Assembly: GCA_027031495.1 (NCBI GenBank) | Contig: JALVQA010000004.1 | Location: 120,070 to 184,069, forward strand | Source of the DNA: Candidatus Moraniibacteriota bacterium | GTDB taxonomy: Bacteria; Patescibacteriota; Minisyncoccia; Moranbacterales; GCA-2747515 | Length of the DNA: 64,000 nucleotides | Direction of reading: 5' to 3' | Shown here: piece after piece, positions 1 through 64,000 of the stretch | Numbering within the stretch: the first letter of the stretch is position 1 | Layout of the letters: each line of letters begins with the position of its first letter | Notes under the pieces: model-generated | The model's input: only the letters and a program-made list of their open reading frames with translations | Told to the model about the DNA's origin: nothing | Database searches by the model: none | Position numbers and translations under genes: made by a program

Positions 1-1
1 G

Positions 2-148
2 TATTTGACAGCTGCTGGTGACGAAGATCAGATAGGTAGAGCAAAAAAAATGGTACGCTATGCAATTATTGGTACGATTGTCGCACTTTCTGGACTAATT
101 ATTATCAAGGGTGTTAGTGCAGCACTTGAGGGAAAGGATAATTTTTAG
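2..148 (+). CDS. 3' end of a gene that starts upstream of the window; the last ~48 codons encode a C-terminal hydrophobic segment (…MVRYAIIGTIVALSGLIIIKGVSAALEGKDNF*)
   Basis: Open frame from the window edge to TAG at 146-148, with a hydrophobic C-terminal helix and a terminator hairpin just downstream. No family recognised. Confidence 0.3.
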   Translation, partial: YLTAAGDEDQIGRAKKMVRYAIIGTIVALSGLIIIKGVSAALEGKDNF

Positions 149-194
149 AAAATATAACATTTTTTGGTAAAATTTTTATCTAAATGAAAAAAAA

Positions 195-219
195 CGCAGA
201 CTGCATTAAACAGTCTGCG
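195..219. terminator. Bidirectional intrinsic terminator: perfect 9-bp stem cgcagactg/cagtctgcg, loop cattaaa, U-runs on both strands
   Basis: The hairpin is read directly from the sequence. On the minus strand it is followed by TTTTTTTT, immediately after the stop of the 230..1501 gene. The plus-strand T-run (gttttt) is weaker. Confidence 0.55.
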
Positions 220-229
220 CGAGTTGTTT

Positions 230-1501
230 TTACCATTTATTTTGACAAACGATGGTTGCCGGCACGCCGTTTTGGGCGTGCCAGAACCTTCTAACACTTG
301 GCAACGCCTTGTTTATCTGTACGTTCCATCGGACAGATAAGCGTTTGCCGTCCATAGCTTTGTGCAGCGCAAACGGATTCACTCCCTTAATTGGGTATGA
401 GAATTCGTTTGTGGTAGCTGCCGTCGGCATGCCATAAAGAGCCGACGTTGGGCGCTTTTTGACATTTGTCATACCGCCGCTACCAAAGTGCCATACAACT
501 TCCGTGTCTTCAACTTCGCAGAACCATCTCGATGATGGTAGATCGTAGTGCCACATTCCCTCGTAACAAGTAGGGAATGAGATAACAATACGATCATCAT
601 TCCTCCTTACACTAACGGCGCAATCTCCGCGCTTTCGTGCAGGAGTGGTGGCAGCTTTTTTTCTTTGCACCGCCACCGCTTTGTCACTCACTTCCTTTTG
701 CTGTGACACAGACTCTTTAGCGCCTTCATTACGTCGGCGCCATACACGATATGCGGCAAGGTTTTCTTGCGCCTCCTTCAGTGTATCGCAGGCGTCGCGT
801 ACATCTTTGCTCTTACTATCCTTGCAGAGTACATACTGTGGTTTTTTGTACTCCTCGACGAGATGCATCATGTCCCTTTCCGCCTGTGCAACCGCCTCGT
901 GGAGCACTTCGTACTCTGTACGCACGCGCGCAGCATGCTGCTGCTCATCGGTACCTGTTGTCAGCGTATCGCGCAACTCCGGAAAGTATTGTGCTGCGAC
1001 AATTTGAAAGACGCCGATAGACATCATCGCCACTGCTAGGGCCGAGAACCACTTTTTGTAGTAGGCATATCCGCCTTCAACGAGGCCGAAAATGCCAATA
1101 AAGATGCCACCGGCAATGACGAGTAGTGCTCCAACCGGGTGTGCCATAATCGGCACAACAGCGAGGGTAAGGATCGTCGCCTCGATGATCAACTCCGCAG
1201 TTACCACGAGGCGAAACGGCATGAGGAAGCGCTGCTGTGTGTTAGCGCCAGTTCCTGGCAGCGTGGCAATAATGACACCAGTCGTCCACAACGCCGGTGT
1301 CGCCATCGTGAGGACAATCGGGATAAACCCAATGAACCCGAGCACCAGTACGGCGCCCATGTGACCACTTGCGTTGAGCGCAAACGCAGCAACGACGAGC
1401 ACAATCGTGACGATGAGACAGATGACTGCCACCGTCCACGCCTTTTTGTTAATACCCTCATTAAAAGGGATTTTGAATATGTTCAGGATTTTTTCAAACA
1501 T
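230..1501 (-). CDS. Hypothetical polytopic membrane protein: about 6 N-terminal TM helices plus a charged coiled-coil region and a C-terminal globular part
   Basis: 423-aa ORF with a highly hydrophobic N-terminal 170 aa. A strong terminator lies downstream. No recognisable catalytic motif. Confidence 0.5.
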   Translation of the reverse strand: MFEKILNIFKIPFNEGINKKAWTVAVICLIVTIVLVVAAFALNASGHMGAVLVLGFIGFIPIVLTMATPALWTTGVIIATLPGTGANTQQRFLMPFRLVVTAELIIEATILTLAVVPIMAHPVGALLVIAGGIFIGIFGLVEGGYAYYKKWFSALAVAMMSIGVFQIVAAQYFPELRDTLTTGTDEQQHAARVRTEYEVLHEAVAQAERDMMHLVEEYKKPQYVLCKDSKSKDVRDACDTLKEAQENLAAYRVWRRRNEGAKESVSQQKEVSDKAVAVQRKKAATTPARKRGDCAVSVRRNDDRIVISFPTCYEGMWHYDLPSSRWFCEVEDTEVVWHFGSGGMTNVKKRPTSALYGMPTAATTNEFSYPIKGVNPFALHKAMDGKRLSVRWNVQINKALPSVRRFWHAQNGVPATIVCQNKW

Positions 1502-1530
1502 GATGTATTACTCCTCTTCAAAAAAATTTT

Positions 1531-2268
1531 TTAAAGTACGGAAGCGACAAGTGCAATTGCCGCAAAGACAGTGGCAAAAAATACAATAACTGCCACTATC
1601 CACTGCTTCCGCGCACGTTTCGTGAGATCTTCCTCCCACGAAAGAATACCATCCAGCGCTTCCTCAATGCCATTGGTCGCATCGCCGAGCTTTCTCTTGG
1701 CGGTGTGTAGATATTCCCGCAGCGACTTTGCCAGATCCTCCGCACGCTCATCTTTCATCACAAGAAGCGTCTTGGCCCAGTGATGAATCATCTCATTGCG
1801 TTGCGGATCCCTCAAGAGAGATGCTGTCGTCATGTACTGGATGACTTTATCTCTCTCAAAGTCAACATCTATCGCATATTGCGCAAGCTTTTTGAGCGCC
1901 GCGAGGCGATGGTCGGTCGTCACGGCTGTGACAGCACCCTTCTTTTTCTTCCCGCTTTTTACTGCCTTTGTTGACACCTCGGCTGAGGTGACCACAAGGC
2001 GCAGATAATTCCACGCCATGGAACGCAGGAACCGCGCCACACGATCGTTGCCACGAGGAGGAATAACCGCCTCTTTGATCAGCGTCAGCGCTTTCCTTTC
2101 ATTTTCCGTGAGCTGAGAGAAGAGCGATGTCCATGCACCTTCGTCATCGGTGCCAAGACCAAAAAGGTGTGGTCTTTTGATGCCAGGATTGTCAGCCCCC
2201 TTGATGCCTTCTGCTATGCTTGGTAGGGCTGAGCCAATGAGATAGCCCCAATTGATTCTGTGTTGCAT
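1531..2268 (-). CDS. Hypothetical protein with a C-terminal transmembrane anchor (tail-anchored)
   Basis: 245-aa ORF ending in the hydrophobic stretch WIVAVIVFFATVFAAIALVASVL. It is co-directional with, and 30 nt upstream of, the 230..1501 gene. Confidence 0.45.
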   Translation of the reverse strand: MQHRINWGYLIGSALPSIAEGIKGADNPGIKRPHLFGLGTDDEGAWTSLFSQLTENERKALTLIKEAVIPPRGNDRVARFLRSMAWNYLRLVVTSAEVSTKAVKSGKKKKGAVTAVTTDHRLAALKKLAQYAIDVDFERDKVIQYMTTASLLRDPQRNEMIHHWAKTLLVMKDERAEDLAKSLREYLHTAKRKLGDATNGIEEALDGILSWEEDLTKRARKQWIVAVIVFFATVFAAIALVASVL

Positions 2269-2463
2269 TTTTACCTCCTGCCCTTACGGGCTTTGATGTT
2301 AAAGAAATGTTCTTGCACAACTTGATTTAGTGGCGCAAGTTACGCGCAGTATAGTACATTTATGTCATAATGTCAAGCTTCATGGCGCATTTAGTGTGTT
2401 TGACAAATGCATGTCTAGAGTATAGTGTAAGTGTGTTGTTCCTTTTATTTGGAGGAGAGATTC

Positions 2464-2864
2464 ATGAAAAAATTGGCATTTTCCTTATCATCTACTTTTT
2501 TGTTTCCGCATGCGCTACAGTGGATCGGAACGGAAATTACAATTTTGATGAAGAGGAATTTAAGGCACGCGCGACCAACGCAACAGCTGTTGCAGCAGCC
2601 GGTTATGCCCTTGGTAAGCCAAAGAAAGGTGCAGCTATCGGTGCTGTTGTCGGCGGCATTATTGATCCGCACGAGTGTTCGGACGGTTATCGGGAAGAAA
2701 CTGCCGAGCGCGCGTCAACGACTGATGGTGCGCCGGGCACATATAAAGGCGTTTCAAGCCGTCGGCACAACAAACGTTGCGGCAATGAAAAAGGTGGCGC
2801 AGGGAATATGTGGCGCGACCTTGAAGAGCTTGAGCGGCATCTGCCACGTCTCCCTATAAGATAG
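2464..2864 (+). CDS. Small glycine-zipper lipoprotein, frameshifted at an A6 tract immediately after the start codon
   Basis: RBS GGAGGAGAG lies 5 nt upstream of ATG 2464. As printed (A6 at 2467-2472) the frame runs into a low-complexity product. One extra A gives MKKIGIFLIIYFFVSAC…, a signal peptide with lipobox VSAC. It is followed by the glycine-zipper GKPKKGAAIGAVVGGIIDP, which is what ORF 2370..2864 encodes. Confidence 0.5.
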
Positions 2865-2937
2865 CAAGATAGTGAGTTTGTCGGTGCAATTGCGCCGTTT
2901 TTTTGCGTAGATACATCTTTTTTGGTACTTTTATAGT

Positions 2938-3432
2938 ATGCGTAAGACTTTTGTTACAAAGAGTCCGGATGAGACGCGCGTTGTTGCTGCAACTCTTGCG
3001 CGAGAGCTACTTTCACTCTATGAGAGTAGTACTGATGCATTGTTGCGTAATCATGCACACATTGTTGCGCTTGAGGGTGATCTTGGTGCCGGTAAGACGA
3101 CATTTGCGCAGGGCTTTTTGTCAGCATGTGGTGCGCACGGACCATTTACAAGCCCTACGTTTGGCATTATCAAACAGTACGATTGTGGGCAAAATGCATC
3201 ACTAACGCACGTATACCACGTAGATCCATACCGTATCGGTGCGGATGATTTGCTTGCGCTGGGATGGGAAGAGATGTGTGCTGATCCGCGTGCTTTACTT
3301 ATCGTTGAGTGGCCAACGATTATTGCATCTATTATGCCGCAACCGACTCTTCATGTTACACTAACTTATGGTGAGGATATGACGACGCGTACAATAGTTG
3401 TTACGTGGTACCATAAAAAGGGAAATAGCTAA
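2938..3432 (+). CDS. tsaE: tRNA threonylcarbamoyladenosine (t6A) biosynthesis protein TsaE (YjeE-type P-loop ATPase)
   Basis: Walker A motif [14 protein letters not shown], the expected size (164 aa) and the YjeE-like sequence order. Confidence 0.8.
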
Positions 3433-3436
3433 AAAT

Positions 3437-4240
3437 ATGCAAAGAGTATTGATGGTTGTGTTGAGTATTGTTATATGTGGCATGTTAAGTGGATGCGATA
3501 CTGCCGGCACACCACGTGTTCCTACACAGGAGACTGGTGCTGACACCGTATCATATATTGATATCGGTGATGCGCCACCAAATGCTGCGGATATTGGGCG
3601 CGCGATGGAAGAAGAAGTAAAGCCGTGGAAGAAGAAACAGCGCGCACAATCACGTGAGGATACGGAGAGTGTAAGCACTCGTGATACTACACAAGCGAGT
3701 AATAATACAACACATAAATCCGATCATAAAAATATGATGAAAACATTTGACCGTGCACGCGCAAAAGACTTAAGTAAGCGCTACAGAGGCGTCGTGCTTC
3801 ACACAAACAAAGGTGACATCACAATCACATTTTATGGTGATGATGCACCGCTTTCTGTTGGCAATTTTTTGATGCTTGCGCAGGATGGTTTCTACGACGG
3901 CATTACTTTTCATCGTGTTATCAAAGATTTCATGATTCAGGGTGGTGATCCGACGGGGACAGGTGCCGGTGGACCCGGTTACACATTCGAAGACGAGAGC
4001 AATGATCATAAAGTTGTGCGTGGTGCAGTAGCGATGGCAAATGCCGGACCTAATACAAACGGTTCGCAATTCTTTATTGTAACGGCGCAGGCAGCGCCAT
4101 GGCTTGATGGGAAGTACACAGTTTTTGGTAGTGTCGTCGATGGGATGGATGTTGTTGATGCGATTGAATCGGTTGCAACAGATCGCAATGATAAGCCACT
4201 GGAGGATGTCACTATCAAGAGCGTTGATATGGTGCAATAA
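3437..4240 (+). CDS. ppiB: Lipoprotein peptidyl-prolyl cis-trans isomerase, cyclophilin type
   Basis: Signal peptide with lipobox LSGC. The cyclophilin core is recognisable ([19 protein letters not shown]…[20 protein letters not shown]…). The start is set at the ATG just after the tsaE stop. Confidence 0.85.
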
Positions 4241-4267
4241 AAAGTTGCAAAATGGTACAATGGGTGT

Positions 4268-6931
4268 ATGACTGAACGCAAAATACTTCTTCTTGTTGAT
4301 ACGAGTGCGCTTATTCACCGTGCGTACCATGCAATTCCTCCACTGACAACAAAGGATGGAAAGCTTGTTAATGCTGTTTACGGTGTTGTATCTACATTAC
4401 TTTCTGTAGAAAAGGAATATACGCCAACGTACATTATTGCGGCGTACGATGTCGGCAAAAAGACCTTTCGTCACAAAATGTATGCAAAGTATAAAGCACA
4501 TCGGCGTGCACTGCCCGATGATCTTGTGGCGCAGTTTGATTATGTGCGCAAGCTTATAGATGCCTTTGGCATTCTTGGGCTGGAGCATGAAGATTTTGAG
4601 GCGGATGATATTATCGGTACGGTAGCACGTGAGATTGTGCAGAAATATGACGATATCGATGTTGTAATTGTGACCGGTGATAATGACGCGCTACAACTTG
4701 TCAATGAACGTGTGCGTGTGCGCACGTTTGGTCGCGGTCTATCGGATGCAAAAGTTTATGATATAGATGCAGTGCAGCAAAAGTACCATCTCTTGCCATC
4801 GCAGCTGCCGGAATATAAAGGACTTGTTGGTGATAGCAGTGATAATATTCCCGGTGTTAGCGGTATTGGACATAAAACTGCCATAAAACTTTTAACAATG
4901 TATGGCTCGCTAGAAGGTATTTACGAGCATATTGATGAAATTAAAGGTGCGGTGCGAGAGAGGCTGGAGCGTGATCGTGAACAAGCATTTCTTTCGCGTG
5001 ATTTGGGGCGCATCGTGACAAATGTGCCGCTGACGTATGATATTGAAGATGCACGTGCACACTTAAATACCAAGAAAGTACGCGCTTTCTTTCGCAAAAT
5101 GAATTTTTTCTCATTGATCAAGCGTCTTCCGCATGACAATGATAAAAGCACTGTGACGGCGCAAGCAGACAATGCGACGTGCACTATCATTGCACCGAAA
5201 GATGTAGAGAAAACGTTAGTATCTTTTGCGCAAAAGACGTGCGTTGCTGTGCGCGTACTCCATGATACATCTGCAATAAGAGGTGTTGCGCTCTCATCAG
5301 CGTACAATGAAGCATGTTTTATCGCCTGGACACTCGAGACACGTGCGTACATAGAACGTTTCTTTGCGCATACGAAGCGGCACGCTGTCATTACAACATT
5401 TGACACAAAAACGCTCATGCATCTTCTTGCGCGTCACAATATTGTGCTATCACCGCCTTATAGTGATGTGATGTTGCAAGCGTATGTTATCGGCGCAGGG
5501 TCTGTGATTACGCTTGCACGCTGCGCGTATGAGGAGCTAGGGCGAGAGTTGCCACAGAAACAATCACAGCTATCGCTTATGTCTGATGACGATAATGCTG
5601 TTCTATATGTTCAGCAAGAGGCGACACTGATTTATGACCTTGCGTGTCATTACGAAAAAAAGATTGCGGCTATTGCGCACACACAGAAAGGGGATGCATC
5701 CATTGCGACGGTTTTGAAACACATGGAGATCCCACTTATTGCCGTTTTGATGCGCATGGAGCGCATTGGTGTTCCCTGTGAGAAAGAAATTCTGGAAGCA
5801 TTGAGTGTAGAACTAGGAAAGAAGATTGCTGCATGTGAAGAGAAAATTTATAAGCACGCTGGCACGTCATTTAATATCAATTCGCCACAACAATTGGCAA
5901 CAATTCTTTTTGATACTCTCTCATTGCCGACACAATCCATCAAAAAGACGAAAACTGGATATTCAACGGCGGCGAGTGAACTTGAGAAATTGCGCACAAC
6001 ACATCCAATCATTGCGTTAATTGAAGAGTATCGTGAGCTCACAAAACTGCGCAATACGTACGTTGATGTCCTTCCGAAACTTATTGATGAGAAAGGTCGC
6101 ATACACACTACTTTTCAGCAGGCGGTTACAGCAACAGGGCGTCTCTCGTCAACGGATCCAAATTTGCAAAATATTCCGACACGTACGGAATACAGTAGCA
6201 CTATTCGTAGAGCATTTGCTGCACCGGATGGATTTGTTCTTGTTTCCGCTGATTACTCGCAAATTGACTTGCGGTGTATTGCGCACATTTCCGGTGATGA
6301 AAAAATGATTGCAGCGTTTCAGCGCGGTGATGATATTCACGAATTAACAGCCGCAGAAGTATTTGGTGTGCCAAAGGAGAAAGTAACAAAACAACAGCGC
6401 CGTCATGCAAAGGCCTTGAATTTTGGTCTTATCTACGGCATGGGTGCATACGGTTTTGCACAATCTGCCGGCATTGATATTGAACAGGCGCGCGATTTTA
6501 TTGCAAAGTATTTTGAGCGCTTTCGTGGTGTAGAGAAATATATGCAAGAAATTGTTGCGTTTGCAAAAGAGCATGGTTTTGTGGAGACGCCGTTTGGTCG
6601 TCGGCGTGCTATACCGGAAATTAATGCAACAAATCAGCAGCTTGCGCGCAGTGGCGAACGTATGGCAATCAACATGCCGGTGCAGGGTATGGCAGCAGAT
6701 ATTATGAAGTATGCAATGATAGCAGTTGCTAAAATGCTCAATGAAACGTACTCAGCTGATACTGCGCGCATGATTTTGCAGGTTCATGATGAGATTATTT
6801 GTGAGGTACGCAAAGAGGTTTTGCGGGATATTGAGGAGAAAATTAGCACCATAATGGAAAATATCGTGACGTTGCGTGTGCCGCTTGTCGTAGATGTTTC
6901 GCATGGTGCAACGTGGGCTAATCTTGCATAG
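4268..6931 (+). CDS. polA: DNA polymerase I (5'-3' exonuclease + polymerase domains)
   Basis: 887 aa. The N-terminal FEN/5' nuclease domain is present (LLLVDTSALIHRAYHA…GDSSDNIPGV). The polymerase motifs DYSQIDLRCIAH (motif A), KALNFGLIYGM and QVHDEIICE (motif C) are also present. Confidence 0.95.
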   Translation: MTERKILLLVDTSALIHRAYHAIPPLTTKDGKLVNAVYGVVSTLLSVEKEYTPTYIIAAYDVGKKTFRHKMYAKYKAHRRALPDDLVAQFDYVRKLIDAFGILGLEHEDFEADDIIGTVAREIVQKYDDIDVVIVTGDNDALQLVNERVRVRTFGRGLSDAKVYDIDAVQQKYHLLPSQLPEYKGLVGDSSDNIPGVSGIGHKTAIKLLTMYGSLEGIYEHIDEIKGAVRERLERDREQAFLSRDLGRIVTNVPLTYDIEDARAHLNTKKVRAFFRKMNFFSLIKRLPHDNDKSTVTAQADNATCTIIAPKDVEKTLVSFAQKTCVAVRVLHDTSAIRGVALSSAYNEACFIAWTLETRAYIERFFAHTKRHAVITTFDTKTLMHLLARHNIVLSPPYSDVMLQAYVIGAGSVITLARCAYEELGRELPQKQSQLSLMSDDDNAVLYVQQEATLIYDLACHYEKKIAAIAHTQKGDASIATVLKHMEIPLIAVLMRMERIGVPCEKEILEALSVELGKKIAACEEKIYKHAGTSFNINSPQQLATILFDTLSLPTQSIKKTKTGYSTAASELEKLRTTHPIIALIEEYRELTKLRNTYVDVLPKLIDEKGRIHTTFQQAVTATGRLSSTDPNLQNIPTRTEYSSTIRRAFAAPDGFVLVSADYSQIDLRCIAHISGDEKMIAAFQRGDDIHELTAAEVFGVPKEKVTKQQRRHAKALNFGLIYGMGAYGFAQSAGIDIEQARDFIAKYFERFRGVEKYMQEIVAFAKEHGFVETPFGRRRAIPEINATNQQLARSGERMAINMPVQGMAADIMKYAMIAVAKMLNETYSADTARMILQVHDEIICEVRKEVLRDIEEKISTIMENIVTLRVPLVVDVSHGATWANLA

Positions 6932-7002
6932 TGTATAATGCATATAGCATGCCTCTATAAGCAAGTGCGAGGTGTATTAAGAAATAAAAATTTTTATTAA
7001 TT

Positions 7003-8214
7003 ATGTCTAAAAATCAAAAAATTGGTATAGGCGTTGCCGCGTGTCTTGTTGTATTGCTTGCAGGATGGTTTTTTGTCGGGCGCGGTGGTGACCATAAAAC
7101 ACGAGAAGTAATTGAACTAACAGAAGACGGTCGCGATGCGAATCTTCTTGACTATGAGCCGGATGTAATCGAGTCTGGTAAAGAACAGGGACGCAGCCCA
7201 CTGTCCGGTCGTGTATGTGATGCATGGGATAAGCGTCCGTTTGCCATAATGTATTCCGGTGATGCTGGTGCGCGCAAATGGTTTAGTGGCCTTTCGCAGG
7301 CAGATATCGTTGTGGAGATGCCGCATCGTGCTACACATGGTGGTACGCGTGTTATGGGTATTTTCCAGTGCAATGCACCGACTATTGTCGGACCGATGCG
7401 CAGTGGGCGTACGGATTTTCTCGGTCTTGCAAATGCGTTTGATGCAATCTTTGTGCCGTGGGGTGGCTCGAGTATTGTGAAAAACCTCCTGAAAAAGGGT
7501 GTTAATGATCATATTGATTGTAACGGCGAGGTAGCGCCGGCTGGTGGTGATGCATGTTTCCGCCGTAAAGATGGTCCGCCGTCAAAGATGGATAAAGCAT
7601 CATCGAGTGTGCCAAAACTGATCGCGAGAGCACGGGAATTAGGTTATCGCAACACAACGCAGTTTAACGCTTTGAAATTTCAAACGGACATTCCGCTATC
7701 AAAACGACCGGACCATGCGTATGTAAAGATTTACTTTGAAAAGCCATTTCGTGTAATTTTTGAGTACGACAAAGCAACAAATACTTACAAGCGGTACTTT
7801 AACAAGCAGCCGGATAAAGATTATGCAACCGGTGAACAGTATGCCGCAAAGAACGTTGTTGTTATTCTTACAAAAAAGAGTGCATTTTCAACGAGTGAGG
7901 ATTATGTTGGTAAGGGGCTTGTTGATCCGTGGAATGGTGTTGATGAAGTGCATCGCAAAAATGATAATGGGCAGTATCCAAATATGGAACTTGGTGATCC
8001 GTGGTTTGATATCAATCGCAGCGGTGAGGCACGTTTTTACATGAATGGTCGTGAAATCGTTGGCACATGGCGGCGTGAGCGCAAACTTGGTGCGCCGATG
8101 GAATTTTTTGACAAAAATGGTAAACCAATTCACTTTGTGGAAGGACAGACGTGGATTGAAATTGCTGAGTCAAATCGCAAGGTGCGCTACAAGGTGGAGC
8201 CACTTGAGGAGTAG
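7003..8214 (+). CDS. Membrane-anchored exported protein of unknown function (possibly DUF3048-like)
   Basis: 403 aa with an N-terminal signal-anchor (IGIGVAACLVVLLAGWFFVG). The remainder is hydrophilic. I could not assign a family with certainty. Confidence 0.5.
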   Translation: MSKNQKIGIGVAACLVVLLAGWFFVGRGGDHKTREVIELTEDGRDANLLDYEPDVIESGKEQGRSPLSGRVCDAWDKRPFAIMYSGDAGARKWFSGLSQADIVVEMPHRATHGGTRVMGIFQCNAPTIVGPMRSGRTDFLGLANAFDAIFVPWGGSSIVKNLLKKGVNDHIDCNGEVAPAGGDACFRRKDGPPSKMDKASSSVPKLIARARELGYRNTTQFNALKFQTDIPLSKRPDHAYVKIYFEKPFRVIFEYDKATNTYKRYFNKQPDKDYATGEQYAAKNVVVILTKKSAFSTSEDYVGKGLVDPWNGVDEVHRKNDNGQYPNMELGDPWFDINRSGEARFYMNGREIVGTWRRERKLGAPMEFFDKNGKPIHFVEGQTWIEIAESNRKVRYKVEPLEE

Positions 8215-8320
8215 TTTTTTATAAATATCTACCATTATAGATTACACGCTTATCTTCCATTGGTGGATGAGTGTGTTTTCGTGTGATACACTGCAGAGAG
8301 AGTTTGTAAGGTAATACTTT

Positions 8321-9268
8321 ATGCTTTTGTTTCTGTACGGCACGGAACTTTTGCAGCCCAGTGAGAAAATACACGCACTAACAGAGAAATTTTTTGCAAA
8401 AAATCAACAGGGTGCCGATAAGATTGTTGTTGACTGTGCTGATGGCGCAACGATAAAAGATGTGCACGATGCGCTTTTTAGTGGCAATCTTTTCACACGC
8501 CGTCGTCTTGTTATTGTCAAGAATCCTTTTTCGCTTCCGGCGAAAGATCAGCGAGAACTTGCGATGCAATTAAAGGCATTAGCACATGATGTTGTTGTTT
8601 TTTGGGAGCGGGGTAGTGTGCGTGCAAATGCTGTTCTCTCTAAAGCATTACTATCATGTGCTGATATGAAAAAAGAATACATCGCACCCCGTGGCAATGA
8701 TTACTATGCATGGGCTGCGCGTCGTCTTCATACAATTGCACCGGGAACAACACTTGAGCGTGACGCTGCCAAAGTATTAGAGACGCATATTGGTGATGAT
8801 CTTGTCCGTTTACACAACATATTGATGCAATGCGCATCGTATGTGGATAGCAAGTGTGTAACAGTAGATGTTGTCCACCTTTTTATAGAAGCGCGTGCCA
8901 CATCAAATGTTTTTAAGGCTGTTGAAGCACTTACACGCGGTGATCGTGCGCAGGCGCTCTCGCTCTTGCGAGAGCAACTGTCGGCTGGCGAGGATGCATT
9001 TAAGTTATTTGGTCTTTATGTTTATCATGTACGTTCACTCCTGACTGTTGCTGAATATAGTGAGCGTGGGGTCTATGATTATAAGCGCATTGCACAAAAG
9101 ACACGTCTTGCACCGTTTGTTGTATCAAAAGCATTGGCGGTGGTACGTGCGTTTCCGCGCCAACGTCTTCTATGCACACATGCGCATCTTGTAGCACTTG
9201 ATCGTGCCGTGAAGCGTGGCGTACTCACGATGGAAGATGCGCTTTATGATTTTGTTACAAAAACGTAG
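8321..9268 (+). CDS. holA: DNA polymerase III delta subunit (clamp-loader HolA-like)
   Basis: N-terminus LFLYGTE…, the size (315 aa), the helical C-terminal half, and the position between polA and rpsT in a replication/translation cluster. Confidence 0.65.
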   Translation: MLLFLYGTELLQPSEKIHALTEKFFAKNQQGADKIVVDCADGATIKDVHDALFSGNLFTRRRLVIVKNPFSLPAKDQRELAMQLKALAHDVVVFWERGSVRANAVLSKALLSCADMKKEYIAPRGNDYYAWAARRLHTIAPGTTLERDAAKVLETHIGDDLVRLHNILMQCASYVDSKCVTVDVVHLFIEARATSNVFKAVEALTRGDRAQALSLLREQLSAGEDAFKLFGLYVYHVRSLLTVAEYSERGVYDYKRIAQKTRLAPFVVSKALAVVRAFPRQRLLCTHAHLVALDRAVKRGVLTMEDALYDFVTKT

Positions 9269-9295
9269 AAACAATCTTTGTTAAAGATATAAAAA

Positions 9296-9319
9296 ACACA
9301 TATCGTAATGGATATGTGT
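9296..9319. terminator. Bidirectional terminator hairpin acacatatc-gtaatg-gatatgtgt, flanked by A-run and T-run
   Basis: Perfect 9-bp stem read from the sequence. It lies between convergent holA (+, ends 9268) and rpsT (-, ends 9338). Confidence 0.55.
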
Positions 9320-9337
9320 TTTTTTAAGAAATTTGTA

Positions 9338-9613
9338 CTACTTTTGTCCTTGTACAAGTGCCTTAACGGCTGCATTAAGGCGGCTCTTGAGGCGCGCGGC
9401 CGTATTTTTCTTGATAACGCCTTTTTGATGTGCTTTATCAAGTGTTTTCTGCGCTGTTTTCATCCACTTTTGTGCTTCATCGACGTCACTGTGAGCAATG
9501 GCTGCTCGCGTTTTTTTAATTGCGCCACGGAAGAGACCTTTAACAATGTTGTTACGCGCGGTTTTTCGTGCCGTAACACGCATGTACTTCTTTGCTGATG
9601 CTTTAATTGGCAT
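9338..9613 (-). CDS. rpsT: 30S ribosomal protein S20
   Basis: 91-aa basic helical protein (MPIKASAKKYMRVTARKTARN…) typical of S20. Confidence 0.9.
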   Translation of the reverse strand: MPIKASAKKYMRVTARKTARNNIVKGLFRGAIKKTRAAIAHSDVDEAQKWMKTAQKTLDKAHQKGVIKKNTAARLKSRLNAAVKALVQGQK

Positions 9614-9786
9614 AGAATATTCTGACGTTATGTATTATTGAATTGAGAGCAAATAGAGTAGTGTCTGTAAGCTTCCTCACTGACACTGTGGCTAGTACCA
9701 CTTATTTTTAGCATTATTTTACGATTTTGGCAAGTGTTTTGGCACGGTAGTATGCTATTATACTTTACGTGGTACTATAGTAGTGT

Positions 9787-10383
9787 ATGATTGCACATCT
9801 TACAGGAAAAATTATTGCACGTGATGAGGACAGCATTGTTGTTGATGTTGCCGGTGTTGGGTATGGCGTGCATATAAGTGCACATACACATGAGAAGGTC
9901 GCAACGGTGAATGATATATCGCTCTTTGTTTATACACATGTGCGCGAACAGGAGATTACTCTCTATGGCTTTATGGCACAAGAAGAAAAAGAGCTTTTTG
10001 TGGCACTTCTTACAATTAGCGGCGTTGGTCCAAAGGCTGCAATGAATATCCTCTCTATCGCACCGCCACAGACAATTCTTACTGCGATTGCACACAGTGA
10101 TGCGTCGCTTCTTACGAAAGTTTCCGGTATTGGTAAAAAAACGGCAGAGCGGATCGTGTTGGAACTGCACAACAAGGTGCAGAAACTTAGAGAAAATATG
10201 CCGCAAGATAGTGATACGCACAGCACAGATGATATTGATGCTATAGATGCACTCGTTGGGCTTGGCTACAGTGTAGCGGAAGCGCGTGATGCACTCAGAG
10301 CTGTGTCATCTGACCTGCCGCCGACAGCGACAATGACCGATCGCATCCGTGCTGCGCTTAAATACGCCGGACAAAAGAAATGA
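9787..10383 (+). CDS. ruvA: Holliday junction DNA helicase RuvA
   Basis: MIAHLTGKI…VVDVAGVGYGVHIS…LLTISGVGPKAAMNILS…VSGIGKKTAERIVLEL. The OB domain and the two HhH motifs are present. Confidence 0.9.
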   Translation: MIAHLTGKIIARDEDSIVVDVAGVGYGVHISAHTHEKVATVNDISLFVYTHVREQEITLYGFMAQEEKELFVALLTISGVGPKAAMNILSIAPPQTILTAIAHSDASLLTKVSGIGKKTAERIVLELHNKVQKLRENMPQDSDTHSTDDIDAIDALVGLGYSVAEARDALRAVSSDLPPTATMTDRIRAALKYAGQKK

Positions 10384-11348
10384 TCAAAAACAGCATACAA
10401 CAACGGCCGGAGGGTGGACTTTTGCAAACGCGCGGATGGGCGGCTTTTATGCGCGCACTTGGTAGGGACACAGTTGTCATTACGCGCGGCAGACTTCTCA
10501 TTTTTGGCGTTATCCATGAGTTGCCGTATGTTGGGCGCTATCTTTATATACCTCGTGGTACCAAAGATGTTATGCGTCACATATCACACATCCGTGCGGC
10601 AGCACTACGGCGTGGGTGTGCGTGGGTGCGTATAGAGCCATTAGAAACACAGCGTGCATGTGATGGTTGCGTAGAAGCGCCACATGATATGCAGCCACGC
10701 TGTGTGTTGCAACTTGATATAACGCCAGATGAAGATACACTTTTGACGCAAATGAAGGGTAAAACACGGTATAATATTCGTCTTGCGCAAAAGAAAGGTG
10801 TTGTTATTCATGCATATCGTCACGGTGATGATGGCGCGGACGAAGCACTTGATGCATTTGTTACTCTTGTGCATGCGACGGCACGTCGTAAGCATGTACA
10901 TTTCCACCCTGCGAATTATTACAAGGAAATGTTTGCGCATGTCGGGCACGAAAGTGGCACGGATATAGTGCTGTACACAGCGGTGTATAACGATGAAGTT
11001 GTTGCGGCGAATCTTGTGACAATTTGTAACGGTACGGCGACGTATTTGCATGGTGCGACGTCTGATAAATATCGCAATGTAATGGCGCCGTTTTTGCTGC
11101 AATGGCGTCAAATTGTGGATGCGCGCAAGCAAGGATGTGCATGGTACGATTTTGGCGGTGTTTTTATCGGTAGTAATGATATCGGAAAGGTGGGTATCAG
11201 CCGTTTTAAAAAGGGTTTTGCGCCACGGAGTGTGCCATTGTGTGTGCCGGGGACCTATGATATTCCTCTCAAAAAAAGTTGCTACATCCTCTATCGCTTC
11301 CTTGGAAGTGTGAAAAAACTCTACCATAAAATGCATCATTTAAGGTAA
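10380..11348 (+). CDS. FemAB-family peptidoglycan aminoacyltransferase (tRNA-dependent interpeptide bridge formation)
   Basis: 322 aa. It has KTRYNIRLAQKKG and HGATSDKYRNVMAPFLLQW motifs characteristic of the FemXAB/acyl-CoA-N-acyltransferase fold. Its start overlaps ruvA, and it sits directly upstream of murE. Confidence 0.65.
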   Translation: MIKNSIQQRPEGGLLQTRGWAAFMRALGRDTVVITRGRLLIFGVIHELPYVGRYLYIPRGTKDVMRHISHIRAAALRRGCAWVRIEPLETQRACDGCVEAPHDMQPRCVLQLDITPDEDTLLTQMKGKTRYNIRLAQKKGVVIHAYRHGDDGADEALDAFVTLVHATARRKHVHFHPANYYKEMFAHVGHESGTDIVLYTAVYNDEVVAANLVTICNGTATYLHGATSDKYRNVMAPFLLQWRQIVDARKQGCAWYDFGGVFIGSNDIGKVGISRFKKGFAPRSVPLCVPGTYDIPLKKSCYILYRFLGSVKKLYHKMHHLR

Positions 11349-11350
11349 TT

Positions 11351-12685
11351 ATGGAGCGAATTCTCTTTTTTATCAAAAAGTACATACCACGAAGACTGTT
11401 TCGCACAGTACAGCCCTTTTATCATTTTGTCATCAATTTTTGTGCGGCACTGTGGTACGGTTTCCCTAGTCGTCGCATAATAGTTGTTGGCGTTACAGGC
11501 ACAACTGGTAAAACGACAACCGTCTTTTTTCTGGCGCATATTCTGCGACACGCCGGTATGCGTGTGGGTTATACATCAACAGCACTTCTTTCCGATGGTA
11601 AAAGGGATTGGCTTAATGACAAAAAAATGACCATGCTTGGTCGTTTTTTCACACAAAAGATGCTCGCGCGCATGCGGCGCAATGCGTGTGATGTTGCTAT
11701 TATTGAGACGACGAGCGAAGGTATCGTACAGTACAGGCACCGCTTTATCAATTATGACATCCTTCTCTTCACCGGTCTCTATCCAGAACATATAGAATCG
11801 CATGGCAGTTTCGATGCATACAAGGCCGCAAAAGTGCGTCTCTTTAAGCATCTTGCACGATGTGCAAAGAAACGCGCTGTTTCTGTAAAAAAGACAATCA
11901 TTGCAAATTGTGATGATGAACATGTGTGTGCATTTCTTGCACCGTGGGCTGAGAGGAAAATTGTTTTCTCGCAGAAGAAGTGTGAAAAAGAGTGTGCGCG
12001 AGGAGCTGAGCGATTACGGTATGCATATAAAGAGACAAATGACACGGGTGTAAAAATGCATTTCAATGGTAGTGAGGTGCAAACACGTCTTCTCGGTAGT
12101 TTTTCTGCAACAAACAGTGCTGCTGCAGCAAGCGTTGCCTATGCGCTTGGCGTGACACATGATGATATTATACGTGGTATTGAAAATCTGCCGGACGTGC
12201 CGGGGCGCATGGAGCGCATAAATGCGCCGGAAGGATATATGGTTATTGTTGATTATGCTTTTGAGCCAGTGGCGATGAGGCGGCTTTACGAGACAGTGGC
12301 ACACCTTAAACCGCAGAGGATTATTCACGTGCTTGGTGGTACCGGTGGTGGGCGCGATCGTGCGCGACGTCCGAAAATTGGCGCAATTGCCGGTAAGAAT
12401 GCGCACAGTGTAATAGTAACAAATGAAGACCCTTATGATGAAGATCCGCAACGTATTATGGAAGATGTTGCACGTGGTGTGCGCGCAGCGGGAAAAAGTG
12501 AGGGTAATGGTCTTGTAATTGTGCCTGATCGCCGTGATGCCATTCGCATGGCGCTTGTGCACGCGCAGGCTGGTGATATAGTACTAATTACGGGTAAGGG
12601 AAGCGAGCAGGCAATTTGCGTTGCGGAAGGTAGGATGGTACCACATGATGATCGTGCTGTTGTACGTGAGATTCTTGGTGTATAA
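11351..12685 (+). CDS. murE: Mur ligase family protein, MurE-like (UDP-MurNAc-tripeptide synthetase)
   Basis: P-loop VGVTGTTGKTTTVFFLAH. The C-terminal Mur ligase domain is present (…DRRDAIRMALVHAQAGDIVLITGKGSE…). I cannot distinguish MurE from MurF with certainty. Confidence 0.65.
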   Translation: MERILFFIKKYIPRRLFRTVQPFYHFVINFCAALWYGFPSRRIIVVGVTGTTGKTTTVFFLAHILRHAGMRVGYTSTALLSDGKRDWLNDKKMTMLGRFFTQKMLARMRRNACDVAIIETTSEGIVQYRHRFINYDILLFTGLYPEHIESHGSFDAYKAAKVRLFKHLARCAKKRAVSVKKTIIANCDDEHVCAFLAPWAERKIVFSQKKCEKECARGAERLRYAYKETNDTGVKMHFNGSEVQTRLLGSFSATNSAAAASVAYALGVTHDDIIRGIENLPDVPGRMERINAPEGYMVIVDYAFEPVAMRRLYETVAHLKPQRIIHVLGGTGGGRDRARRPKIGAIAGKNAHSVIVTNEDPYDEDPQRIMEDVARGVRAAGKSEGNGLVIVPDRRDAIRMALVHAQAGDIVLITGKGSEQAICVAEGRMVPHDDRAVVREILGV

Positions 12686-12699
12686 TAAGTGAGGTAGGC

Positions 12700-12772
12700 G
12701 GGCCGTTAGCTCATCCGGTAGAGCGCATCCATGGCATGGATGAGGTGAGGAGTTCGAGTCTCCTACGGTCCA
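12700..12772 (+). tRNA. tRNA-Ala (anticodon GGC)
   Basis: 73-nt cloverleaf folded by hand. The acceptor stem is gggccgt/acggtcc with a G3:U70 pair. The anticodon loop is atGGCat and the T-loop is ttcgagt. No CCA is encoded. Confidence 0.85.
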
Positions 12773-12859
12773 CAGAGACGATACCTTGAAATTCTTGTGA
12801 AGTGTGGTAGTATTGACACGTATTCATGTATATCAGTGAGTAAATGAAATACTCCTTTT

Positions 12860-12951
12860 GGAGAGGTGGCTGAGTGGCTGAAAGCGGCACCCTGCTAAGG
12901 TGTTAACCTGGGAAACTGGGTTCGAGGGTTCGAATCCCTCCCTCTCCGCCA
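12860..12951 (+). tRNA. tRNA-Ser (anticodon GCU), class II with a long variable arm, CCA encoded
   Basis: Acceptor stem ggagagg/cctctcc, anticodon loop ctGCTaa, a long variable stem-loop (aacctgggaaactgggtt), T-loop ttcgaat and a terminal CCA. Confidence 0.85.
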
Positions 12952-13243
12952 ATTGGTATTCTGAGGAGGGGAATTTAAAAGGGCACGTCAGCCGATTTTC
13001 CCTTCAAAGTGGAATTTTTTACCTTTTAAAATAAAGTTCGAACCGATTATTGCTTTTTTGTTCAAAAGACTTCAATTTGTCTTTCAAAACTTGTTTTTGA
13101 TTGATGAGTTTGTTTTTTTATTTCTTGGATCACAGACGCTTAAATGCGAGGGAATTGTATGCTAAACTGTTAACAGTTATTAGTAGGCATTATTAAGTTA
13201 TCTGGTCTTGTACCTGTAATTATTAAAAAGCTGTAGAACGCCT

Positions 13244-14005
13244 TTGCCTTTTTGCATATATCTGATGTATAATAATGGCATAGTAACAGGCCTAGTGTCC
13301 TATTTTTTTATGATCCCTCTCTTTAATCACCTTTCACAAAAAGACAAGAAGCGCGCAATTGAAGATTTAATTCATGACTCTACACCACGCTTGTCATTTT
13401 TCGCGCTTGTTATTCTTTCTGTCCTGATGGCAACATTTGGGTTATTGATTGATAATGCATCCGTTATTATCGGTTCCATGTTAATTGCACCGATTCTTTC
13501 ACCGATTCTCAGTTTAGCGATGGGGATTGTTATGAGTGATACAATGCTTGTTGTACGCAGTGGTATGACGCTGGTAAAATCTCTCGCGCTTGGTGTTGTT
13601 CTTGCAACACTCGCAACGCTATTTGTTTCGACAGAAAGTCGTGTTATTGGCACTGAGATCATGTCGCGCACACACCCATCACTCATTTTCTTTGCCATTG
13701 CTTTCATTGCCGGATTTGCTGCTGCTTTTGCGCGTGTTAATCCGGATTTATCTGAGACGTTGCCTGGCATTGCGATCAGTGTTGCTTTGATTCCGCCGGT
13801 TGGTGTAATGGGTATTGGCGTAGCACTTTTGAATTGGTCAATGATTAGTGGTGCAGCGATGCTGTTCGCGGTTAACGTTGTTGGTATTATTTTTGCGAGT
13901 ATGCTCGTGTTTTCTATGATGGATCTTTATATCAATCGTGATGTAGCGGTGCGTGCAGCAAAAGCTGAGGATCGTGCTCTTGCGAAGGAAAAAAGTGTCA
14001 GTTGA
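13244..14005 (+). CDS. DUF389-like integral membrane protein
   Basis: Multiple TM helices. The stretch SMLIAPILSPILSLAMGIV resembles DUF389/TIGR00341 proteins. The start codon is uncertain because there are several in-frame ATGs. Confidence 0.45.
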   Translation: MPFCIYLMYNNGIVTGLVSYFFMIPLFNHLSQKDKKRAIEDLIHDSTPRLSFFALVILSVLMATFGLLIDNASVIIGSMLIAPILSPILSLAMGIVMSDTMLVVRSGMTLVKSLALGVVLATLATLFVSTESRVIGTEIMSRTHPSLIFFAIAFIAGFAAAFARVNPDLSETLPGIAISVALIPPVGVMGIGVALLNWSMISGAAMLFAVNVVGIIFASMLVFSMMDLYINRDVAVRAAKAEDRALAKEKSVS

Positions 14006-14027
14006 TTATAGTTATAGCTTATTGTGT

Positions 14028-15092
14028 ATGATGAATTTGCGCCATCTTAATACATTTTTCTTTCTTGGTGTACTTATTACGGTAACGTGGAGTGCGTATC
14101 TTCTCTTTATCCCCTTTATTGGTCCGATTTTTACGGCAGTTGTTTTGGCAATTTTGTTTTATCCTCTCTATGAGCGTTTGTGCGCGCTAACAAATGGGCG
14201 TAAAGCGCTCGCTGCCAGTAGTGTGCTGCTTGTTATTGCACTGACAATTATTTTACCGATTGTTAGTGTGAGTATGCTTCTTGTGGGGGAGGTGACGGAT
14301 ATTGTGCAAAACGTTGCTGCCAGCAGCGAGCCAGCACGAATTATTGAACAAAAGGTTGATAAAATTGCTTCCATAGTGCCAGGTTTCTCTTCATACCTTG
14401 CCATATCGCAGGATACATTCACAAATATTGCACAGCATACGGGGTCTTTCTTTGTTAAGGTGGCACAAAAAACATATGCCAACGTTATTGGTAGTGTTCT
14501 TGGTGTCTTCGTACTCTTTTTTACACTTTTCTTTCTTTTTGTTGATGGGAAAAAATTTGCGCAGAAGCTTATGTTTCTTTCGCCTCTTTCTGATAGACAC
14601 GAGCGCCTTCTTTTCGAGACATTTAGCGCTATGAGTCGTGCTACGATCAAGGGCACGATTATTATTGGCTTTATTCAAGGCTCTCTTGGTGCGCTTGCAT
14701 TTTATATTGCCGGTGTACCGAGCGTCTTTGTATGGTTTGTTGTAATGGTCTTTCTTGCAATCATTCCATTTCTTGGTGTGGGTATTATCGGCTTTCCTGC
14801 CGCTCTCTACTATTTGATTACCGGTAATACGGTTGCAGGTCTCATTCTTCTTGGTTCATTTATTTTCATTTCCTTTATTGATAATTATTTACGTCCGCTT
14901 ATCGTTGGTCGTGACGCGCAAATGCATACACTACTTGTCTTTTTTGCTACGCTTGGCGGTATTATGACTTTTGGTTTGATTGGCTTTATTGTTGGTCCGA
15001 TTATTATGGCGCTGTTCGTAACACTTTGGCATATTTACGGATTGGAGTTTGAACAACAGCTTAAAAAGCATAACAACATGTCCGGCAAATAG
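14028..15092 (+). CDS. AI-2E family transporter (PerM/YhhT-like)
   Basis: About 8 TM helices, a size of ~355 aa and the AI-2E-like layout. The start is taken at the ATG pair just after the upstream stop. Confidence 0.7.
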   Translation: MMNLRHLNTFFFLGVLITVTWSAYLLFIPFIGPIFTAVVLAILFYPLYERLCALTNGRKALAASSVLLVIALTIILPIVSVSMLLVGEVTDIVQNVAASSEPARIIEQKVDKIASIVPGFSSYLAISQDTFTNIAQHTGSFFVKVAQKTYANVIGSVLGVFVLFFTLFFLFVDGKKFAQKLMFLSPLSDRHERLLFETFSAMSRATIKGTIIIGFIQGSLGALAFYIAGVPSVFVWFVVMVFLAIIPFLGVGIIGFPAALYYLITGNTVAGLILLGSFIFISFIDNYLRPLIVGRDAQMHTLLVFFATLGGIMTFGLIGFIVGPIIMALFVTLWHIYGLEFEQQLKKHNNMSGK

Positions 15093-15156
15093 CGCTTTGT
15101 TTATCAATGCACAGCAGCACTTGTTGTGATTGTCTTTGCTTGTCGCCTATTAAAGT

Positions 15157-15993
15157 ATGTATGAACACCTTCCACAAATGATTAGTCCAATTGCGCTATC
15201 AATTGGTGGTTTTTCTGTGCGGTGGTATGGCCTCATGTGGCTTGTGGCATTTGCGGTTACGTGGCTACTACTCATGGTGCGCGTGCGTTTGCGTGAAAAT
15301 CAATCACTTCACGGTCTGACAAATAATGTGCTTGGTGATATGGTTTTAATGTCCGCTCTCGGTGGTGTTATCGGTGGTCGCCTTGGTTATGCACTGTTTT
15401 ATGACTATATGTTTTTTAGCGAATATCCTTCTGCGCTCGTTTGGCCGTTTGTGAACGGTCATTTTACTGGTATCAGTGGTATGAGTTTTCATGGTGGTGC
15501 AATTGGCATTCTCTGCGTTTTATTTTTTTATGCGCAAAAGTATAAGTGGTCATTCTTAGCGCTTACCGATTTTGTTGTTCCCGCTATTCCTCTCGGCTAT
15601 TTTTTTGGTCGTCTCGGCAACTTTCTAAATCACGAATTATGGGGGCGAGTGACGACATATCCAATCGGTATGTACTTTGCTGAAGCATCGGATGGTGGAA
15701 CAGTGCTACGTCATCCATCACAGCTATACGAGGCATTTTTTGAGGGAATTGTACTATTTGTTTTGTTGTGGGTTTTGCGCAACCGCTTCACTTCACTTCG
15801 TGGTTTTATAACAGGTGTTTTTGTATGTGGCTACAGCGTTGCACGATATGGTGTTGAATTTTTTCGTGAGCCTGATGCACATATCGGTTTTGTTGTTCTC
15901 TCGCTTTCGATGGGGCAAGCACTTTCTATCTTAATGTTTTTGTGTGGCATTATTCTTGTGTACTACTCTCTGCAATGTAGAAAGTATACATAA
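15157..15993 (+). CDS. lgt: Prolipoprotein diacylglyceryl transferase
   Basis: Lgt signature segments are present: RWYGLMWLVAF…GGRLGYALFYD…HGGAIG…FGRLGNFLNHELWG. Confidence 0.9.
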   Translation: MYEHLPQMISPIALSIGGFSVRWYGLMWLVAFAVTWLLLMVRVRLRENQSLHGLTNNVLGDMVLMSALGGVIGGRLGYALFYDYMFFSEYPSALVWPFVNGHFTGISGMSFHGGAIGILCVLFFYAQKYKWSFLALTDFVVPAIPLGYFFGRLGNFLNHELWGRVTTYPIGMYFAEASDGGTVLRHPSQLYEAFFEGIVLFVLLWVLRNRFTSLRGFITGVFVCGYSVARYGVEFFREPDAHIGFVVLSLSMGQALSILMFLCGIILVYYSLQCRKYT

Positions 15994-16030
15994 AATTTCA
16001 TTACTTGTGGATAGTTTCTGAGGCGCTTTG

Positions 16031-16039
16031 TGCTATAAT
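16031..16039 (+). promoter_or_regulatory. Extended -10 promoter element TGcTATAAT
   Basis: TGnTATAAT is read at 16031-16039, downstream of lgt. It would initiate at about 16046, which is inside the annotated 5' end of ORF 16005..17108. Confidence 0.3.
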
Positions 16040-16355
16040 GGCGTATATGGACATCATCCGTAAACAAAAAAACAAAGAGGAAACACAGAACTATTGTGTG
16101 CGCTTTAGTGATGCACAAAAGCGCCTTGCGCACTATCATGATAATCCTCGTCGCGCGTTGCGTCTTGCACGTGCCGGTTTCCGGTCGCACTTTTTCTACA
16201 CGGAGGATTCTGGTCGTTATGTCACACCACGCCAGCGTGCACATATGGCACGTGGAGAGTATCCAACACGTACATGCACATCATTTGATGCGATACGTTA
16301 TCGCTACAGCACGGCACACACGCCGTGGTCTATGTCACAGATACACACATGGCGT

Positions 16356-17108
16356 ATGCAACCACTTCGCACTGCTTATGCATCGTGGCGTGGCTGGTGG
16401 CATTTTGACATCTCTCCTGTGCGTGCATGGAACCTCTCTCTTATTGGGGCAATACTTTTTGGTATGATTTCCATGACGATGATCTATCGTTCTTTTGGGC
16501 AATTTGCTTTTGCAACGGAACCAAGCGCTACACCTGTTCATAATGGCTATTATAATGAACGTTCTGTGGAGGATGGTGCTGTCGCTCCTGTAACCGTAGC
16601 TGCACGTGAAATTGCAGCGCAAAGTGCCGCGTATGTTGTAAATAAAAAACAAGGACAAACTACTGTAAAACGTGATCCAACGCAAATTGCTTTTGAGAAA
16701 CGTGCGCGTGAAATGGTTAAGGGGTATCCCATTGAAAAAATGTTGCCAGAAATTTTTAAACAGGATCGCGTTGTTGCAAGTTTCTTAATTGCAATTGCAA
16801 AACAGGAAAGTCAGTGGGGAAAGCGTGTTCCTGTCCTGCATGGTGAAGACTGCTATAATTATTGGGGATTTCGTGCAAAGCGTGCGCGTATGGGGACCGG
16901 TGGACATACGTGTTTTGATTCCAGGGCCGATGCAGTTACAACGGTTGGGCGCAGGATTCACGATCTGGTGTATAAATATAATAAAACGACAGCGGATCGT
17001 CTTATTGTGTGGAAATGTGGCTATAGCTGTCAAGGGCATGATCCTGGTAACGTGGTTGCATGGAAGCGCACGGTACAGCGTTACTACGATGCGTTAATGA
17101 AAGAATAA
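16356..17108 (+). CDS. Membrane-anchored peptidoglycan hydrolase, GH73 (glucosaminidase)-like domain. The start is uncertain; the ORF is open from 16005
   Basis: The C-terminal half contains FLIAIAKQESQWGKR…NYWGFRA, matching the glucosaminidase motif pattern (A.A..ESGWG … NNLFGIK). A signal-anchor (LSLIGAILFGMISMTMIY) precedes it. The 5' ~350 nt of the ORF has aberrant composition. Confidence 0.45.
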   Translation: MQPLRTAYASWRGWWHFDISPVRAWNLSLIGAILFGMISMTMIYRSFGQFAFATEPSATPVHNGYYNERSVEDGAVAPVTVAAREIAAQSAAYVVNKKQGQTTVKRDPTQIAFEKRAREMVKGYPIEKMLPEIFKQDRVVASFLIAIAKQESQWGKRVPVLHGEDCYNYWGFRAKRARMGTGGHTCFDSRADAVTTVGRRIHDLVYKYNKTTADRLIVWKCGYSCQGHDPGNVVAWKRTVQRYYDALMKE

Positions 17109-17222
17109 AAACATCTATTTGGGTCGGTGTCACCGACCCTTTATCATGGTATACTGAAGTAATGGGTCAAGTTTGTCATCTTTTACATTGATGACCCATT
17201 AAAGAAAAACAAAAATGTTCCC

Positions 17223-18320
17223 ATGATTAAAGGTGGTGATATAAACCTTGCTTCTGGTACGATTTATGTCAGAGGTTTGCATTCGTCGATACGGAGACGC
17301 ACGCTTTTCGTGCGTGAGTCTGTTCTTGGTATCGTGCTTTTTGTTGCGCTTTTTTTCCTTTTCCTTTTTCTTTTCAATCTTGACTATGCGATGTTGGCAC
17401 GTCGTATACAAGCATTCATGGATCCTGATGGTTTTACGCGGACAGAGCGTATTCCAAGTACATGGTTACAGCGCTACAATATCGTTATTACGTCTCCTGA
17501 GGATTTTGAATTAGACCAAGATCACGATGGTTTAACGCTTTATCAAGAATATATTTACCTTACTGATCCGATTGTAGCAGATACAGATGGTGATGGTGTG
17601 TCAGATGGTGAGGAAGTTGCAAAGGGGCAGAATCCACGCGGTCTCGGTATACTGGATATGGATCATGATAGTCTACCAGATACATGGGAGCGCACTTATG
17701 GTCTCAGTACGTTGCGTAATGATCGAGACGAAGATATAGATAATGATGGTTTGTCAAATTGGCGTGAGTTTCTTCATAAAACAGATCCAAAAAATCCCGA
17801 TACGGATAATGATACATTTATGGACGGCACGGAAGTGCGCAATGGCTATGATCCGGACGCGCCTGGTGACGCGCGTCCGGCTGTAACAATCATCATCGAT
17901 AAGATTAATGTGAAGGTACCGATGGTATGGTCAACATCGGTTCTTGAGGAACAACTACAAAATGATTTGAAGAGAGGGGCAATTCACTATCCACGTACTG
18001 CTGCGCCAGGTCAAAATGGTAACATGTTTGTTGCGGCGCATTCCAGTAATTACGCATGGGCTGAAGGTAATTTTAATCGCGTTTTTGCGCGCTTAAATGA
18101 GCTTGTAGTAGGTGATGTTATTACGGTGAAAGTAACACAGGCGAACGGTGCTGTACTTGAGTATCTCTATAGGGTTACGCAGAAACGTGTTGTACAACCC
18201 GATGACCCATGGATCTTTCTTAAGACTGATAAACCAACAGCAACATTCTCAACATGTTGGCCAATCGGCACGCGGCAAAAGCGTCTTATTATAAAAGCTG
18301 ATCTTGTGCAATCGCACTAA
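17223..18320 (+). CDS. Sortase-family transpeptidase with N-terminal thrombospondin-type-3-like Ca-binding repeats
   Basis: N-terminal TM. Acidic repeats DTDGDGVSDGEE, DIDNDGLSNWRE and DTDNDTFMDGTE are present. The C-terminal sortase fold has a catalytic His (VAAHSSNY) and the TLxTC-like active site ATFSTCWP. Confidence 0.65.
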   Translation: MIKGGDINLASGTIYVRGLHSSIRRRTLFVRESVLGIVLFVALFFLFLFLFNLDYAMLARRIQAFMDPDGFTRTERIPSTWLQRYNIVITSPEDFELDQDHDGLTLYQEYIYLTDPIVADTDGDGVSDGEEVAKGQNPRGLGILDMDHDSLPDTWERTYGLSTLRNDRDEDIDNDGLSNWREFLHKTDPKNPDTDNDTFMDGTEVRNGYDPDAPGDARPAVTIIIDKINVKVPMVWSTSVLEEQLQNDLKRGAIHYPRTAAPGQNGNMFVAAHSSNYAWAEGNFNRVFARLNELVVGDVITVKVTQANGAVLEYLYRVTQKRVVQPDDPWIFLKTDKPTATFSTCWPIGTRQKRLIIKADLVQSH

Positions 18321-18381
18321 CTCTCATTTTCTCGTTTTGTGCTACATAGTGTATAATGACATATTGTGTGGTTTGCAATTT

Positions 18382-19326
18382 ATGAATCCTCTTGTACGTA
18401 CAATTCTTGCTACGATATCCTATTATGACGCAATGGATTATCCTTTAACGCTTTTTGAGATATGGCGTTTTTTGAGTTTTGAGGATATTAATGTGCCGGC
18501 ACAATACCGCAAAGAGCGAACGCTAAAGGATGTGCAGGATATTGTTGATCATCTTGTGCGCGATAAACACATTGTGTGTACGAACGGTTTTTATGCTCTG
18601 ATTGGACGAGAGCATCTTGTTCGTGAGCGTCAGCGAAGAACGATATTGTCGATTGATAAGTTGTATAGAATGCGCCGCTGTGTAAAATTCTTGCGCCATG
18701 TGCCATTTGTGCGCATGGTACTCGTGACGGGACGTCTTGCGATGAAGCACGCCGAAGAGAACAGTGACTGGGATGTTCTCATTGTTTTAAAGAGGGGATT
18801 TATTTGGACGGGACGTTTTTTTGTTACAGTGGTGACACATGTTCTCGGGCGTCGGCGGACTGACGCTCATCACGCGGATCGACTTTGTCTTAATTATTTT
18901 ATCACGACCGGTTCATTGAAAATTTCACTTGATGATCGTTACAGTGCACATGAATACATGATGGCACGACCACTTTTTGCTAGCATAAATCCACAAAGAT
19001 TTCTTTCTGCAAATCTATGGATTAAGCGTTTTCGTCCGCATTTTGATACGTTATTTGTGCAATCCCCGTATTTTATTGATGATACTGCGACGGCATATAT
19101 AATGCGACACTTTTGTGAATGGTGTTTGCGTGTAATTCATATTGAACCACTTCTTCAAAAAATACAGTATGTGAAGATTATGAAAAATCCAAAAACTTCT
19201 CGTGAAAATAGTGTAATTGTTGCTAATGATAGGGAGCTTATTTTCCTACCCTGTCCTCATAGCAAGCGCGTGTTAGCCGCTTATCATAAGCGATGTCGCT
19301 CTCTTGGTCTGCGCAGTTGTGCATAG
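18382..19326 (+). CDS. Hypothetical protein, possible nucleotidyltransferase fold
   Basis: GRLAMKHAEENSDWDVLIVL resembles the G[SG]…D.D motif of Pol-beta-type nucleotidyltransferases. The start is set at ATG 18382 (MNPLVRT…). Confidence 0.4.
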   Translation: MNPLVRTILATISYYDAMDYPLTLFEIWRFLSFEDINVPAQYRKERTLKDVQDIVDHLVRDKHIVCTNGFYALIGREHLVRERQRRTILSIDKLYRMRRCVKFLRHVPFVRMVLVTGRLAMKHAEENSDWDVLIVLKRGFIWTGRFFVTVVTHVLGRRRTDAHHADRLCLNYFITTGSLKISLDDRYSAHEYMMARPLFASINPQRFLSANLWIKRFRPHFDTLFVQSPYFIDDTATAYIMRHFCEWCLRVIHIEPLLQKIQYVKIMKNPKTSRENSVIVANDRELIFLPCPHSKRVLAAYHKRCRSLGLRSCA

Positions 19327-19598
19327 TTTCCGCATAGTGTTTATATGGCACGCTATACAGTATAATTTTTCTGTGACCAAATTATTTCCATATAGTAGCG
19401 CTTATGAAATATGTCACCAAAAGTGTATGCTTTGAATGCGCTCTGCTTTCAGTGTATTCTTACTAAGTATCAAAAATATTGTGCAGTATGTGTGCAATCT
19501 TATGCACGTGACTAAAATGAATGCATTTTATAGTAATGTTATCTTTTGAATGATGTAGTAATAATTGAGTAACAATGTTTATGAGTTGTGACAGGGTA

Positions 19599-19627
19599 TT
19601 GACAAGGCGGTTTTTGCATGCTAGAAT
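19599..19627 (+). promoter_or_regulatory. Near-consensus sigma-70 promoter (TTGACA-17 nt-TAGAAT)
   Basis: -35 TTGACA at 19599-19604, a 17-nt spacer, and -10 TAGAAT at 19622-19627. Confidence 0.5.
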
Positions 19628-19633
19628 AGTGGT

Positions 19634-19707
19634 GTGAATAAAGGAATCGGGTGATTCCGCAAACTGCCAATGTGGCCACTGGCAGGTGCGGGGCGCCCGG
19701 TTTTTTT
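19634..19707 (+). ncRNA. Candidate ~75-nt structured RNA or cis-regulatory leader (three hairpins + U7) upstream of a Cys-rich small ORF
   Basis: Hairpins ggaatc-gggt-gattcc (19643-58) and ctgcca…tggcag (19664-85), then a GC-rich hairpin gcggggcgcccgg followed by TTTTTTT (19701-07). It lies immediately downstream of the promoter above. Confidence 0.3.
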
Positions 19708-19764
19708 ATTCGCTAGAATTGTTGAATAAAACGATTCTACGTAATACGTTAATAAAATAAAAAT

Positions 19765-19962
19765 ATGAAAAAGAAGGCAGATACATGTGGAAGTTGTGGA
19801 TGTGGCGGTGCCACAGATGAGTCAACAGAGGAGAAATGCACACAAACGTGCGGATCATGCGATGTTGAGTTTAAAGTGAGCGAGGATGCACGCTTTGCAA
19901 CATTGCTCATGCTTGTCCCAATGTTGACGCTTAGTGCGTTTAGTATGATGGGACTCCTGTAA
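19765..19962 (+). CDS. Small Cys-rich membrane-anchored protein (putative metal-binding)
   Basis: 65 aa: MKKKADTCGSCGCGG…CTQTCGSC with a C-terminal hydrophobic helix (FATLLMLVPMLTLSAF). No SD sequence, so it is uncertain. Confidence 0.35.
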   Translation: MKKKADTCGSCGCGGATDESTEEKCTQTCGSCDVEFKVSEDARFATLLMLVPMLTLSAFSMMGLL

Positions 19963-20147
19963 AATAGTCTTTGAGGAGAATGTTCAAAAAGGAGGGAGTA
20001 GTGTGCACGTTTTGTGAGAGGAGAGAAGGACATAGCTGTACAGCAAAAAAAAATAGTTCCTTACGTGGCAACCCTGTGTTGCCGTAAAACAAAAAAAGAC
20101 AATTAAATATAGATAGACATTTGCTATAATTATAGCTACCAAATAAA

Positions 20148-20172
20148 ACCCACTCTTAGCGAGAGCGGGTTT
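20148..20172. terminator. Terminator hairpin (cccactct…agagcggg) downstream of efp
   Basis: On the minus strand this gives aaaacccgctctcgctaagagtgggtttt, a stem-loop flanked by T-run and A-run just after the efp stop. Confidence 0.4.
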
Positions 20173-20199
20173 TTACTATTGCGCAAAAAATGCGTCCTT

Positions 20200-20763
20200 T
20201 TATTCTTTACCAGCGTAAGTACCTTTATCAGTGTTGACAATAATGCGATCGCCAACGGAAATAAAAAGAGGTGTCGTGATTTTTGCGCCGGTACGTACAG
20301 TAACGACTTTGTCGCCGCCGGCGCTTGTATTACCCTTGATTGATGGCGGCGCTTCAATAACTTCCAGTGCTACCTTCACGGGAAGGCGGAGATCAATAGG
20401 TTGGCCATTAAATACCATAAGAGTCACTTCAAGACCTTCTGTGAGAAATTTTGCTGCGTCGGCAACAATATCCGCATCAAGTGTGAACTGTTCGTAGGAA
20501 TTCATATCCATAAAGGTGTATGTATCACCGTCTTTATAAAGATATTGTGCTTTTTGCGTATCAATATGTGCCTCTTTAACTTTGTCAGCACCTTGAAATG
20601 TTTTATCAAAGACAGCACCTGTGATGAGGTTTTTCAATTTTGTGCGCATAACAGCACCCATGCGTCCGATCTTTGAGTGCTCGTTGGACATAACCTTGTG
20701 TGGCTCATTATCAATGATAATAATCTTACCGGCTTTGATATCACTTAGTGAAAGCATAGGCAT
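20200..20763 (-). CDS. efp: Elongation factor P
   Basis: 187 aa: MLSLSDIKAGKIII…GNTSAGGDKVVTVRTGAKITTPLFI. This is a classical EF-P with three OB-like domains. Confidence 0.95.
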   Translation of the reverse strand: MPMLSLSDIKAGKIIIIDNEPHKVMSNEHSKIGRMGAVMRTKLKNLITGAVFDKTFQGADKVKEAHIDTQKAQYLYKDGDTYTFMDMNSYEQFTLDADIVADAAKFLTEGLEVTLMVFNGQPIDLRLPVKVALEVIEAPPSIKGNTSAGGDKVVTVRTGAKITTPLFISVGDRIIVNTDKGTYAGKE

Positions 20764-20789
20764 ACTTAAATATTAGAATATGAATAAAA

Positions 20790-20815
20790 CCCGCCCTTGT
20801 GAAGGTGCGGGTTTA
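20790..20815. terminator. Terminator hairpin cccgc-ccttgtgaaggt-gcggg with T-run (rpsR operon terminator)
   Basis: The stem-loop is read directly. On the minus strand a T-run follows it just after the rpsR stop. Confidence 0.45.
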
Positions 20816-20820
20816 TTTTT

Positions 20821-21024
20821 TTACTTCACGACGTATGGGAGGAGACCCATGTAGCGTGCACGCTTAATGGCTTTTGCGATCTTTCTTTGACATGATGCGC
20901 TAACATTATAGCGCTTTGGCGGATAAATTTTTCCTTGTGAGTTTAGGAAGCGTCGCAAAAAAGCAACATCTTTGTAGTCGATAACGTCGATTTTCTTTCC
21001 ACCAATAATACAAGGTTTTTTCAT
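20821..21024 (-). CDS. rpsR: 30S ribosomal protein S18
   Basis: IDYKDVAFLRRFLNSQGKIYPPKRYNVSASCQRKIAKAIKRARYMGLLPY matches the S18 core. Confidence 0.9.
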   Translation of the reverse strand: MKKPCIIGGKKIDVIDYKDVAFLRRFLNSQGKIYPPKRYNVSASCQRKIAKAIKRARYMGLLPYVVK

Positions 21025-21067
21025 AGGTTTCTTGTTATACTAATTACAGTAGGAATAGTGTAGAGTT

Positions 21068-21562
21068 CTAAAACGGTACATCTTCAATGTTGATATCATC
21101 TACATCATCAAGATTAATCGTCGGGATATCATCCGCTTTCTGTTGCGTGGTTTTCGTTGGTGTGATAGCGGTATTTTGTGTCGATTGAGGTGCAGTAGCT
21201 TGCTGTGTAGAGCGTCCTCCGTAATTTGTGCCTTGCGGCTTTGCACCCATTTGCATATTTTCTGCAATAATTTCAGTGACATAACGATCAGATCCGTCCT
21301 TTGCCTGATACTTACGCGTCTGGAGACGACCTTCAAAATATGCCTCTTGACCTTTTACAAGATACTGTCCGGCAATTTCACCAAGCTTTCCCCACAGAAC
21401 GATATTATGGTACTCTGACTGCTCCTGTTTTTGACCATTTTTATCTGTCCAATTGCGGTTTGTTGCAAGGCTAATACTTGTGACGGTCTGGCCGCTCTGT
21501 GTCGTGCGCACTTCAGGATCGCGCGTGAGACGTCCGATGAGTTGTACTTTATTGAGATTCAT
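21068..21562 (-). CDS. ssb: Single-stranded DNA-binding protein
   Basis: OB fold NKVQLIGRLTRDPE…W..V.WGKLAE and an acidic C-terminal tail …DDVDDINIEDVPF. The start is trimmed to MNLNKVQ. Confidence 0.9.
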   Translation of the reverse strand: MNLNKVQLIGRLTRDPEVRTTQSGQTVTSISLATNRNWTDKNGQKQEQSEYHNIVLWGKLGEIAGQYLVKGQEAYFEGRLQTRKYQAKDGSDRYVTEIIAENMQMGAKPQGTNYGGRSTQQATAPQSTQNTAITPTKTTQQKADDIPTINLDDVDDINIEDVPF

Positions 21563-21645
21563 AATGTTGTATTTGTTGTTGTAGTGAGTTAGCATCATTT
21601 GTGCATGTCGTACCAGGTACGTTTTTTATGGTGGCGTTGTTACCG

Positions 21646-22101
21646 TTAGATATGCAGCGCCTCGTCAACTTGTTTGTCAAGCACTTCACTGGAGACATTT
21701 GCATTTTCTCGCAATTCTCGCTCTTGTTGTTTCTTGATGCGTAGTGCTACTTTTTCTTCCTTTGTCATGAGAGGTGGCAAGTCTTCTGCTTTAACAATTA
21801 ATGCGCGAAGAATACCTGTGTGAAGCCGAAGTTCGCGGTTGATTTCAGCAATAACGTGTGGTGTATACTCAATACCTTGCTCTTCGCACTCATCACGATC
21901 AGGGAGTGTGAAGCGTTGAGCTACGTAAAGGCCGTTACGCTCATGTTTAATTTCATACGCAAGACGATGTTCTTCTGTAACTTGTTTATCAAGCCATGTG
22001 CCGCCGTATTTTTCGACGATAGCATGAACATCGTCGTTAATTTTTTTGAAGTCACCCTTGCGTGATTCGCCGATGAGATAGAGAAGTTCGTATTCTTTCA
22101 T
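21646..22101 (-). CDS. rpsF: 30S ribosomal protein S6
   Basis: MKEYELLYLI…W..R.LAYEI S6 pattern, with conserved rpsF-ssb-rpsR gene order. Confidence 0.8.
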   Translation of the reverse strand: MKEYELLYLIGESRKGDFKKINDDVHAIVEKYGGTWLDKQVTEEHRLAYEIKHERNGLYVAQRFTLPDRDECEEQGIEYTPHVIAEINRELRLHTGILRALIVKAEDLPPLMTKEEKVALRIKKQQERELRENANVSSEVLDKQVDEALHI

Positions 22102-22308
22102 AGAAAATGTGTTAAAAATGGATTAAAAAAACACGCAAACAACGTCCACGTGCAAAAACTACTCCGTTTCTGTTAAAGATAACAAAAACGAACAATCACA
22201 TCCAATCTTGCGTAGCCACAAGCGGGATGTATTATGGACTTTGCTTGTTTGTATAAAACTCTAGCACACTATGGACGTTTTGGCAATAGGGCTGTATGAT
22301 GAAGTGAT

Positions 22309-23823
22309 ATGAAAAGGAAAAGGAAGTGGCATCTTACTGCCGCACAACAGCCTATTCGTAATTTTGTTCATACACTTGAAGAGACGCCGATATCTCTCAG
22401 TGGTTTTTTTGTTGCATTCACAACGATTATTATTGTGCGCATGATGGAGCAGCAATGGCTGGATGGCTTCCCGCACTATAGTGCACAGGGACAATTTTTT
22501 GAGTTTGCGCAAACTTTTCTTTTCTTCTTATTTTCCATGATTCTTTTCATGTTTCTTTTCTATGGCATAGTACGTGTGCGTCCTGAAAAGTCTGCCAATG
22601 TTCTTCTGGTCGGTTTTTTAATTATGCTTTTCCCTCCGCTTTTTGACACACTGCGTTTTGGTATTTTTTGGAGCTACTACGAGTTTGGGGGTATCAATGA
22701 CATGCTCCGTGCTTTGTGGACAGTTTTTGCGACAACGCCAAGTATGGGTGTGACAGACGGTAATCGTATAGAAATTGTTTTATCTGCAATCGTCCTCGGT
22801 TTTTACGCTTATATGCACACAAAAAGTCGTTTGCGTGGCATATATATGGCATGTGCCACGTATCTTATTCTTTTTGTGCTTGCATCATTGCCATCATGGA
22901 TTGCAATTATGGTTTATGGGTGGCAGCATGGTTTTTCTGCAGTTAGTGGCGTGCACGTTGCACAAATGTTTTTGTCACCAAACCCGGTGCTCGTACGTGA
23001 TATCAAAGATATAAATATCGTGCTTCATTTACACATGAGCATCATATACGCATTAGGAGTTGGTGTGAGTGGCATCCTTTTGACACGTACATTTTTTGGT
23101 AATGTTTGGCGTATTATCAAGCGTGCTTTTATGCATTATGACAACATGGTGGCGCTTACCTTCTTTGGTGGTGGCATTGGCATGGTCTTTATCTTCGGTT
23201 TGCAGTCATTGTCTCTTTTTTCTCTCAGTTTTTTTGCAATCCCTGCGCTGCTTCTTCTTGTTGTAGCTGTGTTTTCTCTCAGTGCCGGTAGCGTGCTCTT
23301 ATATAAACATATTGACAAAAATGGCAGCGGGCGTGTTGTTGCTATCCCTGTACTTATTTATGCACTTTTTTCTGGCACAATTGTTAACAATTTCATTGGC
23401 GTGCTCATGCTTGGAATAATAGCAGTTACGCTTATTGGCACTCTAAGGCCATTTGAGTTTTATAGGTATATTGCCATACACTCTCTTCTTTATAGCGTGC
23501 GCAATATACTGTTTTACATGATTGGTATAGCGGCAGTATTTGATAATACTGATACAGTGCTGACTGGATGGCGCTTTCTTGTTTTTATCGCACTACTTTC
23601 CATTGGTCTTATACTTACGATAAGAATGCGTCCATCACGAAAATTCTTTGGTATACCGCTATATTATATTCTTTCATTGTATTGGTTCTTTCTTATGCTA
23701 TCATCTCTTGTATTTTTTAATATTTTTGCATATAAGTGGTTTATTTTATGTGTTGCATTCTGCCTCTCTTATGCTTTATATGCATGGGGACAGGGTGTTT
23801 GTGCGCGAAAATATGGCGTATAG
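22309..23823 (+). CDS. Hypothetical polytopic membrane protein (about 12 TM helices)
   Basis: 504 aa and highly hydrophobic. No catalytic motif recognised. Confidence 0.5.
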   Translation: MKRKRKWHLTAAQQPIRNFVHTLEETPISLSGFFVAFTTIIIVRMMEQQWLDGFPHYSAQGQFFEFAQTFLFFLFSMILFMFLFYGIVRVRPEKSANVLLVGFLIMLFPPLFDTLRFGIFWSYYEFGGINDMLRALWTVFATTPSMGVTDGNRIEIVLSAIVLGFYAYMHTKSRLRGIYMACATYLILFVLASLPSWIAIMVYGWQHGFSAVSGVHVAQMFLSPNPVLVRDIKDINIVLHLHMSIIYALGVGVSGILLTRTFFGNVWRIIKRAFMHYDNMVALTFFGGGIGMVFIFGLQSLSLFSLSFFAIPALLLLVVAVFSLSAGSVLLYKHIDKNGSGRVVAIPVLIYALFSGTIVNNFIGVLMLGIIAVTLIGTLRPFEFYRYIAIHSLLYSVRNILFYMIGIAAVFDNTDTVLTGWRFLVFIALLSIGLILTIRMRPSRKFFGIPLYYILSLYWFFLMLSSLVFFNIFAYKWFILCVAFCLSYALYAWGQGVCARKYGV

Positions 23824-23890
23824 ATTATTTTATGGACGCTTTTTGTGAAACATGGTACTATGGAAGGGGATTTTTTATCTATATAGAGAA

Positions 23891-24847
23891 ATGAAAAAGT
23901 ATCGCACATTGCTGTTAATGAGTACTCTTGTTGTTGTTGGCGGTTTTTCCTTTGTTTTTGCTGCACAGGAGCACCGCACGTCGACTTTGTCGCTAGCGGC
24001 TGATCGTGATCAAGATGGGTTAAGTAATGAAGAGGAAGCACTCTATGGTACAGATCCTGACCGTCGTGATACGGATAATGATGGGTATTCCGATGGTGTT
24101 GAGGTGCGTAGCGGTTATGATCCACTTGTGCCAGCGTCTGAAGGAGATCGTCTCATCGGTATTGATGGCAATGTCGCACAATCTATTAGTGGAGAGGATA
24201 TTGCGCAAGCACGCCATCTAACAAATGAATTGCGTACGCGTGTTGCCGGTATTGCTTTTGATGTAATGAGTGGAAAACAAGTATCGTTAGATGATATAGA
24301 TAAGGAGATGAATGATCTGCTTGAAGGTATTGACACATTTGACATGCCACCGCTAACAGTTGATGATATTCGCATCAAAAAACAGGATTATGGTGATTTG
24401 AGTGAGAATGATCGGAAGGAGCGTGTACGTAAAGATGTGCTTGATTATATAACGGCACTCTCTTATATTATTTCACTCTATGCACCACGTCCGCTTAATA
24501 CACTTGATGAAATAGATCGCTTTGCACAAGAAGTGATAGCAGAAACGGCAAAATTGGAGGATGACTATACAAATATATCCTACTTTAAGAAGATGCTTCC
24601 GCGTGGCGAAAAGATGTTGCGAGAGTTACATAATCTTGAAGTGCCAGAGGTAATGCTGCCACTTCATATGGAAGGTCTCCGACTAGCTTATGCGGCGATA
24701 TCTGTGGGGAAATCGTTTGACAATGTCTCACAGGATGATCCCGCTGGTCTTGCTGTAGCGTTTGCGAGAGCACAAGCGGTTATAAGTCTTGCTGTTGAAT
24801 TTTCTGACAAAGTTGATGAACAGTTGAGTAAATATAATATTAATTAG
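23891..24847 (+). CDS. Secreted protein with thrombospondin-type-3-like acidic Ca-binding repeats
   Basis: Signal peptide MKKYRTLLLMSTLVVVGGFSFVFAA. Repeats DRDQDGLSNEEE and DTDNDGYSDGVE resemble the sortase N-terminus at 17223. Confidence 0.5.
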   Translation: MKKYRTLLLMSTLVVVGGFSFVFAAQEHRTSTLSLAADRDQDGLSNEEEALYGTDPDRRDTDNDGYSDGVEVRSGYDPLVPASEGDRLIGIDGNVAQSISGEDIAQARHLTNELRTRVAGIAFDVMSGKQVSLDDIDKEMNDLLEGIDTFDMPPLTVDDIRIKKQDYGDLSENDRKERVRKDVLDYITALSYIISLYAPRPLNTLDEIDRFAQEVIAETAKLEDDYTNISYFKKMLPRGEKMLRELHNLEVPEVMLPLHMEGLRLAYAAISVGKSFDNVSQDDPAGLAVAFARAQAVISLAVEFSDKVDEQLSKYNIN

Positions 24848-24878
24848 CTATGTTCTTACATAGCAACGGAGGAGAATT

Positions 24879-25781
24879 ATGTCAACACTTTCTATAAAAA
24901 AACGCGCTTTTTTAATGACAATCATGATTATGTTTGTGACGGTATTTAGTGTGCCGCATACTGCACATGCACAATCATGGGGTGATAATCCAGCATCACA
25001 GATCTTTAAGGAAATGCTTTCAAAGGCATCGGAGATTATTAAAGACATTCAGCATGCGTTTATTATTACGGTCTTGATTTATAGTATGGAGCGACAGATT
25101 AGTCACATTGTTGATAAGGCTGGTGGCTCAATTAGTGGTGTAAGTGGATGGCGCGACTATCTCAAAAAAGCTGATGATGTCGCAAAAGTAAAAACAAAAA
25201 ATGAACTTGCGCACTTAACGCGAGGAGGAGCGTTAAATCTTACACGTGATAATGGTGACAGTTTATCTAATCGCGTTTCTGATATTGCAAATAGCGCTCT
25301 CAGTGAAAAGAAATTTAGCAAAGTATCATCAACACGTGAGTTTTTGCGTGGTAATGTTAAGAATACGGTAAATCCAAATACGGGAAAGAGTAATGTAAGC
25401 AATATTGCTGCACTTACCGATATATTTAGTAATCCTCTCAATAATCTAATGGCTGGCCAGGTTGCAAAAGATATGTATGAGGAAATACGTGAGGATGAGA
25501 AAGAGGCGCTCATTCTAAAGCAGACCGGTTACGGTTACAATAGTAAGCGGCCAAGAGAAACTGCAGCAACAGTCGCATCATTGCGTCAAGAAACTGTTAG
25601 TACGGCATTGGAAGGTGTGACACCATTGACGAGGCCGATTATCTCTACAGTACTCAATCGTTTTATGAGCGGATTGAGTAGTAAGGTTGACAATGGAATG
25701 CAGAAAGTTATTAATGCAAAGAATGATCTCAGTGATTACTACAACAAAACTGGTAATTCCAAGCAATTTGAGCCACTATAG
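24879..25781 (+). CDS. Secreted hypothetical protein
   Basis: Signal peptide …FSVPHTAHAQ, then a hydrophilic Ser/Asn-rich 270 aa. Confidence 0.45.
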   Translation: MSTLSIKKRAFLMTIMIMFVTVFSVPHTAHAQSWGDNPASQIFKEMLSKASEIIKDIQHAFIITVLIYSMERQISHIVDKAGGSISGVSGWRDYLKKADDVAKVKTKNELAHLTRGGALNLTRDNGDSLSNRVSDIANSALSEKKFSKVSSTREFLRGNVKNTVNPNTGKSNVSNIAALTDIFSNPLNNLMAGQVAKDMYEEIREDEKEALILKQTGYGYNSKRPRETAATVASLRQETVSTALEGVTPLTRPIISTVLNRFMSGLSSKVDNGMQKVINAKNDLSDYYNKTGNSKQFEPL

Positions 25782-25813
25782 GTAATCAAAGAGAGTGGTG
25801 AGGGTGGTGGAAG

Positions 25814-25887
25814 GGGTCTGTAGCTCAGCTGGTTAGAGTGCTACATTGACATTGTAGAGGTCCCCGGTTCGAGTCCGGGCAGACCCA
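25814..25887 (+). tRNA. tRNA-Val (anticodon GAC)
   Basis: 74-nt cloverleaf folded by hand: acceptor gggtctg/cagaccc, anticodon loop ttGACat, T-loop ttcgagt. Confidence 0.85.
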
Positions 25888-25903
25888 CGTTACAATAAAA
25901 AAA

Positions 25904-25927
25904 CCATTCACATGAATGGTTTTTTAT
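25904..25927. terminator. Bidirectional terminator aaccattcacatgaatggtt with flanking A-run and T-run
   Basis: Perfect palindrome between tRNA-Val (+) and the ftsH stop (-). Confidence 0.5.
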
Positions 25928-25949
25928 AATGTCCTTTTTGTTCTGTATA

Positions 25950-27884
25950 CTACTTGATATCGTCAGGGGTGAGTTCTTTTTGTTGTGATGCCATGCTCTG
26001 CTTTTCATCTGTATTCTTTTTATTGCTATCTGTGTCAGACTGTGACTTTTTTTGCGCATATTCTTTCCCTGTCAAAATAGCTTCAAATTCCTCTTTCTCA
26101 ACAACCTCTTTTTCAAGCAATGTTTGTGCAAGTTTTTCAAGAATATCACGCTTTTGTGTAAGAATTTTTTCTGCGCGACGTTGTGCTTCCTTGATATATT
26201 GCGAAACTTTTTTATCAATTTCGTCTGCTGTACGGTCTGAGTAATCACGTTCTTCTGTGAAATCACGTCCAAGAAAGACCATCTCTTCTTTCTTTCCAAA
26301 CGTGCGTGCACCAAGATCGCTCATACCGTAGCGCGTAATCATGTTACGTGCCATGTGTGTTGCACGTTCAAGATCGTTTGATGGGCCTGTCGTCACGTCA
26401 CCGAATACAAGACGCTCCGCTGTATAGCCGCCAAGGAGGACAGAGAGTTCGTCAAGAAAATACTTTGATGAACGAAGTGTTTTGTCCTTTTCTGGTACGA
26501 GAAGTGTATACCCGCCGGCACTACCACGTGAGATAATTGATACTTTATGAACAGGATCGGCATGTTTTAGACTTGCACCAACAATGGCATGCCCACTTTC
26601 ATGATATGCAACAATCTTTGTTTCTTCTTCGTCCATACGACGACTTTTGCGCGCCGGACCCATCACCACTTTCTCAATTGCTTCTGTAATATCCTCCATT
26701 GTAATGACTTTACGATTGGCGCGTGCTGCAAGGATAGCGGCTTCATTCATGAGGTTTGCGAGATCAGCACCACTGAACCCGACAGTTCGTTGCGCAAGTC
26801 TTTCTATATTAACATCATTAGCGAGCGGTTTGTTTTTTGAGTGAATCTTTATGATTGCAGTGCGTCCTTTAATATCAGGCAAGTCTATTGTGACGCGACG
26901 ATCAAAGCGACCTGGACGCAAGAGTGCAGGATCGAGTACGTCTGGACGGTTTGTTGCGGCAATGACAATGACATTTGTATCTGACTCAAATCCATCCATT
27001 TCAACAAGAATTTGATTGAGTGTTTGTTCGCGCTCATCGTGGCCGCCACCGAGACCAGCGCCGCGCTGTCGACCTACAGCATCAATTTCATCGATAAATA
27101 TAATTGATGGTGCGTGCTTTTTTGCCTGTTTAAAAAGGTCGCGCACACGACTTGCGCCAACGCCGACAAACATTTCAACAAACTCACTACCGCTGATTGT
27201 GAAGAAGGGCACACCTGCTTCGCCGGCGACAGCTTTTGCAATTAACGTTTTACCTGTACCAGGAGGGCCGAGAAGAAGAACACCTTTCGGGATTTTAGCG
27301 CCAATTGCCGTAAATTTTTTCGGAAATTTAAGAAAGTCAACAACTTCGGAAAGCTCTTCTTTCGCTTCTTCATTCCCGGCTACGTCTTTAAAAAGTACGC
27401 GATTCTTCTTGTTTTTTGGGTCAAGCATGCGCGCGCGACTATTGCCGAATGAGAGTGCTTGTGCATTACCGCGTGTTGCACTCTTCATCATGAAAAACAA
27501 AAAGCCAATCACGATAAGAACAGGAATAAGAAAGGGTACGATGGAAAAGATGAAAATTTTTGCCGGACTATCTTTTTTGATTGTAAGGTCAATAGCTGCA
27601 AGTTTTTCGCGATCAACATTATAATTTGCAAGCGTTTCAGAAAGAGATGCGCCATCTTCTTTTATAGTTTTCTGCTTTGTTTTCTCCTTATCATTGAGCG
27701 TAATTGTAACAACGTTATCTTCAATGACAATGTTCTTTACTTTACCATCATTGATTTCCTGTACAAGGCGATTGAGACCAATCTCTTCTGGTGTTTTTTC
27801 TGGGGCACTATAGAGAAGAATTGTACCAGCAACAAAAAGAAAGAGAAAGAGAAAGTACGTTATTTTCTGGGAGAAATTTTTCAT
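25950..27884 (-). CDS. ftsH: ATP-dependent zinc metalloprotease FtsH
   Basis: 644 aa with an N-terminal TM pair, an AAA+ module ([26 protein letters not shown]) and the HEAGH Zn site (HESGHAIVG). Confidence 0.95.
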
Positions 27885-27968
27885 GATCTTGTGTTAATTT
27901 TTTTATACAACAAGTTTTTGGAATTATGCAAACAAGAGTTACTGCCGTGCATATAAAAGCGCATAGAT

Positions 27969-28925
27969 CTATGTATGCGCTCTCATGCTTACTGTACCAC
28001 CATTTTTTGTCAGAATCAAGGTGTGTGTGCGCATTTTTTGCGTTTTATTCTTTGTGCTCATAATAAGCGTGCGCCATTGTTCAATTATTTCGGATGATGG
28101 ATATGTGTGCGTGAGCATGTGTGCAAAATAACGCAATGTCATGCGCTGTAGTGATGTTGTTTGTGCAGAAAACGACGTGCTATCAAATGTAATGGTATTT
28201 TTATTCCGTGTGTATTGAATGATATTTTTTTGTGTGTGTCGCAGAAGCTCAGCATAATCGTCGCTAATATGTCGTGCTGTGCGCGCAAGTGTGGTAAGAA
28301 TGTTCGGATTATATCTCTTTTGTAGATGTGGCAGAAGATCGTGGCGAATGCGATTGCGTAGGTAGCGTATATCTGTGTTTGTTGTATCAGTGCCGTATGT
28401 GATGTTGTGTTGTGTGCAATAGCATTCAATATCAGCGCGTGTGCAATCAAGGAGTGGGCGTACAATTGTATCGCGCTTATAAGAAAGTGCCGAGAGTCCA
28501 ACAAGGCCGCTGCCGCGAATAAGGCGAATGAGCAACGTCTCAACAAGATCATTCAGTGTGTGACCGACAACAATAAAGTCAGCTTTTTGAGTAACACGCA
28601 CATCCTCAAAAAAAGCATAGCGGACATTACGCATCCATGCTTCATTCGTTGGGTGACGTGTATGAGAGAAGTCTTTTATGATAACGGGAATGCCATATGT
28701 GTGCGCAGCGTTTTCTACAATAGTGCGGTCACGTTGTGCGTCAGATCCACGAATGCCATAATGAACATGTGCGATGGTAAGCGTGTAGTGTCGTTTTTTA
28801 CAAAGACGGTACAAGATATCAAGAAGTGTCATTGAGTCTGGACCGCCGGAAACGCCGACAACAATACCTGCCTTATGCGGTAAGAGATTGTGTGTATGAA
28901 TTGTTTCAAGAACACGTTTATACAT
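27969..28925 (-). CDS. tilS: tRNA(Ile)-lysidine synthetase
   Basis: PP-loop GVSGGPDSMTLLDIL, and the typical position upstream of ftsH. Confidence 0.85.
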   Translation of the reverse strand: MYKRVLETIHTHNLLPHKAGIVVGVSGGPDSMTLLDILYRLCKKRHYTLTIAHVHYGIRGSDAQRDRTIVENAAHTYGIPVIIKDFSHTRHPTNEAWMRNVRYAFFEDVRVTQKADFIVVGHTLNDLVETLLIRLIRGSGLVGLSALSYKRDTIVRPLLDCTRADIECYCTQHNITYGTDTTNTDIRYLRNRIRHDLLPHLQKRYNPNILTTLARTARHISDDYAELLRHTQKNIIQYTRNKNTITFDSTSFSAQTTSLQRMTLRYFAHMLTHTYPSSEIIEQWRTLIMSTKNKTQKMRTHTLILTKNGGTVSMRAHT

Positions 28926-28961
28926 AAAATATGTGGAAAATGTTTTGTTGCGCCACTCCTT

Positions 28962-29534
28962 TTATGAGGAGATGAGAGTAACATCGCGATCCTTAAACGT
29001 TTTGAAGCGCTCAGGATGCTCTGTAATTTGTTTGATAACTGTGTCGGCAAGCTCTTTTGGTGAAGCGTGTTCTGAATTGAGAAATATATTGTATTGCGAT
29101 GGATCACCGATGGTGATGCCATAGTATTTCTTGTAGCGCTCAGCATTGTTTTTGTCGCGAAAGGCAAGATTTTGCATCGCTTCTTCCAGCGTTGTTTTGT
29201 CGCGCTTGACAATGCGCTGTGCACGTACGGCAAGTGGACAATCAAGATAAATGCGCACTTGGCAGTGGCAAAAGAATGCTGTAAGACGACCATCGAAGAC
29301 AGTATTGTCTTTTTTAAGGGAGTATGCACGCATACGTCGATCAATCTCGACATCAAAACGTGGGTCTTTGCGGGCAATTTTTTGAAATTCTTCCAATGTC
29401 ATGCCGGCTTCTTTGGCCATCGTACGCAAGATAAAACCACCTGAGTACGGTCCGTCCATAGAAAGACGCTCAACAATGTTTTGTGCGAGCGTGCCTTTAC
29501 CACTGCCCGATGTTCCGTCAATTGCAATGTTCAT
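28962..29534 (-). CDS. cmk: Cytidylate kinase
   Basis: MNIAIDGTSGSGKGT P-loop at the N-terminus. The start is trimmed from 29612 to the ATG preceding this motif. Confidence 0.8.
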   Translation of the reverse strand: MNIAIDGTSGSGKGTLAQNIVERLSMDGPYSGGFILRTMAKEAGMTLEEFQKIARKDPRFDVEIDRRMRAYSLKKDNTVFDGRLTAFFCHCQVRIYLDCPLAVRAQRIVKRDKTTLEEAMQNLAFRDKNNAERYKKYYGITIGDPSQYNIFLNSEHASPKELADTVIKQITEHPERFKTFKDRDVTLISS

Positions 29535-29611
29535 AAAATACTCTTTTAATTTTATTCTCAAGACAAAGTAAATCAAAACGTCCACAGTGAGGTGCGGACG
29601 TTTTGATGGCA

Positions 29612-30928
29612 TTACTTAGTTGACTTCTCTTTGGTGTCTTTTACAGATCTTTCTTTCTCCGCTTTTTCAAGAACGTCCTTTGTCTGTAAAAGGAGGCCCA
29701 TGCGGTGACTCTTCGGCTCAATTGAAAGGATTTTCCATTTATAGGTATTTCCAACGCCAATCATTTCTTCAAATTTTTTGCCGGGGTAGAGTTCGCGGAA
29801 TTCACTAACGTGTGCAAGACCATGAATATCGTTATCAAGATAAACGAACGCACCAAAGTGATTAATTTTATCAACTTTTCCTTCCACGATATCTCCGACT
29901 TTGTAACGCTCCGTGACAGTTTCCCACGGATCGCGAGCTAATGCTTTCATAGAGAGGGAAATGCGTGTATCGTCAATGCCGATAACCTTTGCTTTTACAG
30001 TGTCGCCGGTTTTTACGATGTCGCGCGGATCATCAATGAGTTGCCATGCCAATTCTGAGATATGTACAAGACCTTCAAGACATGGTCCCTTGTTTTGCGC
30101 ACCTTCTGTTGTTGGTGGAAAGAACTTTACGAAAGCACCGAATTTGACAACACCACTTACTTCACCATCTACCACATCGCCAACCTTTAGTGTAGCAAGT
30201 GCTTCGCGCTCCTTTTCGCTACCGGCAGCTTTCTCGCTGACAATCAACTTCTCTTCATCGCGATTGGCATCCAAGATGACAACGGTTAACTCTCTACCAA
30301 CAAGTTGTTTGAGCATTTCAAGGATTTTTGTCTTATCACCATCCTCTACGCGTGGGTAGTGCTCGCTGGAAAGCTGTGATACTGGTAGGAAGCCACTAAT
30401 GCCGTTAACTTCAACGATGAGACCTCCTTTGTTAGCATCAAGAATTTTTGTCTTGATCGTTTCTTTGTTCTTCGCTTTTTCTTCAAGATCGTTCCATGCT
30501 TTGTCATATGATGCCTCGCGAATGGAAAGTTCTATGTAACCGTCATCCGTCTCTGGATCAATAACGGTTGCATTAACTATATCGCCAATAGCGAGCTTTT
30601 TTGATGACATGCCGTCTTTTGCTTCACGTCCAATAACAATACCTGTGCCGAAAACACCAAGATCAAGATAAACAGTGTTTGGCGCAATGCCAATGACGGT
30701 GCCACGCACTACGTCACCAAGCTGTAGTGGTTCTGGTGATTTTTCCAGGAGCTGTTCCATGGCACTATTATGTGCCGCACTTTCTTTTGATGCCGTATTA
30801 CCTTGTTTTTGCTCCGCATCTTCTTCCTTTCTTTTTGTAGTATCAGATGCTGTTTGCGAAGACGATGCTGGTTGCGCTGTTACTTCGTCAACGATAGAGT
30901 CAAAGAGTTTATCTTCTTGTGTTGCCAT
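29612..30928 (-). CDS. rpsA: 30S ribosomal protein S1 (multiple S1 domains)
   Basis: Four or more S1/OB repeats (GDVVRGTVIGI…, GDIVNATVID…, GDVVDGEVSGV…, GDIVEGKVDKI…). The start is trimmed to MATQEDK. Confidence 0.85.
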   Translation of the reverse strand: MATQEDKLFDSIVDEVTAQPASSSQTASDTTKRKEEDAEQKQGNTASKESAAHNSAMEQLLEKSPEPLQLGDVVRGTVIGIAPNTVYLDLGVFGTGIVIGREAKDGMSSKKLAIGDIVNATVIDPETDDGYIELSIREASYDKAWNDLEEKAKNKETIKTKILDANKGGLIVEVNGISGFLPVSQLSSEHYPRVEDGDKTKILEMLKQLVGRELTVVILDANRDEEKLIVSEKAAGSEKEREALATLKVGDVVDGEVSGVVKFGAFVKFFPPTTEGAQNKGPCLEGLVHISELAWQLIDDPRDIVKTGDTVKAKVIGIDDTRISLSMKALARDPWETVTERYKVGDIVEGKVDKINHFGAFVYLDNDIHGLAHVSEFRELYPGKKFEEMIGVGNTYKWKILSIEPKSHRMGLLLQTKDVLEKAEKERSVKDTKEKSTK

Positions 30929-31186
30929 AGAAAAAAATGGTATGCGACGTGATATTTCTAAATAAAAAGCACCCGCACACAACGATAACGTGGCAGGATA
31001 TACTAACAACCGCCAACGTGTTATGTGCTGGAGCGCGACAAACATCATGTGGGATTAAAGCATCCCACGTCGCAATAATCGTTAATAATTACTTAAGTAC
31101 GTTGGGATTCTAACATACGATGGCATTTTTGACAAGTGTAAGTATTATAGCACTCTTTGGTGTGATTTAACGTTCATACACCATCT

Positions 31187-31214
31187 TTACAAAACAAAAA
31201 AAGCGTGCTATACT
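31187..31214 (+). promoter_or_regulatory. Sigma-70-like promoter TTTACA-16 nt-TATACT
   Basis: -35 tttaca at 31187-92 and -10 tatact at 31209-14. Confidence 0.4.
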
Positions 31215-31220
31215 GCCGGT

Positions 31221-31324
31221 AGTTAGTAAAGGTGATGTCGCCTGCTGATTCTGTCAGGGCGGTTATCACGACGAAAAGGGTGAATTGTGTTTTCCGCGCG
31301 GAGAACCGGTTCGCCCTTTTTTTT
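31221..31324 (+). ncRNA. Candidate ~100-nt structured RNA or attenuator leader ending in an intrinsic terminator (31278-31324), directly upstream of the giant surface-protein gene
   Basis: Nested helices gtgat…atcac and cgcc-tg…ca-ggcg, with an inner hairpin gttttccgcgcggagaac. The terminator stem gggtgaa/ttcgccc is followed by TTTTTTTT. Confidence 0.3.
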
Positions 31325-31349
31325 ATAAAAATCTTGTGAAAAATAAAGA

Positions 31350-34300
31350 GTGGTTCGCAAAAATATGCCAAAAAAAGCAATAAAAAACAAAAAACAAAGG
31401 AGATTATCACGAATATTGATGGAAACCATAACTGTTGTGATTGCTACTATTGTTCTTTATTTGCTTTTCCCGACATTGCGTAGTCTGATTGCACAGAATG
31501 TTGCTCTTATATCAAATCTTGGCAATAAAACCGAGGTTATTGACGTTGCAGATGAAATTGCCACGCAACGGTATGTACCTGAAATGCCAACGTCACTGGA
31601 GGTGCTATATGGAAATATATTAACTTATACAAATGAGGATGGCGCGACAACAAATATTGATTTGACGCCCTATCTTGACAATACCGATAATCAAACGCTT
31701 GCTCTTACGAAAAATGTTCTTTCAATCACAGGGGGTAACGACGTTGATCTTTCCACCATAAAGCTAAAATGGAGTCATATTACCGATATTCCTGACGACA
31801 TTGCTGATGGTGATGATGATACGACATATGCTGCAGGTGTAGGATTAACACTTATAAGTACACAATTTTCACTTAATGCCTCGCTCAATGATCTAACGGA
31901 TGTAAGTACGGCGGGTGCAGTGAGCGGTCAGGCACTCGTTTGGAACGGGGTGCAATGGGTGCCGTCATCTGTGAGCAGTGGTACTGCGGATACGCTTTAC
32001 ACGGCAGATGGCACAATAACGAGCAATAGAATCGTCACGATTGGTAGCAATAATCTTGCCTTTGCCGGTACTGGTATGATTGGCATTGGCATTATTAATC
32101 CAGCATACACACTTGATGTTAATGGCGACATTAACTTTACCGGCACTCTCTATCAAAATGGTACACCTTTTCCTATCGGTGCGACAAAAATTGACGACTT
32201 GTCTGATGGACAGTCAGACACAACCAATACCAATCTCTTTCTTGGGCATGCGGGCTTTAGTGGCACATTCTATAACAAGAGAAATACTGTTGTCGGCCTT
32301 GAGGCTTTCATAACAAAGAATGCGACAGCTTTTCCGCCGCCACTTTCATCTTATGCTGGCAATGATAATACAGCTATTGGTTATCGTGCACTGTCAAATA
32401 ATACATCCGGATTTTATAATACGGCAACTGGCTCATTGGCGCTTTACAATAACACAACGGGGTATGGTAATGTGGCATATGGTTTTAGGACGCTTTCTTC
32501 AAATACAACAGGGGCTCTTAATAATGCACATGGCGGCGATGCTCTCTATAATAATACAACCGGTAACAGAAACAGTGCATATGGCGCACGATCTCTCTAT
32601 AACAATATTGATGGCTCAAACAACGTTGCTGTAGGTTATGTTACCCTCTTTGGTAATACGCACGGCTCAGATAATACTGCGATCGGGTATAGTGCTCTTC
32701 ACAACAATATTGATGGCTCAAACAACGTTGCAGTAGGAAATAATGCTCTCTATAATAATACCAGCGGCTCAGATAATATCGCACAGGGTAATCGCGCTCT
32801 CTATAGCAATATTGATGGCATAGAGAATGTTGCACAGGGCGCCTACGCACTCTTCTCCAATACCAATGGATCATATAACGTTGCAATCGGTTTTGAAGCC
32901 CTCCGTTATAATCTTGGTGGTCAGAACAACGTGGCAGTAGGGCCAGGCGCCCTCCTAAGTAATTCGAATGGTAACTACAATGTTGCACAAGGAGCAAGCG
33001 CACTTCAGAACAATACAAGTGGCGACTACAACAATGCTTACGGTGCTTACGCGCTTTATAGTAATACAAGTGGCGACTACAACAATGCTTACGGTGCTTA
33101 CGCGCTTTATAGTAATACAAGTGGTACTAGCAATGTTGCACAAGGCGCTTATACATTGTATTCAAATGGAACTGGCAGTCGTAATGTTGCGCAGGGTGTG
33201 AATGTGTTACGCAACAACACAAGCGGTTACAACAATACGGCACAAGGTTTTCAATCTCTCTATGCCAACTTGACGGGTCATAACAATACAGCGCAGGGTA
33301 TATACGCACTTTTTTCCAATACGAGTGGTCGCTATAACACAGCTGTTGGCGCACAAGCGCTTTACGGTAACACAGCTGGTGAGGGTAATACAGCTGTTGG
33401 TGCGTTCACACTTGTTAATAATACAACGGGAAGTTATAGCACAGCACAAGGATACTATGCACTTCACGCAAATACGAGCGGTCTTTATAATACAGCATAT
33501 GGTGCATATACTCTTCGCGAAAATACAACCGGTAATTATAACGTAGCGGTCGGCATGCGAGCGTTAAATGATAATACAACCGGTTCTAACAATACAGCTG
33601 TTGGCGTTGATGCCTTGCGTGAAAACACAATCGGTATCAGCAATGTGGCAGTTGGTTTGGAGACACTCTATAAGAACACAAGTGGTAACTATAATGCCGC
33701 ACAGGGCGCTTATGCACTGCATGAGAATACAACCGGCTCCAACAATACGGCAACAGGTTTTCAGACGTTGTATAGGAATACGACTGGCGGTTCCAATACG
33801 GCACATGGTACGAATGCGCTCATATTTAATACAATAGGCTCATACAATACTGCGCAAGGTACGGATGCGTTGGCGACAAACTCAACGGGCAATAATAATA
33901 CGGCACAAGGTGCAAGTGCTCTCTTTAGCAACTCAACCGGCTCCAACAATACGGCAACAGGTTTTCAGACGTTGTATAGGAATACGACCGGAGCAAACAA
34001 TGTCGCACACGGCTTTAAAGCACTCTTTTCAAATACAACTGGTGCTGGCAATGCGGCATATGGTGCGAGCGCGCTCTATAGCAACACGACCGGTGCTGGC
34101 AATACGGCAACTGGTCTAGAAGCACTCTTTTCAAACACGACTGGTGGCTATAACGTCGCATATGGTTACCAGGCACTAACGTCAAACACAACTGGATCAG
34201 GGAATGCGGCACATGGTGCATGGGCACTCTATAGCAATAGAAGTGGTTCAAGTAATACGGCACAAGGTATTCGTGCGCTTTACAGTAATACAACAGGTGC

Positions 34301-36152
34301 TAACAACACAGCGCAAGGTGCCAATGCGCTTCGTATGAATACCTTTGGCTCTCATAATACCGCACAAGGCGCTAGCGCTCTCTATAACAATACAGCAGGC
34401 GCCAATAATACCGCACAAGGTGAGCAAGCACTTTATAACAATAAAACTGGTTCAAGTAATACAGCACAAGGAACACAGTCTCTCTATACAAATACAACCG
34501 GCTTTAATAACGTTGCACAAGGTGCACTTGCGCTCTTCTCAAATACAACTGGTTCTAGAAATACAGCACAAGGCTACAGAACGCTCTTTAGCAATACAAC
34601 AGGATTTAGAAATACGGCACAAGGTATAGAAGCGCTCTATAGTAACACAACCGGTCACAGCAATGTCGCGCAGGGCTCAGAAGCGCTTTACCACAATACA
34701 ACTGGTTCCTATAACGTTGCGCAGGGCTTGCAGGCTCTCTACAATAATACGGAAGGCAGTTACAATACAGCGCATGGTATGGGTGCCTTATATAACAATG
34801 CAGAAGGAAGTCATAATACTGCTGATGGTGCAAATGCACTTAGCAAAAACACAAAGGGTGAGTTTAACAGTGCAGTTGGAGCATCAGCACTCTATAGCAA
34901 CACAACTGGTAACTATAATGTTGCAGGTGGTTTCCAGGCACTTTACTCAAATGAAGGCGGTTCTTACAATGTTGCGCACGGCTATGCTGCACTGTACAGC
35001 AACATGTCTGGAAGCGGTAACGTTGCATATGGTACACGTGCGCTTCGTCTGAATACGAAAGGTGATGGCAATGTTGCGGTTGGTAGTGATGCGCTATATT
35101 CAAATGATAGTGGTTCTAGTAGTGTAGCTGTTGGGGATCATGCGCTCTACAGCAACACAACTGGTAACTACAATGTTGCGCAGGGCATGCAAGCACTGTA
35201 TAGCAACGTTGATGGATCGAATAATGCTGCATTTGGTACACGTGCACTTTTCTCGATCAAAAGTGGTTCTGATAACGTTGCTCTTGGCTTTAATGCTGGT
35301 CGCTTTATTGCCGATGGCGTAACGGCAAATGCGCTATCAGACCAAAGCATATTTATCGGTGCGAATGCAAAAGCAAATGCTGATAAAGAAACAAATCAAA
35401 TCGTTATTGGTTATAATGCAGTTGGTTTTGGTTCCGATACTGTTACTATTGGTAATGATAATATTAAAAAAACTATACTTAAGGGCAGTATTGGTATTGG
35501 TGTAACATCACCAACATATCGTCTTGAACTTCCAAATAATTCTGGTGTTGGTTCTGGGCGTGCACGTGCTTATCAATGGGCAACATACTCCGACAGTCGC
35601 ATCAAGAAAAACCAGGTCGCGCTGACAGAGGAGATTGACCCACTTGCAGTACTCGCACTTCTTACGCCAAAGACGTACATTCAATACGATTCTAGCTTCA
35701 CTGATGACGGTGAGCTCATCCTCAGCGGCAACGGTGACAAAACGTATGGTCTGATTGCACAGGAAGTTTACAATGCACGTCTTAATGGCAAGCGCATATT
35801 TGAGGGCGTCGTCTACAAGCCGGAAGACGAAAACAGTGATCTGTGGTCTCTTGATTACGAGAAATTTATTCCATTCACGATTGCCGCCATCCAAGAACAG
35901 CAAAAAAATATTACTGCCAATGCTCTCAAGATCGCTACACTATCCGATTTGACGCACCGCGTTGATGATCTTGCGCAGCGTATTCAAACAACGGATGCTA
36001 CAACAGATATTGACGCAGCTCTTGTTGCGGTCAACACAAAGATCACAGAACTCTTTGACACAACAACCACTCTTGACGGTCGCCTCACAACAGCGCACAA
36101 CGACATCGCACAACTGACACAACAACCCTCAATCCTGACACACTCGTTCTGA
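31350..36152 (+). CDS. Giant (1600 aa) repetitive cell-surface protein with a C-terminal phage-tail-fibre-type intramolecular chaperone (peptidase S74-like) domain
   Basis: N-terminal signal-anchor. About 70 tandem ~15-aa units of the form (S/Y)NT(S/T)G.(Y/N)N.A.G..AL. follow, predicted beta-helix. The C-terminus contains …WATYSDSRIKKNQVALTEEIDPLAVLALLTPKTYIQYD…GLIAQEVYN…LDYEKFIPFTIAAIQEQQ, the auto-cleaving chaperone-domain pattern. Confidence 0.8.
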   Translation: MVRKNMPKKAIKNKKQRRLSRILMETITVVIATIVLYLLFPTLRSLIAQNVALISNLGNKTEVIDVADEIATQRYVPEMPTSLEVLYGNILTYTNEDGATTNIDLTPYLDNTDNQTLALTKNVLSITGGNDVDLSTIKLKWSHITDIPDDIADGDDDTTYAAGVGLTLISTQFSLNASLNDLTDVSTAGAVSGQALVWNGVQWVPSSVSSGTADTLYTADGTITSNRIVTIGSNNLAFAGTGMIGIGIINPAYTLDVNGDINFTGTLYQNGTPFPIGATKIDDLSDGQSDTTNTNLFLGHAGFSGTFYNKRNTVVGLEAFITKNATAFPPPLSSYAGNDNTAIGYRALSNNTSGFYNTATGSLALYNNTTGYGNVAYGFRTLSSNTTGALNNAHGGDALYNNTTGNRNSAYGARSLYNNIDGSNNVAVGYVTLFGNTHGSDNTAIGYSALHNNIDGSNNVAVGNNALYNNTSGSDNIAQGNRALYSNIDGIENVAQGAYALFSNTNGSYNVAIGFEALRYNLGGQNNVAVGPGALLSNSNGNYNVAQGASALQNNTSGDYNNAYGAYALYSNTSGDYNNAYGAYALYSNTSGTSNVAQGAYTLYSNGTGSRNVAQGVNVLRNNTSGYNNTAQGFQSLYANLTGHNNTAQGIYALFSNTSGRYNTAVGAQALYGNTAGEGNTAVGAFTLVNNTTGSYSTAQGYYALHANTSGLYNTAYGAYTLRENTTGNYNVAVGMRALNDNTTGSNNTAVGVDALRENTIGISNVAVGLETLYKNTSGNYNAAQGAYALHENTTGSNNTATGFQTLYRNTTGGSNTAHGTNALIFNTIGSYNTAQGTDALATNSTGNNNTAQGASALFSNSTGSNNTATGFQTLYRNTTGANNVAHGFKALFSNTTGAGNAAYGASALYSNTTGAGNTATGLEALFSNTTGGYNVAYGYQALTSNTTGSGNAAHGAWALYSNRSGSSNTAQGIRALYSNTTGANNTAQGANALRMNTFGSHNTAQGASALYNNTAGANNTAQGEQALYNNKTGSSNTAQGTQSLYTNTTGFNNVAQGALALFSNTTGSRNTAQGYRTLFSNTTGFRNTAQGIEALYSNTTGHSNVAQGSEALYHNTTGSYNVAQGLQALYNNTEGSYNTAHGMGALYNNAEGSHNTADGANALSKNTKGEFNSAVGASALYSNTTGNYNVAGGFQALYSNEGGSYNVAHGYAALYSNMSGSGNVAYGTRALRLNTKGDGNVAVGSDALYSNDSGSSSVAVGDHALYSNTTGNYNVAQGMQALYSNVDGSNNAAFGTRALFSIKSGSDNVALGFNAGRFIADGVTANALSDQSIFIGANAKANADKETNQIVIGYNAVGFGSDTVTIGNDNIKKTILKGSIGIGVTSPTYRLELPNNSGVGSGRARAYQWATYSDSRIKKNQVALTEEIDPLAVLALLTPKTYIQYDSSFTDDGELILSGNGDKTYGLIAQEVYNARLNGKRIFEGVVYKPEDENSDLWSLDYEKFIPFTIAAIQEQQKNITANALKIATLSDLTHRVDDLAQRIQTTDATTDIDAALVAVNTKITELFDTTTTLDGRLTTAHNDIAQLTQQPSILTHSF
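33010..33129 (+). repeat. Perfect 60-bp tandem duplication inside the giant gene (two units)
   Basis: acaagtggcgactacaacaatgcttacggtgcttacgcgctttatagtaat occurs twice back-to-back. Other 45-55 bp internal repeats occur at 32609/32706 and 33735/33940. Confidence 0.75.
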
Positions 36153-36217
36153 CAGACAGCGACGGCAACGTTACACTCAACGGCATCCTCACAGCACAGA
36201 AGGTAAAAGCTGATGAG

Positions 36218-36697
36218 GTGGAAACCGCAAAAATCACCATCGTTAACAACGACGATGCGCCAACCGTTGGCACAGCTGTGATCCCTGCCGGCAAGACAAG
36301 TGTGACGGTGGAGACGGAGGCTGTGAGTGAGGATAGTCGCATTCTTGTTACTTTTACAAGTGATTTGAAGGGGCGTAGTTTCTACGTGTCTGATCGTAAC
36401 GATGGTTCGTTTACCGTAAATATTTCTAGAACATTTACAACAGATGAGAGTACTTTTGATTGGTGGGTTGTTAATGCAGATGTGCCGTCGGATATGTTTA
36501 GTAAGGATTCAGATGATTCGTCATCTGAATCCGGTGATTCTGCCGTTATTGTCGATGAGTCAGGCGATAATTATGATGATGAGTCTGGTACTGATGATAA
36601 TGGCGGCACTGATGACAGCGTTGACACTGATGCTGTTGATGTGACGGGCGATTCTGTGGAAGGTGATAGTGACAGTTCTGCTGAAAGTGGTGTATAA
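36218..36697 (+). CDS. Beta-rich domain + highly acidic Ser/Asp-rich tail. It may be a 3' continuation of the giant gene, because its frame is open from 36119
   Basis: GTG start as given in the ORF track. The same frame is open for 33 codons upstream, overlapping the last 11 codons of the giant ORF. Confidence 0.4.
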   Translation: METAKITIVNNDDAPTVGTAVIPAGKTSVTVETEAVSEDSRILVTFTSDLKGRSFYVSDRNDGSFTVNISRTFTTDESTFDWWVVNADVPSDMFSKDSDDSSSESGDSAVIVDESGDNYDDESGTDDNGGTDDSVDTDAVDVTGDSVEGDSDSSAESGV

Positions 36698-36777
36698 TAC
36701 TGGTTGCAATAGTGCTTATTATGCAAATGCGTGGTAAATGATCATTTTGTTTATAGTATAAATCAAAATAAAAGTGT

Positions 36778-37584
36778 ATGGTGCACAGAAAGCGACGACG
36801 AGCAATTATTATTTCAATCTATGGCGTGATGGTATTTGCACTCATATGGTTTATTGTTGATGCGTTTCGTCCTGCGCCATCGTGTAGCGATGGGAAGAGG
36901 AATCAGAATGAAATAGGTATTGATTGTGGCGGTGTTTGTAAGCCATGTCCAGTTAAGATTTCCGCTGAACCATTAAAGATTGACAGTGCATATGTTGTCG
37001 ATGGTGTTGACAATAGAGTTGATGCTGTGGCACAGATCACGAATCCAAATCCTCTCTTTGGTGCGCACTCTGTTCAATACGTTTTCCGCCTCAAAGATAA
37101 AGACGGTGCAATTGTTGCGGAGCGCAAAGGATCAACGTTTATTTTACCATCGGAAACAAAATATGTGATAGAGTTAGGTATTCGCGGGTCTGACAACGCT
37201 CGTATTGTGTCTGCGGACTTTACCATTACCGATGTTGTGTGGCAGTCATTTAATAGCTATCAAGAACCCCGCATTGTTGTACTTAATAAGACATATTCCG
37301 TTGTACACTCTGATACGGCATACAGTCGCGTAACGGGTCTCATACGTAATGAGAGTGGTTTTGATTTTGCTTCTATTTATGTAAATGTTGTACTAAAAGA
37401 TCAAAACGGTGTTCCTGTGGCTGTTCATCGTACACGTCTTGATACCATTGACAGTGGTATGGAACGAGAGTTTTCTTTGCCGTGGCCACAACGTTTTTCT
37501 GGTGATGTTGCAACGGTTGATGTTGATATAGAAGCAAACGTTTTTGATGTTGATAATTATCGCAGGAAATATATATCTGATTAA
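36778..37584 (+). CDS. Membrane-anchored hypothetical protein
   Basis: 268 aa with an N-terminal signal-anchor IIISIYGVMVFALIWFIV and a Cys-containing extracellular region. Confidence 0.5.
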   Translation: MVHRKRRRAIIISIYGVMVFALIWFIVDAFRPAPSCSDGKRNQNEIGIDCGGVCKPCPVKISAEPLKIDSAYVVDGVDNRVDAVAQITNPNPLFGAHSVQYVFRLKDKDGAIVAERKGSTFILPSETKYVIELGIRGSDNARIVSADFTITDVVWQSFNSYQEPRIVVLNKTYSVVHSDTAYSRVTGLIRNESGFDFASIYVNVVLKDQNGVPVAVHRTRLDTIDSGMEREFSLPWPQRFSGDVATVDVDIEANVFDVDNYRRKYISD

Positions 37585-37618
37585 GTAAGGATGGGATAGT
37601 GGCGATTGAGAAATTGGC

Positions 37619-38728
37619 GTGAAGTATAATATGGGAAAATTTGCACAGTTTGATTGGATTCTTATAACGGCAATATTTCTCTTGTTGGGATTGAGTATTC
37701 TTGAACTATACAGTATTTCTCTTTCGCAGGATGTTTCTGTAAATTATGCGCAGCGGCAGGGTATTTTTGCCTTGGTTAGTGTTGCTGTCATGTTCTTTTT
37801 GTCTTCAATGGATTATCGTGTTATTCGCAGAAGGCATACACGTATTCTTTATTTTGGAACATTATTTTTATTGGGGCTTGTGCTTGCTATTGGTACAAAT
37901 GTACGTGGTACAGTTGGCTGGATCGTGATTGGACCATTTTCTTTACAGGTTGTTGAATTTGCAAAAGTTGCTATTATTATATTTCTTGCCGGCTTTATCG
38001 CTGCAAAGCAGACAGTTTTCGGATCTGGTGGTCGCCTTGTTGTGTCGCTCATTCTTGTTTTTATTGTTGTTTCTCTTATTTTGGCACAACCTGATTTTGG
38101 AAGTGCAATGATATTGCTCTCTGTGTGGTTCGGCATGCTCTTTGTATCTGGTATGCGCCGTACACATATTATTGCAATGGTATTTTCTCTTATTGTTGTT
38201 AGTATTGGCACGTGGTTTTTCCTTGCAGACTACCAACGCGATCGTGTGCGTGCATTCATAGATCCATACATAGATCCATATGGTAGTGGCTATAATGTTA
38301 TTCAGGCAATGATAGCAGTTGGTTCTGGTGGTGTGATGGGTAAGGGACTTGGACATGGCACACAGACGCAACTTGGCTTTTTGCCAGAGAGCCATACAGA
38401 TTTTATTTTTGCTGTGATTGCAGAAGAATTCGGTCTTTTTGGTGCACTTTTTGTTATTGTGCTCTTTGGCATTATTCTCTTTCGCCTGTGGCGTATTGCT
38501 CTGCGCGCACCGACAAATTTTAGTTACTTGATTGTGAGTGGCGTGATGATCATGATATTTGTACAAGTCGTCATTAATGTTGGTATGAATATTGGTATTA
38601 TGCCTGTAACGGGTATCCCGCTACCATTTGTCAGTTATGGCGGTAGTTCGCTCTTGGCAAGCAGTATCGCTATCGGCATTGTACTTTCTATTGATCGTAT
38701 AACACGTCGCACACAAGACTTTGTGTAA
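37619..38728 (+). CDS. ftsW: FtsW/RodA/SpoVE-family peptidoglycan glycosyltransferase (SEDS)
   Basis: 10-TM SEDS layout with conserved segments …QPDFGSAMIL…, …GSGYNVIQA…VGSGG…GKGLG…Q…LPE.HTDFIF…. Confidence 0.85.
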   Translation: MKYNMGKFAQFDWILITAIFLLLGLSILELYSISLSQDVSVNYAQRQGIFALVSVAVMFFLSSMDYRVIRRRHTRILYFGTLFLLGLVLAIGTNVRGTVGWIVIGPFSLQVVEFAKVAIIIFLAGFIAAKQTVFGSGGRLVVSLILVFIVVSLILAQPDFGSAMILLSVWFGMLFVSGMRRTHIIAMVFSLIVVSIGTWFFLADYQRDRVRAFIDPYIDPYGSGYNVIQAMIAVGSGGVMGKGLGHGTQTQLGFLPESHTDFIFAVIAEEFGLFGALFVIVLFGIILFRLWRIALRAPTNFSYLIVSGVMIMIFVQVVINVGMNIGIMPVTGIPLPFVSYGGSSLLASSIAIGIVLSIDRITRRTQDFV

Positions 38729-38789
38729 CGCACTATTGCGGTTGTGTGTAAAAATAGTGTATGGTAGAAATGTAGGTAATTAAATCACA

Positions 38790-40193
38790 GTGAATATTAT
38801 GGCAGCAACGAGAGCGAGTGCAAGTATTGATACGCTTGTAGCTTTTGCAAAACGACGTGGCTTTGTTTTTCTATCCAGCGAGATTTACGGTGGCTTTGCG
38901 GCAGTCTATGATTACGGTCCGTACGGTGCGCTGTTGGCACGCAATATTCGCGATGCGTGGTGGCGCGCGATGGTACAAGAACATGCAAATATCGTTGGTT
39001 TGGATAGTAGTATATTTATGTCGCCACGTGTGTGGGAGGCGTCGGGACATGTTGCAAACTTTAGTGACCCGCTTGCAGAGTGCAAGCGGTGTCACACGCG
39101 CGTGCGGGTGGATCACCTACTGGAAGTGGCAGGTGTTTTTGCGGACGAGAAAATGAGTGATGAGGAAATCAATGTGTTATTGCGAGAAAATAAGGAAAAG
39201 GTGCGGTGCCCACAGTGCGGTGGGAGTGATTTTAGTGATGCAAAAGCATTCAACTTGCTTGTGCAGTCAAACCTCGGCAACTTTACCGGTGACTGGAACA
39301 AGCAGCCGACATATTTGCGCGGTGAGACGTGTCAGGGAATTTATGTAAACTTTAAGAATGTGTTGGATACGGCGCGTGTCAAAGTACCGTTTGGTATTGC
39401 ACAAATTGGCAAGGCATTCCGTAACGAAATCACTGCACGGCAGTTTATTTTCCGCAAGAGGGAATTTGAGCAGATGGAAATGCAGTACTTTGTTGCGCCA
39501 GATGCGATGATGGATGCATACAAAGAGTGGCGTGCAAAACGCTGGCATTTCTATACGGAAACACTCGGCTTTCGCAAAGAAAACATTCGTTGGCACGAGC
39601 ATGAAAATCTCGTCTTCTACGCCAAAGCAGCGCACGACATTGAATACTGTTTTCCGTTTGGCTTTAAGGAGTTGGAAGGTGTGCATGCACGTGGTGACTA
39701 CGATTTGATGCAACATATGAAGGCATCTGGCGTTGATCTGATGTATCGTGATCCACAGACAGGGGAGAAGTATATTCCACATATCGTGGAGACATCTGTT
39801 GGTGTGGATCGGCTGTTTTTAGCAGTACTCACGGAGGCATACGAGGAAGAAGATCTTGGCGAAGGTAAGACGCGTACGGTTCTGCATTTGCCAAAGGTGC
39901 TTGCGCCAATTACAGCGGCGGTCTTTCCACTCATGAAGAATAAGCCTGCACTGGTAACAAAAGCGCGAGAAGTTTTTGATATGTTGAGCGCACAATATAT
40001 GTGCGAGTTTGATGATAATGGTAATGTTGGCAAGCGCTATCGTCGACAAGATGAGATTGGTACGCCGTATTGTGTGACAATTGATTTTCAGACGCTAGAG
40101 GATAATACCGTGACGGTGCGCGATCGTGATACGATGCATCAAGAGCGTGTAGCAATAGATATGATAAGTGAGTACATTCGTAAGAATAAATGA
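38790..40193 (+). CDS. glyQS: Glycine--tRNA ligase (alpha2, class II, GlyQS type)
   Basis: SEIYGGFAAVYDYGPYG…, motif 2 FRNEITARQFIFRKREFEQMEMQYF, a zinc-binding CxxC…CxxC insertion and a C-terminal anticodon-binding domain. Confidence 0.9.
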   Translation: MNIMAATRASASIDTLVAFAKRRGFVFLSSEIYGGFAAVYDYGPYGALLARNIRDAWWRAMVQEHANIVGLDSSIFMSPRVWEASGHVANFSDPLAECKRCHTRVRVDHLLEVAGVFADEKMSDEEINVLLRENKEKVRCPQCGGSDFSDAKAFNLLVQSNLGNFTGDWNKQPTYLRGETCQGIYVNFKNVLDTARVKVPFGIAQIGKAFRNEITARQFIFRKREFEQMEMQYFVAPDAMMDAYKEWRAKRWHFYTETLGFRKENIRWHEHENLVFYAKAAHDIEYCFPFGFKELEGVHARGDYDLMQHMKASGVDLMYRDPQTGEKYIPHIVETSVGVDRLFLAVLTEAYEEEDLGEGKTRTVLHLPKVLAPITAAVFPLMKNKPALVTKAREVFDMLSAQYMCEFDDNGNVGKRYRRQDEIGTPYCVTIDFQTLEDNTVTVRDRDTMHQERVAIDMISEYIRKNK

Positions 40194-40220
40194 ATAAAAA
40201 GTTAATTTTTAGAGAGGATT

Positions 40221-41645
40221 ATGACGTATATTTCTTTTAAAAAAAGTGCGCAAAAAACAGCTGTGCGTATCATGTGGAGCGCTGATGTTGCCGCACCTGT
40301 TGTAGAGAGGCGCGGGGATCGTACACTGTTAGTTTTGCCACGTCGTACGGAAAAAGTAGAACGAGTAGAGTGGGTGCATCAATTGCGACGCGGTCTTCGG
40401 ATGGCAATGCAATATGGTTATGATTCTGTTGAGATTGACTTTGATGCAATTGTTCCCCAGAAAGAAGTAAGGGAAGAGTATGCGCGTCTTGCCGGTGTGC
40501 ATACAGCTTTAGCAAATTATGATTTTACGCATTACAAAAAGCATGATGATAATGGCAAGCGTGTCAAATTGCGCTCCGTTTGCTTTGTTACAACGCAATC
40601 GGATGTGCGTGTGTTAAATACTCTCGCACAATGGTGGCACATTGTCGGGGAGAATGCTAATGAAGCACGCACGCTTGCAAACACACCTGGTTCTGATATG
40701 ACGCCGGCGGCTTTTGCAACAGCAACACGACGTCTTATGCGCAGTATGCCACGTGTGCGTGTGCGTGTGCTAACGTCGGCACAAATGCGTACAGCACGTC
40801 TTAATGGTGTGTTGGCTGTCGGGCGCGGTAGCAGTGCAACGCCACGTTTTATCATCGTTGAATATCGTGGCAAGGATATGCATACATCATCAAAAAATAC
40901 AATAAAAGGTGACACGATTCTTCTTGTCGGTAAGGGCGTGACGTTTGACAGCGGTGGGATTGATGTAAAACCATACCCACACGCTACTGATATGATGATG
41001 GATATGAGTGGTGGCGCTGCTGTGCTTGCTGTTGTGCGTACTGCAGCGCAACTTGGCATAAAGCAGAATGTTGTCGCGCTTATACCAGCTGTTGAAAATA
41101 TGCCATCCGGTAGCAGTTTTCGTCCTGGTGATATTCTGACTATGCATAACGGTACAACTGTAGAGGTGCGCAATACTGATGCAGAAGGGCGACTTATTCT
41201 TGCGGACGCGCTATCCTATGGACAAAAACACTATGCACCATCGCTTATTATTGATGTTGCAACGCTCACCGGCGCATCACTTATTGCGTTGGGACAGCAG
41301 GCGAGTGCTGTGCTGTCGCCAAGTGAAGAACTTTCTCACATTATTGCGCGCTGCGGTGAAGACATTGTCGATCGTGCATGGCCACTGCCATTATGGTCAT
41401 CATATGATGCAATGCTCAAGAGCGAGGTAGCTGATATTGCAAACTTGGCATCGACCGGACAAGATCGCTATGCTGGAACAATTACTGCTGCCGCATTCCT
41501 CAAGAAGTTTGTTGATATTGATAACGTACAGTGGGTACATATTGATATGGCACCACGTATGACGGCAACAAAAGACGAAGGATTGGCATATGGTGCGACA
41601 GGCGCACCGATTGCATTATTATTGCGTTATCTTGAAACGTTATAG
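40221..41645 (+). CDS. pepA: Leucyl aminopeptidase (M17 family)
   Basis: VGKGVTFDSGGIDVKP and NTDAEGRLILAD signatures. Confidence 0.9.
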   Translation: MTYISFKKSAQKTAVRIMWSADVAAPVVERRGDRTLLVLPRRTEKVERVEWVHQLRRGLRMAMQYGYDSVEIDFDAIVPQKEVREEYARLAGVHTALANYDFTHYKKHDDNGKRVKLRSVCFVTTQSDVRVLNTLAQWWHIVGENANEARTLANTPGSDMTPAAFATATRRLMRSMPRVRVRVLTSAQMRTARLNGVLAVGRGSSATPRFIIVEYRGKDMHTSSKNTIKGDTILLVGKGVTFDSGGIDVKPYPHATDMMMDMSGGAAVLAVVRTAAQLGIKQNVVALIPAVENMPSGSSFRPGDILTMHNGTTVEVRNTDAEGRLILADALSYGQKHYAPSLIIDVATLTGASLIALGQQASAVLSPSEELSHIIARCGEDIVDRAWPLPLWSSYDAMLKSEVADIANLASTGQDRYAGTITAAAFLKKFVDIDNVQWVHIDMAPRMTATKDEGLAYGATGAPIALLLRYLETL

Positions 41646-41701
41646 GATAATGTTTATGAAATAAAAACACCGCCATCCTAAGAATAGCGGTGTTTTTATT
41701 G

Positions 41702-43540
41702 CTATTTTTTCTGTCTCTTTCTGATTTCTTCGAGGTTGATAAATTTCTTGCCACCGTGTGCCTTGATCCAGTCATTGATGGACTCCCAGACGTAAGCATT
41801 TTCTTTTAAGTGCTGACCAACATAGTCAACCTCGCCCCATGTGCCACCGGCAAACTGATAGTTGACGTAAGCGTCCATGTATTGCGAGAGATTGTCAAGA
41901 TAGTACTGGTAGACATCATAGATTTCCTGATTGTTGACGTCAGCCTGTTTACCACCCTCATAGCTAACAAGTGGAACACCTTGCTCATCTGCCATTTCTT
42001 TCCAGTGCTTGACGAGTTCCATAACATTATCTACATCTTCCTTCGTTGGTGGCGTGCCAATAGTGCCAAGGTAGGGAGCAATAGCGTAAACATCCGGGCG
42101 TGTGCCATTAGGATTGTATTTTGGATCATTGATGATGTTTTCAAAGTGCCCGCGGAGCATGTCGTGGCCCATCTGTCCAGCGAGAACTTTGACGAGTCGC
42201 GGAGAATTCTTGCCGAAGACATCCTCAAACGTCTCCCAGAGTTTGATGGATGCGTAAGCATGGTAGTTGAATCCTTCCCACCATGGGTTGTTGCCGACGA
42301 TGTGATTTTCACCCGGCATTGCTTCTTCTGCACCACGCTGGATAACGTAATGAGATTGCTCAAAGCCACCATTCCATGTTTCGTTGGAGTATTCTACCCA
42401 GACGCGGAGATTTGGGTCGAGTCGCTCATAGAACAACTCGGCAAGTTTGCGCCAATAGCCATCGGTGCTCTTATCCGTGTGTGCCGGTACGGTAACCCAA
42501 CAGTCAATCTGTGCGCGATTGCACAAATCAATGTACCATTCATAGGCAAGGCCGGGATCATAATGAGCGCCACCATTGAAGATGTCCCAACTGAGTGAGT
42601 CGTTGTCCGGATCGTCCGGCTGGCGACGATCAGACCAGTTGACAATACCTAAGTCATTTGTTTGTCCCCAATCCATGAAACGGAAAACACTATAATTCTT
42701 TATGTGATCCAAGAACTCCGGACGCCAAATGTTTGTGTTATACATGCCATTGGTCATGCCACTTGCGATAGCGCCGGCGAAATCGGTTTCCGTGCCACCA
42801 GTGAATGGACAGATTGCGCCGTCGTCGTGACTACACCAGAGATAGTTGGAGTTTGTGCCGATAATCATCTCACCGTCACTGAAGACGGGTGTTACAGTAG
42901 ATGTTTCCGGTGGCTTAATCTCTCGTGGCGGCTCAGGTTCTGCTACTGGCGGTTCTGGTTGTGCTGCTCGCGGTTGAGGTTCCAACTGTTCTGGTTCTTC
43001 CTCATAAACAACGCGCGAGCTACCACCGATACCAAAACTTCCGGTGTTGTAATCACCTCCGCCACTGCCGGCGCCGCCACTACTGCCAGCACTACCACTA
43101 GCACTTGTGGCGCTCCTTGTGTGTCGCGTGATAGTAGTTGTGTTGTTGTCGGATCCGTTGCTGCCATTGTTGCCGTTGCGTCCATCACGTCCATCACGTC
43201 CATCACGTCCATCACGCCCGCTTTGTGTTGCTGTAGTGTTGTGTTGCTCACTAACGGTGACACCTGATACATTACTGATAGTAACAGCTGTTGCTGCTGT
43301 GTTTTGTTGTGTATTGGGATTGCTCACAGAGCCTGGTGGCGCTGGTGCTACCGGAAAGGAGGAACTTGTTGTATTGCCGTTCGTGCTTGTATTAACTGTC
43401 ACCTGCGCATTTGTTGATGTTGTAGTTGTAGTGTTATTGTCTGTATCTGCTGTAATAGCGCTGTTTGCAACCATATATGATGATATAAGTGCAGACAGAG
43501 CAATGACGATTTGAACCAACTGATTGAGAATAGTTTCCAT
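41702..43540 (-). CDS. Secreted multi-domain protein: Asn/Thr-rich region, short collagen-like (GRD)n segment, Pro/Glu-rich linker, C-terminal glycoside-hydrolase-like domain
   Basis: Signal peptide METILNQLVQIVIALSALISSYMVANSA. DGRDGRDGRDGRNGNNGSNG are Gly-X-Y triplets. The C-terminal ~400 aa are rich in W/Y/D/E, typical of carbohydrate-active enzymes. Exact family not assigned. Confidence 0.55.
   Translation of the reverse strand: METILNQLVQIVIALSALISSYMVANSAITADTDNNTTTTTSTNAQVTVNTSTNGNTTSSSFPVAPAPPGSVSNPNTQQNTAATAVTISNVSGVTVSEQHNTTATQSGRDGRDGRDGRDGRNGNNGSNGSDNNTTTITRHTRSATSASGSAGSSGGAGSGGGDYNTGSFGIGGSSRVVYEEEPEQLEPQPRAAQPEPPVAEPEPPREIKPPETSTVTPVFSDGEMIIGTNSNYLWCSHDDGAICPFTGGTETDFAGAIASGMTNGMYNTNIWRPEFLDHIKNYSVFRFMDWGQTNDLGIVNWSDRRQPDDPDNDSLSWDIFNGGAHYDPGLAYEWYIDLCNRAQIDCWVTVPAHTDKSTDGYWRKLAELFYERLDPNLRVWVEYSNETWNGGFEQSHYVIQRGAEEAMPGENHIVGNNPWWEGFNYHAYASIKLWETFEDVFGKNSPRLVKVLAGQMGHDMLRGHFENIINDPKYNPNGTRPDVYAIAPYLGTIGTPPTKEDVDNVMELVKHWKEMADEQGVPLVSYEGGKQADVNNQEIYDVYQYYLDNLSQYMDAYVNYQFAGGTWGEVDYVGQHLKENAYVWESINDWIKAHGGKKFINLEEIRKRQKK
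43187..43222. repeat. 9-bp microsatellite (cgtccatca)x4 encoding the collagen-like GRD repeats
   Basis: Four perfect tandem copies are read directly. This is a slipped-strand-mispairing-prone tract inside the coding sequence. Confidence 0.75.
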
Positions 43541-43688
43541 ATTTTTTGATATTTCCTCTTAGTTTTGTGTGTACGATAACGCGCTCTTCGCAGTGGCAAA
43601 ATGTTTCTACGTTTCATTATATCACAGTGTAGAAAAATTGTGTTATAGTGTCTATGAAATTATATATTTTTTAAATAGTATGTTTGTT

Positions 43689-44969
43689 ATGAGATACATA
43701 AAACACACACTGCGCAACGGACTGCGTGTCATCCTGGCGCCGATGGCAGATGTAGAGAGTGTGACGGTAATGATTATGACAGGTGTTGGCTCTCGCTATG
43801 AAGATGTTCATGAGAACGGTCTGGCGCACTTTTTGGAGCATATGTTCTTCAAAGGCACAAAGAAGCGACCGACGGCGCAGGCGATCAGCAACGAGCTTGA
43901 TGCAGTCGGTGGGGAATACAATGCTTTTACGGGTAAGGATCGTACGGCATACTATGCAAAAGTAAACGCAGCACACATTGATACGGCGCTTGATGTTGTG
44001 AGTGATCTCTTTTTGCATGCGCGCATCGCGCAACGGGATGTTGAGAAAGAGCGTGGCGCGATTATTCAGGAAATCAGCATGTACGAAGACGCACCGTCAC
44101 GTGATGTCTACCATGTGTTTGAGAGACTGCTCTATGGTGCAACACATCCACTCGGTCGTGATGTCTTGGGAACGAAAGAGAACATCTTGTCATTTACACG
44201 CAAAGATTTACTTGCTTATCACAAGCGTTGCTATACATCACACAACACGGCCGTGTGCATTGCCGGCAAATTCAGTAAACAGAAAGTGTTGGCAAAAATT
44301 CGTGCTGATTTTGCATCCATGCACACGGGTGCGGCGCCGACATACATGCCTTTTGATGCAGTGCAGAAAGCGTCACGTATTGCAATTAAGCAGAAAGAAA
44401 CGGATCAAACGCACTTTATCATTGGCGTGCCGGCATATGGCATTCACCACAAAGATCGTGCCGTTGTGAATGTGCTTATGGCGCTTTTGGGAAGTGGAAT
44501 GAGTAGCCGCCTCTTTGTGGAGATTCGGGAGAAGCGTGGTTTGGCGTATAGTATCCATGCCGGTGTGGAAAGCTACGCTGAAACAGGGGCTTTCTACGTC
44601 AAGGCCGGTGTGGAGCATAAAAATATTACGAAAGTGATAACGCTTATTTTGCGTGAACTTGCAAAAGTTACGCGACGTGTTGTTAGTGAAAAAGAGTTAC
44701 ATAAAGCAAAAGAGTATCTTAAGGGACATATTGTGTTGGGACTAGAGACATCGGATGATATTGCACACTATCTTGTCAGTCATGAGGTTGTGCGCGGTGC
44801 CGTAAAGTTGCCACATGTTGTGATGCGTGAGATTGATGCGGTGACAGCGGATGATGTAAAGCGTGTGGCGCTCGATTTGTTTACAACAGAAACGCTAAAC
44901 CTTGCAGTGATCGGACCACACAAAGGACGTGAGAAAGAGTTGCAATCTTTGCTCAACGTGCAATACTAA
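43689..44969 (+). CDS. M16-family zinc peptidase (insulinase/PqqL-like)
   Basis: Inverted zinc motif HxxEH (GLAHFLEHMFFKGT), with the downstream E (…ELDAVGGEYNAFT) and an inactive C-terminal half-domain. The start is trimmed to MRYIKHTLRNG. Confidence 0.8.
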   Translation: MRYIKHTLRNGLRVILAPMADVESVTVMIMTGVGSRYEDVHENGLAHFLEHMFFKGTKKRPTAQAISNELDAVGGEYNAFTGKDRTAYYAKVNAAHIDTALDVVSDLFLHARIAQRDVEKERGAIIQEISMYEDAPSRDVYHVFERLLYGATHPLGRDVLGTKENILSFTRKDLLAYHKRCYTSHNTAVCIAGKFSKQKVLAKIRADFASMHTGAAPTYMPFDAVQKASRIAIKQKETDQTHFIIGVPAYGIHHKDRAVVNVLMALLGSGMSSRLFVEIREKRGLAYSIHAGVESYAETGAFYVKAGVEHKNITKVITLILRELAKVTRRVVSEKELHKAKEYLKGHIVLGLETSDDIAHYLVSHEVVRGAVKLPHVVMREIDAVTADDVKRVALDLFTTETLNLAVIGPHKGREKELQSLLNVQY

Positions 44970-44976
44970 AGGTAAT

Positions 44977-45969
44977 ATGAATCAGACAGCCATTTCATCA
45001 CAAACAATCATGCGTGTGACGGTGACAATTTTATCACTGTGGTTTTTGTATTTGATACGTGATATTATCGCACTGCTTATCATTGCTGTTATCATCACAG
45101 CGGCACTCGGTCCTATTATTAACTACCTTGAACGGTGGCACTTGCCACGCGCGCTAACAGTGGCATGTGTCTACATTGTGTTCTTTACCGGCTTGAGTAT
45201 GTTGATTGCTGTTATTGTGCCAACACTGACGGAGCAAATCGAGCTATTGTTGGCGAGTCTCTTGCAGGATATCGCTTCAGTACACAACGGTATGCTAAGT
45301 GTCTTCTTTGGTAGTGTGCCGACAAATCTTGCTGCAATAACCGACCCGATTGCCGGCTCGTTTGGCGAGCTTTTCTCGCGGACGGCGTCGTTGTTCTCCG
45401 CAATCGTTGCTGTATTTGCCGTGATTTCAATGTCATTTTACATGTCGTTGCAGCGCGACGGCATGAAGCGCTTTTTGCTTTCGCTAACGCCAAAACAACA
45501 TCAACCATATGTTGCCTCGCTGACGGACCGTATTCAAGAGAGTTTTGGTCGGTGGGTGGCAGGACAGCTTGTGACAATGATTTTTGTTGGTGTACTGTAC
45601 TTTGTCGTGCTTTCAATTTTTGGTGTGCCATATGCGCTTACGCTGGCGACGATCGGCGGTATCTTGGAAATTGTGCCATATCTTGGGCCAATTCTCAGTG
45701 CTATTCCAGCAGCGATTCTGGGTTTCTCCGTAGCGCCAGCAGTTGGTTTTGTTGTTATTATTGGTTATATTTTGATTAACTTTGTGGAAAATTATGTGCT
45801 TATTCCGCAAATCATGAACAAGGCTGTCGGCCTCAATCCTGTTGCTGTAATTCTTGCACTGCTTATTGGCGCAAAAATTGCCGGCCTTATCGGTGTCATT
45901 ATCGCTGTGCCGATTGCCGGGGCTCTCAGTCTTTTCGTGAAAGATGTTCTGGAGAAAAAAATATCATAG
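44977..45969 (+). CDS. AI-2E family transporter (second copy)
   Basis: 8 TM helices with a PerM-like layout. RBS aaaggtaat precedes ATG 44977. Confidence 0.7.
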   Translation: MNQTAISSQTIMRVTVTILSLWFLYLIRDIIALLIIAVIITAALGPIINYLERWHLPRALTVACVYIVFFTGLSMLIAVIVPTLTEQIELLLASLLQDIASVHNGMLSVFFGSVPTNLAAITDPIAGSFGELFSRTASLFSAIVAVFAVISMSFYMSLQRDGMKRFLLSLTPKQHQPYVASLTDRIQESFGRWVAGQLVTMIFVGVLYFVVLSIFGVPYALTLATIGGILEIVPYLGPILSAIPAAILGFSVAPAVGFVVIIGYILINFVENYVLIPQIMNKAVGLNPVAVILALLIGAKIAGLIGVIIAVPIAGALSLFVKDVLEKKIS

Positions 45970-45976
45970 ATCAAAT

Positions 45977-46648
45977 ATGCTTTTTATTGTTGCCACACCA
46001 ATTGGGAATTTGGAAGATATCACGTACCGTGCAGTGCGCGTTTTGCGGGAGGCGGACGTGGTGCTGTGTGAGGATACGCGCGTGACACGGAAGCTCCTTG
46101 CGCATTACGACATCACCACGCCAACGCGCGCCGTGCACCAGCATACGCGTGACGCAATACTTGTACAGATTGTAGAAGAGTTGCGCGCCGGAGTAAATAT
46201 GGCGCTGGTGACCGATGCTGGCACGCCGGGACTCTCGGACCCGGGTAATCAGCTGGTCGCCGCAGCTGTCGCCGCCGGCGTGACGGTCACACCGGTGCCG
46301 GGTCCGTCGGCGCTTGCAGCGGCGGTCAGCGTTGCCGGTGTGGATTTGCAGCGCTTCGCCTTTTTCGCATATCCGCCGCACAAGAAGGGGCGGCAGACAT
46401 TCTTCCGCCGTGTGGCACATTTCGTGACAGAAGAGCGACTGCCGGTGATCTATTACGACAGCGTGCACCGCGTGGCGAAAAACCTCGCACTTCTTGCTGA
46501 CACAGCACCGGATGCCCACGTCATTGTCGCACGCGAACTAACCAAACTGCACGAAGAAATCCTCCGTGGCACCGCCGCCGACCTCGCCGCACACTTCACT
46601 GCACACCCCGATACTCTCCGCGGGGAGTTTGTCGTTGTGGTGTATTAA
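45977..46648 (+). CDS. rsmI: 16S rRNA (cytidine1402-2'-O)-methyltransferase RsmI (tetrapyrrole-methylase fold)
   Basis: MLFIVATPIGNLEDITYRAVRVLREADVVLCEDTR…GTPGLSDPG. About 60% GC, well above the local background. Confidence 0.85.
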   Translation: MLFIVATPIGNLEDITYRAVRVLREADVVLCEDTRVTRKLLAHYDITTPTRAVHQHTRDAILVQIVEELRAGVNMALVTDAGTPGLSDPGNQLVAAAVAAGVTVTPVPGPSALAAAVSVAGVDLQRFAFFAYPPHKKGRQTFFRRVAHFVTEERLPVIYYDSVHRVAKNLALLADTAPDAHVIVARELTKLHEEILRGTAADLAAHFTAHPDTLRGEFVVVVY

Positions 46649-46652
46649 GACA

Positions 46653-47639
46653 ATGCTTATGTTTAGATCTAGGATTATTGCAACAATAATATCAATCAAA
46701 ATTGGTATTATCATTAGCATATTAACGCCGAGCATATGGCAACTGTGTTGGGAGGGTTGCAGTTATGACTATATTCACAATCTGCTACAATTGTTCTATG
46801 CGCCACCGCTAGGTGATTTTATGTGGGGCATATTCGCGCCACTTAACTGGATACAGTTCTTTGGAAAGATTCTGATTGTTTTGACTGCAATCTACGTTGG
46901 AAGAAATTACATTAAAAATGGCTATGCAAGGCTTTTCTTCTATGCAACTGTGCTCCTGATGCTTTTTCTTGTTCCGCGGTTAATGTATGTGTATCTTACA
47001 GAAGAGGGACGTGATGAGAGAATAAGTAATGTAATCAGCACTATCTATACGGTTGGAAGGGATATTGATGAAATCAATGCAGACTTGGAGCGGTTGGAAA
47101 ATAAGCTTGGAAGTAATTATGGTCCGCTTGACTATCATATGAGGACCGGAATATTTCAAGGAGTCTTTGGTTATATCGCAAAGTTTGATAGGTGTTATTG
47201 GCACCACTTCCTAGTATGTTTTGATGCGCGCGGTCGACTTGTGTATAAGGAGGGCGAGAGCGTTCTCTTGAAGAAGCATGTAGAAGATATGCAGCGTATT
47301 GCGCGACAGTATGGGTATTGTGATGATCTCTTTACGCAGAGTACATGTGTTCTTGATCCACAACGCTACACATCAACTCTCAATATGCAGAATATTGAAT
47401 TTACAAAGGATTGGCAAATTCAATCATTGTATCACTTGTATGGTATTGATTCTGAGTACAAGGAAATTTCAATATTTACACCGACTGGAGAGGAAGTTTG
47501 TACGGTGCGGCAGGAGAATTTTCCGGTTGTGTATGGGGTGGTAGGTTTGACAAATTGCATCATATTGCCAGGAAAAACATATATCATCCTTATTACTTTA
47601 GAAGATAATAAAATCCTACCAGTTATGCGTCGTGCTTAA
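46653..47639 (+). CDS. Hypothetical membrane protein
   Basis: N-terminal TM helices followed by a Cys/Tyr-containing soluble domain. AT-rich. No family recognised. Confidence 0.45.
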   Translation: MLMFRSRIIATIISIKIGIIISILTPSIWQLCWEGCSYDYIHNLLQLFYAPPLGDFMWGIFAPLNWIQFFGKILIVLTAIYVGRNYIKNGYARLFFYATVLLMLFLVPRLMYVYLTEEGRDERISNVISTIYTVGRDIDEINADLERLENKLGSNYGPLDYHMRTGIFQGVFGYIAKFDRCYWHHFLVCFDARGRLVYKEGESVLLKKHVEDMQRIARQYGYCDDLFTQSTCVLDPQRYTSTLNMQNIEFTKDWQIQSLYHLYGIDSEYKEISIFTPTGEEVCTVRQENFPVVYGVVGLTNCIILPGKTYIILITLEDNKILPVMRRA

Positions 47640-47766
47640 ACTGGGGATATGTCCGTGGTTTCAGCTAATATGTTTTTGTTACATTAATGAACCCAACATC
47701 ATAGAGGTTGTTTTAGTAAATGTTGCGTCACCGTTGGAGTTTGTGGTATATTATCACTGAGAAGAT

Positions 47767-48522
47767 ATGACAAAAATTAATGCCTATAATGACATTGCGG
47801 CACTACGGCAGCAAGAACTGCTTCACGGAGAAATGAAGCCTCATCGGTTTGTGGAGAAGCCCATGATGAAAAATCTCTTGCCGGATTTGAGCGGAAAGAG
47901 GGTTCTTTTGGTTGGCTGCGGCACCGGAGAGGAATCCTCTCTTTTAGAAGAATGTGGAGTTGGGAAGATTGTAGGGATTGATTTATCGGAGAAATCCATT
48001 GCATTGGCACGAAAGATGTACCCGCGCCATGATTTTATTGTTTGTGACATGCATAGCCTCGCGTTTAAAGATGCTACTTTTGATTTTGTCTATAGCAGTT
48101 TGTCCATTCACTATTCAAAGGAGCCTGAAAAGGTGTATGGAGAAATATATAGAGTACTCAAAGATGGCGGTCGCCTACTATGCTCTCTTGCGCATCCTGT
48201 GAGATGGGCGTCGGAACAGATTGTGGTTGATGATATCCCTGTCAAAGCGATAGGATTTTCAAATGATAAAAATAACAAGAAACTTATAGGAAGCTACTCC
48301 ACGTTCGCACAGCACAAACATAACTTCTCGCGCTATGGCACCCTAAGCTTCTATGTTGGCCCACCGAGTTATCACTTTAGGCTCCTGAAAGAAGCCAGAT
48401 TCTCTATTGAAGATTTTGTTGAGTCTCAAGCGATAGAGGAGTGCAAGGAGTATGATATATATTACTATGAGAGGTACAAAGAATTTCCCCAGTTTATGGC
48501 TTTCCTTGCAAGGAAGAAATAA
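47767..48522 (+). CDS. Class I SAM-dependent methyltransferase
   Basis: Motif I VLLVGCGTGEES and motif post-I IVGIDLSE. Has the FDFVYSSLSIHY segment typical of MTase_11/25 families. Confidence 0.75.
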   Translation: MTKINAYNDIAALRQQELLHGEMKPHRFVEKPMMKNLLPDLSGKRVLLVGCGTGEESSLLEECGVGKIVGIDLSEKSIALARKMYPRHDFIVCDMHSLAFKDATFDFVYSSLSIHYSKEPEKVYGEIYRVLKDGGRLLCSLAHPVRWASEQIVVDDIPVKAIGFSNDKNNKKLIGSYSTFAQHKHNFSRYGTLSFYVGPPSYHFRLLKEARFSIEDFVESQAIEECKEYDIYYYERYKEFPQFMAFLARKK

Positions 48523-48571
48523 GCAAGAAAATTTATCTGTTTTTGAGAACTTATTGTGATATACTAGTAGA

Positions 48572-48745
48572 ATGAAAAAAGAAGAAGACAACGTTGTATT
48601 TATTGATAGCCAGAACGTCAACCTTGGTGTGCGGAGCTGTGGGTGGCAGTTGGATTGGCAGCGTTTTGCACCGGGGAAAATTGTGCGATTGGATGTTATG
48701 GAGCGTAAATTACAGTATAAAAGAAAAGAGCTCCAGCAGGACCGA
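48572..48745 (+). pseudogene. Short NYN/LabA-like N-terminal fragment (58 codons). Probable gene remnant
   Basis: MKKEEDNVVFIDSQNVNLGVRSCGWQLDWQRF… matches the start of NYN-domain (DUF88) proteins but terminates after 58 aa. It is below the ORF-track length cutoff. Confidence 0.25.
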
Positions 48746-48852
48746 TCCTGAAGGAGCTACTTTTCGTGGTGATACATCAGTATGATATCATAAGATTTCG
48801 CAACCTGTCAACTTGTTAGTGTTGACTTTATTGATTCGTAATATTTTAGCAC

Positions 48853-50310
48853 ATGCCACAGAAAGAACCATTCTATATCACAACCACACTGCCGTACGTG
48901 AACGCTGCGCCGCATGTTGGATTTGCAAGTGAGATTATCTTTGCTGATGTGCGTGCACGCTGGGAACGGCAGCAGGGCAAAGATGTCGTGTTCAATACCG
49001 GCACGGACGAGCACGGGGCGAAAATTTATGAGAAGGCGCGCGAGGCCGGCGAGGATCCGCAGGCATATGTGGACCGTTTTGCGACACATTTTCGTGAACT
49101 GGAAAGTGTGTTAAATGTTTCACCGACGCACTTTATTCGCACAACGGATGCGCACCATATCGCGGCGGCGCAGGAGCTCTGGCGGCGCGTGGACGCCAAC
49201 GGCTACATTTACAAGAAGACCTACCACACGAAGTACTGTGTGGGCTGTGAGATGGAGAAGACGGACAGTGAGTTGGTGGATGGTCGGTGTCCGCTGCACC
49301 CAAATCGCGCGTTGGAAGAAGGGGAGGAGGAGAATTACTTTTTCCGTTTCAGTGCATTTCAAGAACCGCTTTTGGCACTGTATAAAAAGTACGAGGACTT
49401 TGTCGTGCCGGCGAAGCGCTTCAATGAAATCAAGAGTTTCGTTGCAAGCGGTTTGCAGGACTTCAGCATTTCGCGCCTTGCGGCCAAAATGCCGTGGGGT
49501 GTGAGTGTGCCGGGCGATGAGAGCCATGTGATGTACGTGTGGTTTGATGCGCTGACAAACTATATCTCTACACTTGGTTGGCCGGAAGATGAGGAGAATT
49601 TTGTGCGGTTTTGGGGCACGCCGGATGTGCCGCGCTGTGTGCAGATTGCCGGCAAGGACAATCTCCGACAACAGGCGGCAATGTGGCAAGCAATGCTCTT
49701 GGCGGCGGACTTGCCACCGAGTCGGCAAGTATTTATCAACGGCTTCATTGGTGTGGACGGACAGAAAATGAGCAAGTCGCTGGGTAATGTGATCGCGCCG
49801 CAACAGATGGTGGACCGGTACGGCACGGATGGTACGCGATACCTTCTGTTGGCAAAAGGTGCGTTTGGTGAAGATAGTGATATTTCGTGGAAAAAAATGG
49901 ATGCGCGGTATACGGCGGAGTTGGCGAATGGACTTGGTAATTTGGTCAGTCGCGTGATTGCGCTTGCGCCGGCGGATGTAGTGGTGCCTGACTCATCTGC
50001 GCGCGTTGCACAGATGGACGGTGTACTTGCGCCACTGGTGAAGAGCATGGCGATGCGTGATGCACTGGCACATGTGTGGACGATTGTTGATGATGCAAAC
50101 AAATACCTGGAGAAACAGCAACCGTGGGCACTACGCACGACGGACGAGGCGGCGTTCCGCGCGGTGATGGAGAAGTTGCTCGGAGATGTGGCACTGTTGG
50201 GTGCTGTGTTGCAACCATTTTTGCCGGCAACGGCGCAGCGCATTGCGGATGCGCTGGCGACACGCAAGCGTCCGATACTCTTTGCGCGGTTGGAAACACA
50301 TAACAAGTAG
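48853..50310 (+). CDS. metG: Methionine--tRNA ligase (short form, no C-terminal dimerisation domain)
   Basis: HIGH-like region LPYVNAAPHVGFASE, KMSKS as KMSKSLGNVI, and a Zn-knuckle CVGCE…CPLH. About 57% GC. Confidence 0.9.
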   Translation: MPQKEPFYITTTLPYVNAAPHVGFASEIIFADVRARWERQQGKDVVFNTGTDEHGAKIYEKAREAGEDPQAYVDRFATHFRELESVLNVSPTHFIRTTDAHHIAAAQELWRRVDANGYIYKKTYHTKYCVGCEMEKTDSELVDGRCPLHPNRALEEGEEENYFFRFSAFQEPLLALYKKYEDFVVPAKRFNEIKSFVASGLQDFSISRLAAKMPWGVSVPGDESHVMYVWFDALTNYISTLGWPEDEENFVRFWGTPDVPRCVQIAGKDNLRQQAAMWQAMLLAADLPPSRQVFINGFIGVDGQKMSKSLGNVIAPQQMVDRYGTDGTRYLLLAKGAFGEDSDISWKKMDARYTAELANGLGNLVSRVIALAPADVVVPDSSARVAQMDGVLAPLVKSMAMRDALAHVWTIVDDANKYLEKQQPWALRTTDEAAFRAVMEKLLGDVALLGAVLQPFLPATAQRIADALATRKRPILFARLETHNK

Positions 50311-50321
50311 GTGAATATTAA

Positions 50322-51740
50322 ATGTTTGAAACATTTCAACGTCCTGAAAAGGTACAAAAAAAGACGCAAATAAGTGAATTGTTTTCTCCGACAGCAAAAG
50401 TTGGCGATATTCCTTTTTATGAATATATATCAGAGCGTCTTGCAGAGCACGGCGTTGTTGATAGAGATGGTGTGAAAATCAATGCGCATAATCCTTTTAG
50501 AGGGACGTTGGCGGACTATCTTTCGCTTGCTGATTATAATAATATATCGCGCTATACATTGTTAAGACAAGTTGTAGAAGTATTGGACTCTTCTCGCGAT
50601 GTTGAGGTTTTCTTGCCGCTTTCTTATATCAGTATCATGAATTTGGCAGGCATTGATCTGAGTGATCCTGATTTAATCAAGAAATACAATGAATTTTACA
50701 GTCAGTTAGACGATGATGAAAAGAAGTTCTTCAAACAGAGAGATGAAATTGTTGTTTTGCGGCAGTCGCCTGATGCAAAAAAGCAATCCGTTGTGGAGGC
50801 GGTTTCTAATGCTTTAGATGCCTTGCGAGAAGAACAGATTGGAGAAAAGGGGCTTGGCATTAAACAGGCATTAGCTTTTCTTGATAAAAACAGCGGAGAG
50901 ATCAGAGTAACATCTGCAACACGTGATGGTCAGGTAAATGTATTAAACGTAAAACTTGGCGCTGATGGAAAATATTATGAGCATGTGAAAAGGTGTGATG
51001 TTGATGGTGATGCTCCACCACTTTCCGGGACGGAAGTGGTTATTATACCGAGTGAGAAAATGAGCGAGGAAAGGGTGCGAGAAATTATAGAAACAATTAA
51101 ATATAAATTCCGCTTAACGCTGGATGCAAGTATATATGTAAACAATGTGTTGATAAATGGATACACGCGCGTGACGAAGGCGTCCGGTGAAGAGGTTAAA
51201 AGAAAACAGACAGATGCACGTGTAGATGTCTCTGTTTCCAGTGACAAAATCGTTGTGAGAGATAATGGGCGTGGAATGTCGGCTAGTATTCTTTCCAGGA
51301 TGTTTATACCGCGATCTGGCACAAAAAAGATGCGTGTCAAGCAACACGCCGACACACATGACAACAAACCCCTTACGGAGACATATTTTATAGAAGAGAG
51401 TGACGCGCAAGCGCAGAGTTTTAATATTGCACGGCGAGCGGAGGTGCTGGAGAACTTTAGGCTGGCTGCGTGTAAAAAATTAAACCTTGCACCAACATCA
51501 ATTCTCATAGATGCACATGCCGTGCGTGTGCCGGAAGCACGGCAGTCAATATTTGTAGATGAAAAATTTTTTGGGGCGCTAGAGAGTGCCGTAGATGAGA
51601 TTATAGAAGGACAAAGAAGCGCAGAGGAGAAAATACAAGCTATTAATACGGTAATGGCATATCTTGAACATTTTTCTCAACAAAAGTCTCTTGATGAAAA
51701 AAACGCGGCGAAGAAAGTGCGGAATTTATTTTTAAGTTGA
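50322..51740 (+). CDS. Hypothetical protein with degenerate GHKL-ATPase-like motifs. First gene of an AT-rich island
   Basis: EAVSNALDA (N-box-like) and VVRDNGRGM (G1-like) are present but unusually far apart. About 37% GC. Confidence 0.4.
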   Translation: MFETFQRPEKVQKKTQISELFSPTAKVGDIPFYEYISERLAEHGVVDRDGVKINAHNPFRGTLADYLSLADYNNISRYTLLRQVVEVLDSSRDVEVFLPLSYISIMNLAGIDLSDPDLIKKYNEFYSQLDDDEKKFFKQRDEIVVLRQSPDAKKQSVVEAVSNALDALREEQIGEKGLGIKQALAFLDKNSGEIRVTSATRDGQVNVLNVKLGADGKYYEHVKRCDVDGDAPPLSGTEVVIIPSEKMSEERVREIIETIKYKFRLTLDASIYVNNVLINGYTRVTKASGEEVKRKQTDARVDVSVSSDKIVVRDNGRGMSASILSRMFIPRSGTKKMRVKQHADTHDNKPLTETYFIEESDAQAQSFNIARRAEVLENFRLAACKKLNLAPTSILIDAHAVRVPEARQSIFVDEKFFGALESAVDEIIEGQRSAEEKIQAINTVMAYLEHFSQQKSLDEKNAAKKVRNLFLS

Positions 51741-53044
51741 AAAAAAATATTAAAAAACGTGTGGAAAATCTCGTTAGAGAGCTTTCTTTGAAGTACAATC
51801 TTGTGCCGAATGATGAAGTCTTTCAAAGACTTGTTTCAGAAACAGAAAAAACGTTTTATGTCGATCATAGTCTTTTTGATTTTGAGCCGCTTAGCATTAA
51901 AGGCGCACAGAGAGTGCCTTATTTTAAGAGGGGCAATGTGATTGCTCTTCCTGCTCCTGCAACAAATTCTGACTTTACCGTTGTAAGGTACGATGATACT
52001 TTTTACGTAAATGAAAAAATATTAAAGAAATATAAGGAAAGTAATGGAACGATTAATGCTGCAATTATCGCAGAGTTACTTGAGTTGTCTGTTAATCCTA
52101 TAAAAACAAATTATGACAATCATGCAGATAGTTTCGGTATTGATAATCCTTTCGTGGATGGCGTGAGTGATGTACATAAAAAAGACAGAAGAGTTGAGGA
52201 AGAATATGCGCAACAATTTCTTAGTCCGTTTGTGAAAGAGAAAGAAGGATATTTTTCCGGTTTAACACAATATGTGGAAAGTATCGGTCGTTTCTACTTG
52301 CGATTCTATTTCAAAGATGGTGCATCTGTTATTGATCTGTATGACGCTGACATGCATACTGTTCTATCATATACAGGACGATTTTCCGATATCTATGATG
52401 ATGTCGTATTTGATGATGGAAGTGGCTATATTTCATATGATAATGGTGTTATCTTCTTTGATAAAAGTGGTGCAATGGTTCATGTAGAACACTTTGATGA
52501 TCGCGCGTCAAGAAGTGTTGTAAAGAAGAAAGACGGGGGTTATGTGCTCTATGATGATAAAACGCCATATATCTACGTACTTGATCGTAATTTCACTTTG
52601 CAGGAGAAAGTTAATGTTCCCGCGCCTACCAAAATCGTTACACTTGATAACGGCACTTTTCTCTTTTTAAATTCAAGGACCGGTACGTCAAAAATAGTTG
52701 ACAGCATGTATCAAGAAATTGGTGATGCGGAGTGCGCAAGTAAATACGATGCGGTAGATTTTGGCGAGCGGTATATTGCTCTTTATGATGATGGCGACGA
52801 CAAATTGACATTCATAGACAGAAATAATGGGTCCCTTGTATTTACATTCAATTTAAGTGATGATGAGTTGACGAGAAAAGTTTATGCTGTTTTGCCGCGA
52901 AAGGATGGTATTTATGTTGTGATGGATGTGAACAAAGGTAAGCAGTATTTAGGAAAACATGCAGGTGTTATAAAAGAAGATAATTATCGTTCATTTGCCA
53001 ATATTAATCTCTCTATTGAGGGAACGTTCTTTTATACAGACTAA
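51737..53044 (+). CDS. Fragment 1/3 of a large (~1370 aa) protein: N-terminal repeat (beta-propeller-like) region. TTG start overlaps the upstream stop
   Basis: Repeated D-G-x-Y/YVLYDD/IYVVMD-type strands. It joins the next ORF if one T is removed from the T4 tract at 53030-53033. Confidence 0.5.
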   Translation: MKKNIKKRVENLVRELSLKYNLVPNDEVFQRLVSETEKTFYVDHSLFDFEPLSIKGAQRVPYFKRGNVIALPAPATNSDFTVVRYDDTFYVNEKILKKYKESNGTINAAIIAELLELSVNPIKTNYDNHADSFGIDNPFVDGVSDVHKKDRRVEEEYAQQFLSPFVKEKEGYFSGLTQYVESIGRFYLRFYFKDGASVIDLYDADMHTVLSYTGRFSDIYDDVVFDDGSGYISYDNGVIFFDKSGAMVHVEHFDDRASRSVVKKKDGGYVLYDDKTPYIYVLDRNFTLQEKVNVPAPTKIVTLDNGTFLFLNSRTGTSKIVDSMYQEIGDAECASKYDAVDFGERYIALYDDGDDKLTFIDRNNGSLVFTFNLSDDELTRKVYAVLPRKDGIYVVMDVNKGKQYLGKHAGVIKEDNYRSFANINLSIEGTFFYTD

Positions 53045-54314
53045 AGATGGCAAATATTTTCTTGTGACTGATTACAGAAATAAATTTCAAGTATATTCTA
53101 AAGAATTTGAGCTTATTTTCAGTAAGGAGGCAGATATTGATGATGTGGTAATGAGTAGCGATGGGAATATAGTTGCATTATTGAACGATGAATCTTATGA
53201 AACGTACGTCCCTTATAGCTATTCTGATGAAATGAGAGGGCGTGTGGAGGTTCTTGATATAGAAGGTGCCACAAGAACTTTGAGTGAACGTTTTGCATTT
53301 TTTGAGTATAGTCATTTACAGTCGCATATACAAAAAATACTTGCTGATATTGATAAAGGTGGTGCCGGTGCGACATTTGAATATGCTGATGTCTTTCCTT
53401 TTAGCGAGGACGATATACGGTCCTTGACTAGAGAGGTTGGCGCGATTGAGGCATTTGCAGAGGCAGTGGGGTATGATGCATCGCACTTTTCAAAAAATGT
53501 ATATGACATGTTTCTTGGTGAGAGTGGAAAGAGAGTGAAAGAATTCGTAAAAAGCAGTGGCGAGAAATTTATCGCAGAGATAACTGTTTACGCAAAGAAC
53601 TTTAAGTATGGATTGGACACGATGAATGTTGTCAATACTATTCTTTCACGGGTAGCTTTTGAGAGCGAATCTGAAAAACTTTTTGCGTATGAGATCTATG
53701 ACGCGTATCTTGGCAATGTTTCACGAGATGCTGATGCTGTGACAGTTTTACTTAAAAAGATAGAACAAATAGTGCGTGCGGGATTATTCAGTGATTTGCG
53801 CAGTGCGCTGGATGCGGAATTTGATGGTGAGCGCTCTTTGATGTATTTAGGCAGAGAAAAACCTGCCGGCATGCCGGCAAAAGCGTTTTTGGAGTTTTTG
53901 GAAAGTACCGAGCTCTTAGACGTGAAAGAGTGGCGCGATTTTACACCGAATGATGCTGTAGATATTTTTGATGCCGGTGTCATAGATCCTGTTTTTCTGT
54001 ATTATTTTGGTAAAAAAGGTTTTGTCACTGACGAACAGCTAAATAGCGCGTTTAATAATTTTGTTGCACAGGGTAAAACTTTGCATCAAGCTACAATAGA
54101 GCTTTTGGAAGAGCAGATTGTAAAGGAGGTGAAGGGGCAGAGTGCAGAGAAGGGTGTTTTCGTGCGCGAACTCTTACAGAATATGATTGATGCCTCAAAA
54201 AACAACATCGTCTTATCAATGCGGGCAAGAGGAAAGAATATGGCGATCCGTCAAAAATTGAGATTATGTGCTACCAAGAATACAATGACAAAGATGAGAG
54301 CATGTATTTTGTGA
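52995..54314 (+). CDS. Fragment 2/3: central region ending in the GHKL N-box (FVRELLQNMIDAS)
   Basis: The ATP-lid N-box ExxxNxxDA sits at the extreme C-terminus, then the frame is lost at the A6 tract at 54197-54202. Confidence 0.5.
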   Translation: MPILISLLRERSFIQTKDGKYFLVTDYRNKFQVYSKEFELIFSKEADIDDVVMSSDGNIVALLNDESYETYVPYSYSDEMRGRVEVLDIEGATRTLSERFAFFEYSHLQSHIQKILADIDKGGAGATFEYADVFPFSEDDIRSLTREVGAIEAFAEAVGYDASHFSKNVYDMFLGESGKRVKEFVKSSGEKFIAEITVYAKNFKYGLDTMNVVNTILSRVAFESESEKLFAYEIYDAYLGNVSRDADAVTVLLKKIEQIVRAGLFSDLRSALDAEFDGERSLMYLGREKPAGMPAKAFLEFLESTELLDVKEWRDFTPNDAVDIFDAGVIDPVFLYYFGKKGFVTDEQLNSAFNNFVAQGKTLHQATIELLEEQIVKEVKGQSAEKGVFVRELLQNMIDASKNNIVLSMRARGKNMAIRQKLRLCATKNTMTKMRACIL

Positions 54315-55846
54315 GAAAATTTAAGGACAATGGTTCCGGCATTCCGAGTCTTGTAAATCTTTTGGTTGCGCAGATAAACGAAAAAGATGGCGTTGTGGAC
54401 ACCGGCTTTTTTGGGAGCGGTTTTCTTTCCGTCTTTGAGGAATCTGATATTGTAAATATAAAAACGTCTGATGGAAGCGGCGTGACAAAATATCTTGAAA
54501 TGAGTGTTCGGCGAGATAAAAGTGGTGACTTTCTCGGTTTTGATATACAGGGCTACAGGCAGACAGAGGAACTTTTTTCCGGCACTGAAATTGAGAGCAA
54601 AACAAAAGTGGGGCGCAATAAAATTGCAGAGTTTGAATATGCTATTACAAAATCAGCTATCTTGAAAAATGTTGCCAATTTGCAGTCGTTTCTTGATGAC
54701 GGCACGGAAATAAAAATCTACTTTAATAGTGAAAAACTAGAAAAGGGGACGCAGACACGGCGGGTGGAAACTTTCTCTGTAGATAGTGATACATTCACTC
54801 TAAAAATTGAAGAGGGGGCATTTTCACAAGTATCATCAGGTGAAGGGTTACGTATGAGTGATCTAGATGAAAAATATCTTGCTCTCGTACCGCGTCAAAT
54901 ACGCTCTTTAGTGCATGAAAAAAATCTTTCTCTCATTATTGATGGCAAAATTCCTCTTATAAAAGATAGAAGCATGATTGCAGACGAGCCAAAGTATCTG
55001 CCCGCTATTCAAAAAGCTGTTGCGCAGGGCGTTATAAAAATCGCGATCAAAGAGTTGTTGGAAAACCGGCGTAAATTTGAGGGATGGCCGGATGACTATC
55101 TTGTAAACTACAATTATCACATGTCCTATAATTCCGCAGAGGGTAAGAGAATTATTGAAATTGCACGTAAAATCAATGCCGGTATGGAGTTAGGTGATGA
55201 TGATCTTAAATTTATCTCTGTTGATGGTGTTGATAAGGATTCTATTTTTGCGCGCTTGGCAGTGCTTATCAATGTAGAAATAGAGCGCGAAGATGGTAAG
55301 CGCGAGACAACGTCACTTGCAGCTAAGAGGCTTCTTGGGTTTCGTAATGTTGCACGTGATGACAACATGGAACATATTAGAAAGGTAATACAGAGAGAAA
55401 AAGATATTTTGCATGCTGCAGAAACGTACATGCCAGACAAGGATATTGTACCAAGTTCAATAGATGTCTCAAGGAGAAAAATCAAAGAAACGATCAAGAT
55501 GTTTGATGAAGCTGGTACATCGGTTAATATTGATAGTTTAAACGATCGCGAACGACAGGTCTTTGATGCCATCGAGGGTCTCGTGCAGAAAGTATATCCT
55601 TCAGTTATTTTGATGGTCAAAGAGATGAAGCGTAAAGCCGGGTACTCTTCCGGTGACACCATCGTTTTTGCGCGGAACACTCTCAGCAATGAACGTTATG
55701 CGACTGAGGTCTTAAATCATGAACTGGCTCACTATTTGGAGGGAACCGGTGGGCACGACAAAAATTTTACGCATCAGGTTGATGGCAGTTTTGGCGATGC
55801 ATACAGAGAAGCTAATCGTGCATTATTGAGCGTTTTTGCGACGTAG
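54266..55846 (+). CDS. Fragment 3/3: remainder of an Hsp90/MORC-like GHKL ATPase (G1 DNGSGI, G2 GFFGSGFLS) plus a C-terminal domain with an HExxH motif (NHELAHYLEG)
   Basis: G1 and G2 boxes at canonical spacing. With one extra A at 54197-54202 the N-box of the previous ORF lies 45 aa upstream of G1, the normal spacing. Confidence 0.55.
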   Translation: MCYQEYNDKDESMYFVRKFKDNGSGIPSLVNLLVAQINEKDGVVDTGFFGSGFLSVFEESDIVNIKTSDGSGVTKYLEMSVRRDKSGDFLGFDIQGYRQTEELFSGTEIESKTKVGRNKIAEFEYAITKSAILKNVANLQSFLDDGTEIKIYFNSEKLEKGTQTRRVETFSVDSDTFTLKIEEGAFSQVSSGEGLRMSDLDEKYLALVPRQIRSLVHEKNLSLIIDGKIPLIKDRSMIADEPKYLPAIQKAVAQGVIKIAIKELLENRRKFEGWPDDYLVNYNYHMSYNSAEGKRIIEIARKINAGMELGDDDLKFISVDGVDKDSIFARLAVLINVEIEREDGKRETTSLAAKRLLGFRNVARDDNMEHIRKVIQREKDILHAAETYMPDKDIVPSSIDVSRRKIKETIKMFDEAGTSVNIDSLNDRERQVFDAIEGLVQKVYPSVILMVKEMKRKAGYSSGDTIVFARNTLSNERYATEVLNHELAHYLEGTGGHDKNFTHQVDGSFGDAYREANRALLSVFAT

Positions 55847-55899
55847 GGAAAATAGATATCACCTTGTTTTGATAGCCAACATATTGTCTTTAGGGTATT

Positions 55900-56946
55900 T
55901 TGCCGCTACACTGGAGTATGATGTATATTATTGCATTTCTCATAGCATGTTTATTCTCCATTAGTATAAGTGGTGTTATTATTTTTGTGACGCATCGTGT
56001 ACGTCGCGCACATTGTGGCACATTATGTGCTACATCATGCGTTTCACGTCTTGGTGGTGTTGCGATGATCTGTGCATTTTTTGCTGCACTTATTCTGCAT
56101 CCAGATCTGGTGATTGATCGCGCGTGGATTGTGCTTTTTATAGCACTTGGCGCGGTTGCATTCTTAGGTATATGGGATGATGTATCACCGCTTTCATGGC
56201 GACCACAACTTTTTGCGCAAGTGGCAATTGGACTCTTTCTCTTTGCGCTTTCTATTCGCATTACGTATGTCTCGCACCCTTTTGGTGGTGTAGTACACTT
56301 TGTACATGGTGATGGTTTTCCGTGGATGAGTCTTATCATAACACTTGTATGGTTTGTGGCAATTATGAATACAATGAATTGGCTTGATGGCGTAGACGGT
56401 CTTGGTGGTGGCGTTGCGCTTATTGCAGCCGGTACGATTTTTGTAACGGCGCTCTTGCCGCACGTTAATCAGCCACCGATCGCCATTGTTGCCGCTGCGA
56501 TGGCTGGAGCGACAGTCGGCTTTTTGTTCTGGAATTGGTTTCCTGCATGCATTATTGCCGGAACAAGTGGTTCATTTTTTTGGGGATTACTCATTGCCGT
56601 GTTGGCGATCTTTGCCGGTGCAAAAATTGCTACAACGCTTCTTGTCATGATTATTCCGCTTGTTGATGCTGTGTGGGTGATTGGTGAGCGTTTTTTTGCC
56701 GGTGAGAGCATCTTTGCATCCGATAAACGACATATTCACTACAAATTGGCGGCACGTGGATGGGCGCCATGGCAGATTGCCTCTCTTTTCATTGTTGTAA
56801 CGGCAGTTGTCGCTTTTAACGCTATACACTTTTATGCACTGGGCAAAATGATTACAATTGGCATAGTTATTGTTCTTATGCTGTTCTTTCTTGCAATACT
56901 TTCTATAGATAAAGATAAAAAAATAAAAGAAAAAAATGCATCGTAA
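55900..56946 (+). CDS. Polyprenyl-phosphate N-acetylhexosamine-1-phosphate transferase (MraY/WecA family, GT4)
   Basis: DD motif (GIWDDVSPL), NTMNWLDGVDGLGGG, and a C-terminal DKRHIHYKL. It lacks the MraY-specific HKxGTPTMGG, so WecA/TagO-like is the more likely assignment. Confidence 0.7.
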   Translation: MPLHWSMMYIIAFLIACLFSISISGVIIFVTHRVRRAHCGTLCATSCVSRLGGVAMICAFFAALILHPDLVIDRAWIVLFIALGAVAFLGIWDDVSPLSWRPQLFAQVAIGLFLFALSIRITYVSHPFGGVVHFVHGDGFPWMSLIITLVWFVAIMNTMNWLDGVDGLGGGVALIAAGTIFVTALLPHVNQPPIAIVAAAMAGATVGFLFWNWFPACIIAGTSGSFFWGLLIAVLAIFAGAKIATTLLVMIIPLVDAVWVIGERFFAGESIFASDKRHIHYKLAARGWAPWQIASLFIVVTAVVAFNAIHFYALGKMITIGIVIVLMLFFLAILSIDKDKKIKEKNAS

Positions 56947-57418
56947 ATTATCGCAAAAGCGAATACTGCTGTTATGCATCGTTGTCATATGTTGTGTTTT
57001 GTGTGTCCTGCTTTATGTGACATACACTTATAAGGCGCCTGCAGACACGCATCTGTTTGACATTGCGCATCTTACTATTGGAAGTGATAAGAATGTTTTT
57101 GCCGTTGAGGTTGCGGACACGCCACAGTTGCGTCGCCACGGCCTTATGCATCGTACAACACTCTGTAAAAACTGTGGCATGCTCTTTGTTTTTCCCCGTA
57201 GCGATATACATCCTTTTTGGATGAAAGATACGGCATTGCCACTTGATATTGTGTGGGTAAATAACGGTGTTATTGTTGAGATTGTTGAAAATGCGACACC
57301 ATTTAGTGAAAGTATTATCATGCCACATCATCATGCAAATAGCGTTATTGAACTGCCGGCCGGTAGTGTTGCACGCACCGGTATTCATGTTGGTGATAGT
57401 GTTCATATAAAGAAATAA
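56936..57418 (+). CDS. DUF192 (COG1430) family protein
   Basis: N-terminal TM. Has …MKDTALPLDIVWVNNGVIVEI… and …ANSVIELPAGSVARTGIHVGDSV, typical of DUF192. Confidence 0.65.
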   Translation: MHRKLSQKRILLLCIVVICCVLCVLLYVTYTYKAPADTHLFDIAHLTIGSDKNVFAVEVADTPQLRRHGLMHRTTLCKNCGMLFVFPRSDIHPFWMKDTALPLDIVWVNNGVIVEIVENATPFSESIIMPHHHANSVIELPAGSVARTGIHVGDSVHIKK

Positions 57419-57435
57419 AGAAGTTTTGCGCCAAA

Positions 57436-57465
57436 TAGAAAACACCGCACGATGGCGGTGTTTTC
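57436..57465 (+). terminator. Intrinsic terminator acaccgc-acgatg-gcggtgt + TTTTCTT
   Basis: Perfect 7-bp stem immediately after the DUF192 stop. Confidence 0.5.
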
Positions 57466-57550
57466 TTGCGTAAAGAACCGAAAGTTTTGTTTCCTATTCT
57501 ATAATATGTTCGTCACAATTCGTATTACGGAGATGCTGTTTGATCGGCGC

Positions 57551-58303
57551 TTATCGTACAAATTTTTGCAAGTTTTTCAATTGTGCATCAGTTAATTTCT
57601 GTGAGCGTTCGATTGCTTGCTTGATCAAATCTTTAGAGAAACGGATTTGTTGACCAACTGCAAGTGTTGACGGACCACCAACTGCTTTTTGAAGATAATC
57701 TTCAATGTAGACTTTGTGTGCATCGGTAAGTCCTTGTACAGGATTTTTTGCGAGATATCCCGCAAGAGCGCGACGTGCAAGGTGTGTTTTACCATCACCT
57801 TTGTGCGCAACCATTACAAATGCATCAGAAACTTCCTTATCATTCTCTGCCATGCGCGCCGTCTTTAGAGACGTGCGTGTAGTAGATGCGGTCGTTTTAT
57901 TGTCTGCATCATCTTTTGTTGCAACAGATCCTGCGGCATCCTTTGTTTGTGCACTATCTTGTGCCTTGCTTTCTTGCGCTTTTTGAGCACTACTCTTGTC
58001 ATTCTTGGTGCCTTTGAGCGCTTCATTAATTTGCGCGATTACGCCTTTATCATCACTGTTGTTGTCAGTACTCTCAGCAGTGTCTTCAGCAACAGTAGCA
58101 TCGTTAGTTGTTGCGATCTGTGTCTCTTGTGATCGCTTTGAGTAGGAATAGATACCAAGTGCGAGTAAGAGAACGATCACTACACTGATAACGATGCGAA
58201 GGTTGTCTTGCAACCACTCACCGAAAGTGCGTTCGTCATCCTCTTCGATCTCCTCGATATCATCTCTGTATTCGGTCATAGTGTCACATCTCACAACATA
58301 CAT
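57551..58303 (-). CDS. Membrane-anchored hypothetical protein with an acidic low-complexity ectodomain
   Basis: Acidic N-terminus, one TM (IVISVVIVLLLALGIY), then a Thr/Asp/Lys-rich region and a C-terminal globular part. Confidence 0.45.
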   Translation of the reverse strand: MYVVRCDTMTEYRDDIEEIEEDDERTFGEWLQDNLRIVISVVIVLLLALGIYSYSKRSQETQIATTNDATVAEDTAESTDNNSDDKGVIAQINEALKGTKNDKSSAQKAQESKAQDSAQTKDAAGSVATKDDADNKTTASTTRTSLKTARMAENDKEVSDAFVMVAHKGDGKTHLARRALAGYLAKNPVQGLTDAHKVYIEDYLQKAVGGPSTLAVGQQIRFSKDLIKQAIERSQKLTDAQLKNLQKFVR

Positions 58304-58560
58304 AAGGCGTACACCCTACACATGCAGTGAGGTTTTTAATTTTAGATATGTGAACGAACAGGCCTATTCGGTAGACAGTCATTACAGACTGCCATAGTGT
58401 ATTTTAACGTTTCATGGTATACTCGTCAAATAGCGATATTTTCATATGTTTTTGCAGTGTATGTGTTATGATACATTCATAACACATACTTATAGTGGAT
58501 TACATATGTAATTGTGCATGTTTTACGTATTTTTTGGTTTAATAAATTAGATGTAGTGCT

Positions 58561-59256
58561 ATGACAAAGAAAACCTCACGATACAAACAAAAGTATGCAC
58601 GCGGGGCACATGCAATTGTTGCGGTTGATGTTGTTGTTTTTAGTGTGATTAACGAAGAATTACACGTGCTTTTGACGCAAACGAATAAGCCGGAACTAAA
58701 GGGGTTGTGGGCGGTACCGGGTGCACTGGTCGCACCGGATGAATCGCTGGAAGAGGCAGTGGAGCGTGTGCTTACAACAAAAACCGGTCTTAAGAATGTG
58801 CTGACAGAACAATTAGCGACATTTGGTGATCCTGATCGTGATCCGTTTGGGCGCGTTGTGAGTGTGGCGTATTTAGCGTTGGTGCATGCAGATAAACATG
58901 TTCTTTCCACAACACATGAATATGATGCAATTGCGTGGGTACCGGTAGATCGCCTTCCGCGCATGGCGTACGATCACAAGAAGATTGTGCGAGCAGCTGC
59001 CCAACGTTTGCGTGCGAAATTGACATATAGCACGATTGCGCGCGGCATTCTGCCAAAGGAGTTCACGTTGACGCAAATGCAAACAGTGTATGAACATATT
59101 CTCGGACATCCTTTGGACAAGCGTAATTTTCGTAAAAAAATTCTTGCATTAGGCATTATTGAGCCAACAGGGAAGTACTATAGACAGCAGCGTGCACGTC
59201 CAGCTGCTCTGTATCGTTTTCGTTCAACAAAGACGGAAATCGTGGATATTTTATGA
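58561..59256 (+). CDS. NrtR-like Nudix-fold transcriptional regulator (Nudix domain + C-terminal winged-helix)
   Basis: Nudix box GALVAPDESLEEAVERVLTTKTG. The C-terminal …FTLTQMQTVYEHILGHPLDKRNFRKKILALGIIEPTG…RPAALYRF matches the NrtR DNA-binding domain pattern. Confidence 0.65.
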   Translation: MTKKTSRYKQKYARGAHAIVAVDVVVFSVINEELHVLLTQTNKPELKGLWAVPGALVAPDESLEEAVERVLTTKTGLKNVLTEQLATFGDPDRDPFGRVVSVAYLALVHADKHVLSTTHEYDAIAWVPVDRLPRMAYDHKKIVRAAAQRLRAKLTYSTIARGILPKEFTLTQMQTVYEHILGHPLDKRNFRKKILALGIIEPTGKYYRQQRARPAALYRFRSTKTEIVDIL

Positions 59257-59364
59257 TATTGTTTTGCTTTTACAGATGCTTCTAAATGTCACTAACAGTG
59301 GCGTTTTTTATACGTGAAAAAATATTTTTAGCGCATATCCTCTGCTCTTTTTTCGTGAAGGAGG

Positions 59365-59466
59365 TTGACAAAATTTATATAGTGTATATACTACACTATA
59401 TAACACACAATATGTTAGAGAATATCATTATTTTTTCTCCTAACTAAGTGTGTTATATACACTAAG
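59365..59466 (+). promoter_or_regulatory. Promoter (TTGACA-16 nt-TATACT) overlapped by two palindromic operator-like sites sharing AGTGT-N7-ACACT
   Basis: Site 1 at 59376-59402 is TATATAGTGTA-tatac-TACACTATATA. Site 2 at 59444-59466 is CTAAGTGT-gttatat-ACACTAAG. Both lie upstream of the isochorismatase-family gene. Confidence 0.45.
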
Positions 59467-59608
59467 TTATTCTTTCACACGGGGTTACTCATCTAGGAGT
59501 AATTGTGACAATCGCTCGTATTGTCCGCAGGAAACTGTGCTGTGTAAGAGGAATATACAGTGTAGTGTGCATATAAGAAATGCGCACATAGTTCGTTAAC
59601 AGTAAACT

Positions 59609-60445
59609 TTGGAGGTAAAAACGATGGCACAACGTGTTCATTTGGTTGTTATCGATCCACAGAACGACTTCATGGATCAGCCCGACGCGGCATTGCCTGT
59701 TGCTGGCGCGACTGCTGACATGCAGCGCCTTGCGGCGATGCTCTCGCGCATTGGGCACAAGTTGGATGATGTGCATGTTACGCTGGATTCGCACCATGCG
59801 ATTGACGTAGCGCATCCCGGCTTCTGGCGTGATGCTAATGGCCAACATCCGGATCCGTTTACCATCATCACGCCTGATGATGTGGAGAATGGTGTCTGGG
59901 TACCGCGAGACGCGGCTTTGCGGGATCGCATGCTTTGTTATGCCGAAGCGCTTGCCGCTGATGGCAAGTACCCACTCATGATCTGGCGGGAACACTGCCT
60001 GATTGGGACACCGGGGCATAACGTCCAGGCGGACCTCATGGCGACGCTGCTGGATTGGGGACGCAAGAATTTTGCCAATGTGGACTTCGTGACCAAGGGG
60101 GCAAACCCGTTCACGGAGCACTACGGCGCATTGATGGCGGAGGTGCCGGACCCCAACGATCCGTCTACCGGCCTGAACGCGGCGTTCCTGCAAATGCTCG
60201 CCGAAGCGGACATTGTGGCAGTCGCCGGTGAGGCTCTCTCGCACTGTGTTAAGGCGACCGTTGATCAGATTGCCGAGCATATCGGCGCGGAGCATATCAA
60301 GAAGTTCCATATTCTGACCGACTGTGCGTCGCCGGTGGCACAGGTGGGCGATGGGCCGGATTTTCCGGCAATTGCTGAGGCGTGGCTTTCCGACATGGAA
60401 GCGGCCGGGATGGTACTGACTACGTCGGAAGCGTTTCTGGCATAG
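59609..60445 (+). CDS. Isochorismatase-family cysteine hydrolase (nicotinamidase/PncA-like)
   Basis: HLVVIDPQNDF N-terminal motif (catalytic Asp) and catalytic Cys in GEALSHCV. Good RBS ggaggtaaaaacg. About 60% GC. Confidence 0.75.
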   Translation: MEVKTMAQRVHLVVIDPQNDFMDQPDAALPVAGATADMQRLAAMLSRIGHKLDDVHVTLDSHHAIDVAHPGFWRDANGQHPDPFTIITPDDVENGVWVPRDAALRDRMLCYAEALAADGKYPLMIWREHCLIGTPGHNVQADLMATLLDWGRKNFANVDFVTKGANPFTEHYGALMAEVPDPNDPSTGLNAAFLQMLAEADIVAVAGEALSHCVKATVDQIAEHIGAEHIKKFHILTDCASPVAQVGDGPDFPAIAEAWLSDMEAAGMVLTTSEAFLA

Positions 60446-60512
60446 ACGCTGTTGTTCTTAACTGGCGCCACGCATATGGTGTGGCGCCCAACCAAACCTA
60501 TGGAGGTGTATC

Positions 60513-61268
60513 ATGCCAAAGTTACTCAAAGATGACACTGTGCTGGAGCAGCGCAGTTTAGATGGTGGCGCGTTTACATTTCGCGCAGCACGGATTGACA
60601 AGCTCGGAGCAACCGAGTACACGCTGGTGACCATTGCTGTTGATGTTACCGGCAGTACATACGCGTTCTCCGACCAACTGCGTGATGCGCTGGTGAATGC
60701 CGTGGCAGCATGTCAGCGCTCGCCGTTTGTGGATCGCTTGCTGCTGCGTGTGGTAACGTTCTCTACGGCAGCAGGTGGTGTGCAGGAACTCCACGGCTTT
60801 GCCCCACTTGCGGATGTGGACGTTGCCGGATATCCGGTGTTTGAGCCGGATGGTCTGACGCCACTGTACGACGCGGTCTATGCATCGGTTGGCGCCATGG
60901 AACAGTATGCGGAGGATCTCTACAATGAGGATTACCTGAGCAATGGTATCGTCATTGTCATTACCGACGGTCTTGATAACGTCTCGCAGGTGACGCCGGC
61001 GATGATCAAGGAGAAGATTGGTAATATCCGACGCAAGGAGCGCATGGAGTCGCTCGTGACAATCCTGGTGGGCATCAACGCTGAAGAGTACCGTGGTGAA
61101 CTGGAGGCATTTCGGCGCAACGTGGGAATTGATTACTACGTTGATGCCGGTGCGGCCAGTGATGCGACGCTCGCGCGGCTGGCGCAATTCGTCAGTCAAA
61201 GTGTTGTGGCACAATCGCAGGCGCTTGGCAGCGGTGGACCGAGTCAGGCAATTTCCGCCACAATCTAA
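60513..61268 (+). CDS. von Willebrand factor A domain protein, TerY-like
   Basis: MIDAS residues are present: DVTGST (DxSxS-like), the Thr in GLTPLYDAV, and the DG in VITDGLDN. The size (251 aa) is typical of TerY. Confidence 0.7.
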   Translation: MPKLLKDDTVLEQRSLDGGAFTFRAARIDKLGATEYTLVTIAVDVTGSTYAFSDQLRDALVNAVAACQRSPFVDRLLLRVVTFSTAAGGVQELHGFAPLADVDVAGYPVFEPDGLTPLYDAVYASVGAMEQYAEDLYNEDYLSNGIVIVITDGLDNVSQVTPAMIKEKIGNIRRKERMESLVTILVGINAEEYRGELEAFRRNVGIDYYVDAGAASDATLARLAQFVSQSVVAQSQALGSGGPSQAISATI

Positions 61269-61441
61269 AGTGGCATAACCACGGGGTGGCAATCAATATA
61301 TTGTCACCCCTTTATTTTTTGTTGAGGACGGCGAAATGTGTTACATAAAAAACTTGCATTATGTCATAAATTATGACATAATTGCGTCGCGATAAATTTT
61401 TTATGGCATTGTTTTTTCACAACAAAAAGAGGAGGTCAATT

Positions 61442-62299
61442 ATGACATATTCCACAGATACGATAACACTTGTCGGCAGTGCACATCAACGTGCATTTAC
61501 ACCGGGACAAGATGCTGCTAGTGCCGGTGTAGTATCTGGTAAAGCTGGTGGCGCATTTGCCATCGTGTCGGATGGGTGCTCGTCCGGCGGACGTGCAGAG
61601 ATCGGTGCGCAGCTACTAACCGCTGCAGCAGAGCGAGCTGCACGTTTAAAGATTGCCGGTGATGATATGGTGCAATCATTGTTAGTATCCGTGCTTGAGG
61701 CAACAGAGAAGGCGGCATGCGATGTGGCGCTTGCGGATGATGATCTCTTCGCAACGCTTCTGTATGCAATTGTCACGCCTGATCGCGCGTTTGTACGTGT
61801 CTATGGCGATGGTGTCGTTGCGGTCGGTTTCCGTGACGGCACGTGGCAATTTCTTCGCGTTGAGTGGGAAAAGAACACGCCGTTCTATCCTATCTACTAC
61901 ACGCGAAAGAATGTGGACACGTTTCTCACTGTACACGGTAGTGCATTACACACGGCAGTCTATGTGGAACACGTCACATACGACCCTGATGGCACCGCGT
62001 GGCGGCAGTTTTGCACGCGACATACTGTTGCAGAGGGTATGATGGGGTTGATGCTGTCGCTTGACGCTGGAGCATTGCGTGACATCTGCGCACTCGGCGT
62101 CTTTACGGATGGTGTGGCGTCACTTCCCACAGTCCCGTGGGACAACATGATGCGTGAGATTGTAGCATTCAAGAGCACCACCGGTGCGTTTCTGCGCCGG
62201 CGCGTAGGTCATGTGCTGCGTGACCTCAGCATTGCGCCGACAGATGACCTGTCCGGTGCGATGGTATGGCTTTCTTCTGATGACGGAGGTGGATCATGA
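61442..62299 (+). CDS. PP2C-family Ser/Thr protein phosphatase
   Basis: FAIVSDGCSSGG (metal-binding DG), VYGDGVV and LGVFTDGV motifs. Strong RBS agaggagg precedes ATG 61442. Confidence 0.75.
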   Translation: MTYSTDTITLVGSAHQRAFTPGQDAASAGVVSGKAGGAFAIVSDGCSSGGRAEIGAQLLTAAAERAARLKIAGDDMVQSLLVSVLEATEKAACDVALADDDLFATLLYAIVTPDRAFVRVYGDGVVAVGFRDGTWQFLRVEWEKNTPFYPIYYTRKNVDTFLTVHGSALHTAVYVEHVTYDPDGTAWRQFCTRHTVAEGMMGLMLSLDAGALRDICALGVFTDGVASLPTVPWDNMMREIVAFKSTTGAFLRRRVGHVLRDLSIAPTDDLSGAMVWLSSDDGGGS

Positions 62300-64000
62300 G
62301 ACATGTTGAGTTGGAAGGACGCGGAAGCGCGCTTCTCACGGATGAGAAGCATGTTGCCACGGGCGGTGAAGCAAGCGTGTATCGCGACGGTGACACCGCC
62401 ATCAAGGTTTATACGGACCCCGATGCCATGCGTACGCGGGTGCCTGTGGAGAAACTACGGCGCTTGATGCACCTGCGACACGATCACATTGTTGCGCCGC
62501 AGGGAATAGTGACGCACAATGGCGATCCGATAGGGTACTACATGCCCTTTATGGATGGCGCACCACTTCTGCAGGCCTTTCCGACGGCATTCTGGCAGCG
62601 CAGTGGCTTTAATATGGCACAAGCGCTGCGTATTGTTGATCAGATGCGCGATATTATGCAGTACGCGCATGACACCGGTACAGTGGTCGCTGATCCCAAT
62701 GAGATGAATTGGTTGCTTGTAGGGAAGGGTGGCGCTATGCAGGTGTATGCCATTGATGTGGATGCGTGGGGCATAGATACGTTTCCTGCTAAAGTAGTTT
62801 CGCCGAGTGTGCGTGACTATCATGCGGAAGCTTTCACGCCGGAAGCGGACTGGTTCGGGTGGGCAGTTGTAACGTTTCAATTGCTTACCGGTATCCATCC
62901 CTACAAAGGTGTACTTTCGCCGTACAAGCGACACGACCTGGAAGCACGTATGCGCGACAACGCATCAGTGTTTGCGCCCGGCGTGCGTCTGCCCTCGGCG
63001 GTGCGGCCGTTTGCGCAGATTCCGTCAGTGTTGCTTGCGTATTATCAAGTTGTCTTTCAGGATGGTTTGCGAGAGTCGCCGCCGATGATTGGTGGCACGG
63101 TGAGAACGGTCAGCATTGCTGCTTCTGTGCGCGCTGTGCCTGCAGTGGCGCGGGGTGCACTGACATGGCGTGTTGTCTATGACCAACAACCGATAGCACA
63201 CGTTTACCTCGGTGGCCTGGCGCGGACGCGTGAAGGATTGCTCGTGGATCTTGCGACGCACGATGTGCTACTGCGTGACGTGCCGGTGGATGCTGTTGTT
63301 GTGCGCCAGTCAGATAGTGTGCTCGTTGCTGTCACGGACGATGGCGCACCGGTGCTGCGTGTTATTCGTGCACACCACAAACCACAAACAGCTGTACTGC
63401 ACCTGCAAGGGGTGATGCGGTTTGTGAGTGCCGAAGGACGATTGTTTGCAGTAACGCACCGCTCACTGACGGAGGTGCAAGTGCTGCAGATGGGTCGCAC
63501 GCTCATAGCAACAGCCGGTACGGCCTGGCCAATTCTGCCACACGCATTGCAGTGGTTTGACGGCATCGGTGTGCAGGATGCATTGGGTGCGCGATGCCTC
63601 GTCGTACCGGATGCTCACGCGGGTTGCGCTATGGTGCGGGTGCCGGAACTGGATGGGGCGCGTATCGTGAGCGTCGTGCGGCGTAATCGTATCGCTGTTG
63701 TGACAACTGTTGATGATGCCGGGAACTACCGGCGGCGAGTCATCGTAATGGACAGCAAGCTGAAGGAATACACGATTGACGTTGTGGCGGATGCTGAGGA
63801 TGGCATCGTGCAGCACGTTGTGCTTCCGAAGGGTGTTGTCGCTACCATTGTGGAGGACGGTGTGCTGGACATCAGCGTGCCATCACATGGTAAACAACAG
63901 CATATTCGGGACGGCGCACTGCGCACAGACATGCAGTTGGCACACAACAACAACGATGTGTATGTCGTCACGCCGGACGGGGTGGTGCAGCACATTACCA
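62296..64000 (+). CDS. Protein-kinase-like fold protein (putative Ser/Thr kinase), 5' 568 codons. It continues beyond the window
   Basis: My own translation, since it is not in the ORF track. The ATG overlaps the PP2C stop (ATGA) and RBS GGAGG lies upstream. Gly-rich loop TGGEASVY and Lys in AIKVY. Catalytic-loop-like HDTGTVVADPNEMNWLL and DFG-like IDVDAWG. No stop before the window end. Confidence 0.6.
   Translation, partial: MRHVELEGRGSALLTDEKHVATGGEASVYRDGDTAIKVYTDPDAMRTRVPVEKLRRLMHLRHDHIVAPQGIVTHNGDPIGYYMPFMDGAPLLQAFPTAFWQRSGFNMAQALRIVDQMRDIMQYAHDTGTVVADPNEMNWLLVGKGGAMQVYAIDVDAWGIDTFPAKVVSPSVRDYHAEAFTPEADWFGWAVVTFQLLTGIHPYKGVLSPYKRHDLEARMRDNASVFAPGVRLPSAVRPFAQIPSVLLAYYQVVFQDGLRESPPMIGGTVRTVSIAASVRAVPAVARGALTWRVVYDQQPIAHVYLGGLARTREGLLVDLATHDVLLRDVPVDAVVVRQSDSVLVAVTDDGAPVLRVIRAHHKPQTAVLHLQGVMRFVSAEGRLFAVTHRSLTEVQVLQMGRTLIATAGTAWPILPHALQWFDGIGVQDALGARCLVVPDAHAGCAMVRVPELDGARIVSVVRRNRIAVVTTVDDAGNYRRRVIVMDSKLKEYTIDVVADAEDGIVQHVVLPKGVVATIVEDGVLDISVPSHGKQQHIRDGALRTDMQLAHNNNDVYVVTPDGVVQHIT

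Follow-up and report, generated by a model that had tools for sequence, protein, structure and literature searches.

The element at 19599-19962 of the window, by which we mean the whole 64,000-nt (64-kb) stretch of DNA that was analysed, probably acts in cis as a transcription attenuator within the 5' leader of a mini-protein gene, with readthrough controlled via a CGGGUG(A) box. Judging from sequence comparison and predicted folds, we give this reading a probability of about 0.6. In each of the 18 instances that we collected from related genomes, the element follows the one promoter that can be recognised for the gene and precedes the start codon; it shares the gene's strand and is conserved along with it. 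An earlier reading of the letters alone (the sequence-only reading) had proposed a leader or attenuator, and this general idea is supported, as the element is conserved, same-strand and directly upstream, and carries the sole recognisable promoter for the ORF. That transcripts actually terminate here, that they do so conditionally, and what triggers the switch are things that we infer. The locus contains the following features.

19599-19627, + strand: promoter, with the -35 box TTGACA at 19599-19604, a 17-nt spacer and the -10 box TAGAAT at 19622-19627.
19640-19654, + strand: 5' arm of the terminator hairpin, AAAGGAAUCGGGUG, with the bulged A19654.
19643-19658, + strand: candidate antiterminator H1, GGAAUC-GGGU-GAUUCC, which excludes the long hairpin and is predicted at -7.4 kcal/mol in the nascent RNA.
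19647-19654, + strand: box UCGGGUGA, containing CGGGU, which is invariant in the family.
19655-19693, + strand: variable hairpin interior, with the inner stem UUCCGCA/UGCGGGG and the apical stem-loop CUGCCA...UGGCAG.
19694-19707, + strand: 3' arm CGCCCGG and U7 tract (19701-19707), an intrinsic-terminator signal that was flagged terminator-like.
19714-19739, + strand: second spacer hairpin UAGAAUUGUU...AACGAUUCUA, with no U-tract and with a sequence that is unconserved in relatives.
19748-19764, + strand: A-rich translation-initiation region UAAUAAAAUAAAAAU, without a Shine-Dalgarno sequence.
19765-19962, + strand: mini-protein gene of 65 aa, MKKKADTCGSCGCGGATDESTEEKCTQTCGSCDVEFKVSEDARFATLLMLVPMLTLSAFSMMGLL, with an N-terminal Cys cluster, an acidic linker and a hydrophobic C-terminal tail.
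20143-20175, unstranded: bidirectional terminator common to the mini-ORF and the convergent EF-P gene (20200-20763, - strand).

The promoter had been described as a near-consensus TTGACA-17-TAGAAT, and the description is confirmed by hexamer scoring (11 of 12) and by a TG extension at 19619-19620. Among the sigma-70 matches in the 64-kb window it ranks first, and a whole-window scan revealed no other site that combines a perfect -35 box, a 17-nt spacer and a TG extension. The predicted transcription start is at ~19634. The pattern TTGACA-N13-RTGCTAnnnT is kept in 16 of the 18 instances of the element, and GGGUG stands 21 nt from the -10 box in 11 of 17 (range 15 to 23 nt). The hexamer scan covered 17 leaders and found the leader promoter in 16, with a score of 10-12 of 12 wherever it was found (the extract of L045 ended inside the -35 box, and the promoter of L054 was read by eye). 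For the interval between the terminator and the ATG, the same scan of the 17 leaders gave nothing above 8-9 of 12 and nothing conserved, and six of the leaders contain no promoter candidate there.

The predicted transcript is ~74 nt long (19634-19707), and it ends, as had been noted before, in a G+C-rich stem followed by T7 (19701-19707). Both the MFE and the centroid structure are a single long hairpin of ~30 bp at 19636-19711, with a folding energy of -46.7 kcal/mol for 19630-19712 and -42.7 kcal/mol for 19634-19710. The stability corresponds to a z of -6.85, and none of 200 shuffled sequences folds as well. The three consecutive hairpins of the sequence-only reading, the first of which is H1, turned out to be a sub-optimal arrangement, which reaches -20.5 kcal/mol versus -42.7 kcal/mol when the same 77 nt form one hairpin. 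At the terminator base, AAAGGAAUCGGGUG pairs with CGCCCGGUUUUUUU, and the A-rich run upstream of the G+C-rich stem pairs with the U-tract. The 5' arm has a single exact copy in the window. The fold is specific to the + strand because it contains six G-U pairs: the reverse complement folds at -31.2 versus -42.7 kcal/mol, and the covariance-model score is 11.7 bits on the - strand versus 63.5 bits on the + strand. The spacer around the element (19327-19764, 438 bp) had also been called the longest non-coding stretch in the window, a description that fits 9269-9786 better (518 bp, with only ORFs of <=96 aa).

The mini-protein gene starts 57 nt after the U-tract, close to the ~55 nt estimated before, and the ORF of 65 codons indeed contains CGSCGCGG...CTQTCGSC and a hydrophobic C-terminus, the invariant tail being FATLLMLVPMLTLSAFSMMGLL in the window. 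The protein has four close relatives. A profile search extended the family to 81 clusters at 90% identity, and the few clusters with a name belong to Candidatus Moraniibacteriota, the Parcubacteria group or the Patescibacteria group. An exhaustive HMMER search of 1.84 billion representatives gave 52 clusters at 50% identity, with lengths of 45-80 aa in nearly every case. By these homology searches, the 65-codon ORF is a real gene and its family is Patescibacteria-specific. In the family signature, an N-terminal CxxC(xC) cluster is joined by an acidic linker, whose length varies, to a C-terminal hydrophobic tail, FA(V/T)LL(A/M)LVP(A/M)(M/L)T(M/L)(T/S)LFNxMGL(L/I), which is almost invariant down to the last residue. 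Neither Pfam nor NCBIfam gave a match to the mini-protein near curated cut-offs, and there was no Pfam hit at E<=1. Across the family the start context is AAAAACAAAAAU-AUG; Shine-Dalgarno sequences are also absent from most genes of the window.

The combination of promoter and hairpin was found in 18 instances at 13 non-redundant loci, which represent roughly ten independent lineages. These were collected by synteny, by a pattern scan, and from the loci of distant mini-protein homologues (36-48% identity); the collecting pattern required a promoter, so that promoter-less copies escape it. Generally, most instances (14 of 18) precede a mini-protein gene, in at least six different neighbourhoods, while the other four are a second copy before the gene of a secreted protein of 314-330 aa. 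Genes that neighbour the loci include those for a P-type ATPase, recA, gyrA, an ABC-F ATPase and EF-P. Four syntenic contigs (L001, L003, L004 and L005) share the order sortase, 314-aa protein, secreted protein of 314-358 aa, mini-ORF and convergent EF-P/S18/SSB/S6, and all four carry the same promoter and hairpin upstream of the mini-ORF. The second copy, copy A, has the same promoter and the same 5' sequence UAAAGAAGUCGGGUGA and stands before the gene of the secreted protein, which is rich in Thr and Asn. The window has neither this gene nor copy A, and no remnant of either was found in 19327-19598.

In the pattern scan of metagenome contigs we got 37 loci, of which L007, L008 and L039 are real, L039 being a duplicate of L004 and L008 having both copies. 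The other 34 are generic sigma-70 promoters that are followed by TCGGGTGA by chance. An exact 26-mer scan of genome contigs gave 0 matches. For the distant homologues, the element was present directly upstream in every locus that was fetched, with differing neighbours. For instance, L044 is in a complete 1.29-Mb Moraniibacteriota genome (CP175956.1), L045 follows a P-type ATPase gene, L047 precedes an ABC-F ATPase gene, L049 is a second paralogue adjoining EF-P, L052 adjoins gyrA, L054 follows recA, and L051 has the minimal form AAAAAGCGGGUGAUUAGCCCGUUUUU.

All instances fold as one hairpin, in which an A/G-rich run and NCGGGUG pair with CRCCCGN and the U-tract, and a run of U4-U8 stands straight after the G+C-rich stem in 18 of 18, as in an intrinsic terminator. 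The interior measures 7 to ~55 nt and has a different sequence in every relative, with the pairing kept. Covariation in homologous intergenic regions had been named before as a check on the structure, and it supports the outer helix of 14 bp: this helix is paired in 92% of cells, versus 42-62% when the partner is slid by 1-3 columns, in an alignment of 11 sequences, and in 90% versus 43-62% with 17 sequences. Compensatory changes are present. Two positions of the outer helix show double-sided changes in the 17 sequences (A-U in 11, G-C in 3 and G-U in 3; U-A in 8, U-G in 5 and C-G in 2), and the inner-helix pair of columns 31:64 is CG in five sequences and UA in five. Taking outer and inner helices together, double-sided changes occur at 6 of the 17 consensus pairs.

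The two arms differ in how they are conserved. C15 G16 G17 G18 U19 of the 5' box are invariant in 17 sequences, and the next position is G in 16 of the 17 and then mostly A. The 3' arm drifts (CACCCG, CGCCCG, CACUCG, CAUCCG, UGCCCG, GACCCG, ACUCG), and the drift runs through G-U pairs. The invariance of the G-rich 5' arm could in part come from the tolerance of G-U pairs on one side only and from shallow sampling (~10 independent lineages). As an internal control, we examined the ordinary 3' terminators behind the same mini-ORFs, whose stems are entirely different in each lineage; the sequence of the terminator at 20143-20175, for example, is unrelated to those of orthologous loci. Since no sequence is common to these 3' terminators, the leader terminator appears to be under both sequence and structural constraint.

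With the covariance models R1 and R2, the 64-kb window yields exactly one copy (63.5 and 51.4 bits, respectively), and the next best matches there (<=22 bits) are ordinary terminators. Two other hairpins, one at 31273-31321 and a second one in L007, look related by eye and are rejected by the covariance models (E>10 and E ~0.8, respectively). Besides, the leader of ORF 31350-36152 in the window, which encodes a giant surface protein, carries a GGGUGA-type terminator.

As to how readthrough could be switched, the nascent 5' part can form a local hairpin with GGGU in the loop in most instances. It is GGAAUC-GGGU-GAUUCC in copy B and GAAGUC-GGGU-GACUUC in copy A, which amounts to two double-sided changes between the copies. 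L047 has AAAGAC-GGGUGA-GUCUUU, L007, L044, L052 and L045 have GAUGA...UCAUC, and L054 has GAAGA-AACGGGUA-UCUUC. The pairing, termed H1 or P1, is absent from L004 A, L004 B and L051. A helix of >=5 bp is found in 11 of the 14 sequences tested, with a per-sequence p mostly >0.05 against shuffled flanks; a Fisher combination of helix lengths, made by hand and ignoring relatedness, gives ~0.02, and the pairing in 77% of cells equals that of column shuffles. With these weak statistics, H1 is a plausible candidate for an antiterminator that is mutually exclusive with the terminator.

If the element is an attenuator, the near-consensus promoter would start an RNA at ~19634, whose first ~74 nt would fold into the long hairpin with a canonical intrinsic terminator at its base. 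By default, most transcripts would end at the U-tract and leave a stable hairpin RNA, and the mini-protein would be made from readthrough transcripts only, because the ORF has no other promoter. Readthrough would depend on recognition of the invariant CGGGUG(A) box by some factor. This factor would most likely be a protein, such as an RNA-binding antiterminator or a protein of the elongation-factor type, which may hold the box in H1 or otherwise block its pairing with the 3' arm. No NusG paralogue (NGN/KOW) or obvious RNA-binding regulator was found among the 25 other proteins of the window or the called genes of the related loci, and no neighbour gene is conserved across the loci. In one sub-clade, a second copy of promoter and leader would control the secreted protein, so that the element would define a small envelope-protein regulon; the duplication of promoter and 5' arm before an unrelated gene, seen in copy A, is typical of a regulon element.

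An unlikely alternative is a constitutive structure without any switch, which would act either as a 5' mRNA stabiliser or as a fixed leaky terminator. In the latter version, the hairpin would also stop transcription from the upstream gene and set a constant low expression. 5'-terminal hairpins are known mRNA stabilisers, and the pairing statistics of H1, which do not single out an antiterminator, suit a structure of this kind. So does the upstream side of the locus: in the window, L045 and L054, no terminator is seen after the upstream gene and ahead of the promoter, for which reason the hairpin may also end upstream transcripts. A constitutive hairpin nevertheless leaves the invariant CGGGU(G)(A) unexplained while the 3' terminators of the same genes diverge completely, and a strong promoter straight before a strong terminator would be wasteful unless readthrough is controlled. 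A stabiliser, moreover, does not need a U-tract, yet all instances have one.

Quite unlikely is an independent sRNA gene, in which the ~74-nt hairpin RNA would itself be the product, as a protein sponge or a base-pairing RNA, and the downstream gene would be just adjacent or expressed by leak-through. The near-consensus promoter and strong terminator of its own would suit such a gene, as would the predicted RNA start almost exactly at the hairpin base and the CGGGUG(A) box as a potential site of recognition. The spacer before the ORF also points this way, as the relatives' spacers after the terminator are unconserved and vary in sequence and in length (~40 to ~210 nt). Against this, 18 of 18 instances stand on the same strand as the following ORF, directly before it (~40-210 nt), and none is alone or antisense. 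Neither ~147 kb of related sequence nor the 64-kb window yielded a stand-alone copy (the covariance models covered ~76 kb of related loci). The purely independent sRNA, which the sequence-only reading had offered as its other option, is disfavoured because each instance comes with a same-strand gene downstream. The ORF has no alternative promoter, and the module was duplicated together with its position before a second gene. Besides, some sub-families have conserved UTR elements after the terminator, such as the palindrome CAUGCAAUAUAUUGCA in L007, L044 and L052, ~170 nt of conserved UTR after copy A and the start context AAAAACAAAAAU-AUG, and these point to a transcript that continues past the terminator.

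A riboswitch for a small molecule or metal ion, in which a ligand such as a thiophilic metal would shift the balance between H1 and the terminator, is in our view very unlikely. The layout is that of a terminator-type expression platform, the product has a CxxCxC motif, and a local hairpin encloses GGGU in most instances. Very small aptamers embedded in terminators are known as well, such as the thiS/HMP-PP and preQ1-I classes. Nevertheless, Rfam, which the sequence-only reading had named as a check, offers no family for the leader. At the gathering threshold, Rfam 15 gave only 3 tRNAs in the 64-kb window. At E<=10, the region 19300-20250 has four matches, three downstream of the ORF (20007-20180) and one antisense within it, and none in the leader (19628-19764); at E<=1, nothing was found on the leaders of seven related loci, which makes eight sources in all with the window region. 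There is no pocket either: the interior is free to vary from 7 to ~55 nt, and a single bulged A is the only conserved unpaired nucleotide. CGGGU is invariant but base-paired in the stable fold, so it does not form the conserved unpaired core of an aptamer. The loop that would present GGGU can be as short as 4 nt or as long as 16 nt, a spread that speaks against an aptamer for a small molecule and in favour of a macromolecule that recognises CGGGUG(A). As no unpaired core is conserved, the recogniser is more probably a protein than a small ligand. The metal-responsive version had the Cys motif of the product as its sole support, and such a motif is missing from the secreted protein under copy A, while the family members P0005 and P0064 lack most cysteines.

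Several other identities were rejected. A leader peptide can be read in the window as GUG-AAU-AAA-GGA-AUC-GGG-UGA; by eye, the closest relatives (L001, L003, L005 and L008) have no in-frame start codon, and the other lineages have unrelated mini-ORFs or none. A DNA operator for a dimeric repressor does not suit half-sites (TCGGGTGA and TCACCCGA) that are 7 to ~55 nt apart, and with the G-U pairs the symmetry is specific to RNA. A repeat or mobile element (MITE) does not fit one copy in 64 kb. Mimicry of Shine-Dalgarno and anti-Shine-Dalgarno sequences (AAAGGA...GGUGAU) is improper in an organism that hardly uses Shine-Dalgarno sequences, and the resemblance fails across the family. A k-turn or C/D-box reading of GAUGA/UGA lacks a consistent partner strand. 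In a type I toxin-antitoxin system, the RNA would not be expected on the same strand, upstream and without overlap, with 11.7 bits on the minus strand versus 63.5 bits, nor the mini-protein to be conserved across a phylum-level group.

The attenuator reading, if right, has consequences beyond this locus. Patescibacteria (CPR) have tiny genomes with few recognisable regulators, and to our knowledge almost no cis-regulatory RNA has been described in them. The element accompanies one uncharacterised mini-protein, which it marks as a real, tightly controlled gene, and has also been copied before a secreted-protein gene. A leader RNA that is conserved in several lineages of Patescibacteria offers a concrete, testable handle on the control of envelope proteins, and its short motif suits direct in vitro transcription and pull-down experiments. 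More tentatively, and with less confidence than in attenuation as such, the CGGGUG(A) leader terminator might belong, as its cis element, to an antitermination system that is specific to Patescibacteria and not described before, in which a small set of envelope genes would be co-regulated by a dedicated trans-acting factor, either a protein or an RNA, or by a minimal hairpin sensor. The targets would be the tail-anchored CxxCxC mini-protein, the secreted surface protein and possibly giant surface proteins (e.g. ORF 31350-36152). Such a system would be a rare case of gene regulation in regulator-poor, host-dependent bacteria.

Among known systems, the element is best filed as a new, undescribed RNA family of a kind that is already known, the 5' leader attenuator. 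For its product, the nearest likeness is the FeoB-associated Cys-rich membrane protein family (PF12669), whose members are very small and have a Cys/Gly-rich cluster and one hydrophobic helix. The mini-protein shares these properties in a reversed topology, with the Cys cluster N-terminal and the helix at the extreme C-terminus.

The hairpin itself resembles ordinary bidirectional intrinsic terminators with an A-tract in its G+C-rich stem, its U-tract and the A-rich run upstream. Unlike them, it lies downstream of a promoter and upstream of a gene, is strand-specific via G-U pairs, and is conserved in sequence across lineages. The order promoter, leader, terminator hairpin with U-tract, and gene is shared with terminator-type riboswitches and with the PyrR, TRAP, BglG/RAT, ANTAR and T-box systems, as is the possible mutually exclusive local hairpin; in contrast to these riboswitches and protein-dependent attenuators, the element matches no Rfam model and has no conserved aptamer core. 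As the leader measures ~45-80 nt with 3-6 unpaired nt at the 5' end, it has no room for a classical cascade of antiterminator and anti-antiterminator.

The similarity to the control of surface-structure genes by RfaH and UpxY is a looser one, drawn by analogy: a short conserved element stands before cell-surface genes, here those of the secreted protein (copy A) and the membrane mini-protein, as in the RfaH/ops and UpxY leaders, which serve the antitermination of envelope, capsule and pilus operons (compare PMC11685472 and PMC12691694). An ops-like GGCGGTAGNNTG has no match with <=2 mismatches in 19634-19764. The ops element works at a pause site, as non-template DNA, and counteracts Rho; an intrinsic terminator in a leader is not its site of action.

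The LoaP-dependent dfn leader of Bacillus velezensis, as PMC12691694 presents it, combines a small RNA hairpin with an intrinsic terminator and is subject to antitermination by a NusG paralogue. A small conserved hairpin and an intrinsic terminator in a 5' leader are common to both. Expression of dfn requires factor-dependent readthrough (PMC12691694), whereas control of readthrough is a proposal here. Three differences stand out: the conserved box lies inside the terminator stem and not in a hairpin of its own further upstream, a NusG paralogue was found neither in the window nor beside any locus, and the targets are single small genes rather than long biosynthetic operons. Membership in the LoaP, RfaH/UpxY or other compared systems is not supported; by functional analogy, the element would come closest to leader terminators that depend on a factor, such as the one of dfn under LoaP.

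The mini-protein gene downstream of the element (a promoter followed by a leader terminator hairpin) is convergent with the EF-P, S18, SSB and S6 block in four separate lineages (19765-20763 in the window, and the distant homologue loci L049, L051 and L054), and the genes upstream of it differ among these four despite the common convergent block. In the window, the neighbours include two proteins with TSP3 repeats:
17223-18320, sortase carrying bacterial TSP3 repeats at its N-terminus, two genes upstream of the element
23852-24847, another TSP3-repeat protein, near the element
Between the sortase and the element sits a 340-aa gene (18304-19326), whose orthologue in the syntenic contig L001 gave a faint nucleotidyltransferase-like match and nothing else.

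The second promoter and hairpin copy, copy A, precedes a gene for a secreted Thr/Asn-rich protein (314-330 aa) with the C-terminal end TFTIATNA, and the window contains neither copy A nor this gene. It was located in three syntenic contigs and one metagenome contig (L008):
L001 2497-2731, copy A
L003 2379-2620, copy A
L008 2644-2918, minus strand, copy A
L004 2744-2901, copy A
Past the terminator, copy A has another ~170 nt of conserved 5' UTR; CUCUAAGGAGGGCGG is part of it, a long way upstream of the start codon.

The metagenome contig L007 may carry a diverged additional copy of the element:
L007 4521-4578, minus strand, hairpin GAAACGGGUGAAAAAUGUC...GACAU..AUUUUUUGCUCG followed by U6 (z -5.2)
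This hairpin is without a canonical promoter, the covariance model R2, built from element instances, matched it with 14.5 bits (E ~0.8), and the gene downstream has a membrane-anchored product at least 394 aa long.

In the spacer between leader terminator and mini-protein gene, the octamer GCTAGAAT, which forms the promoter -10 region (19620-19627), is repeated at 19713-19720, 6 nt past the U-tract. The repeat has no matching -35 and is the 5' side of the second spacer hairpin. Relatives have other -10-like hexamers at the equivalent position. One sub-family conserves a palindrome, CAUGCAAUAUAUUGCA, in this part of the 5' UTR:
L007 ~9860-9880, minus strand, palindrome
L044 2905-2925, palindrome
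L052 2455-2475, palindrome

Two further places in the window have terminator-like hairpins, the first of which directly precedes a 1600-aa ORF (31350-36152) with no Pfam match:
31186-31335, second promoter (TTTACA-17-TATACT with TG), then a 115-nt leader
31232-31269, hairpin in this leader
31273-31321, terminator-type hairpin in this leader, AAAAGGGUGAAUUG...CGGUUCGCCC followed by U8
61284-61319, hairpin ACGGGGUGGCAAU...AUUGUCACCCC followed by UUUAUUUUU
The element's covariance models gave no score to the 31186-31335 leader. By eye, the hairpin at 31273-31321 looks like the GGGUGA leader terminator, the element's hairpin. The one at 61284-61319 is flanked by an ORF (60513-61268) on one side and by a gene for a PP2C phosphatase (61382-62299) on the other. 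The model R1 matched it weakly (11.4 bits), and it is probably just a common terminator.

Across the whole window, a Shine-Dalgarno-like sequence is rare at gene starts: of 53 likely genes, only some 6 have one. Several genes have a -10-like TAnnnT 6-8 nt upstream of the ATG (e.g. 4268 and 9787), a sequence pattern which suggests that leaderless mRNAs are frequent in the window.

Follow-up and report, generated by a model that had tools for sequence, protein, structure and literature searches.

The locus described here raises the question of whether a long fibre-like gene and the short open reading frame behind it are two genes, one gene expressed by recoding, or one gene that has been broken. 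Within the window, a 64,000-nucleotide stretch of a Candidatus Moraniibacteriota contig (JALVQA010000004.1), the body of the fibre gene as read in the record (ORF1, 31365..36152) runs from ATG 31365 to a TGA stop at 36150-36152 and codes for 1595 aa. It is followed by ORF2 (36218-36697), which is annotated from a GTG codon and lies in the -1 frame relative to ORF1; both the stop and the change of frame had already been recognised in a previous reading of the DNA letters (hereafter the sequence-only reading), and both were confirmed by our open-frame analysis. With a probability of about 0.8, 31365-36697 constitutes one ancestral fibre gene, in which the break is a small lesion or error and neither a recoding site nor the border of a separate gene. 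All features discussed below are located on the plus strand.

The open frame of ORF1 comprises 1600 codons (31350-36152), of which the earliest possible start is GTG 31350; ATG 31365, giving the 1595-aa product, is the likely one. A consensus scan revealed a candidate promoter upstream (TTTACA-17-TATACT, 31186-31214), and a GC hairpin with a T8 run (31298-31322) is located 3' of it, just in front of ORF1. The whole element (31186..31322) matches no Rfam family at E<0.24. The translation of ORF1 displays a Lys/Arg-rich stretch followed by a hydrophobic segment, ILMETITVVIATIVLYLLF (aa 17-35, 31413..31469), which may represent a signal peptide or a signal-anchor, and hence a putative membrane anchor; the same N-terminal layout was observed in the homologue P0051. 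The neighbours of ORF1 are housekeeping genes (S1, Cmk, TilS, FtsH, FtsW/RodA, an aminoacyl-tRNA synthetase and PepA), no phage genes were found in its flanks, and searches of PHROG with the neighbour gene and with ORF2 gave no matches, so a prophage setting was rejected. The exact look-up of the ORF1 product in the protein database returned nothing, and no near-identical proteins were found there, while the ORF2 product is present as an NCBI entry (P0001) for which no encoding contig is on record. NCBIfam has no model matching either part.

Both TRF and a repeat search gave a period of 51 nt, or 17 aa, and 58 tandem repeats were counted at 32367..35324 (aa 335-1320), instead of the approximately 70 degenerate 15-aa repeats of the sequence-only reading. 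All 58 are in perfect register with zero indels and follow the consensus N-[TV]-A-x-G-x-x-A-L-[YF]-S-N-T-[TS]-G-x-x, with A3, G5 and G15 invariant throughout (58/58). An AF2 model of 12 repeats (pLDDT 93.8, pTM 0.88) predicts a beta-solenoid with one turn per repeat, in agreement with the earlier view of a giant solenoid-type protein; the MAFFT alignment of overlapping repeat windows slid identical segments together and was usable as AF2 input, although its register was not clean. At the DNA level, the perfect tandem duplication reported previously does exist, but it measures 62 nt at an offset of 51 rather than 60 bp and forms a 113-nt perfect run of the 51-nt unit (33012-33124). As for the "several 50-bp repeats", one 55-mer was recovered (33730-33784 / 33934-33988, offset 204), and the only other exact repeat of at least 25 nt outside the 113-nt run is a 29-mer (offset 102).

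The repeats share 43-47% amino acid identity over 408 aa with tail fibres of pelagiphages, match PHROG virion and tail-spike families with E-values of 1e-132 to 1e-178, and resemble predicted structures in BFVD (TM 0.66-0.86); the Foldseek search of the PDB with the repeat model revealed no close solved structure (best E=0.044). Membership in the YadA-head (Hep_Hag) repeats of trimeric autotransporters was rejected, since the full protein gives no Pfam match to YadA_head/Hep_Hag at E<=0.1 and a C-terminal membrane anchor is also absent; PF05658 is carried by P0005, a homologue of the S74 part.

The shaft is followed by a neck with the capping-loop motif GSIGIGVTSPTYRLELP (35484..35534), which is located directly 5' of the chaperone domain, is kept in homologues and matches the V-G-G/N-pi-x-x-P-x-x-x-L motif reported for S74 fibres (PMC10769870). 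The loop itself, IGIGVTSPTYRL, occupies aa 1376-1387, and a further copy, IGIGIINPAYTL, is found in the N-terminal part of the protein. The core of the S74 intramolecular chaperone/autoprotease (35586..35903) was delineated by Pfam, homologues and profile search, and contains the motifs Y-S-D-S-R-I-K-K, GLIAQEV and AIQEQQ. The first of these includes a Ser-Lys dyad, S1409-D-S-R-I-K1414 (Ser1409 at 35589, Lys1414 at 35604), which corresponds to the S-D-x-x-x-K motif of the S74 catalytic dyad (PMC10769870). In alignment A2, the S, D, R, K, G, A, Q and E of the core are invariant (S, D, R and K across 12 sequences).

As a single sequence, the domain scores 18.1 bits (E=0.0034) with PF13884, under the gathering threshold of 22, and its assignment therefore rests on homologues and profile searches. 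PF13884 is present in 40 of the 47 homologues of the C-terminal 276 aa, and the profile built from A2, with the window sequence placed first, matches solved chaperone domains (6f45, 2e-18; 8jov, 9e-6; MYRF 7dc3, 2e-5; 3gud, 2e-3); direct phmmer searches of the PDB with the S74 region and ORF2 gave only coiled-coil or noise matches. Hence, the similarity to Peptidase_S74 holds for the alignment-derived profile and fails for the single sequence by the Pfam gathering score. By these comparisons, the S74 domain with its Ser-Lys dyad is genuine, and the auto-cleaving chaperone module suggested previously is upheld, with cleavage predicted from the motif. The remaining part of ORF1 up to the break (35904..36128) is a Thr/Asp/Leu-rich, coiled-coil-like stalk ending in ...NDIAQLTQQP, which shows weak similarity to the needle coiled coil of P22 gp26 and aligns with a coiled-coil stretch of L006.

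In the -1 frame, a C-terminal beta-sandwich domain (CTD) extends from LNPDTLVL to FDWWVV (36128..36472), as defined by profile, AF2 and Foldseek, and contains the annotated GTG 36218. The CTD profile retrieved 1549 cluster representatives at E<=1e-3, in which the domain nearly always lies 0-3 residues from the C-terminus of long proteins (up to 3902 aa). The AF2 model of the domain (pLDDT 87.5) was matched by Foldseek to C-terminal domains of tailspikes, namely Pam1 (7eea), K64-1 S2-4, K1 lyase (7w1c) and Sf6, with a probability of 1.00 and TMq of 0.43-0.47 in the case of 7w1c, 7eea and 9k4a. K1-lyase_C (PF24146) scores 20.4 bits (E=7e-4) against a cut-off of 27, and PF24146.3 appears in the annotation precomputed with Pfam for P0001. 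By its AF2 model, the CTD shares the K1-lyase_C-type tailspike sandwich fold at the chain terminus.

The FDWWVV motif is followed by a low-complexity Asp/Ser-rich tail and a TAA stop (36473..36697); its translation, 74 aa with 20 D and 16 S, bears out the acidic tail noted earlier. The nearest relatives, L006 and L044, possess a similar Asp/Thr-rich tail, and most other members end 0-3 residues past the CTD. When bacterial and archaeal genomes were searched with a degenerate DNA pattern encoding G...IPAG ... F[DN]WW, 44 CTD loci emerged, about half of them labelled Patescibacteria; the same pattern found none in IMG/VR viral contigs.

As regards the order of the two domains in relatives, Pfam places S74 upstream of the CTD within one protein, at a distance of approximately 100-300 aa, in P0051, P0053, P0054, P0060, P0066, P0087, P0098 and P0055. 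It detected S74 in eight of the ten representative proteins scanned. The S74 profile built here detected the domain in 8/44 CTD-bearing genome loci, and both domains reside in one ORF in all nine two-domain loci (8/8 GTDB genome loci and L076). A single HSP (42% identity, 385 aa), which spans the junction, aligns the closest relative, L006, with the reconstructed fusion. Just one further locus, L003, was found to have S74 and CTD split between frames, again in the -1 relation; there the frame breaks about 25 codons closer to the 5' end, in sequence unrelated to the present site, and P0064, a near relative of L003, is uninterrupted. By chance, two random lesions would agree on the shift required in 1 of 2 cases, and to that extent the agreement with L003 speaks against the lesion reading.

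The two frames of the fibre gene can be joined only within 36116-36128, the sole interval where frame 0 (...AQLT) can meet the -1 frame (LNPDTLVL...). This frame-break site (36116..36128) includes caacaaccc, whose CCC run occupies 36126-36128, and a 13-nt direct repeat, TGACACAACAACC, has one of its copies here. The claim that the two ORFs belong together, with a shift at or adjoining caacaaccc, was supported; the second frame, however, is open from 36077 and not from 36119, and it continues across the ORF1 stop. Between 36077 and 36217 it contains no ATG, GTG or TTG, and a stretch upstream of GTG 36218, LNPDTLVLTDSDGN..TLNGILT, is conserved in P0002, P0003, L006, L044 and P0197. Compared with L006, the 30 codons before this GTG, which overlap the end of ORF1, comprise 12 identical, 11 synonymous-only and 7 nonsynonymous ones, a pattern indicative of purifying selection. 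Since the frame breaks within 36116-36128, ORF1 ends at 36150, and the CTD and tail are left without a usable start; ORF2 is, as far as these comparisons tell, most likely a fragment of the conserved C-terminal domain and no independent gene.

Set against intact relatives, the lesion would correspond to a net change in length of 3n+1 nt. One additional nucleotide at the break gives ...TQQPLNPD..., the loss of two gives ...TQQLNPD..., and either change leads to a 1777-aa protein; L006 reads ...FFQTLNPD... at the equivalent junction. The lesion may stem from an error of consensus or assembly or from a real mutation of recent date, or the population may be polymorphic and the record show one of its alleles; the "erroneous frameshift" of the sequence-only reading stands as the best explanation alongside a real lesion. 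Because the -1 frame is open for 206 codons, low-complexity tail included, a real lesion would have to be recent, or translation of the region would somehow persist. A run of three C is an unusual spot for an Illumina consensus error, if the record is Illumina, which is a point against the lesion reading. In favour of it, the site is a fragile one: an independent ENA assembly breaks there (see below), and frame defects occur in other metagenome contigs of the family, a frameshift in L003 and an out-of-frame collapsed join in L075. Reading TGA by code 25 or code 4 was rejected, since TGA terminates 11 of the long ORFs of the window and read-through of this TGA in frame 0 never enters the CTD frame.

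The alternative that survives best, and which we regard as possible but tentative, is a true on/off or length polymorphism, with intact and lesioned alleles coexisting in a variable surface-fibre gene. An independent ENA assembly of the same sample is without 36104-36296, the interval spanning the frame-break site: scaffold_693 stops at window position 36103, scaffold_1377 begins at 36297, and elsewhere the two are 100% identical. Such a gap is expected of an unresolved variant bubble, but low coverage or a paralogous repeat could equally break an assembly. The exact 55-62-nt repeats in the gene favour rearrangement and a 13-nt direct repeat lies at the break, whereas the C3 run falls below the length needed for classical slipped-strand phase variation. 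Moreover, no second allele was found in the protein database or in the metagenomes, where a search for the junction that allowed a variable gap yielded 0 matches, no second copy of the junction of the same population was seen, and the CTD protein scan gave one distant locus, L076.

That two genuine genes are present, the fibre ending at 36152 and a 159-aa protein (P0001) starting at GTG 36218 as a free sandwich with tail, appears very improbable. It is true that the NCBI annotation contains the 159-aa call, that the core sandwich strands (model residues 50-119) are encoded downstream of the GTG, that AAGG is located 14 nt 5' of it, and that short CTD-only proteins are numerous in the database. 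However, the 30 conserved codons upstream, including two predicted strands and offering no start codon, would be lost, the short entries examined turned out to be artefacts (L074, a contig-edge fragment; L075, an out-of-frame collapsed join; L003, a frameshift), and L006 is fused; the separate GTG-initiated gene proposed earlier is thus not sustained.

The programmed -1 ribosomal frameshift near caacaaccc that had also been proposed, yielding a short form to 36152 and a long form with CTD and acidic tail, agrees with the -1 relation of a frame open past the ORF1 stop, the intact CTD frame of 206 codons and the same relation in L003, but it is very unlikely, because there is no X_XXY_YYZ heptamer in 36105-36150 (tandem re-pairing is impossible on the zero-frame codons CTG ACA CAA CAA CCC TCA ATC CTG), no stimulatory RNA structure (36105-36230 folds at -22.9 kcal/mol, shuffled sequences on average at -22.87, z=-0.01), and no sign of a conserved split, the 9/9 two-domain loci and P0051, P0053, P0060, P0066, P0087 and P0098 being in frame and the break of L003, with its continuous relative, lying at a non-homologous position.

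If the gene is read as one interrupted fibre gene, its intact product would be exported and held at the membrane by the N-terminal hydrophobic segment. By analogy with the family, the S74 chaperone would act as the nucleus from which the neck upstream of it and the 58-turn shaft trimerise and fold; the length of the shaft may be put at roughly 28 nm at 4.8 Å per turn. The Ser1409-Lys1414 dyad would finally cut the chain before Ser1409 and free the chaperone, coiled coil, beta-sandwich CTD and acidic tail. Since the part lost through the break is located downstream of this predicted cleavage site, the mature fibre may still form even in the case of a real lesion, provided that the chaperone works without the CTD.

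The closest described cellular analogue of this architecture is the MAT (mosaic adhesive trimer) fibre family of Bdellovibrio. To our knowledge, MAT proteins are the only set of S74-processed chromosomal fibres that has been studied experimentally. The S74 subgroup of the MAT fibres of Bdellovibrio bacteriovorus (e.g. Bd3182), for which a role in recognising other cells has been proposed (Caulton et al. 2024, PMC10769870), likewise consists of chromosomal, non-phage genes for long trimeric fibres with an N-terminal export signal (both trimer and export being predicted in our case), a beta-helical shaft, the V-G-G/N-pi-x-x-P-x-x-x-L capping loop and, at the C-terminus, an S74 chaperone/protease that carries the SDxxxK motif. 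[quoted passage not shown] The neck region shows a weak sequence match to Bd2133 (PDB 8ond, which covers the tip only). In MAT fibres, however, the tip is formed by an S74 domain or, where this is replaced, by a beta-sandwich (PMC10769870), whereas here and in the wider family S74, coiled coil and beta-sandwich follow each other in one chain; the very regular 58 x 17-aa solenoid and the organism differ as well, many members of the CTD family being labelled Patescibacteria.

The S74 domains of phages (K1F endoNF, T5 pb1, the GA-1/phi29 neck appendage, the S16 long tail fibre) and the MYRF ICA share with ORF1 the S-D-x-R-x-K dyad motif, the G-x-IAQE helix, the position after a trimeric beta-structure (predicted to be trimeric in ORF1) and the profile matches. 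In phages, however, the chaperone ends the chain, while in the reconstructed gene approximately 75 aa of coiled coil, the beta-sandwich and the acidic tail lie beyond it; ORF1 also stays below the Pfam gathering score as a single sequence, and its gene is outside a phage context. The CTD model superposes on the C-terminal domains of tailspikes (PF24146; Pam1 7eea, with 32% identity over 72 columns, rmsd 2.5 and probability 1.00; Klebsiella K64-1 S2-4 9k4a; Sf6), which also end their chains. The tailspike sandwich caps a catalytic beta-helix directly and stays in the mature trimer, whereas the sandwich found here is downstream of the S74 cleavage site and is predicted to be released.

The literature search retrieved nothing on the arrangement S74 - coiled coil - beta-sandwich. 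It is conceivable, yet in our opinion improbable, that this arrangement (with or without the acidic tail) defines an undescribed class of cellular fibres in which the C-terminal module is released and the break acts as a population switch. Such a class would be abundant in Patescibacteria-labelled and some other MAGs, the released structured trimeric module would have a function of its own, e.g. as a secreted lectin-like or cap factor, and the break in this genome would uncouple the fibre from the module.

On the reading of one interrupted gene, the frameshift itself is probably of little biological interest, and for annotation the 1595-aa protein and the 159-aa 'hypothetical' one should be merged. 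With its 58 very regular turns, the locus joins the chromosomal surface fibres that are phage-derived and S74-processed, a set that is growing. In several large proteins of cellular origin, the survey places a tailspike-type sandwich beyond the S74 cleavage site, and its co-release with the chaperone is predicted there. Fibres with 17-residue repeats are otherwise encountered in the Pelagibacter phages HTVC111P/112P, in Methylophilales phage Venkman ('FhaB-like adhesion protein') and in Bodo saltans virus; these are virion proteins, whereas ORF1 is chromosomal, situated among housekeeping genes and equipped with a putative membrane anchor.

The body of the fibre gene as read in the record (ORF1, 31365-36152, 1595 aa) and the downstream ORF in the -1 frame (ORF2, 36218-36697) form a single gene whose reading frame is broken by a small lesion. 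The -1 frame encodes a C-terminal domain (CTD), which extends from LNPDTLVL (36128) to FDWWVV (36472) and is followed by an acidic tail. A CTD profile search of 1.84 billion cluster representatives returned 1549 proteins at E≤1e-3, many of them very long (up to 3902 aa), and in almost all of these only 0-3 residues follow the domain. The Peptidase_S74 chaperone domain (S74, PF13884), which in our locus belongs to ORF1, was detected by Pfam ~100-300 aa upstream of the CTD in the same chain in 8 of 10 representative matches scanned, and upstream in 6 of the 8 scanned representatives of at least 495 aa. When GTDB species-representative genomes were screened with a degenerate DNA pattern for the CTD, 69 loci were recovered, 44 of which encode the domain; S74 and the CTD share a single ORF at all eight genome loci with an S74 profile match, and likewise at a metagenome locus (L076). 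Alignment of the reconstructed fusion with L006, the closest relative, gives one HSP (42% identity over 385 aa, ~70% in the CTD), which crosses the junction unbroken (...DLAQLT-DTLAQIQEQNTTILDFF-QTLNPDTLVLTDSDGN...), and the L006 protein likewise has an acidic Asp/Thr-rich tail at its end.

AlphaFold models the CTD as a beta-sandwich (pLDDT 87.5) that superposes on phage tailspike C-terminal domains (Pam1 with 32% identity, K64-1 S2-4, K1 lyase, Sf6), in agreement with a weak Pfam match to K1-lyase_C. The same degenerate pattern gave no CTD in IMG/VR viral contigs. The 44 genome loci are labelled as Patescibacteria-type lineages (23), ‘uncultured Gammaproteobacteria’ (15) and a few others. Very long ORFs with the domain at their end also occur in MAGs that bear the labels of these uncultured Gammaproteobacteria (15 loci), Saprospiraceae, Caldithrix and a Thermoplasmatales archaeon (L062, L011, L036, L064 and others), and therefore either the family extends beyond Patescibacteria or some of the contigs are mis-binned.

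Coding in frame 0 is clear as far as ...NDIAQLT, aligned with ...SDLAQLT of L006, and in the -1 frame it is clear from LNPD onward; the switch must therefore fall within 36116-36128 (...ACA CAA CAA CCC T...), the very stretch in which the sequence-only reading had suggested a frame shift (near caacaaccc). Addition of one base at the CCC run yields ...TQQPLNPDTLVL... and a 1777-aa protein, while removal of two bases at the break gives ...TQQLNPD.... In the DNA alignment the window lacks 49 nt (3n+1) relative to L006 at the break, and the exact event is not reconstructable because the length of the coiled coil differs between homologues. A perfect 13-nt direct repeat, TGACACAACAACC, is found at 36056-36068 and 36115-36127, 59 nt apart, the second copy lying on the break; both copies spell Asp-Thr-Thr-Thr (DTTT), the 36056 copy when read in frame 0 and the 36115 copy in the -1 frame.

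It was also proposed that ORF2 is a separate gene started at GTG 36218, and this is how NCBI annotates it (P0001, 159 aa). Such a gene is improbable, as conserved coding sequence precedes the GTG and the short ‘stand-alone’ CTD proteins that were checked are artefacts. The -1 frame is open from 36077, with no ATG, GTG or TTG in 36077-36217, and two JGI homologues (P0002, P0003) begin with MLTINPDTLVF..., aligning with window residues 5' of the GTG (LNPDTLVL at 36128-36151, then TLNGILT). Of the 30 codons before GTG 36218, 12 are identical in L006, 11 differ only synonymously and 7 nonsynonymously, a pattern indicating that they are protein-coding in the -1 frame. As for the short proteins, the contig of L074 begins 26 nt before the CTD and L075 is an out-of-frame collapsed join; in the latter (ENA ERZ23495238 scaffold_69544, 1-800) a related fibre N-terminal region runs directly into the CTD, through either collapsed assembly or a large deletion variant. 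Programmed -1 frameshifting, another option raised earlier for joining ORF1 to the CTD frame, is less probable still, since no X_XXY_YYZ heptamer occurs in the frame overlap, the RNA at 36105-36230 has no more stable a fold than its shuffled versions (z=-0.01) and relatives do not share the two-frame split. A second split, the only further one found (L003), likewise requires a -1 shift but breaks ~25 codons further upstream, in unrelated sequence, and its close relative P0064 is continuous. Recoding at the ORF1/ORF2 junction is thus unlikely.

With regard to the origin of the lesion in the single gene, a second, independent assembly of the sample at ENA (ERZ23491057) matches the window with 100% identity over 19612-33784, 33934-36103 and 36297-48728, and only two segments of the locus are absent from it: 33785-33933, a 100-N gap flanked by an exact 55-nt repeat, and 36104-36296, a scaffold break that contains the frame break. 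Hence, the frame break falls in one of the only two short segments of the gene that are uncorroborated. An error in the consensus of the more contiguous assembly would be expected to give this pattern, and so would a population with two alleles at the break; the pattern is less expected if the sequence there is clean and fixed. Metagenome and protein database searches found no second allele or near-identical protein, and the product of ORF2 is present in the protein database while that of ORF1 has no entry.

The shaft of the fibre is built from a 51-nt (17-aa) unit, which is repeated 58 times in perfect register and with zero indels over aa 335-1320 (anchored on N-x-A-x-G). Ala3, Gly5 and Gly15 are invariant in all 58 repeats, and Asn1, Leu9 and Asn12 are kept in 56-57. 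The earlier observation was real and its S74 assignment right, but its numbers were imprecise, as a 15-aa unit and about 70 copies had been given. Exact DNA repeats of at least 25 nt are few in the region: a 62-mer (offset 51), equivalent to a perfect 113-nt run of the 51-nt unit at 33012-33124, a 55-mer (offset 204) and a 29-mer (offset 102). AlphaFold2 was run on 12 repeats, the alignment being made up of further repeat windows from this protein, and predicted with confidence a beta-solenoid in which each repeat forms one turn (pLDDT 93.8, pTM 0.88); Foldseek returned no close solved structure for it (best E-value 0.044). Repeats of this 17-aa type are common in virion fibres: over 408 aa those of ORF1 are 43-47% identical to tail fibres of the Pelagibacter phages HTVC111P and HTVC112P, and they match PHROG structural and tail-spike families (E down to 1e-178) and predicted viral structures (TM up to 0.86).

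The single ORF1 sequence matches Peptidase_S74 below threshold only (18.1 bits, E=0.0034). However, its last 276 aa retrieved 47 homologues, 40 of which carry PF13884, and in their alignment S, D, R and K of the Y-S-D-S-R-I-K-K motif and G, A, Q and E of G-L-I-A-Q-E-V are invariant. The alignment profile matches solved intramolecular chaperones, namely those of the S16 long tail fibre (6f45, 2e-18), another tail fibre (8jov, 9e-6), the MYRF ICA domain (7dc3, 2e-5) and a neck-appendage chaperone (3gud, 2e-3). In addition, IGIGVTSPTYRL, just 5' of the domain, agrees with the consensus that PMC10769870 reports for the capping loop of S74 fibres. On these sequence grounds the domain is accepted as S74 at family level, and the auto-cleaving chaperone suggested earlier is borne out to that extent; its Ser-Lys dyad is Ser1409 and Lys1414, by which self-cleavage of the ORF1 product is predicted. 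In a homologue of this C-terminal part, P0009, S74 is followed by a different in-frame extension (...LDLNNFDLNNIRAITSV...HVPKIETKDLYVENGITT...) and a Ser/Thr/Pro-rich tail; more than one type of extension therefore exists beyond the chaperone.

By analogy with S74 proteins already characterised in phages (endosialidase and tail fibres) and in Bdellovibrio (MAT fibres, PMC10769870), the chains would be exported and held by an N-terminal anchor, the C-terminal chaperone would trimerise and template the folding of neck and shaft, and Ser1409 and Lys1414 would then cut off the C-terminal part. A shaft of 58 turns rising 4.8 Å each would measure ~28 nm. The piece released in the intact family would comprise a coiled coil and the beta-sandwich, plus the acidic tail in this clade. 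The fibre may plausibly mediate attachment to other cells or to surfaces. The locus joins the already known class of chromosomal phage-like S74 fibres, the tailspike-type sandwich 3' of the S74 cleavage site being the one mildly unusual feature of its architecture.

The window is a segment of bacterial chromosome. Genes for ribosomal protein S1, cytidylate kinase, TilS and FtsH (minus strand) lie 5' of the fibre gene, and those for an FxLYD-domain protein, FtsW/RodA, a class II aminoacyl-tRNA synthetase, leucyl aminopeptidase and M16 peptidases lie 3'; no phage genes were found in the flanks. TGA is the stop codon of 11 long ORFs in the window. The open frame of ORF1 runs from 31350 up to its TGA stop (36150-36152), and the most plausible start is ATG 31365, which gives a Lys/Arg-rich N-terminus followed by a hydrophobic segment of 19 residues. 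Judged by eye, this segment may be a signal-anchor or signal peptide; the layout recurs in the homologue P0051. Upstream of the start, 31186-31322 holds a promoter-like TTTACA-17-TATACT with an upstream TG and, ~85 nt further 3', a GC hairpin with a T8 run; the two could form a leader/attenuator or a small RNA, with no match in Rfam (best E=0.24).

The gene directly 3' of the fibre (36778-37584) encodes the 268-aa FxLYD-domain product. A 612-aa ORF at 41702-43540 (minus strand) has no Pfam family and weak, glycine-rich, collagen-like similarity. Three successive plus-strand ORFs at 22309-25781 (504, 331 and 300 aa), with no Pfam family save bacterial TSP3 (calcium-binding) repeats in the 331-aa middle one, may be a cluster of secreted or surface proteins. 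Finally, G+C content is 0.54-0.57 in 60001-64000, compared with 0.38-0.49 in the remaining window; a gene for a PP2C-type phosphatase (61382-62299) lies in this part, along with ORFs that have no Pfam match.

Follow-up and report, generated by a model that had tools for sequence, protein, structure and literature searches.

In the present study, a NAD-salvage regulon of a bacterium that probably belongs to the candidate phyla radiation (CPR), with Moraniibacteriota as its closest relatives, has been recognized in a 64-kb stretch of DNA (the window), and we regard it as probable that this regulon is placed under an NrtR-family repressor, with one promoter/operator block duplicated around a cassette of ~5.4 kb: the left copy leads into a nicotinamidase gene and a probable vWA gene, and the right copy leads into pncB-nadE and a nadM-like gene. 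A first-pass annotation had claimed that an NrtR regulator controls a nicotinamidase-like gene. This claim is supported by the enrichment of the operator motif before NAD genes, by the operators on two further contigs (L001 and L004) and by the identity of the nicotinamidase, with repression as the presumed mode of control.

Table. Features of the nrtR-nicotinamidase region (positions in the window; a point marks features without an assigned strand)
Feature	Position	Strand	Description
Perfect 13+13 inverted repeat	58459-58489	.	GTATGTGTTATGA-N5-TCATAACACATAC; 72 nt 5' of nrtR; overlaps a weak promoter-like site
nrtR	58561-59256	+	231 aa; NrtR-family regulator with degenerate Nudix sensor domain and C-terminal NrtR winged helix
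Promoter/operator block	59365-59468	+	104 bp; -35 box, -10 box, operators 1 and 2; 108 bp 3' of nrtR
Sigma-70-type promoter	59365-59392	+	TTGACA-16-TATACT; -35 box TTGACA 59365-59370, -10 box TATACT 59387-59392; 11/12 consensus positions, top score in region
Operator 1	59375-59403	.	Perfect 12+12 inverted repeat TTATATAGTGTA-tatac-TACACTATATAA; core AGTGT-N7-ACACT 59381-59397
Operator 2	59445-59465	.	TAAGTGTgttatatACACTAA; core 59447-59463; located in leader
Cassette-specific leader	59469-59623	+	No counterpart in the L001 nrtR-pncB spacer; no strong promoter of its own
Nicotinamidase (PncA-like)	59624-60445	+	273 aa, divergent; assigned by residues, profile and fold
vWA protein, TerY/YegL-type (probable)	60513-61268	+	251 aa; conserved Ser-rich C-terminal tail
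Intrinsic terminator	61283-61310	+	11-bp stem, then T-run; 3' of vWA gene
Perfect 12+12 palindrome	61358-61382	.	ATTATGTCATAA-a-TTATGACATAAT; 5' of PP2C gene; not the NrtR motif
PP2C-family phosphatase	61442-62299	+	285 aa; Pfam PP2C_2, E 1.4e-17; stop codon overlaps kinase start
Ser/Thr protein kinase	62296-64000	+	N-terminal kinase domain and ~290-aa C-terminal all-beta domain; window ends 4 codons before the stop

The regulator, its operators and the nicotinamidase

In Pfam searches, the nrtR product matched NrtR_WHD (PF21906; E 7.5e-25, 87.3 bits against a cut-off of 27, residues 163-220) and NUDIX (PF00293; E 6e-15, 55.8 bits against a cut-off of 21.1, residues 22-144), and the protein was aligned end-to-end with AraR of Bacteroides thetaiotaomicron (BtAraR, 5bs6; E 8e-45) and Shewanella NrtR (3gz5; E 5e-30). 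The alignment of the winged helix with both structures takes in the segments DKRNFRK and AALY(R/K)F, and the earlier assignment of the C-terminal part of this Nudix-type protein to the NrtR winged helix is confirmed by these two lines of evidence. The description of the protein as carrying a Nudix box holds for the domain, which scores above the Pfam cut-off, but not for the box, which is degenerate: the REUxEE segment reads RVLTTK, and thus the three catalytic glutamates are absent. The box is likewise degenerate in the NrtR of Shewanella oneidensis (SoNrtR) and in BtAraR. Judged from the sequence, the protein is a fusion of an NrtR winged helix with a catalytically dead Nudix sensor domain. 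The NCBIfam equivalog for the ADPR-responsive repressor NtrR (NF050029) was matched with an E of 3e-42 and 144.8 bits, under its trusted cut-off of 400, and the comparison places the product in the NrtR family but not among the equivalogs of the NF050029 clade.

The spacer between nrtR and the nicotinamidase gene, which had been estimated at ~350 bp, is present and measures 367 bp. Two palindromes of the same core and spacing, ~66 bp apart, had been described in it, the first overlapping the TTGACA/TATACT promoter, and both observations were reproduced. The pattern AGTGT-N7-ACACT has exactly 2 matches in the window, the two operator cores, whose starts lie 66 bp apart, against an expectation of 0.04 from shuffled sequence (at least 2 sites in 0 of 100 shuffles), and the remaining 63 kb contain none. 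The promoter is a strong one, and its -10 box lies within operator 1, which spans this box and the likely transcription start. Both operators fit the published signature of the NrtR family, a 21-bp palindrome with a GT-N7-AC core (PMC2330246). No NrtR site was found 5' of nrtR itself in the window sequence of this genome. The inverted repeat at that position occurs once in the window, with 0 occurrences expected by chance; it was ruled out as an extra NrtR site by the spacing and sequence of its half-sites, and the palindrome before the PP2C gene was ruled out on the same grounds. A riboswitch in the leader was also considered and ruled out, since Rfam searches for known RNAs returned nothing significant in 58200-61500 or in the long leaders of L009, L012 and L014.

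Further sites of this type, a search for which had been suggested, were found outside the window. On the sister contig L001, an identical NrtR protein is followed by the same twin operators, 122 and 56 bp 5' of pncB-nadE, and then by pncB, nadE and a cytidylyltransferase-like (nadM-like) gene. In the nearest relative, L004, NrtR is 77% identical, and everything between the -35 box and operator 2, these two included, is kept while the flanking DNA has diverged, so that both palindromes are conserved in the orthologous region. When one mismatch was allowed, the density of sites in a set of 80 related loci was 0.83/kb in the upstream zones of NAD genes and 0.033/kb elsewhere; in other words, the motif is ~25 times denser in the 600 bp 5' of the nicotinamidase-like gene, pncB, nadE, the nadM-like gene and nrtR than in the rest of these loci (110 sites in total against ~25 in shuffles). 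From 70 sites in related loci, the lineage consensus TTAGTGTA-N5-TACACTAA, a 21-bp palindrome, was derived, and the flanks outside the search pattern are also palindromic (TT...AA). In Ramlibacter and its relatives, nicotinamidase homologues (Iso) are found in nrtR<>Iso-pncB-nadE clusters, and Iso-pncB-nadE operons with a divergent nrtR are present in L052, L060 and L080.

The gene behind the operators had been called an isochorismatase-family, nicotinamidase-like gene. The Pfam score does not reach this family (PF00857, 13.8 bits against a gathering threshold of 27, with no significant Pfam match to the product), but the profile, the fold and the active-site residues uphold the assignment. 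Its best start is the ATG at 59624, with GGAGG 8 nt upstream. In 24 sequences of the family, the catalytic triad D11/K158/C208 is invariant, as are H57 and H124 of the metal site, D55 is nearly invariant and W121-P122-x-H124-C125 is kept; these metal-site and WPxHC residues align with the 'DWH' and 'WPVHC' of Pnc1. The family profile found only nicotinamidases in the PDB (Pnc1, 2.8e-12), and an AF2 model of the protein (pLDDT 85) retrieved nicotinamidases at Foldseek ranks 1-11 (best E 3e-13). A few homologues carry a precomputed PF00857 match, and these are named nicotinamidase in JGI. We therefore consider the product a nicotinamidase by profile, modelled fold, and catalytic and metal-binding residues, with its activity predicted. 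The family is large, with 3,845 database proteins, and has been overlooked by the standard domain libraries.

A cassette apparently flanked by copies of the promoter block

Downstream of the nicotinamidase gene, the product of the probable vWA gene has the MIDAS-like invariant residues D44, S48, T116 and D152-G153. Its homologues are named 'YegL' in JGI and 'vWA domain-containing' in one NCBI record; it has no significant Pfam match and no significant sequence or profile match in the PDB, and a plasmid tblastn search was uninformative. The kinase, which is 572 aa at full length on contig L003, matched PDB kinases by profile (3e-07), and its AF2 model (pLDDT 86) has protein kinases as top Foldseek matches; this list is dominated by the kinase domain and gives the all-beta C-terminal domain no identity of its own. 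Terminators lie 3' of the vWA gene, of the kinase gene and of the second of two small ORFs, and a hairpin with a T-run comparable to that behind the vWA gene is found at the matching place in L004. It had been thought that the regulon would also reach the vWA, PP2C and kinase genes. This remains reasonable for the vWA gene, but the strong terminator behind it makes NrtR control of PP2C and the kinase doubtful, and the PP2C-kinase pair has a separate upstream region.

The nicotinamidase, probable vWA, PP2C and kinase genes and the two small ORFs form the cassette, which is apparently flanked by the 104-bp block as a direct repeat. The left copy lies in the window, and the second would lie on the other side of the cassette, outside the window. 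Its start is seen on L003, a contig that begins within the block and whose last 50 bp repeat the opening of the block (L003 5503-5552 corresponds to window 59365-59414, with one SNP). L001 matches the window up to 59468 with one SNP in the spacer (59457), and then departs into pncB. At positions 59375 and 59457, the left copy has T and A, the start of the right copy has C, and the empty site on L001 has T and G. The Logan contig L002 ends exactly at the last 31-mer that holds the T variant at 59375, as would be expected if the same sequence were also reached from a second copy with the C variant. Repeats of 28-520 bp flank the cassette in 8 other genomes, among them L006, L016, L019, L021, L024, L029 and L037. 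The junction of cassette, repeat and pncB is found on no single contig, and two exact-pattern scans of JGI metagenome contigs for this right-hand junction gave no match. A search with the exact kinase protein retrieved only the 5.5-kb contig L003, and in a scan of one genome per species the best match was 94%. In this layout, which could not be seen in the first-pass annotation, the operators are those of the nrtR-pncB promoter, a duplicate of which apparently precedes the nicotinamidase cassette.

The cassette is seemingly mobile, and within one population some members apparently have it while others lack it. The module of nicotinamidase, vWA, PP2C and kinase genes was observed in 40 of the 80 related genome loci. 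No recombinase match was obtained for any of the six cassette genes, so no integrase or transposase was identified among them. The rise in G+C content at ~59600 was considered as proof of a foreign island and rejected: the cassette has a G+C content of 0.54-0.58 and the remainder of the window one of 0.44, but pncB (0.56) and nadE (0.53) on L001 are equally rich, and high G+C is therefore not a foreign mark.

On L001, which was assembled from the same sample (ERZ23491057), pncB comes directly after the operators, so that the cassette could be polymorphic, could leave the chromosome as a circle, or could have been misjoined across an 81-bp stretch. The last of these would mean that the nrtR-nicotinamidase junction is an assembly artefact, that the true chromosome reads nrtR-pncB-nadE as on L001, and that a cassette of 5.5 kb exists as a separate circle or elsewhere, sharing ~100 bp with the promoter region. 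A 13-nt overlap between the end and the start of L003 would agree with a circle, and the 81 bp of repeat between the two variant positions could mislead an assembler. We consider this very unlikely, however, in view of several observations. A single NCBI contig of 189,374 bp is recorded as carrying NrtR, the nicotinamidase and the kinase, and L004, which comes from an independent study, has the same order of nrtR, two operators and nicotinamidase. The motif is found 5' of the nicotinamidase gene in 26 of the 40 cassette loci, many of them on long contigs in which pncB comes shortly after the kinase (L014, L029, L021 and L037). The variant pattern of the two copies and the empty site also fits an integrated cassette.

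Proposed regulatory model, its ligand and the possible wider role of the module

Herein, we propose a model of repression and release to describe this regulon. NrtR dimers on operators 1 and 2 would block transcription, and an NAD-derived ligand would lift this repression during NAD breakdown; ADP-ribose is suggested by analogy with the characterised NrtRs. The left block copy would then drive the nicotinamidase and the probable vWA gene, with the transcript ending at the 61283-61310 terminator, and the PP2C-kinase pair and the two small ORFs would be separately terminated units. The right block copy, seen on sister contigs only, would drive pncB-nadE and the nadM-like gene. The combined gene set could lead from nicotinamide to nicotinate, NaMN, NaAD and finally NAD.

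The ligand deserves particular attention. Arg41 and Arg98 of SoNrtR contact ADP-ribose (PMC4666351), and these residues align with Thr and Phe in the protein studied here. Since both arginines are replaced and the closest solved relative is the arabinose sensor BtAraR, which aligns better than the ADP-ribose-binding SoNrtR, the ligand may not be ADP-ribose, and several effectors are known within the NrtR family (PMC4666351). The regulator might instead sense NAD (as NdnR does), a nicotinamide or nicotinate derivative, or another ribosyl compound, and with such an effector the regulatory logic would differ from an induction of salvage by NAD breakdown. We consider this rather unlikely. Every target identified here and in related genomes belongs to NAD salvage, the counterpart of BtAraR Arg86, which binds ribose and arabinose hydroxyls, is conserved, and ADP-ribose is the effector of both NAD-regulon NrtRs tested in vitro (PMC2330246). 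Taken together, the residues give a mixed picture, and ADP-ribose is the putative effector by analogy.

The set of nicotinamidase, vWA, PP2C and kinase genes also recurs together in many CPR genomes, in large phages and in Bradyrhizobium isolate genomes, there within regions that are classed as viral by IMG/VR. Of 79 IMG/VR viral contigs that carry a nicotinamidase homologue, 68 have a vWA gene and 65 a kinase gene, and some carry pncB (17), nadE (12) or nrtR (10); curated huge phages carry nicotinamidase and vWA genes. The neighbours of the cassette in Bradyrhizobium include Dam methylase, exonuclease and HerA-like genes, and isolate-genome identifiers are borne by the closest viral contigs of IMG/VR (110-130 kb). 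These observations raise the question of whether the set is mainly a module of phage-host conflict, acting in defence or counter-defence around NAD depletion and switched on by NrtR when NADases release ADP-ribose, rather than part of housekeeping salvage. A vWA protein, a PP2C phosphatase and a kinase are also the components of the TerY-P triad. However, the nicotinamidase stands alone in plain nrtR-pncB-nadE operons of many proteobacteria, and no PADLOC model, TerY-P included, was matched by the nicotinamidase, vWA or PP2C products. The kinase showed no more than weak similarity to PD-T4-6 and mad6 (2e-5), and a known defence system was rejected on these results. Some of the 'viral' contigs of 0.3-0.5 Mb in IMG/VR could moreover be misclassified small-genome bacteria. 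That they are misclassified CPR genomes is unlikely for most, since the viral contigs contain the CPR operator motif no more often than expected by chance (22 sites in 1.26 Mb). We regard a role mainly in conflict as possible but doubtful.

With similar reserve, we speculate that the nicotinamidase, TerY-like vWA, PP2C and kinase genes constitute an undescribed, horizontally mobile module, common to CPR bacteria, alphaproteobacterial regions that IMG/VR lists as viral and huge phages, which might couple NAD salvage to a phospho-switch. In CPR bacteria, this module might have been wired to NrtR as a sensor of the ADP-ribose type by duplication of the 104-bp block, so that it would be induced upon NAD cleavage, e.g. 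by NADase immune effectors or phage attack. The regulon itself is ordinary NrtR biology, here seen in a lineage that has received little study; for their cofactors, CPR bacteria probably rely on salvage, and the operator consensus is now usable. Less ordinary is the passenger, a conserved module found in NAD salvage loci and in many large phage genomes, and here apparently between duplicated NrtR-controlled promoters. If the module proves functional, the signalling triad of tellurite-resistance and defence loci would be tied to NAD turnover, which is at present a central battleground of phages and bacteria.

Comparison with known systems

The TerY-P triad reportedly consists of a TerY-type vWA protein, a PP2C phosphatase and a Ser/Thr kinase, and in the present locus a probable vWA gene, so called from the MIDAS-like residues and the 'YegL' names, adjoins the PP2C and kinase genes in one direction. 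The conserved Ser-rich tail of the vWA protein is a possible phosphorylation target. The set differs from TerY-P in that its genes match no PADLOC TerY-P model, it is preceded by the nicotinamidase gene and embedded in NAD salvage loci, and its kinase bears the extra all-beta domain. In large viral contigs, nicotinamidase homologues are found with pncB, nadE and nadM-like genes, which recalls the NAD reconstitution pathways of phages (NARP1-3; PMC13464706) and the Preiss-Handler clusters of jumbo phages (PMC11662467). The pathways described in these reports use NadV/NadM, Adps/Namat or NadR/PnuC, and term searches of both found no mention of a vWA protein or a protein kinase. Compared with PncA and Pnc1 (2wta, 2h0r, 3pl1), the nicotinamidase shares the isochorismatase-like fold, the Asp-Lys-Cys triad, the Asp/His/His metal site, the WPxHC motif and the genomic pairing with pncB. 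However, it has only 15-22% identity to them, is ~70 residues longer, falls under the Pfam Isochorismatase threshold and belongs to a family in which a vWA gene usually comes next.

BtAraR (5bs6; PMC4666351) is the closest solved relative of the regulator, over 214 residues, and has the same degenerate Nudix box, the same 24-residue spacing and two 21-bp sites per promoter, in tandem or separated. AraR senses L-arabinose and controls arabinose genes, whereas all predicted targets here belong to NAD salvage. The regulons of Shewanella oneidensis and Synechocystis (Rodionov et al. 2008, PMC2330246; 3gz5, 3gz6, 3gz8) share the Nudix-like sensor with a C-terminal winged helix, 21-bp GT-N7-AC palindromes overlapping or following the promoter, NAD-salvage targets and a regulator gene adjoining them. 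They differ from the present regulon in sequence (~30% identity), in the half-site, which is the lineage-specific TTAGTGTA here, in the two arginines that contact ADP-ribose, which are not kept here, in the NrtR site before nrtR, which is missing here, and in the targets, which are pncA-like, pncB and nadE here and prs-nadV there. The same logic and nearly the same gene order are seen in one known NrtR locus, in which nrtR lies beside pncA and pncB and separate NrtR sites precede the nicotinamidase gene and pncB-nadE. In the present locus, by comparison, the nicotinamidase is longer and divergent, the vWA, PP2C and kinase genes and two small ORFs come next, and the two promoters are apparently direct repeats of 104 bp, nearly identical to each other.

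A probable divergent nicotinamidase and its proposed NrtR regulator

The protein encoded downstream of nrtR gave nothing significant in Pfam or NCBIfam; its family counts 3,845 database proteins, and JGI gives the name nicotinamidase to some of these. In a 24-member alignment of this family, the Asp-Lys-Cys triad (D11, K158, C208) is invariant, as are H57 and H124 of the Asp/His/His metal site, D55 is almost so, and the WPxHC motif is conserved. The family profile matched nicotinamidases alone in the PDB (yeast Pnc1 at 2.8e-12), and nicotinamidases occupied Foldseek ranks 1-11 for the AlphaFold model (pLDDT 85). Moreover, in Ramlibacter and related proteobacteria (L052, L060, L080), a homologue is located immediately 5' of pncB-nadE, with nrtR divergent. 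We conclude that the product is a divergent PncA, whose enzyme activity we infer. The active-site residues, the PDB profile, the Foldseek ranking and the pncB-nadE neighbourhood support the nicotinamidase-like target proposed in the first-pass annotation.

The NrtR protein aligned over its full length with solved regulators of the family, namely Bacteroides AraR (5bs6, E 8e-45) and Shewanella NrtR (3gz5, E 5e-30), and the DKRNFRK and AALY(R/K)F segments singled out earlier lie inside this alignment; the NCBIfam equivalog threshold was not reached. The sequence and the alignment revealed a degenerate Nudix signature, in which the REUxEE segment reads RVLTTK, and this argues that the Nudix domain would serve as a sensor and not as a hydrolase. 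This reading includes a one-residue insertion, the same as in AraR. The two arginines contacting ADP-ribose in Shewanella NrtR are replaced by Thr and Phe, so the ligand need not be ADP-ribose. Both repression by NrtR and its effector are what we infer.

Coordinates of features in the window and in comparison loci
Feature	Position	Strand	Evidence or remark
nrtR, 231 aa	58561-59256	+	Pfam NrtR_WHD, E 7.5e-25 (residues 163-220); NUDIX, E 6e-15
Promoter, TTGACA-16-TATACT	59365-59392		top promoter match of the region; -10 box inside operator 1
Operator 1	59375-59403		perfect 12+12 inverted repeat
Operator 2	59445-59465		in the leader
Divergent nicotinamidase gene	59624-60445	+	residues, family profile, fold
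Probable vWA protein gene, 251 aa	60513-61268	+	MIDAS-like invariant residues, JGI names
Terminator, 11-bp stem	61283-61310		after vWA gene; counterpart in L004
Perfect 12+12 palindrome, ATTATGTCATAA-a-TTATGACATAAT	61358-61382		between vWA terminator and PP2C gene
PP2C phosphatase gene	61442-62299	+	Pfam, E 1.4e-17
G+C-rich inter-operator segments	L009 9760-9905; L012 9575-9725, 9735-9900; L014 4065-4215; L010 9755-9835		
228-aa protein genes	L019 5412-6134, 10988-11674; L013 1144-1827; L015 9275-9958; L025 9257-9940; L027 9258-9940		

Predicted operators in the window and in related genomes

Exactly two matches to AGTGT-N7-ACACT were observed in the 64 kb (59381-59397 and 59447-59463; 0.04 expected), and allowing one mismatch added just two more sites in the window, both distant and at chance rate. 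When a set with a single genome for each species was scanned with the nicotinamidase, 80 loci emerged; a Moraniibacteriota MAG is closest (94% identity), and many of the others come from CPR phyla, alongside Bradyrhizobium, Rhodopseudomonas, Micavibrio, Ramlibacter and Rhodoferax. Allowing one mismatch or none, 110 sites were found in 1.30 Mb, compared with about 25 after local shuffling; 70 of the 110 sites fall inside 84 kb of upstream zones, defined as the 600 bp before the nicotinamidase gene, pncB, nadE, the nadM-like gene and nrtR (0.83 per kb vs 0.033 per kb elsewhere). Bases beyond the search pattern are also palindromic (TT at -2/-1, AA at +17/+18, A at 5, T/G at 11), giving the extended consensus TTAGTGTA-N5-TACACTAA. 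This is the same 21-bp palindrome with a GT-N7-AC core that has been reported for most NrtR groups (PMC2330246). In L004, a close relative whose NrtR is 77% identical, conservation extends from GGTTGACA to the last base of operator 2 and covers neither flank. The Pfam matches, the exact motif count and the promoter match uphold the original observation of an NrtR-type protein and twin palindromes, the first on a promoter, and the enrichment of sites across related loci indicates that its interpretation was correct in substance: NAD salvage would here be governed by an NrtR regulon whose operator is specific to the lineage.

Several structural features accompany these sites. TATATAACACAC (59397-59408) and GTGTGTTATATA (59448-59459) are perfectly complementary, and a transcript from about 59399 could pair its 5' end with the left half of operator 2 (predicted MFE -17.6 kcal/mol). 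The same pairing is kept in L004 with other bases (TATAAACAAC / GTTGTTTATA); the changes look compensatory, in a short-spacer layout represented by these two sequences only. The window has a spacer of only 49 nt between the operators and retains the T-run. Several Moraniibacteriota loci have 100-170 nt of G+C-rich sequence there, ending in a GC hairpin and T-run immediately 5' of CCCTACTTAGTGT; these segments may be leader RNA or attenuators, and no Rfam match was found in those of L009, L012 and L014. A perfect 13+13 inverted repeat, GTATGTGTTATGA-N5-TCATAACACATAC, is located at 58459-58489, 72 nt upstream of nrtR, a place taken by an NrtR site in many related genomes. The 8-mer TGTGTTAT is common to this repeat, operator 2 and the flank of operator 1, and four of its nine copies in the window lie within the spacers before nrtR and between nrtR and the nicotinamidase gene.

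The apparently duplicated promoter block and the cassette

The exact-sequence look-up of the NrtR protein retrieved L001, a contig of sample ERZ23491057 that matches the window over 10,908 bp with a single difference, at 59457 (G in L001, A in the window). Beyond 59468, shortly after operator 2, pncB (NAPRTase), nadE and a cytidylyltransferase-like (nadM-like) gene come next in L001, and the window continues into the nicotinamidase gene instead of pncB; the operators would be part of the nrtR-pncB promoter. In the same sample, the nicotinamidase is carried not by L001 but by a separate 5,552-bp contig, L003, whose first base corresponds to 59402 of the window, exactly 55 nt ahead of the variant position, and whose 3' end repeats TTGACA and operator 1 (window 59365-59414) save for T to C at 59375. 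L002, a Logan contig from another run, ends at 59405, the last 31-mer with T at 59375, which is the end point predicted when two distinct predecessors join the same downstream sequence. The simplest layout would be nrtR, left block, cassette, terminator, right block and pncB-nadE, in which the left block has T at 59375 and A at 59457 and the right block, starting with C at 59375, would have G at 59457. The cassette-less variant (T...G) is the product to be expected from recombination between the two block copies. The right junction (cassette-block-pncB) was found on no single contig, targeted retrieval attempts included; a single 189-kb NCBI contig is recorded as carrying NrtR, nicotinamidase and kinase together. 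Direct repeats of 28-520 bp surround the cassette in eight other genomes (including L006, L016, L019, L021, L024, L029 and L037), and the 83-bp repeat of L029 lies directly 5' of pncB. The cassette carries no recombinase gene, and the contigs are compatible with a cassette that is fixed in the source population, varies among its members or is being excised.

Three transcription units follow the nicotinamidase gene: the 251-aa protein, PP2C with the kinase, and two small ORFs. The 251-aa protein has invariant MIDAS-like D44, S48, T116 and D152-G153 and a conserved Ser-rich tail, and its homologues are named YegL by JGI; no sequence library searched confirmed a vWA domain. The 572-aa Ser/Thr kinase overlaps the PP2C gene, and its fold was confirmed, with an all-beta C-terminal half; a terminator follows just past the window end, and the two small ORFs precede a third terminator ahead of the right repeat. 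Because the vWA gene is followed by a terminator and the later units are separate, direct NrtR control is expected to be limited to the nicotinamidase and vWA genes. Thus, the regulon reach first suggested would hold for vWA but not for PP2C and the kinase, which would come under NrtR solely through read-through. The palindrome following the vWA terminator occurs once in the window and was not found in L004.

The G+C content rises from 0.44 (1-59256) to 0.55-0.58 from the nicotinamidase gene on (59600-64000), and exceeds that of the flanks, by at most 0.12, in 36 of the 39 cassette loci with usable flanks. In L001 (10943-13981), pncB (0.56) and nadE (0.53) are as high as the cassette; since these genes are equally G+C-rich, G+C was rejected as a marker singling out the cassette. 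Intergenic DNA remains at 0.23-0.41. Further upstream, two long ORFs of 439 and 526 aa overlap by 49 nt (52995-55846) in an uncharacterised block ahead of glycosyltransferase-4 and DUF192 genes, and the contig look-up records no Pfam families for them or their upstream neighbours.

Distribution of the module and comparison with known systems

All four genes were observed in the same order in half of the loci (40 of 80); the motif lies within 600 bp upstream in 26 of these 40, and nrtR, pncB, nadE or a nadM-like gene lies within 10 kb, also in 26. Curated huge phages carry nicotinamidase homologues (47% identity) with a vWA homologue nearby. Among 79 IMG/VR viral contigs with nicotinamidase homologues, vWA is present on 68, the kinase on 65, pncB on 17, nadE on 12 and nrtR on 10. 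The CPR operator motif occurs at no more than chance level in these contigs, and therefore most are probably not misfiled CPR genomes. In Bradyrhizobium, genes for Dam methylase, an exonuclease and a HerA-like protein surround the cassette, and the closest IMG/VR viral contigs (about 110-130 kb) bear isolate-genome identifiers. In a Variovorax megaplasmid, an NrtR-like gene faces nicotinamidase and vWA, and the neighbouring genes encode macro-domain, Nudix and NAD kinase proteins.

Individual loci show further arrangements. The cassette of L017 (Bradyrhizobium embrapense, 3998-19285) is inside a same-strand gene run; a radical SAM protein, a PRAI-like protein, Dam methylase, an RNase T-like exonuclease and a HerA-like ATPase are among the products of this run, and an additional 128-aa ORF separates PP2C from the kinase. 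L084 (Variovorax sp. WDL1 plasmid 2, 4532-10776) encodes a macro-domain protein, RecX, two Nudix proteins (one NrtR-like, 36% identity), the nicotinamidase and vWA homologues, a nucleoside 2-deoxyribosyltransferase-domain protein and NAD kinase, and is another NAD/ADP-ribose-centred setting of the pair, without PP2C or kinase. In some cassettes, the gene directly 5' of the nicotinamidase gene encodes a 228-aa protein for which Pfam gave no match; L019 has this gene on both sides of the cassette (79% identity), the left copy fused in frame to the nicotinamidase.

The nicotinamidase/isochorismatase with vWA/PP2C/kinase set is unmentioned in the viral NAD-ADPr survey and the jumbo-phage and NARP3 NAD-synthesis papers, and full-text searches of a paper library combining these terms gave no matching paper. 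The analysis adds three findings: a large nicotinamidase family lacking annotation, the apparent duplication of a promoter/operator block, and a conserved nicotinamidase/vWA/PP2C/kinase module shared with large phages, the function of which merits testing. The regulatory design is already known, because NrtR sites upstream of pncA and of pncB-nadD-nadE have been published for Clostridium acetobutylicum (PMC2330246).
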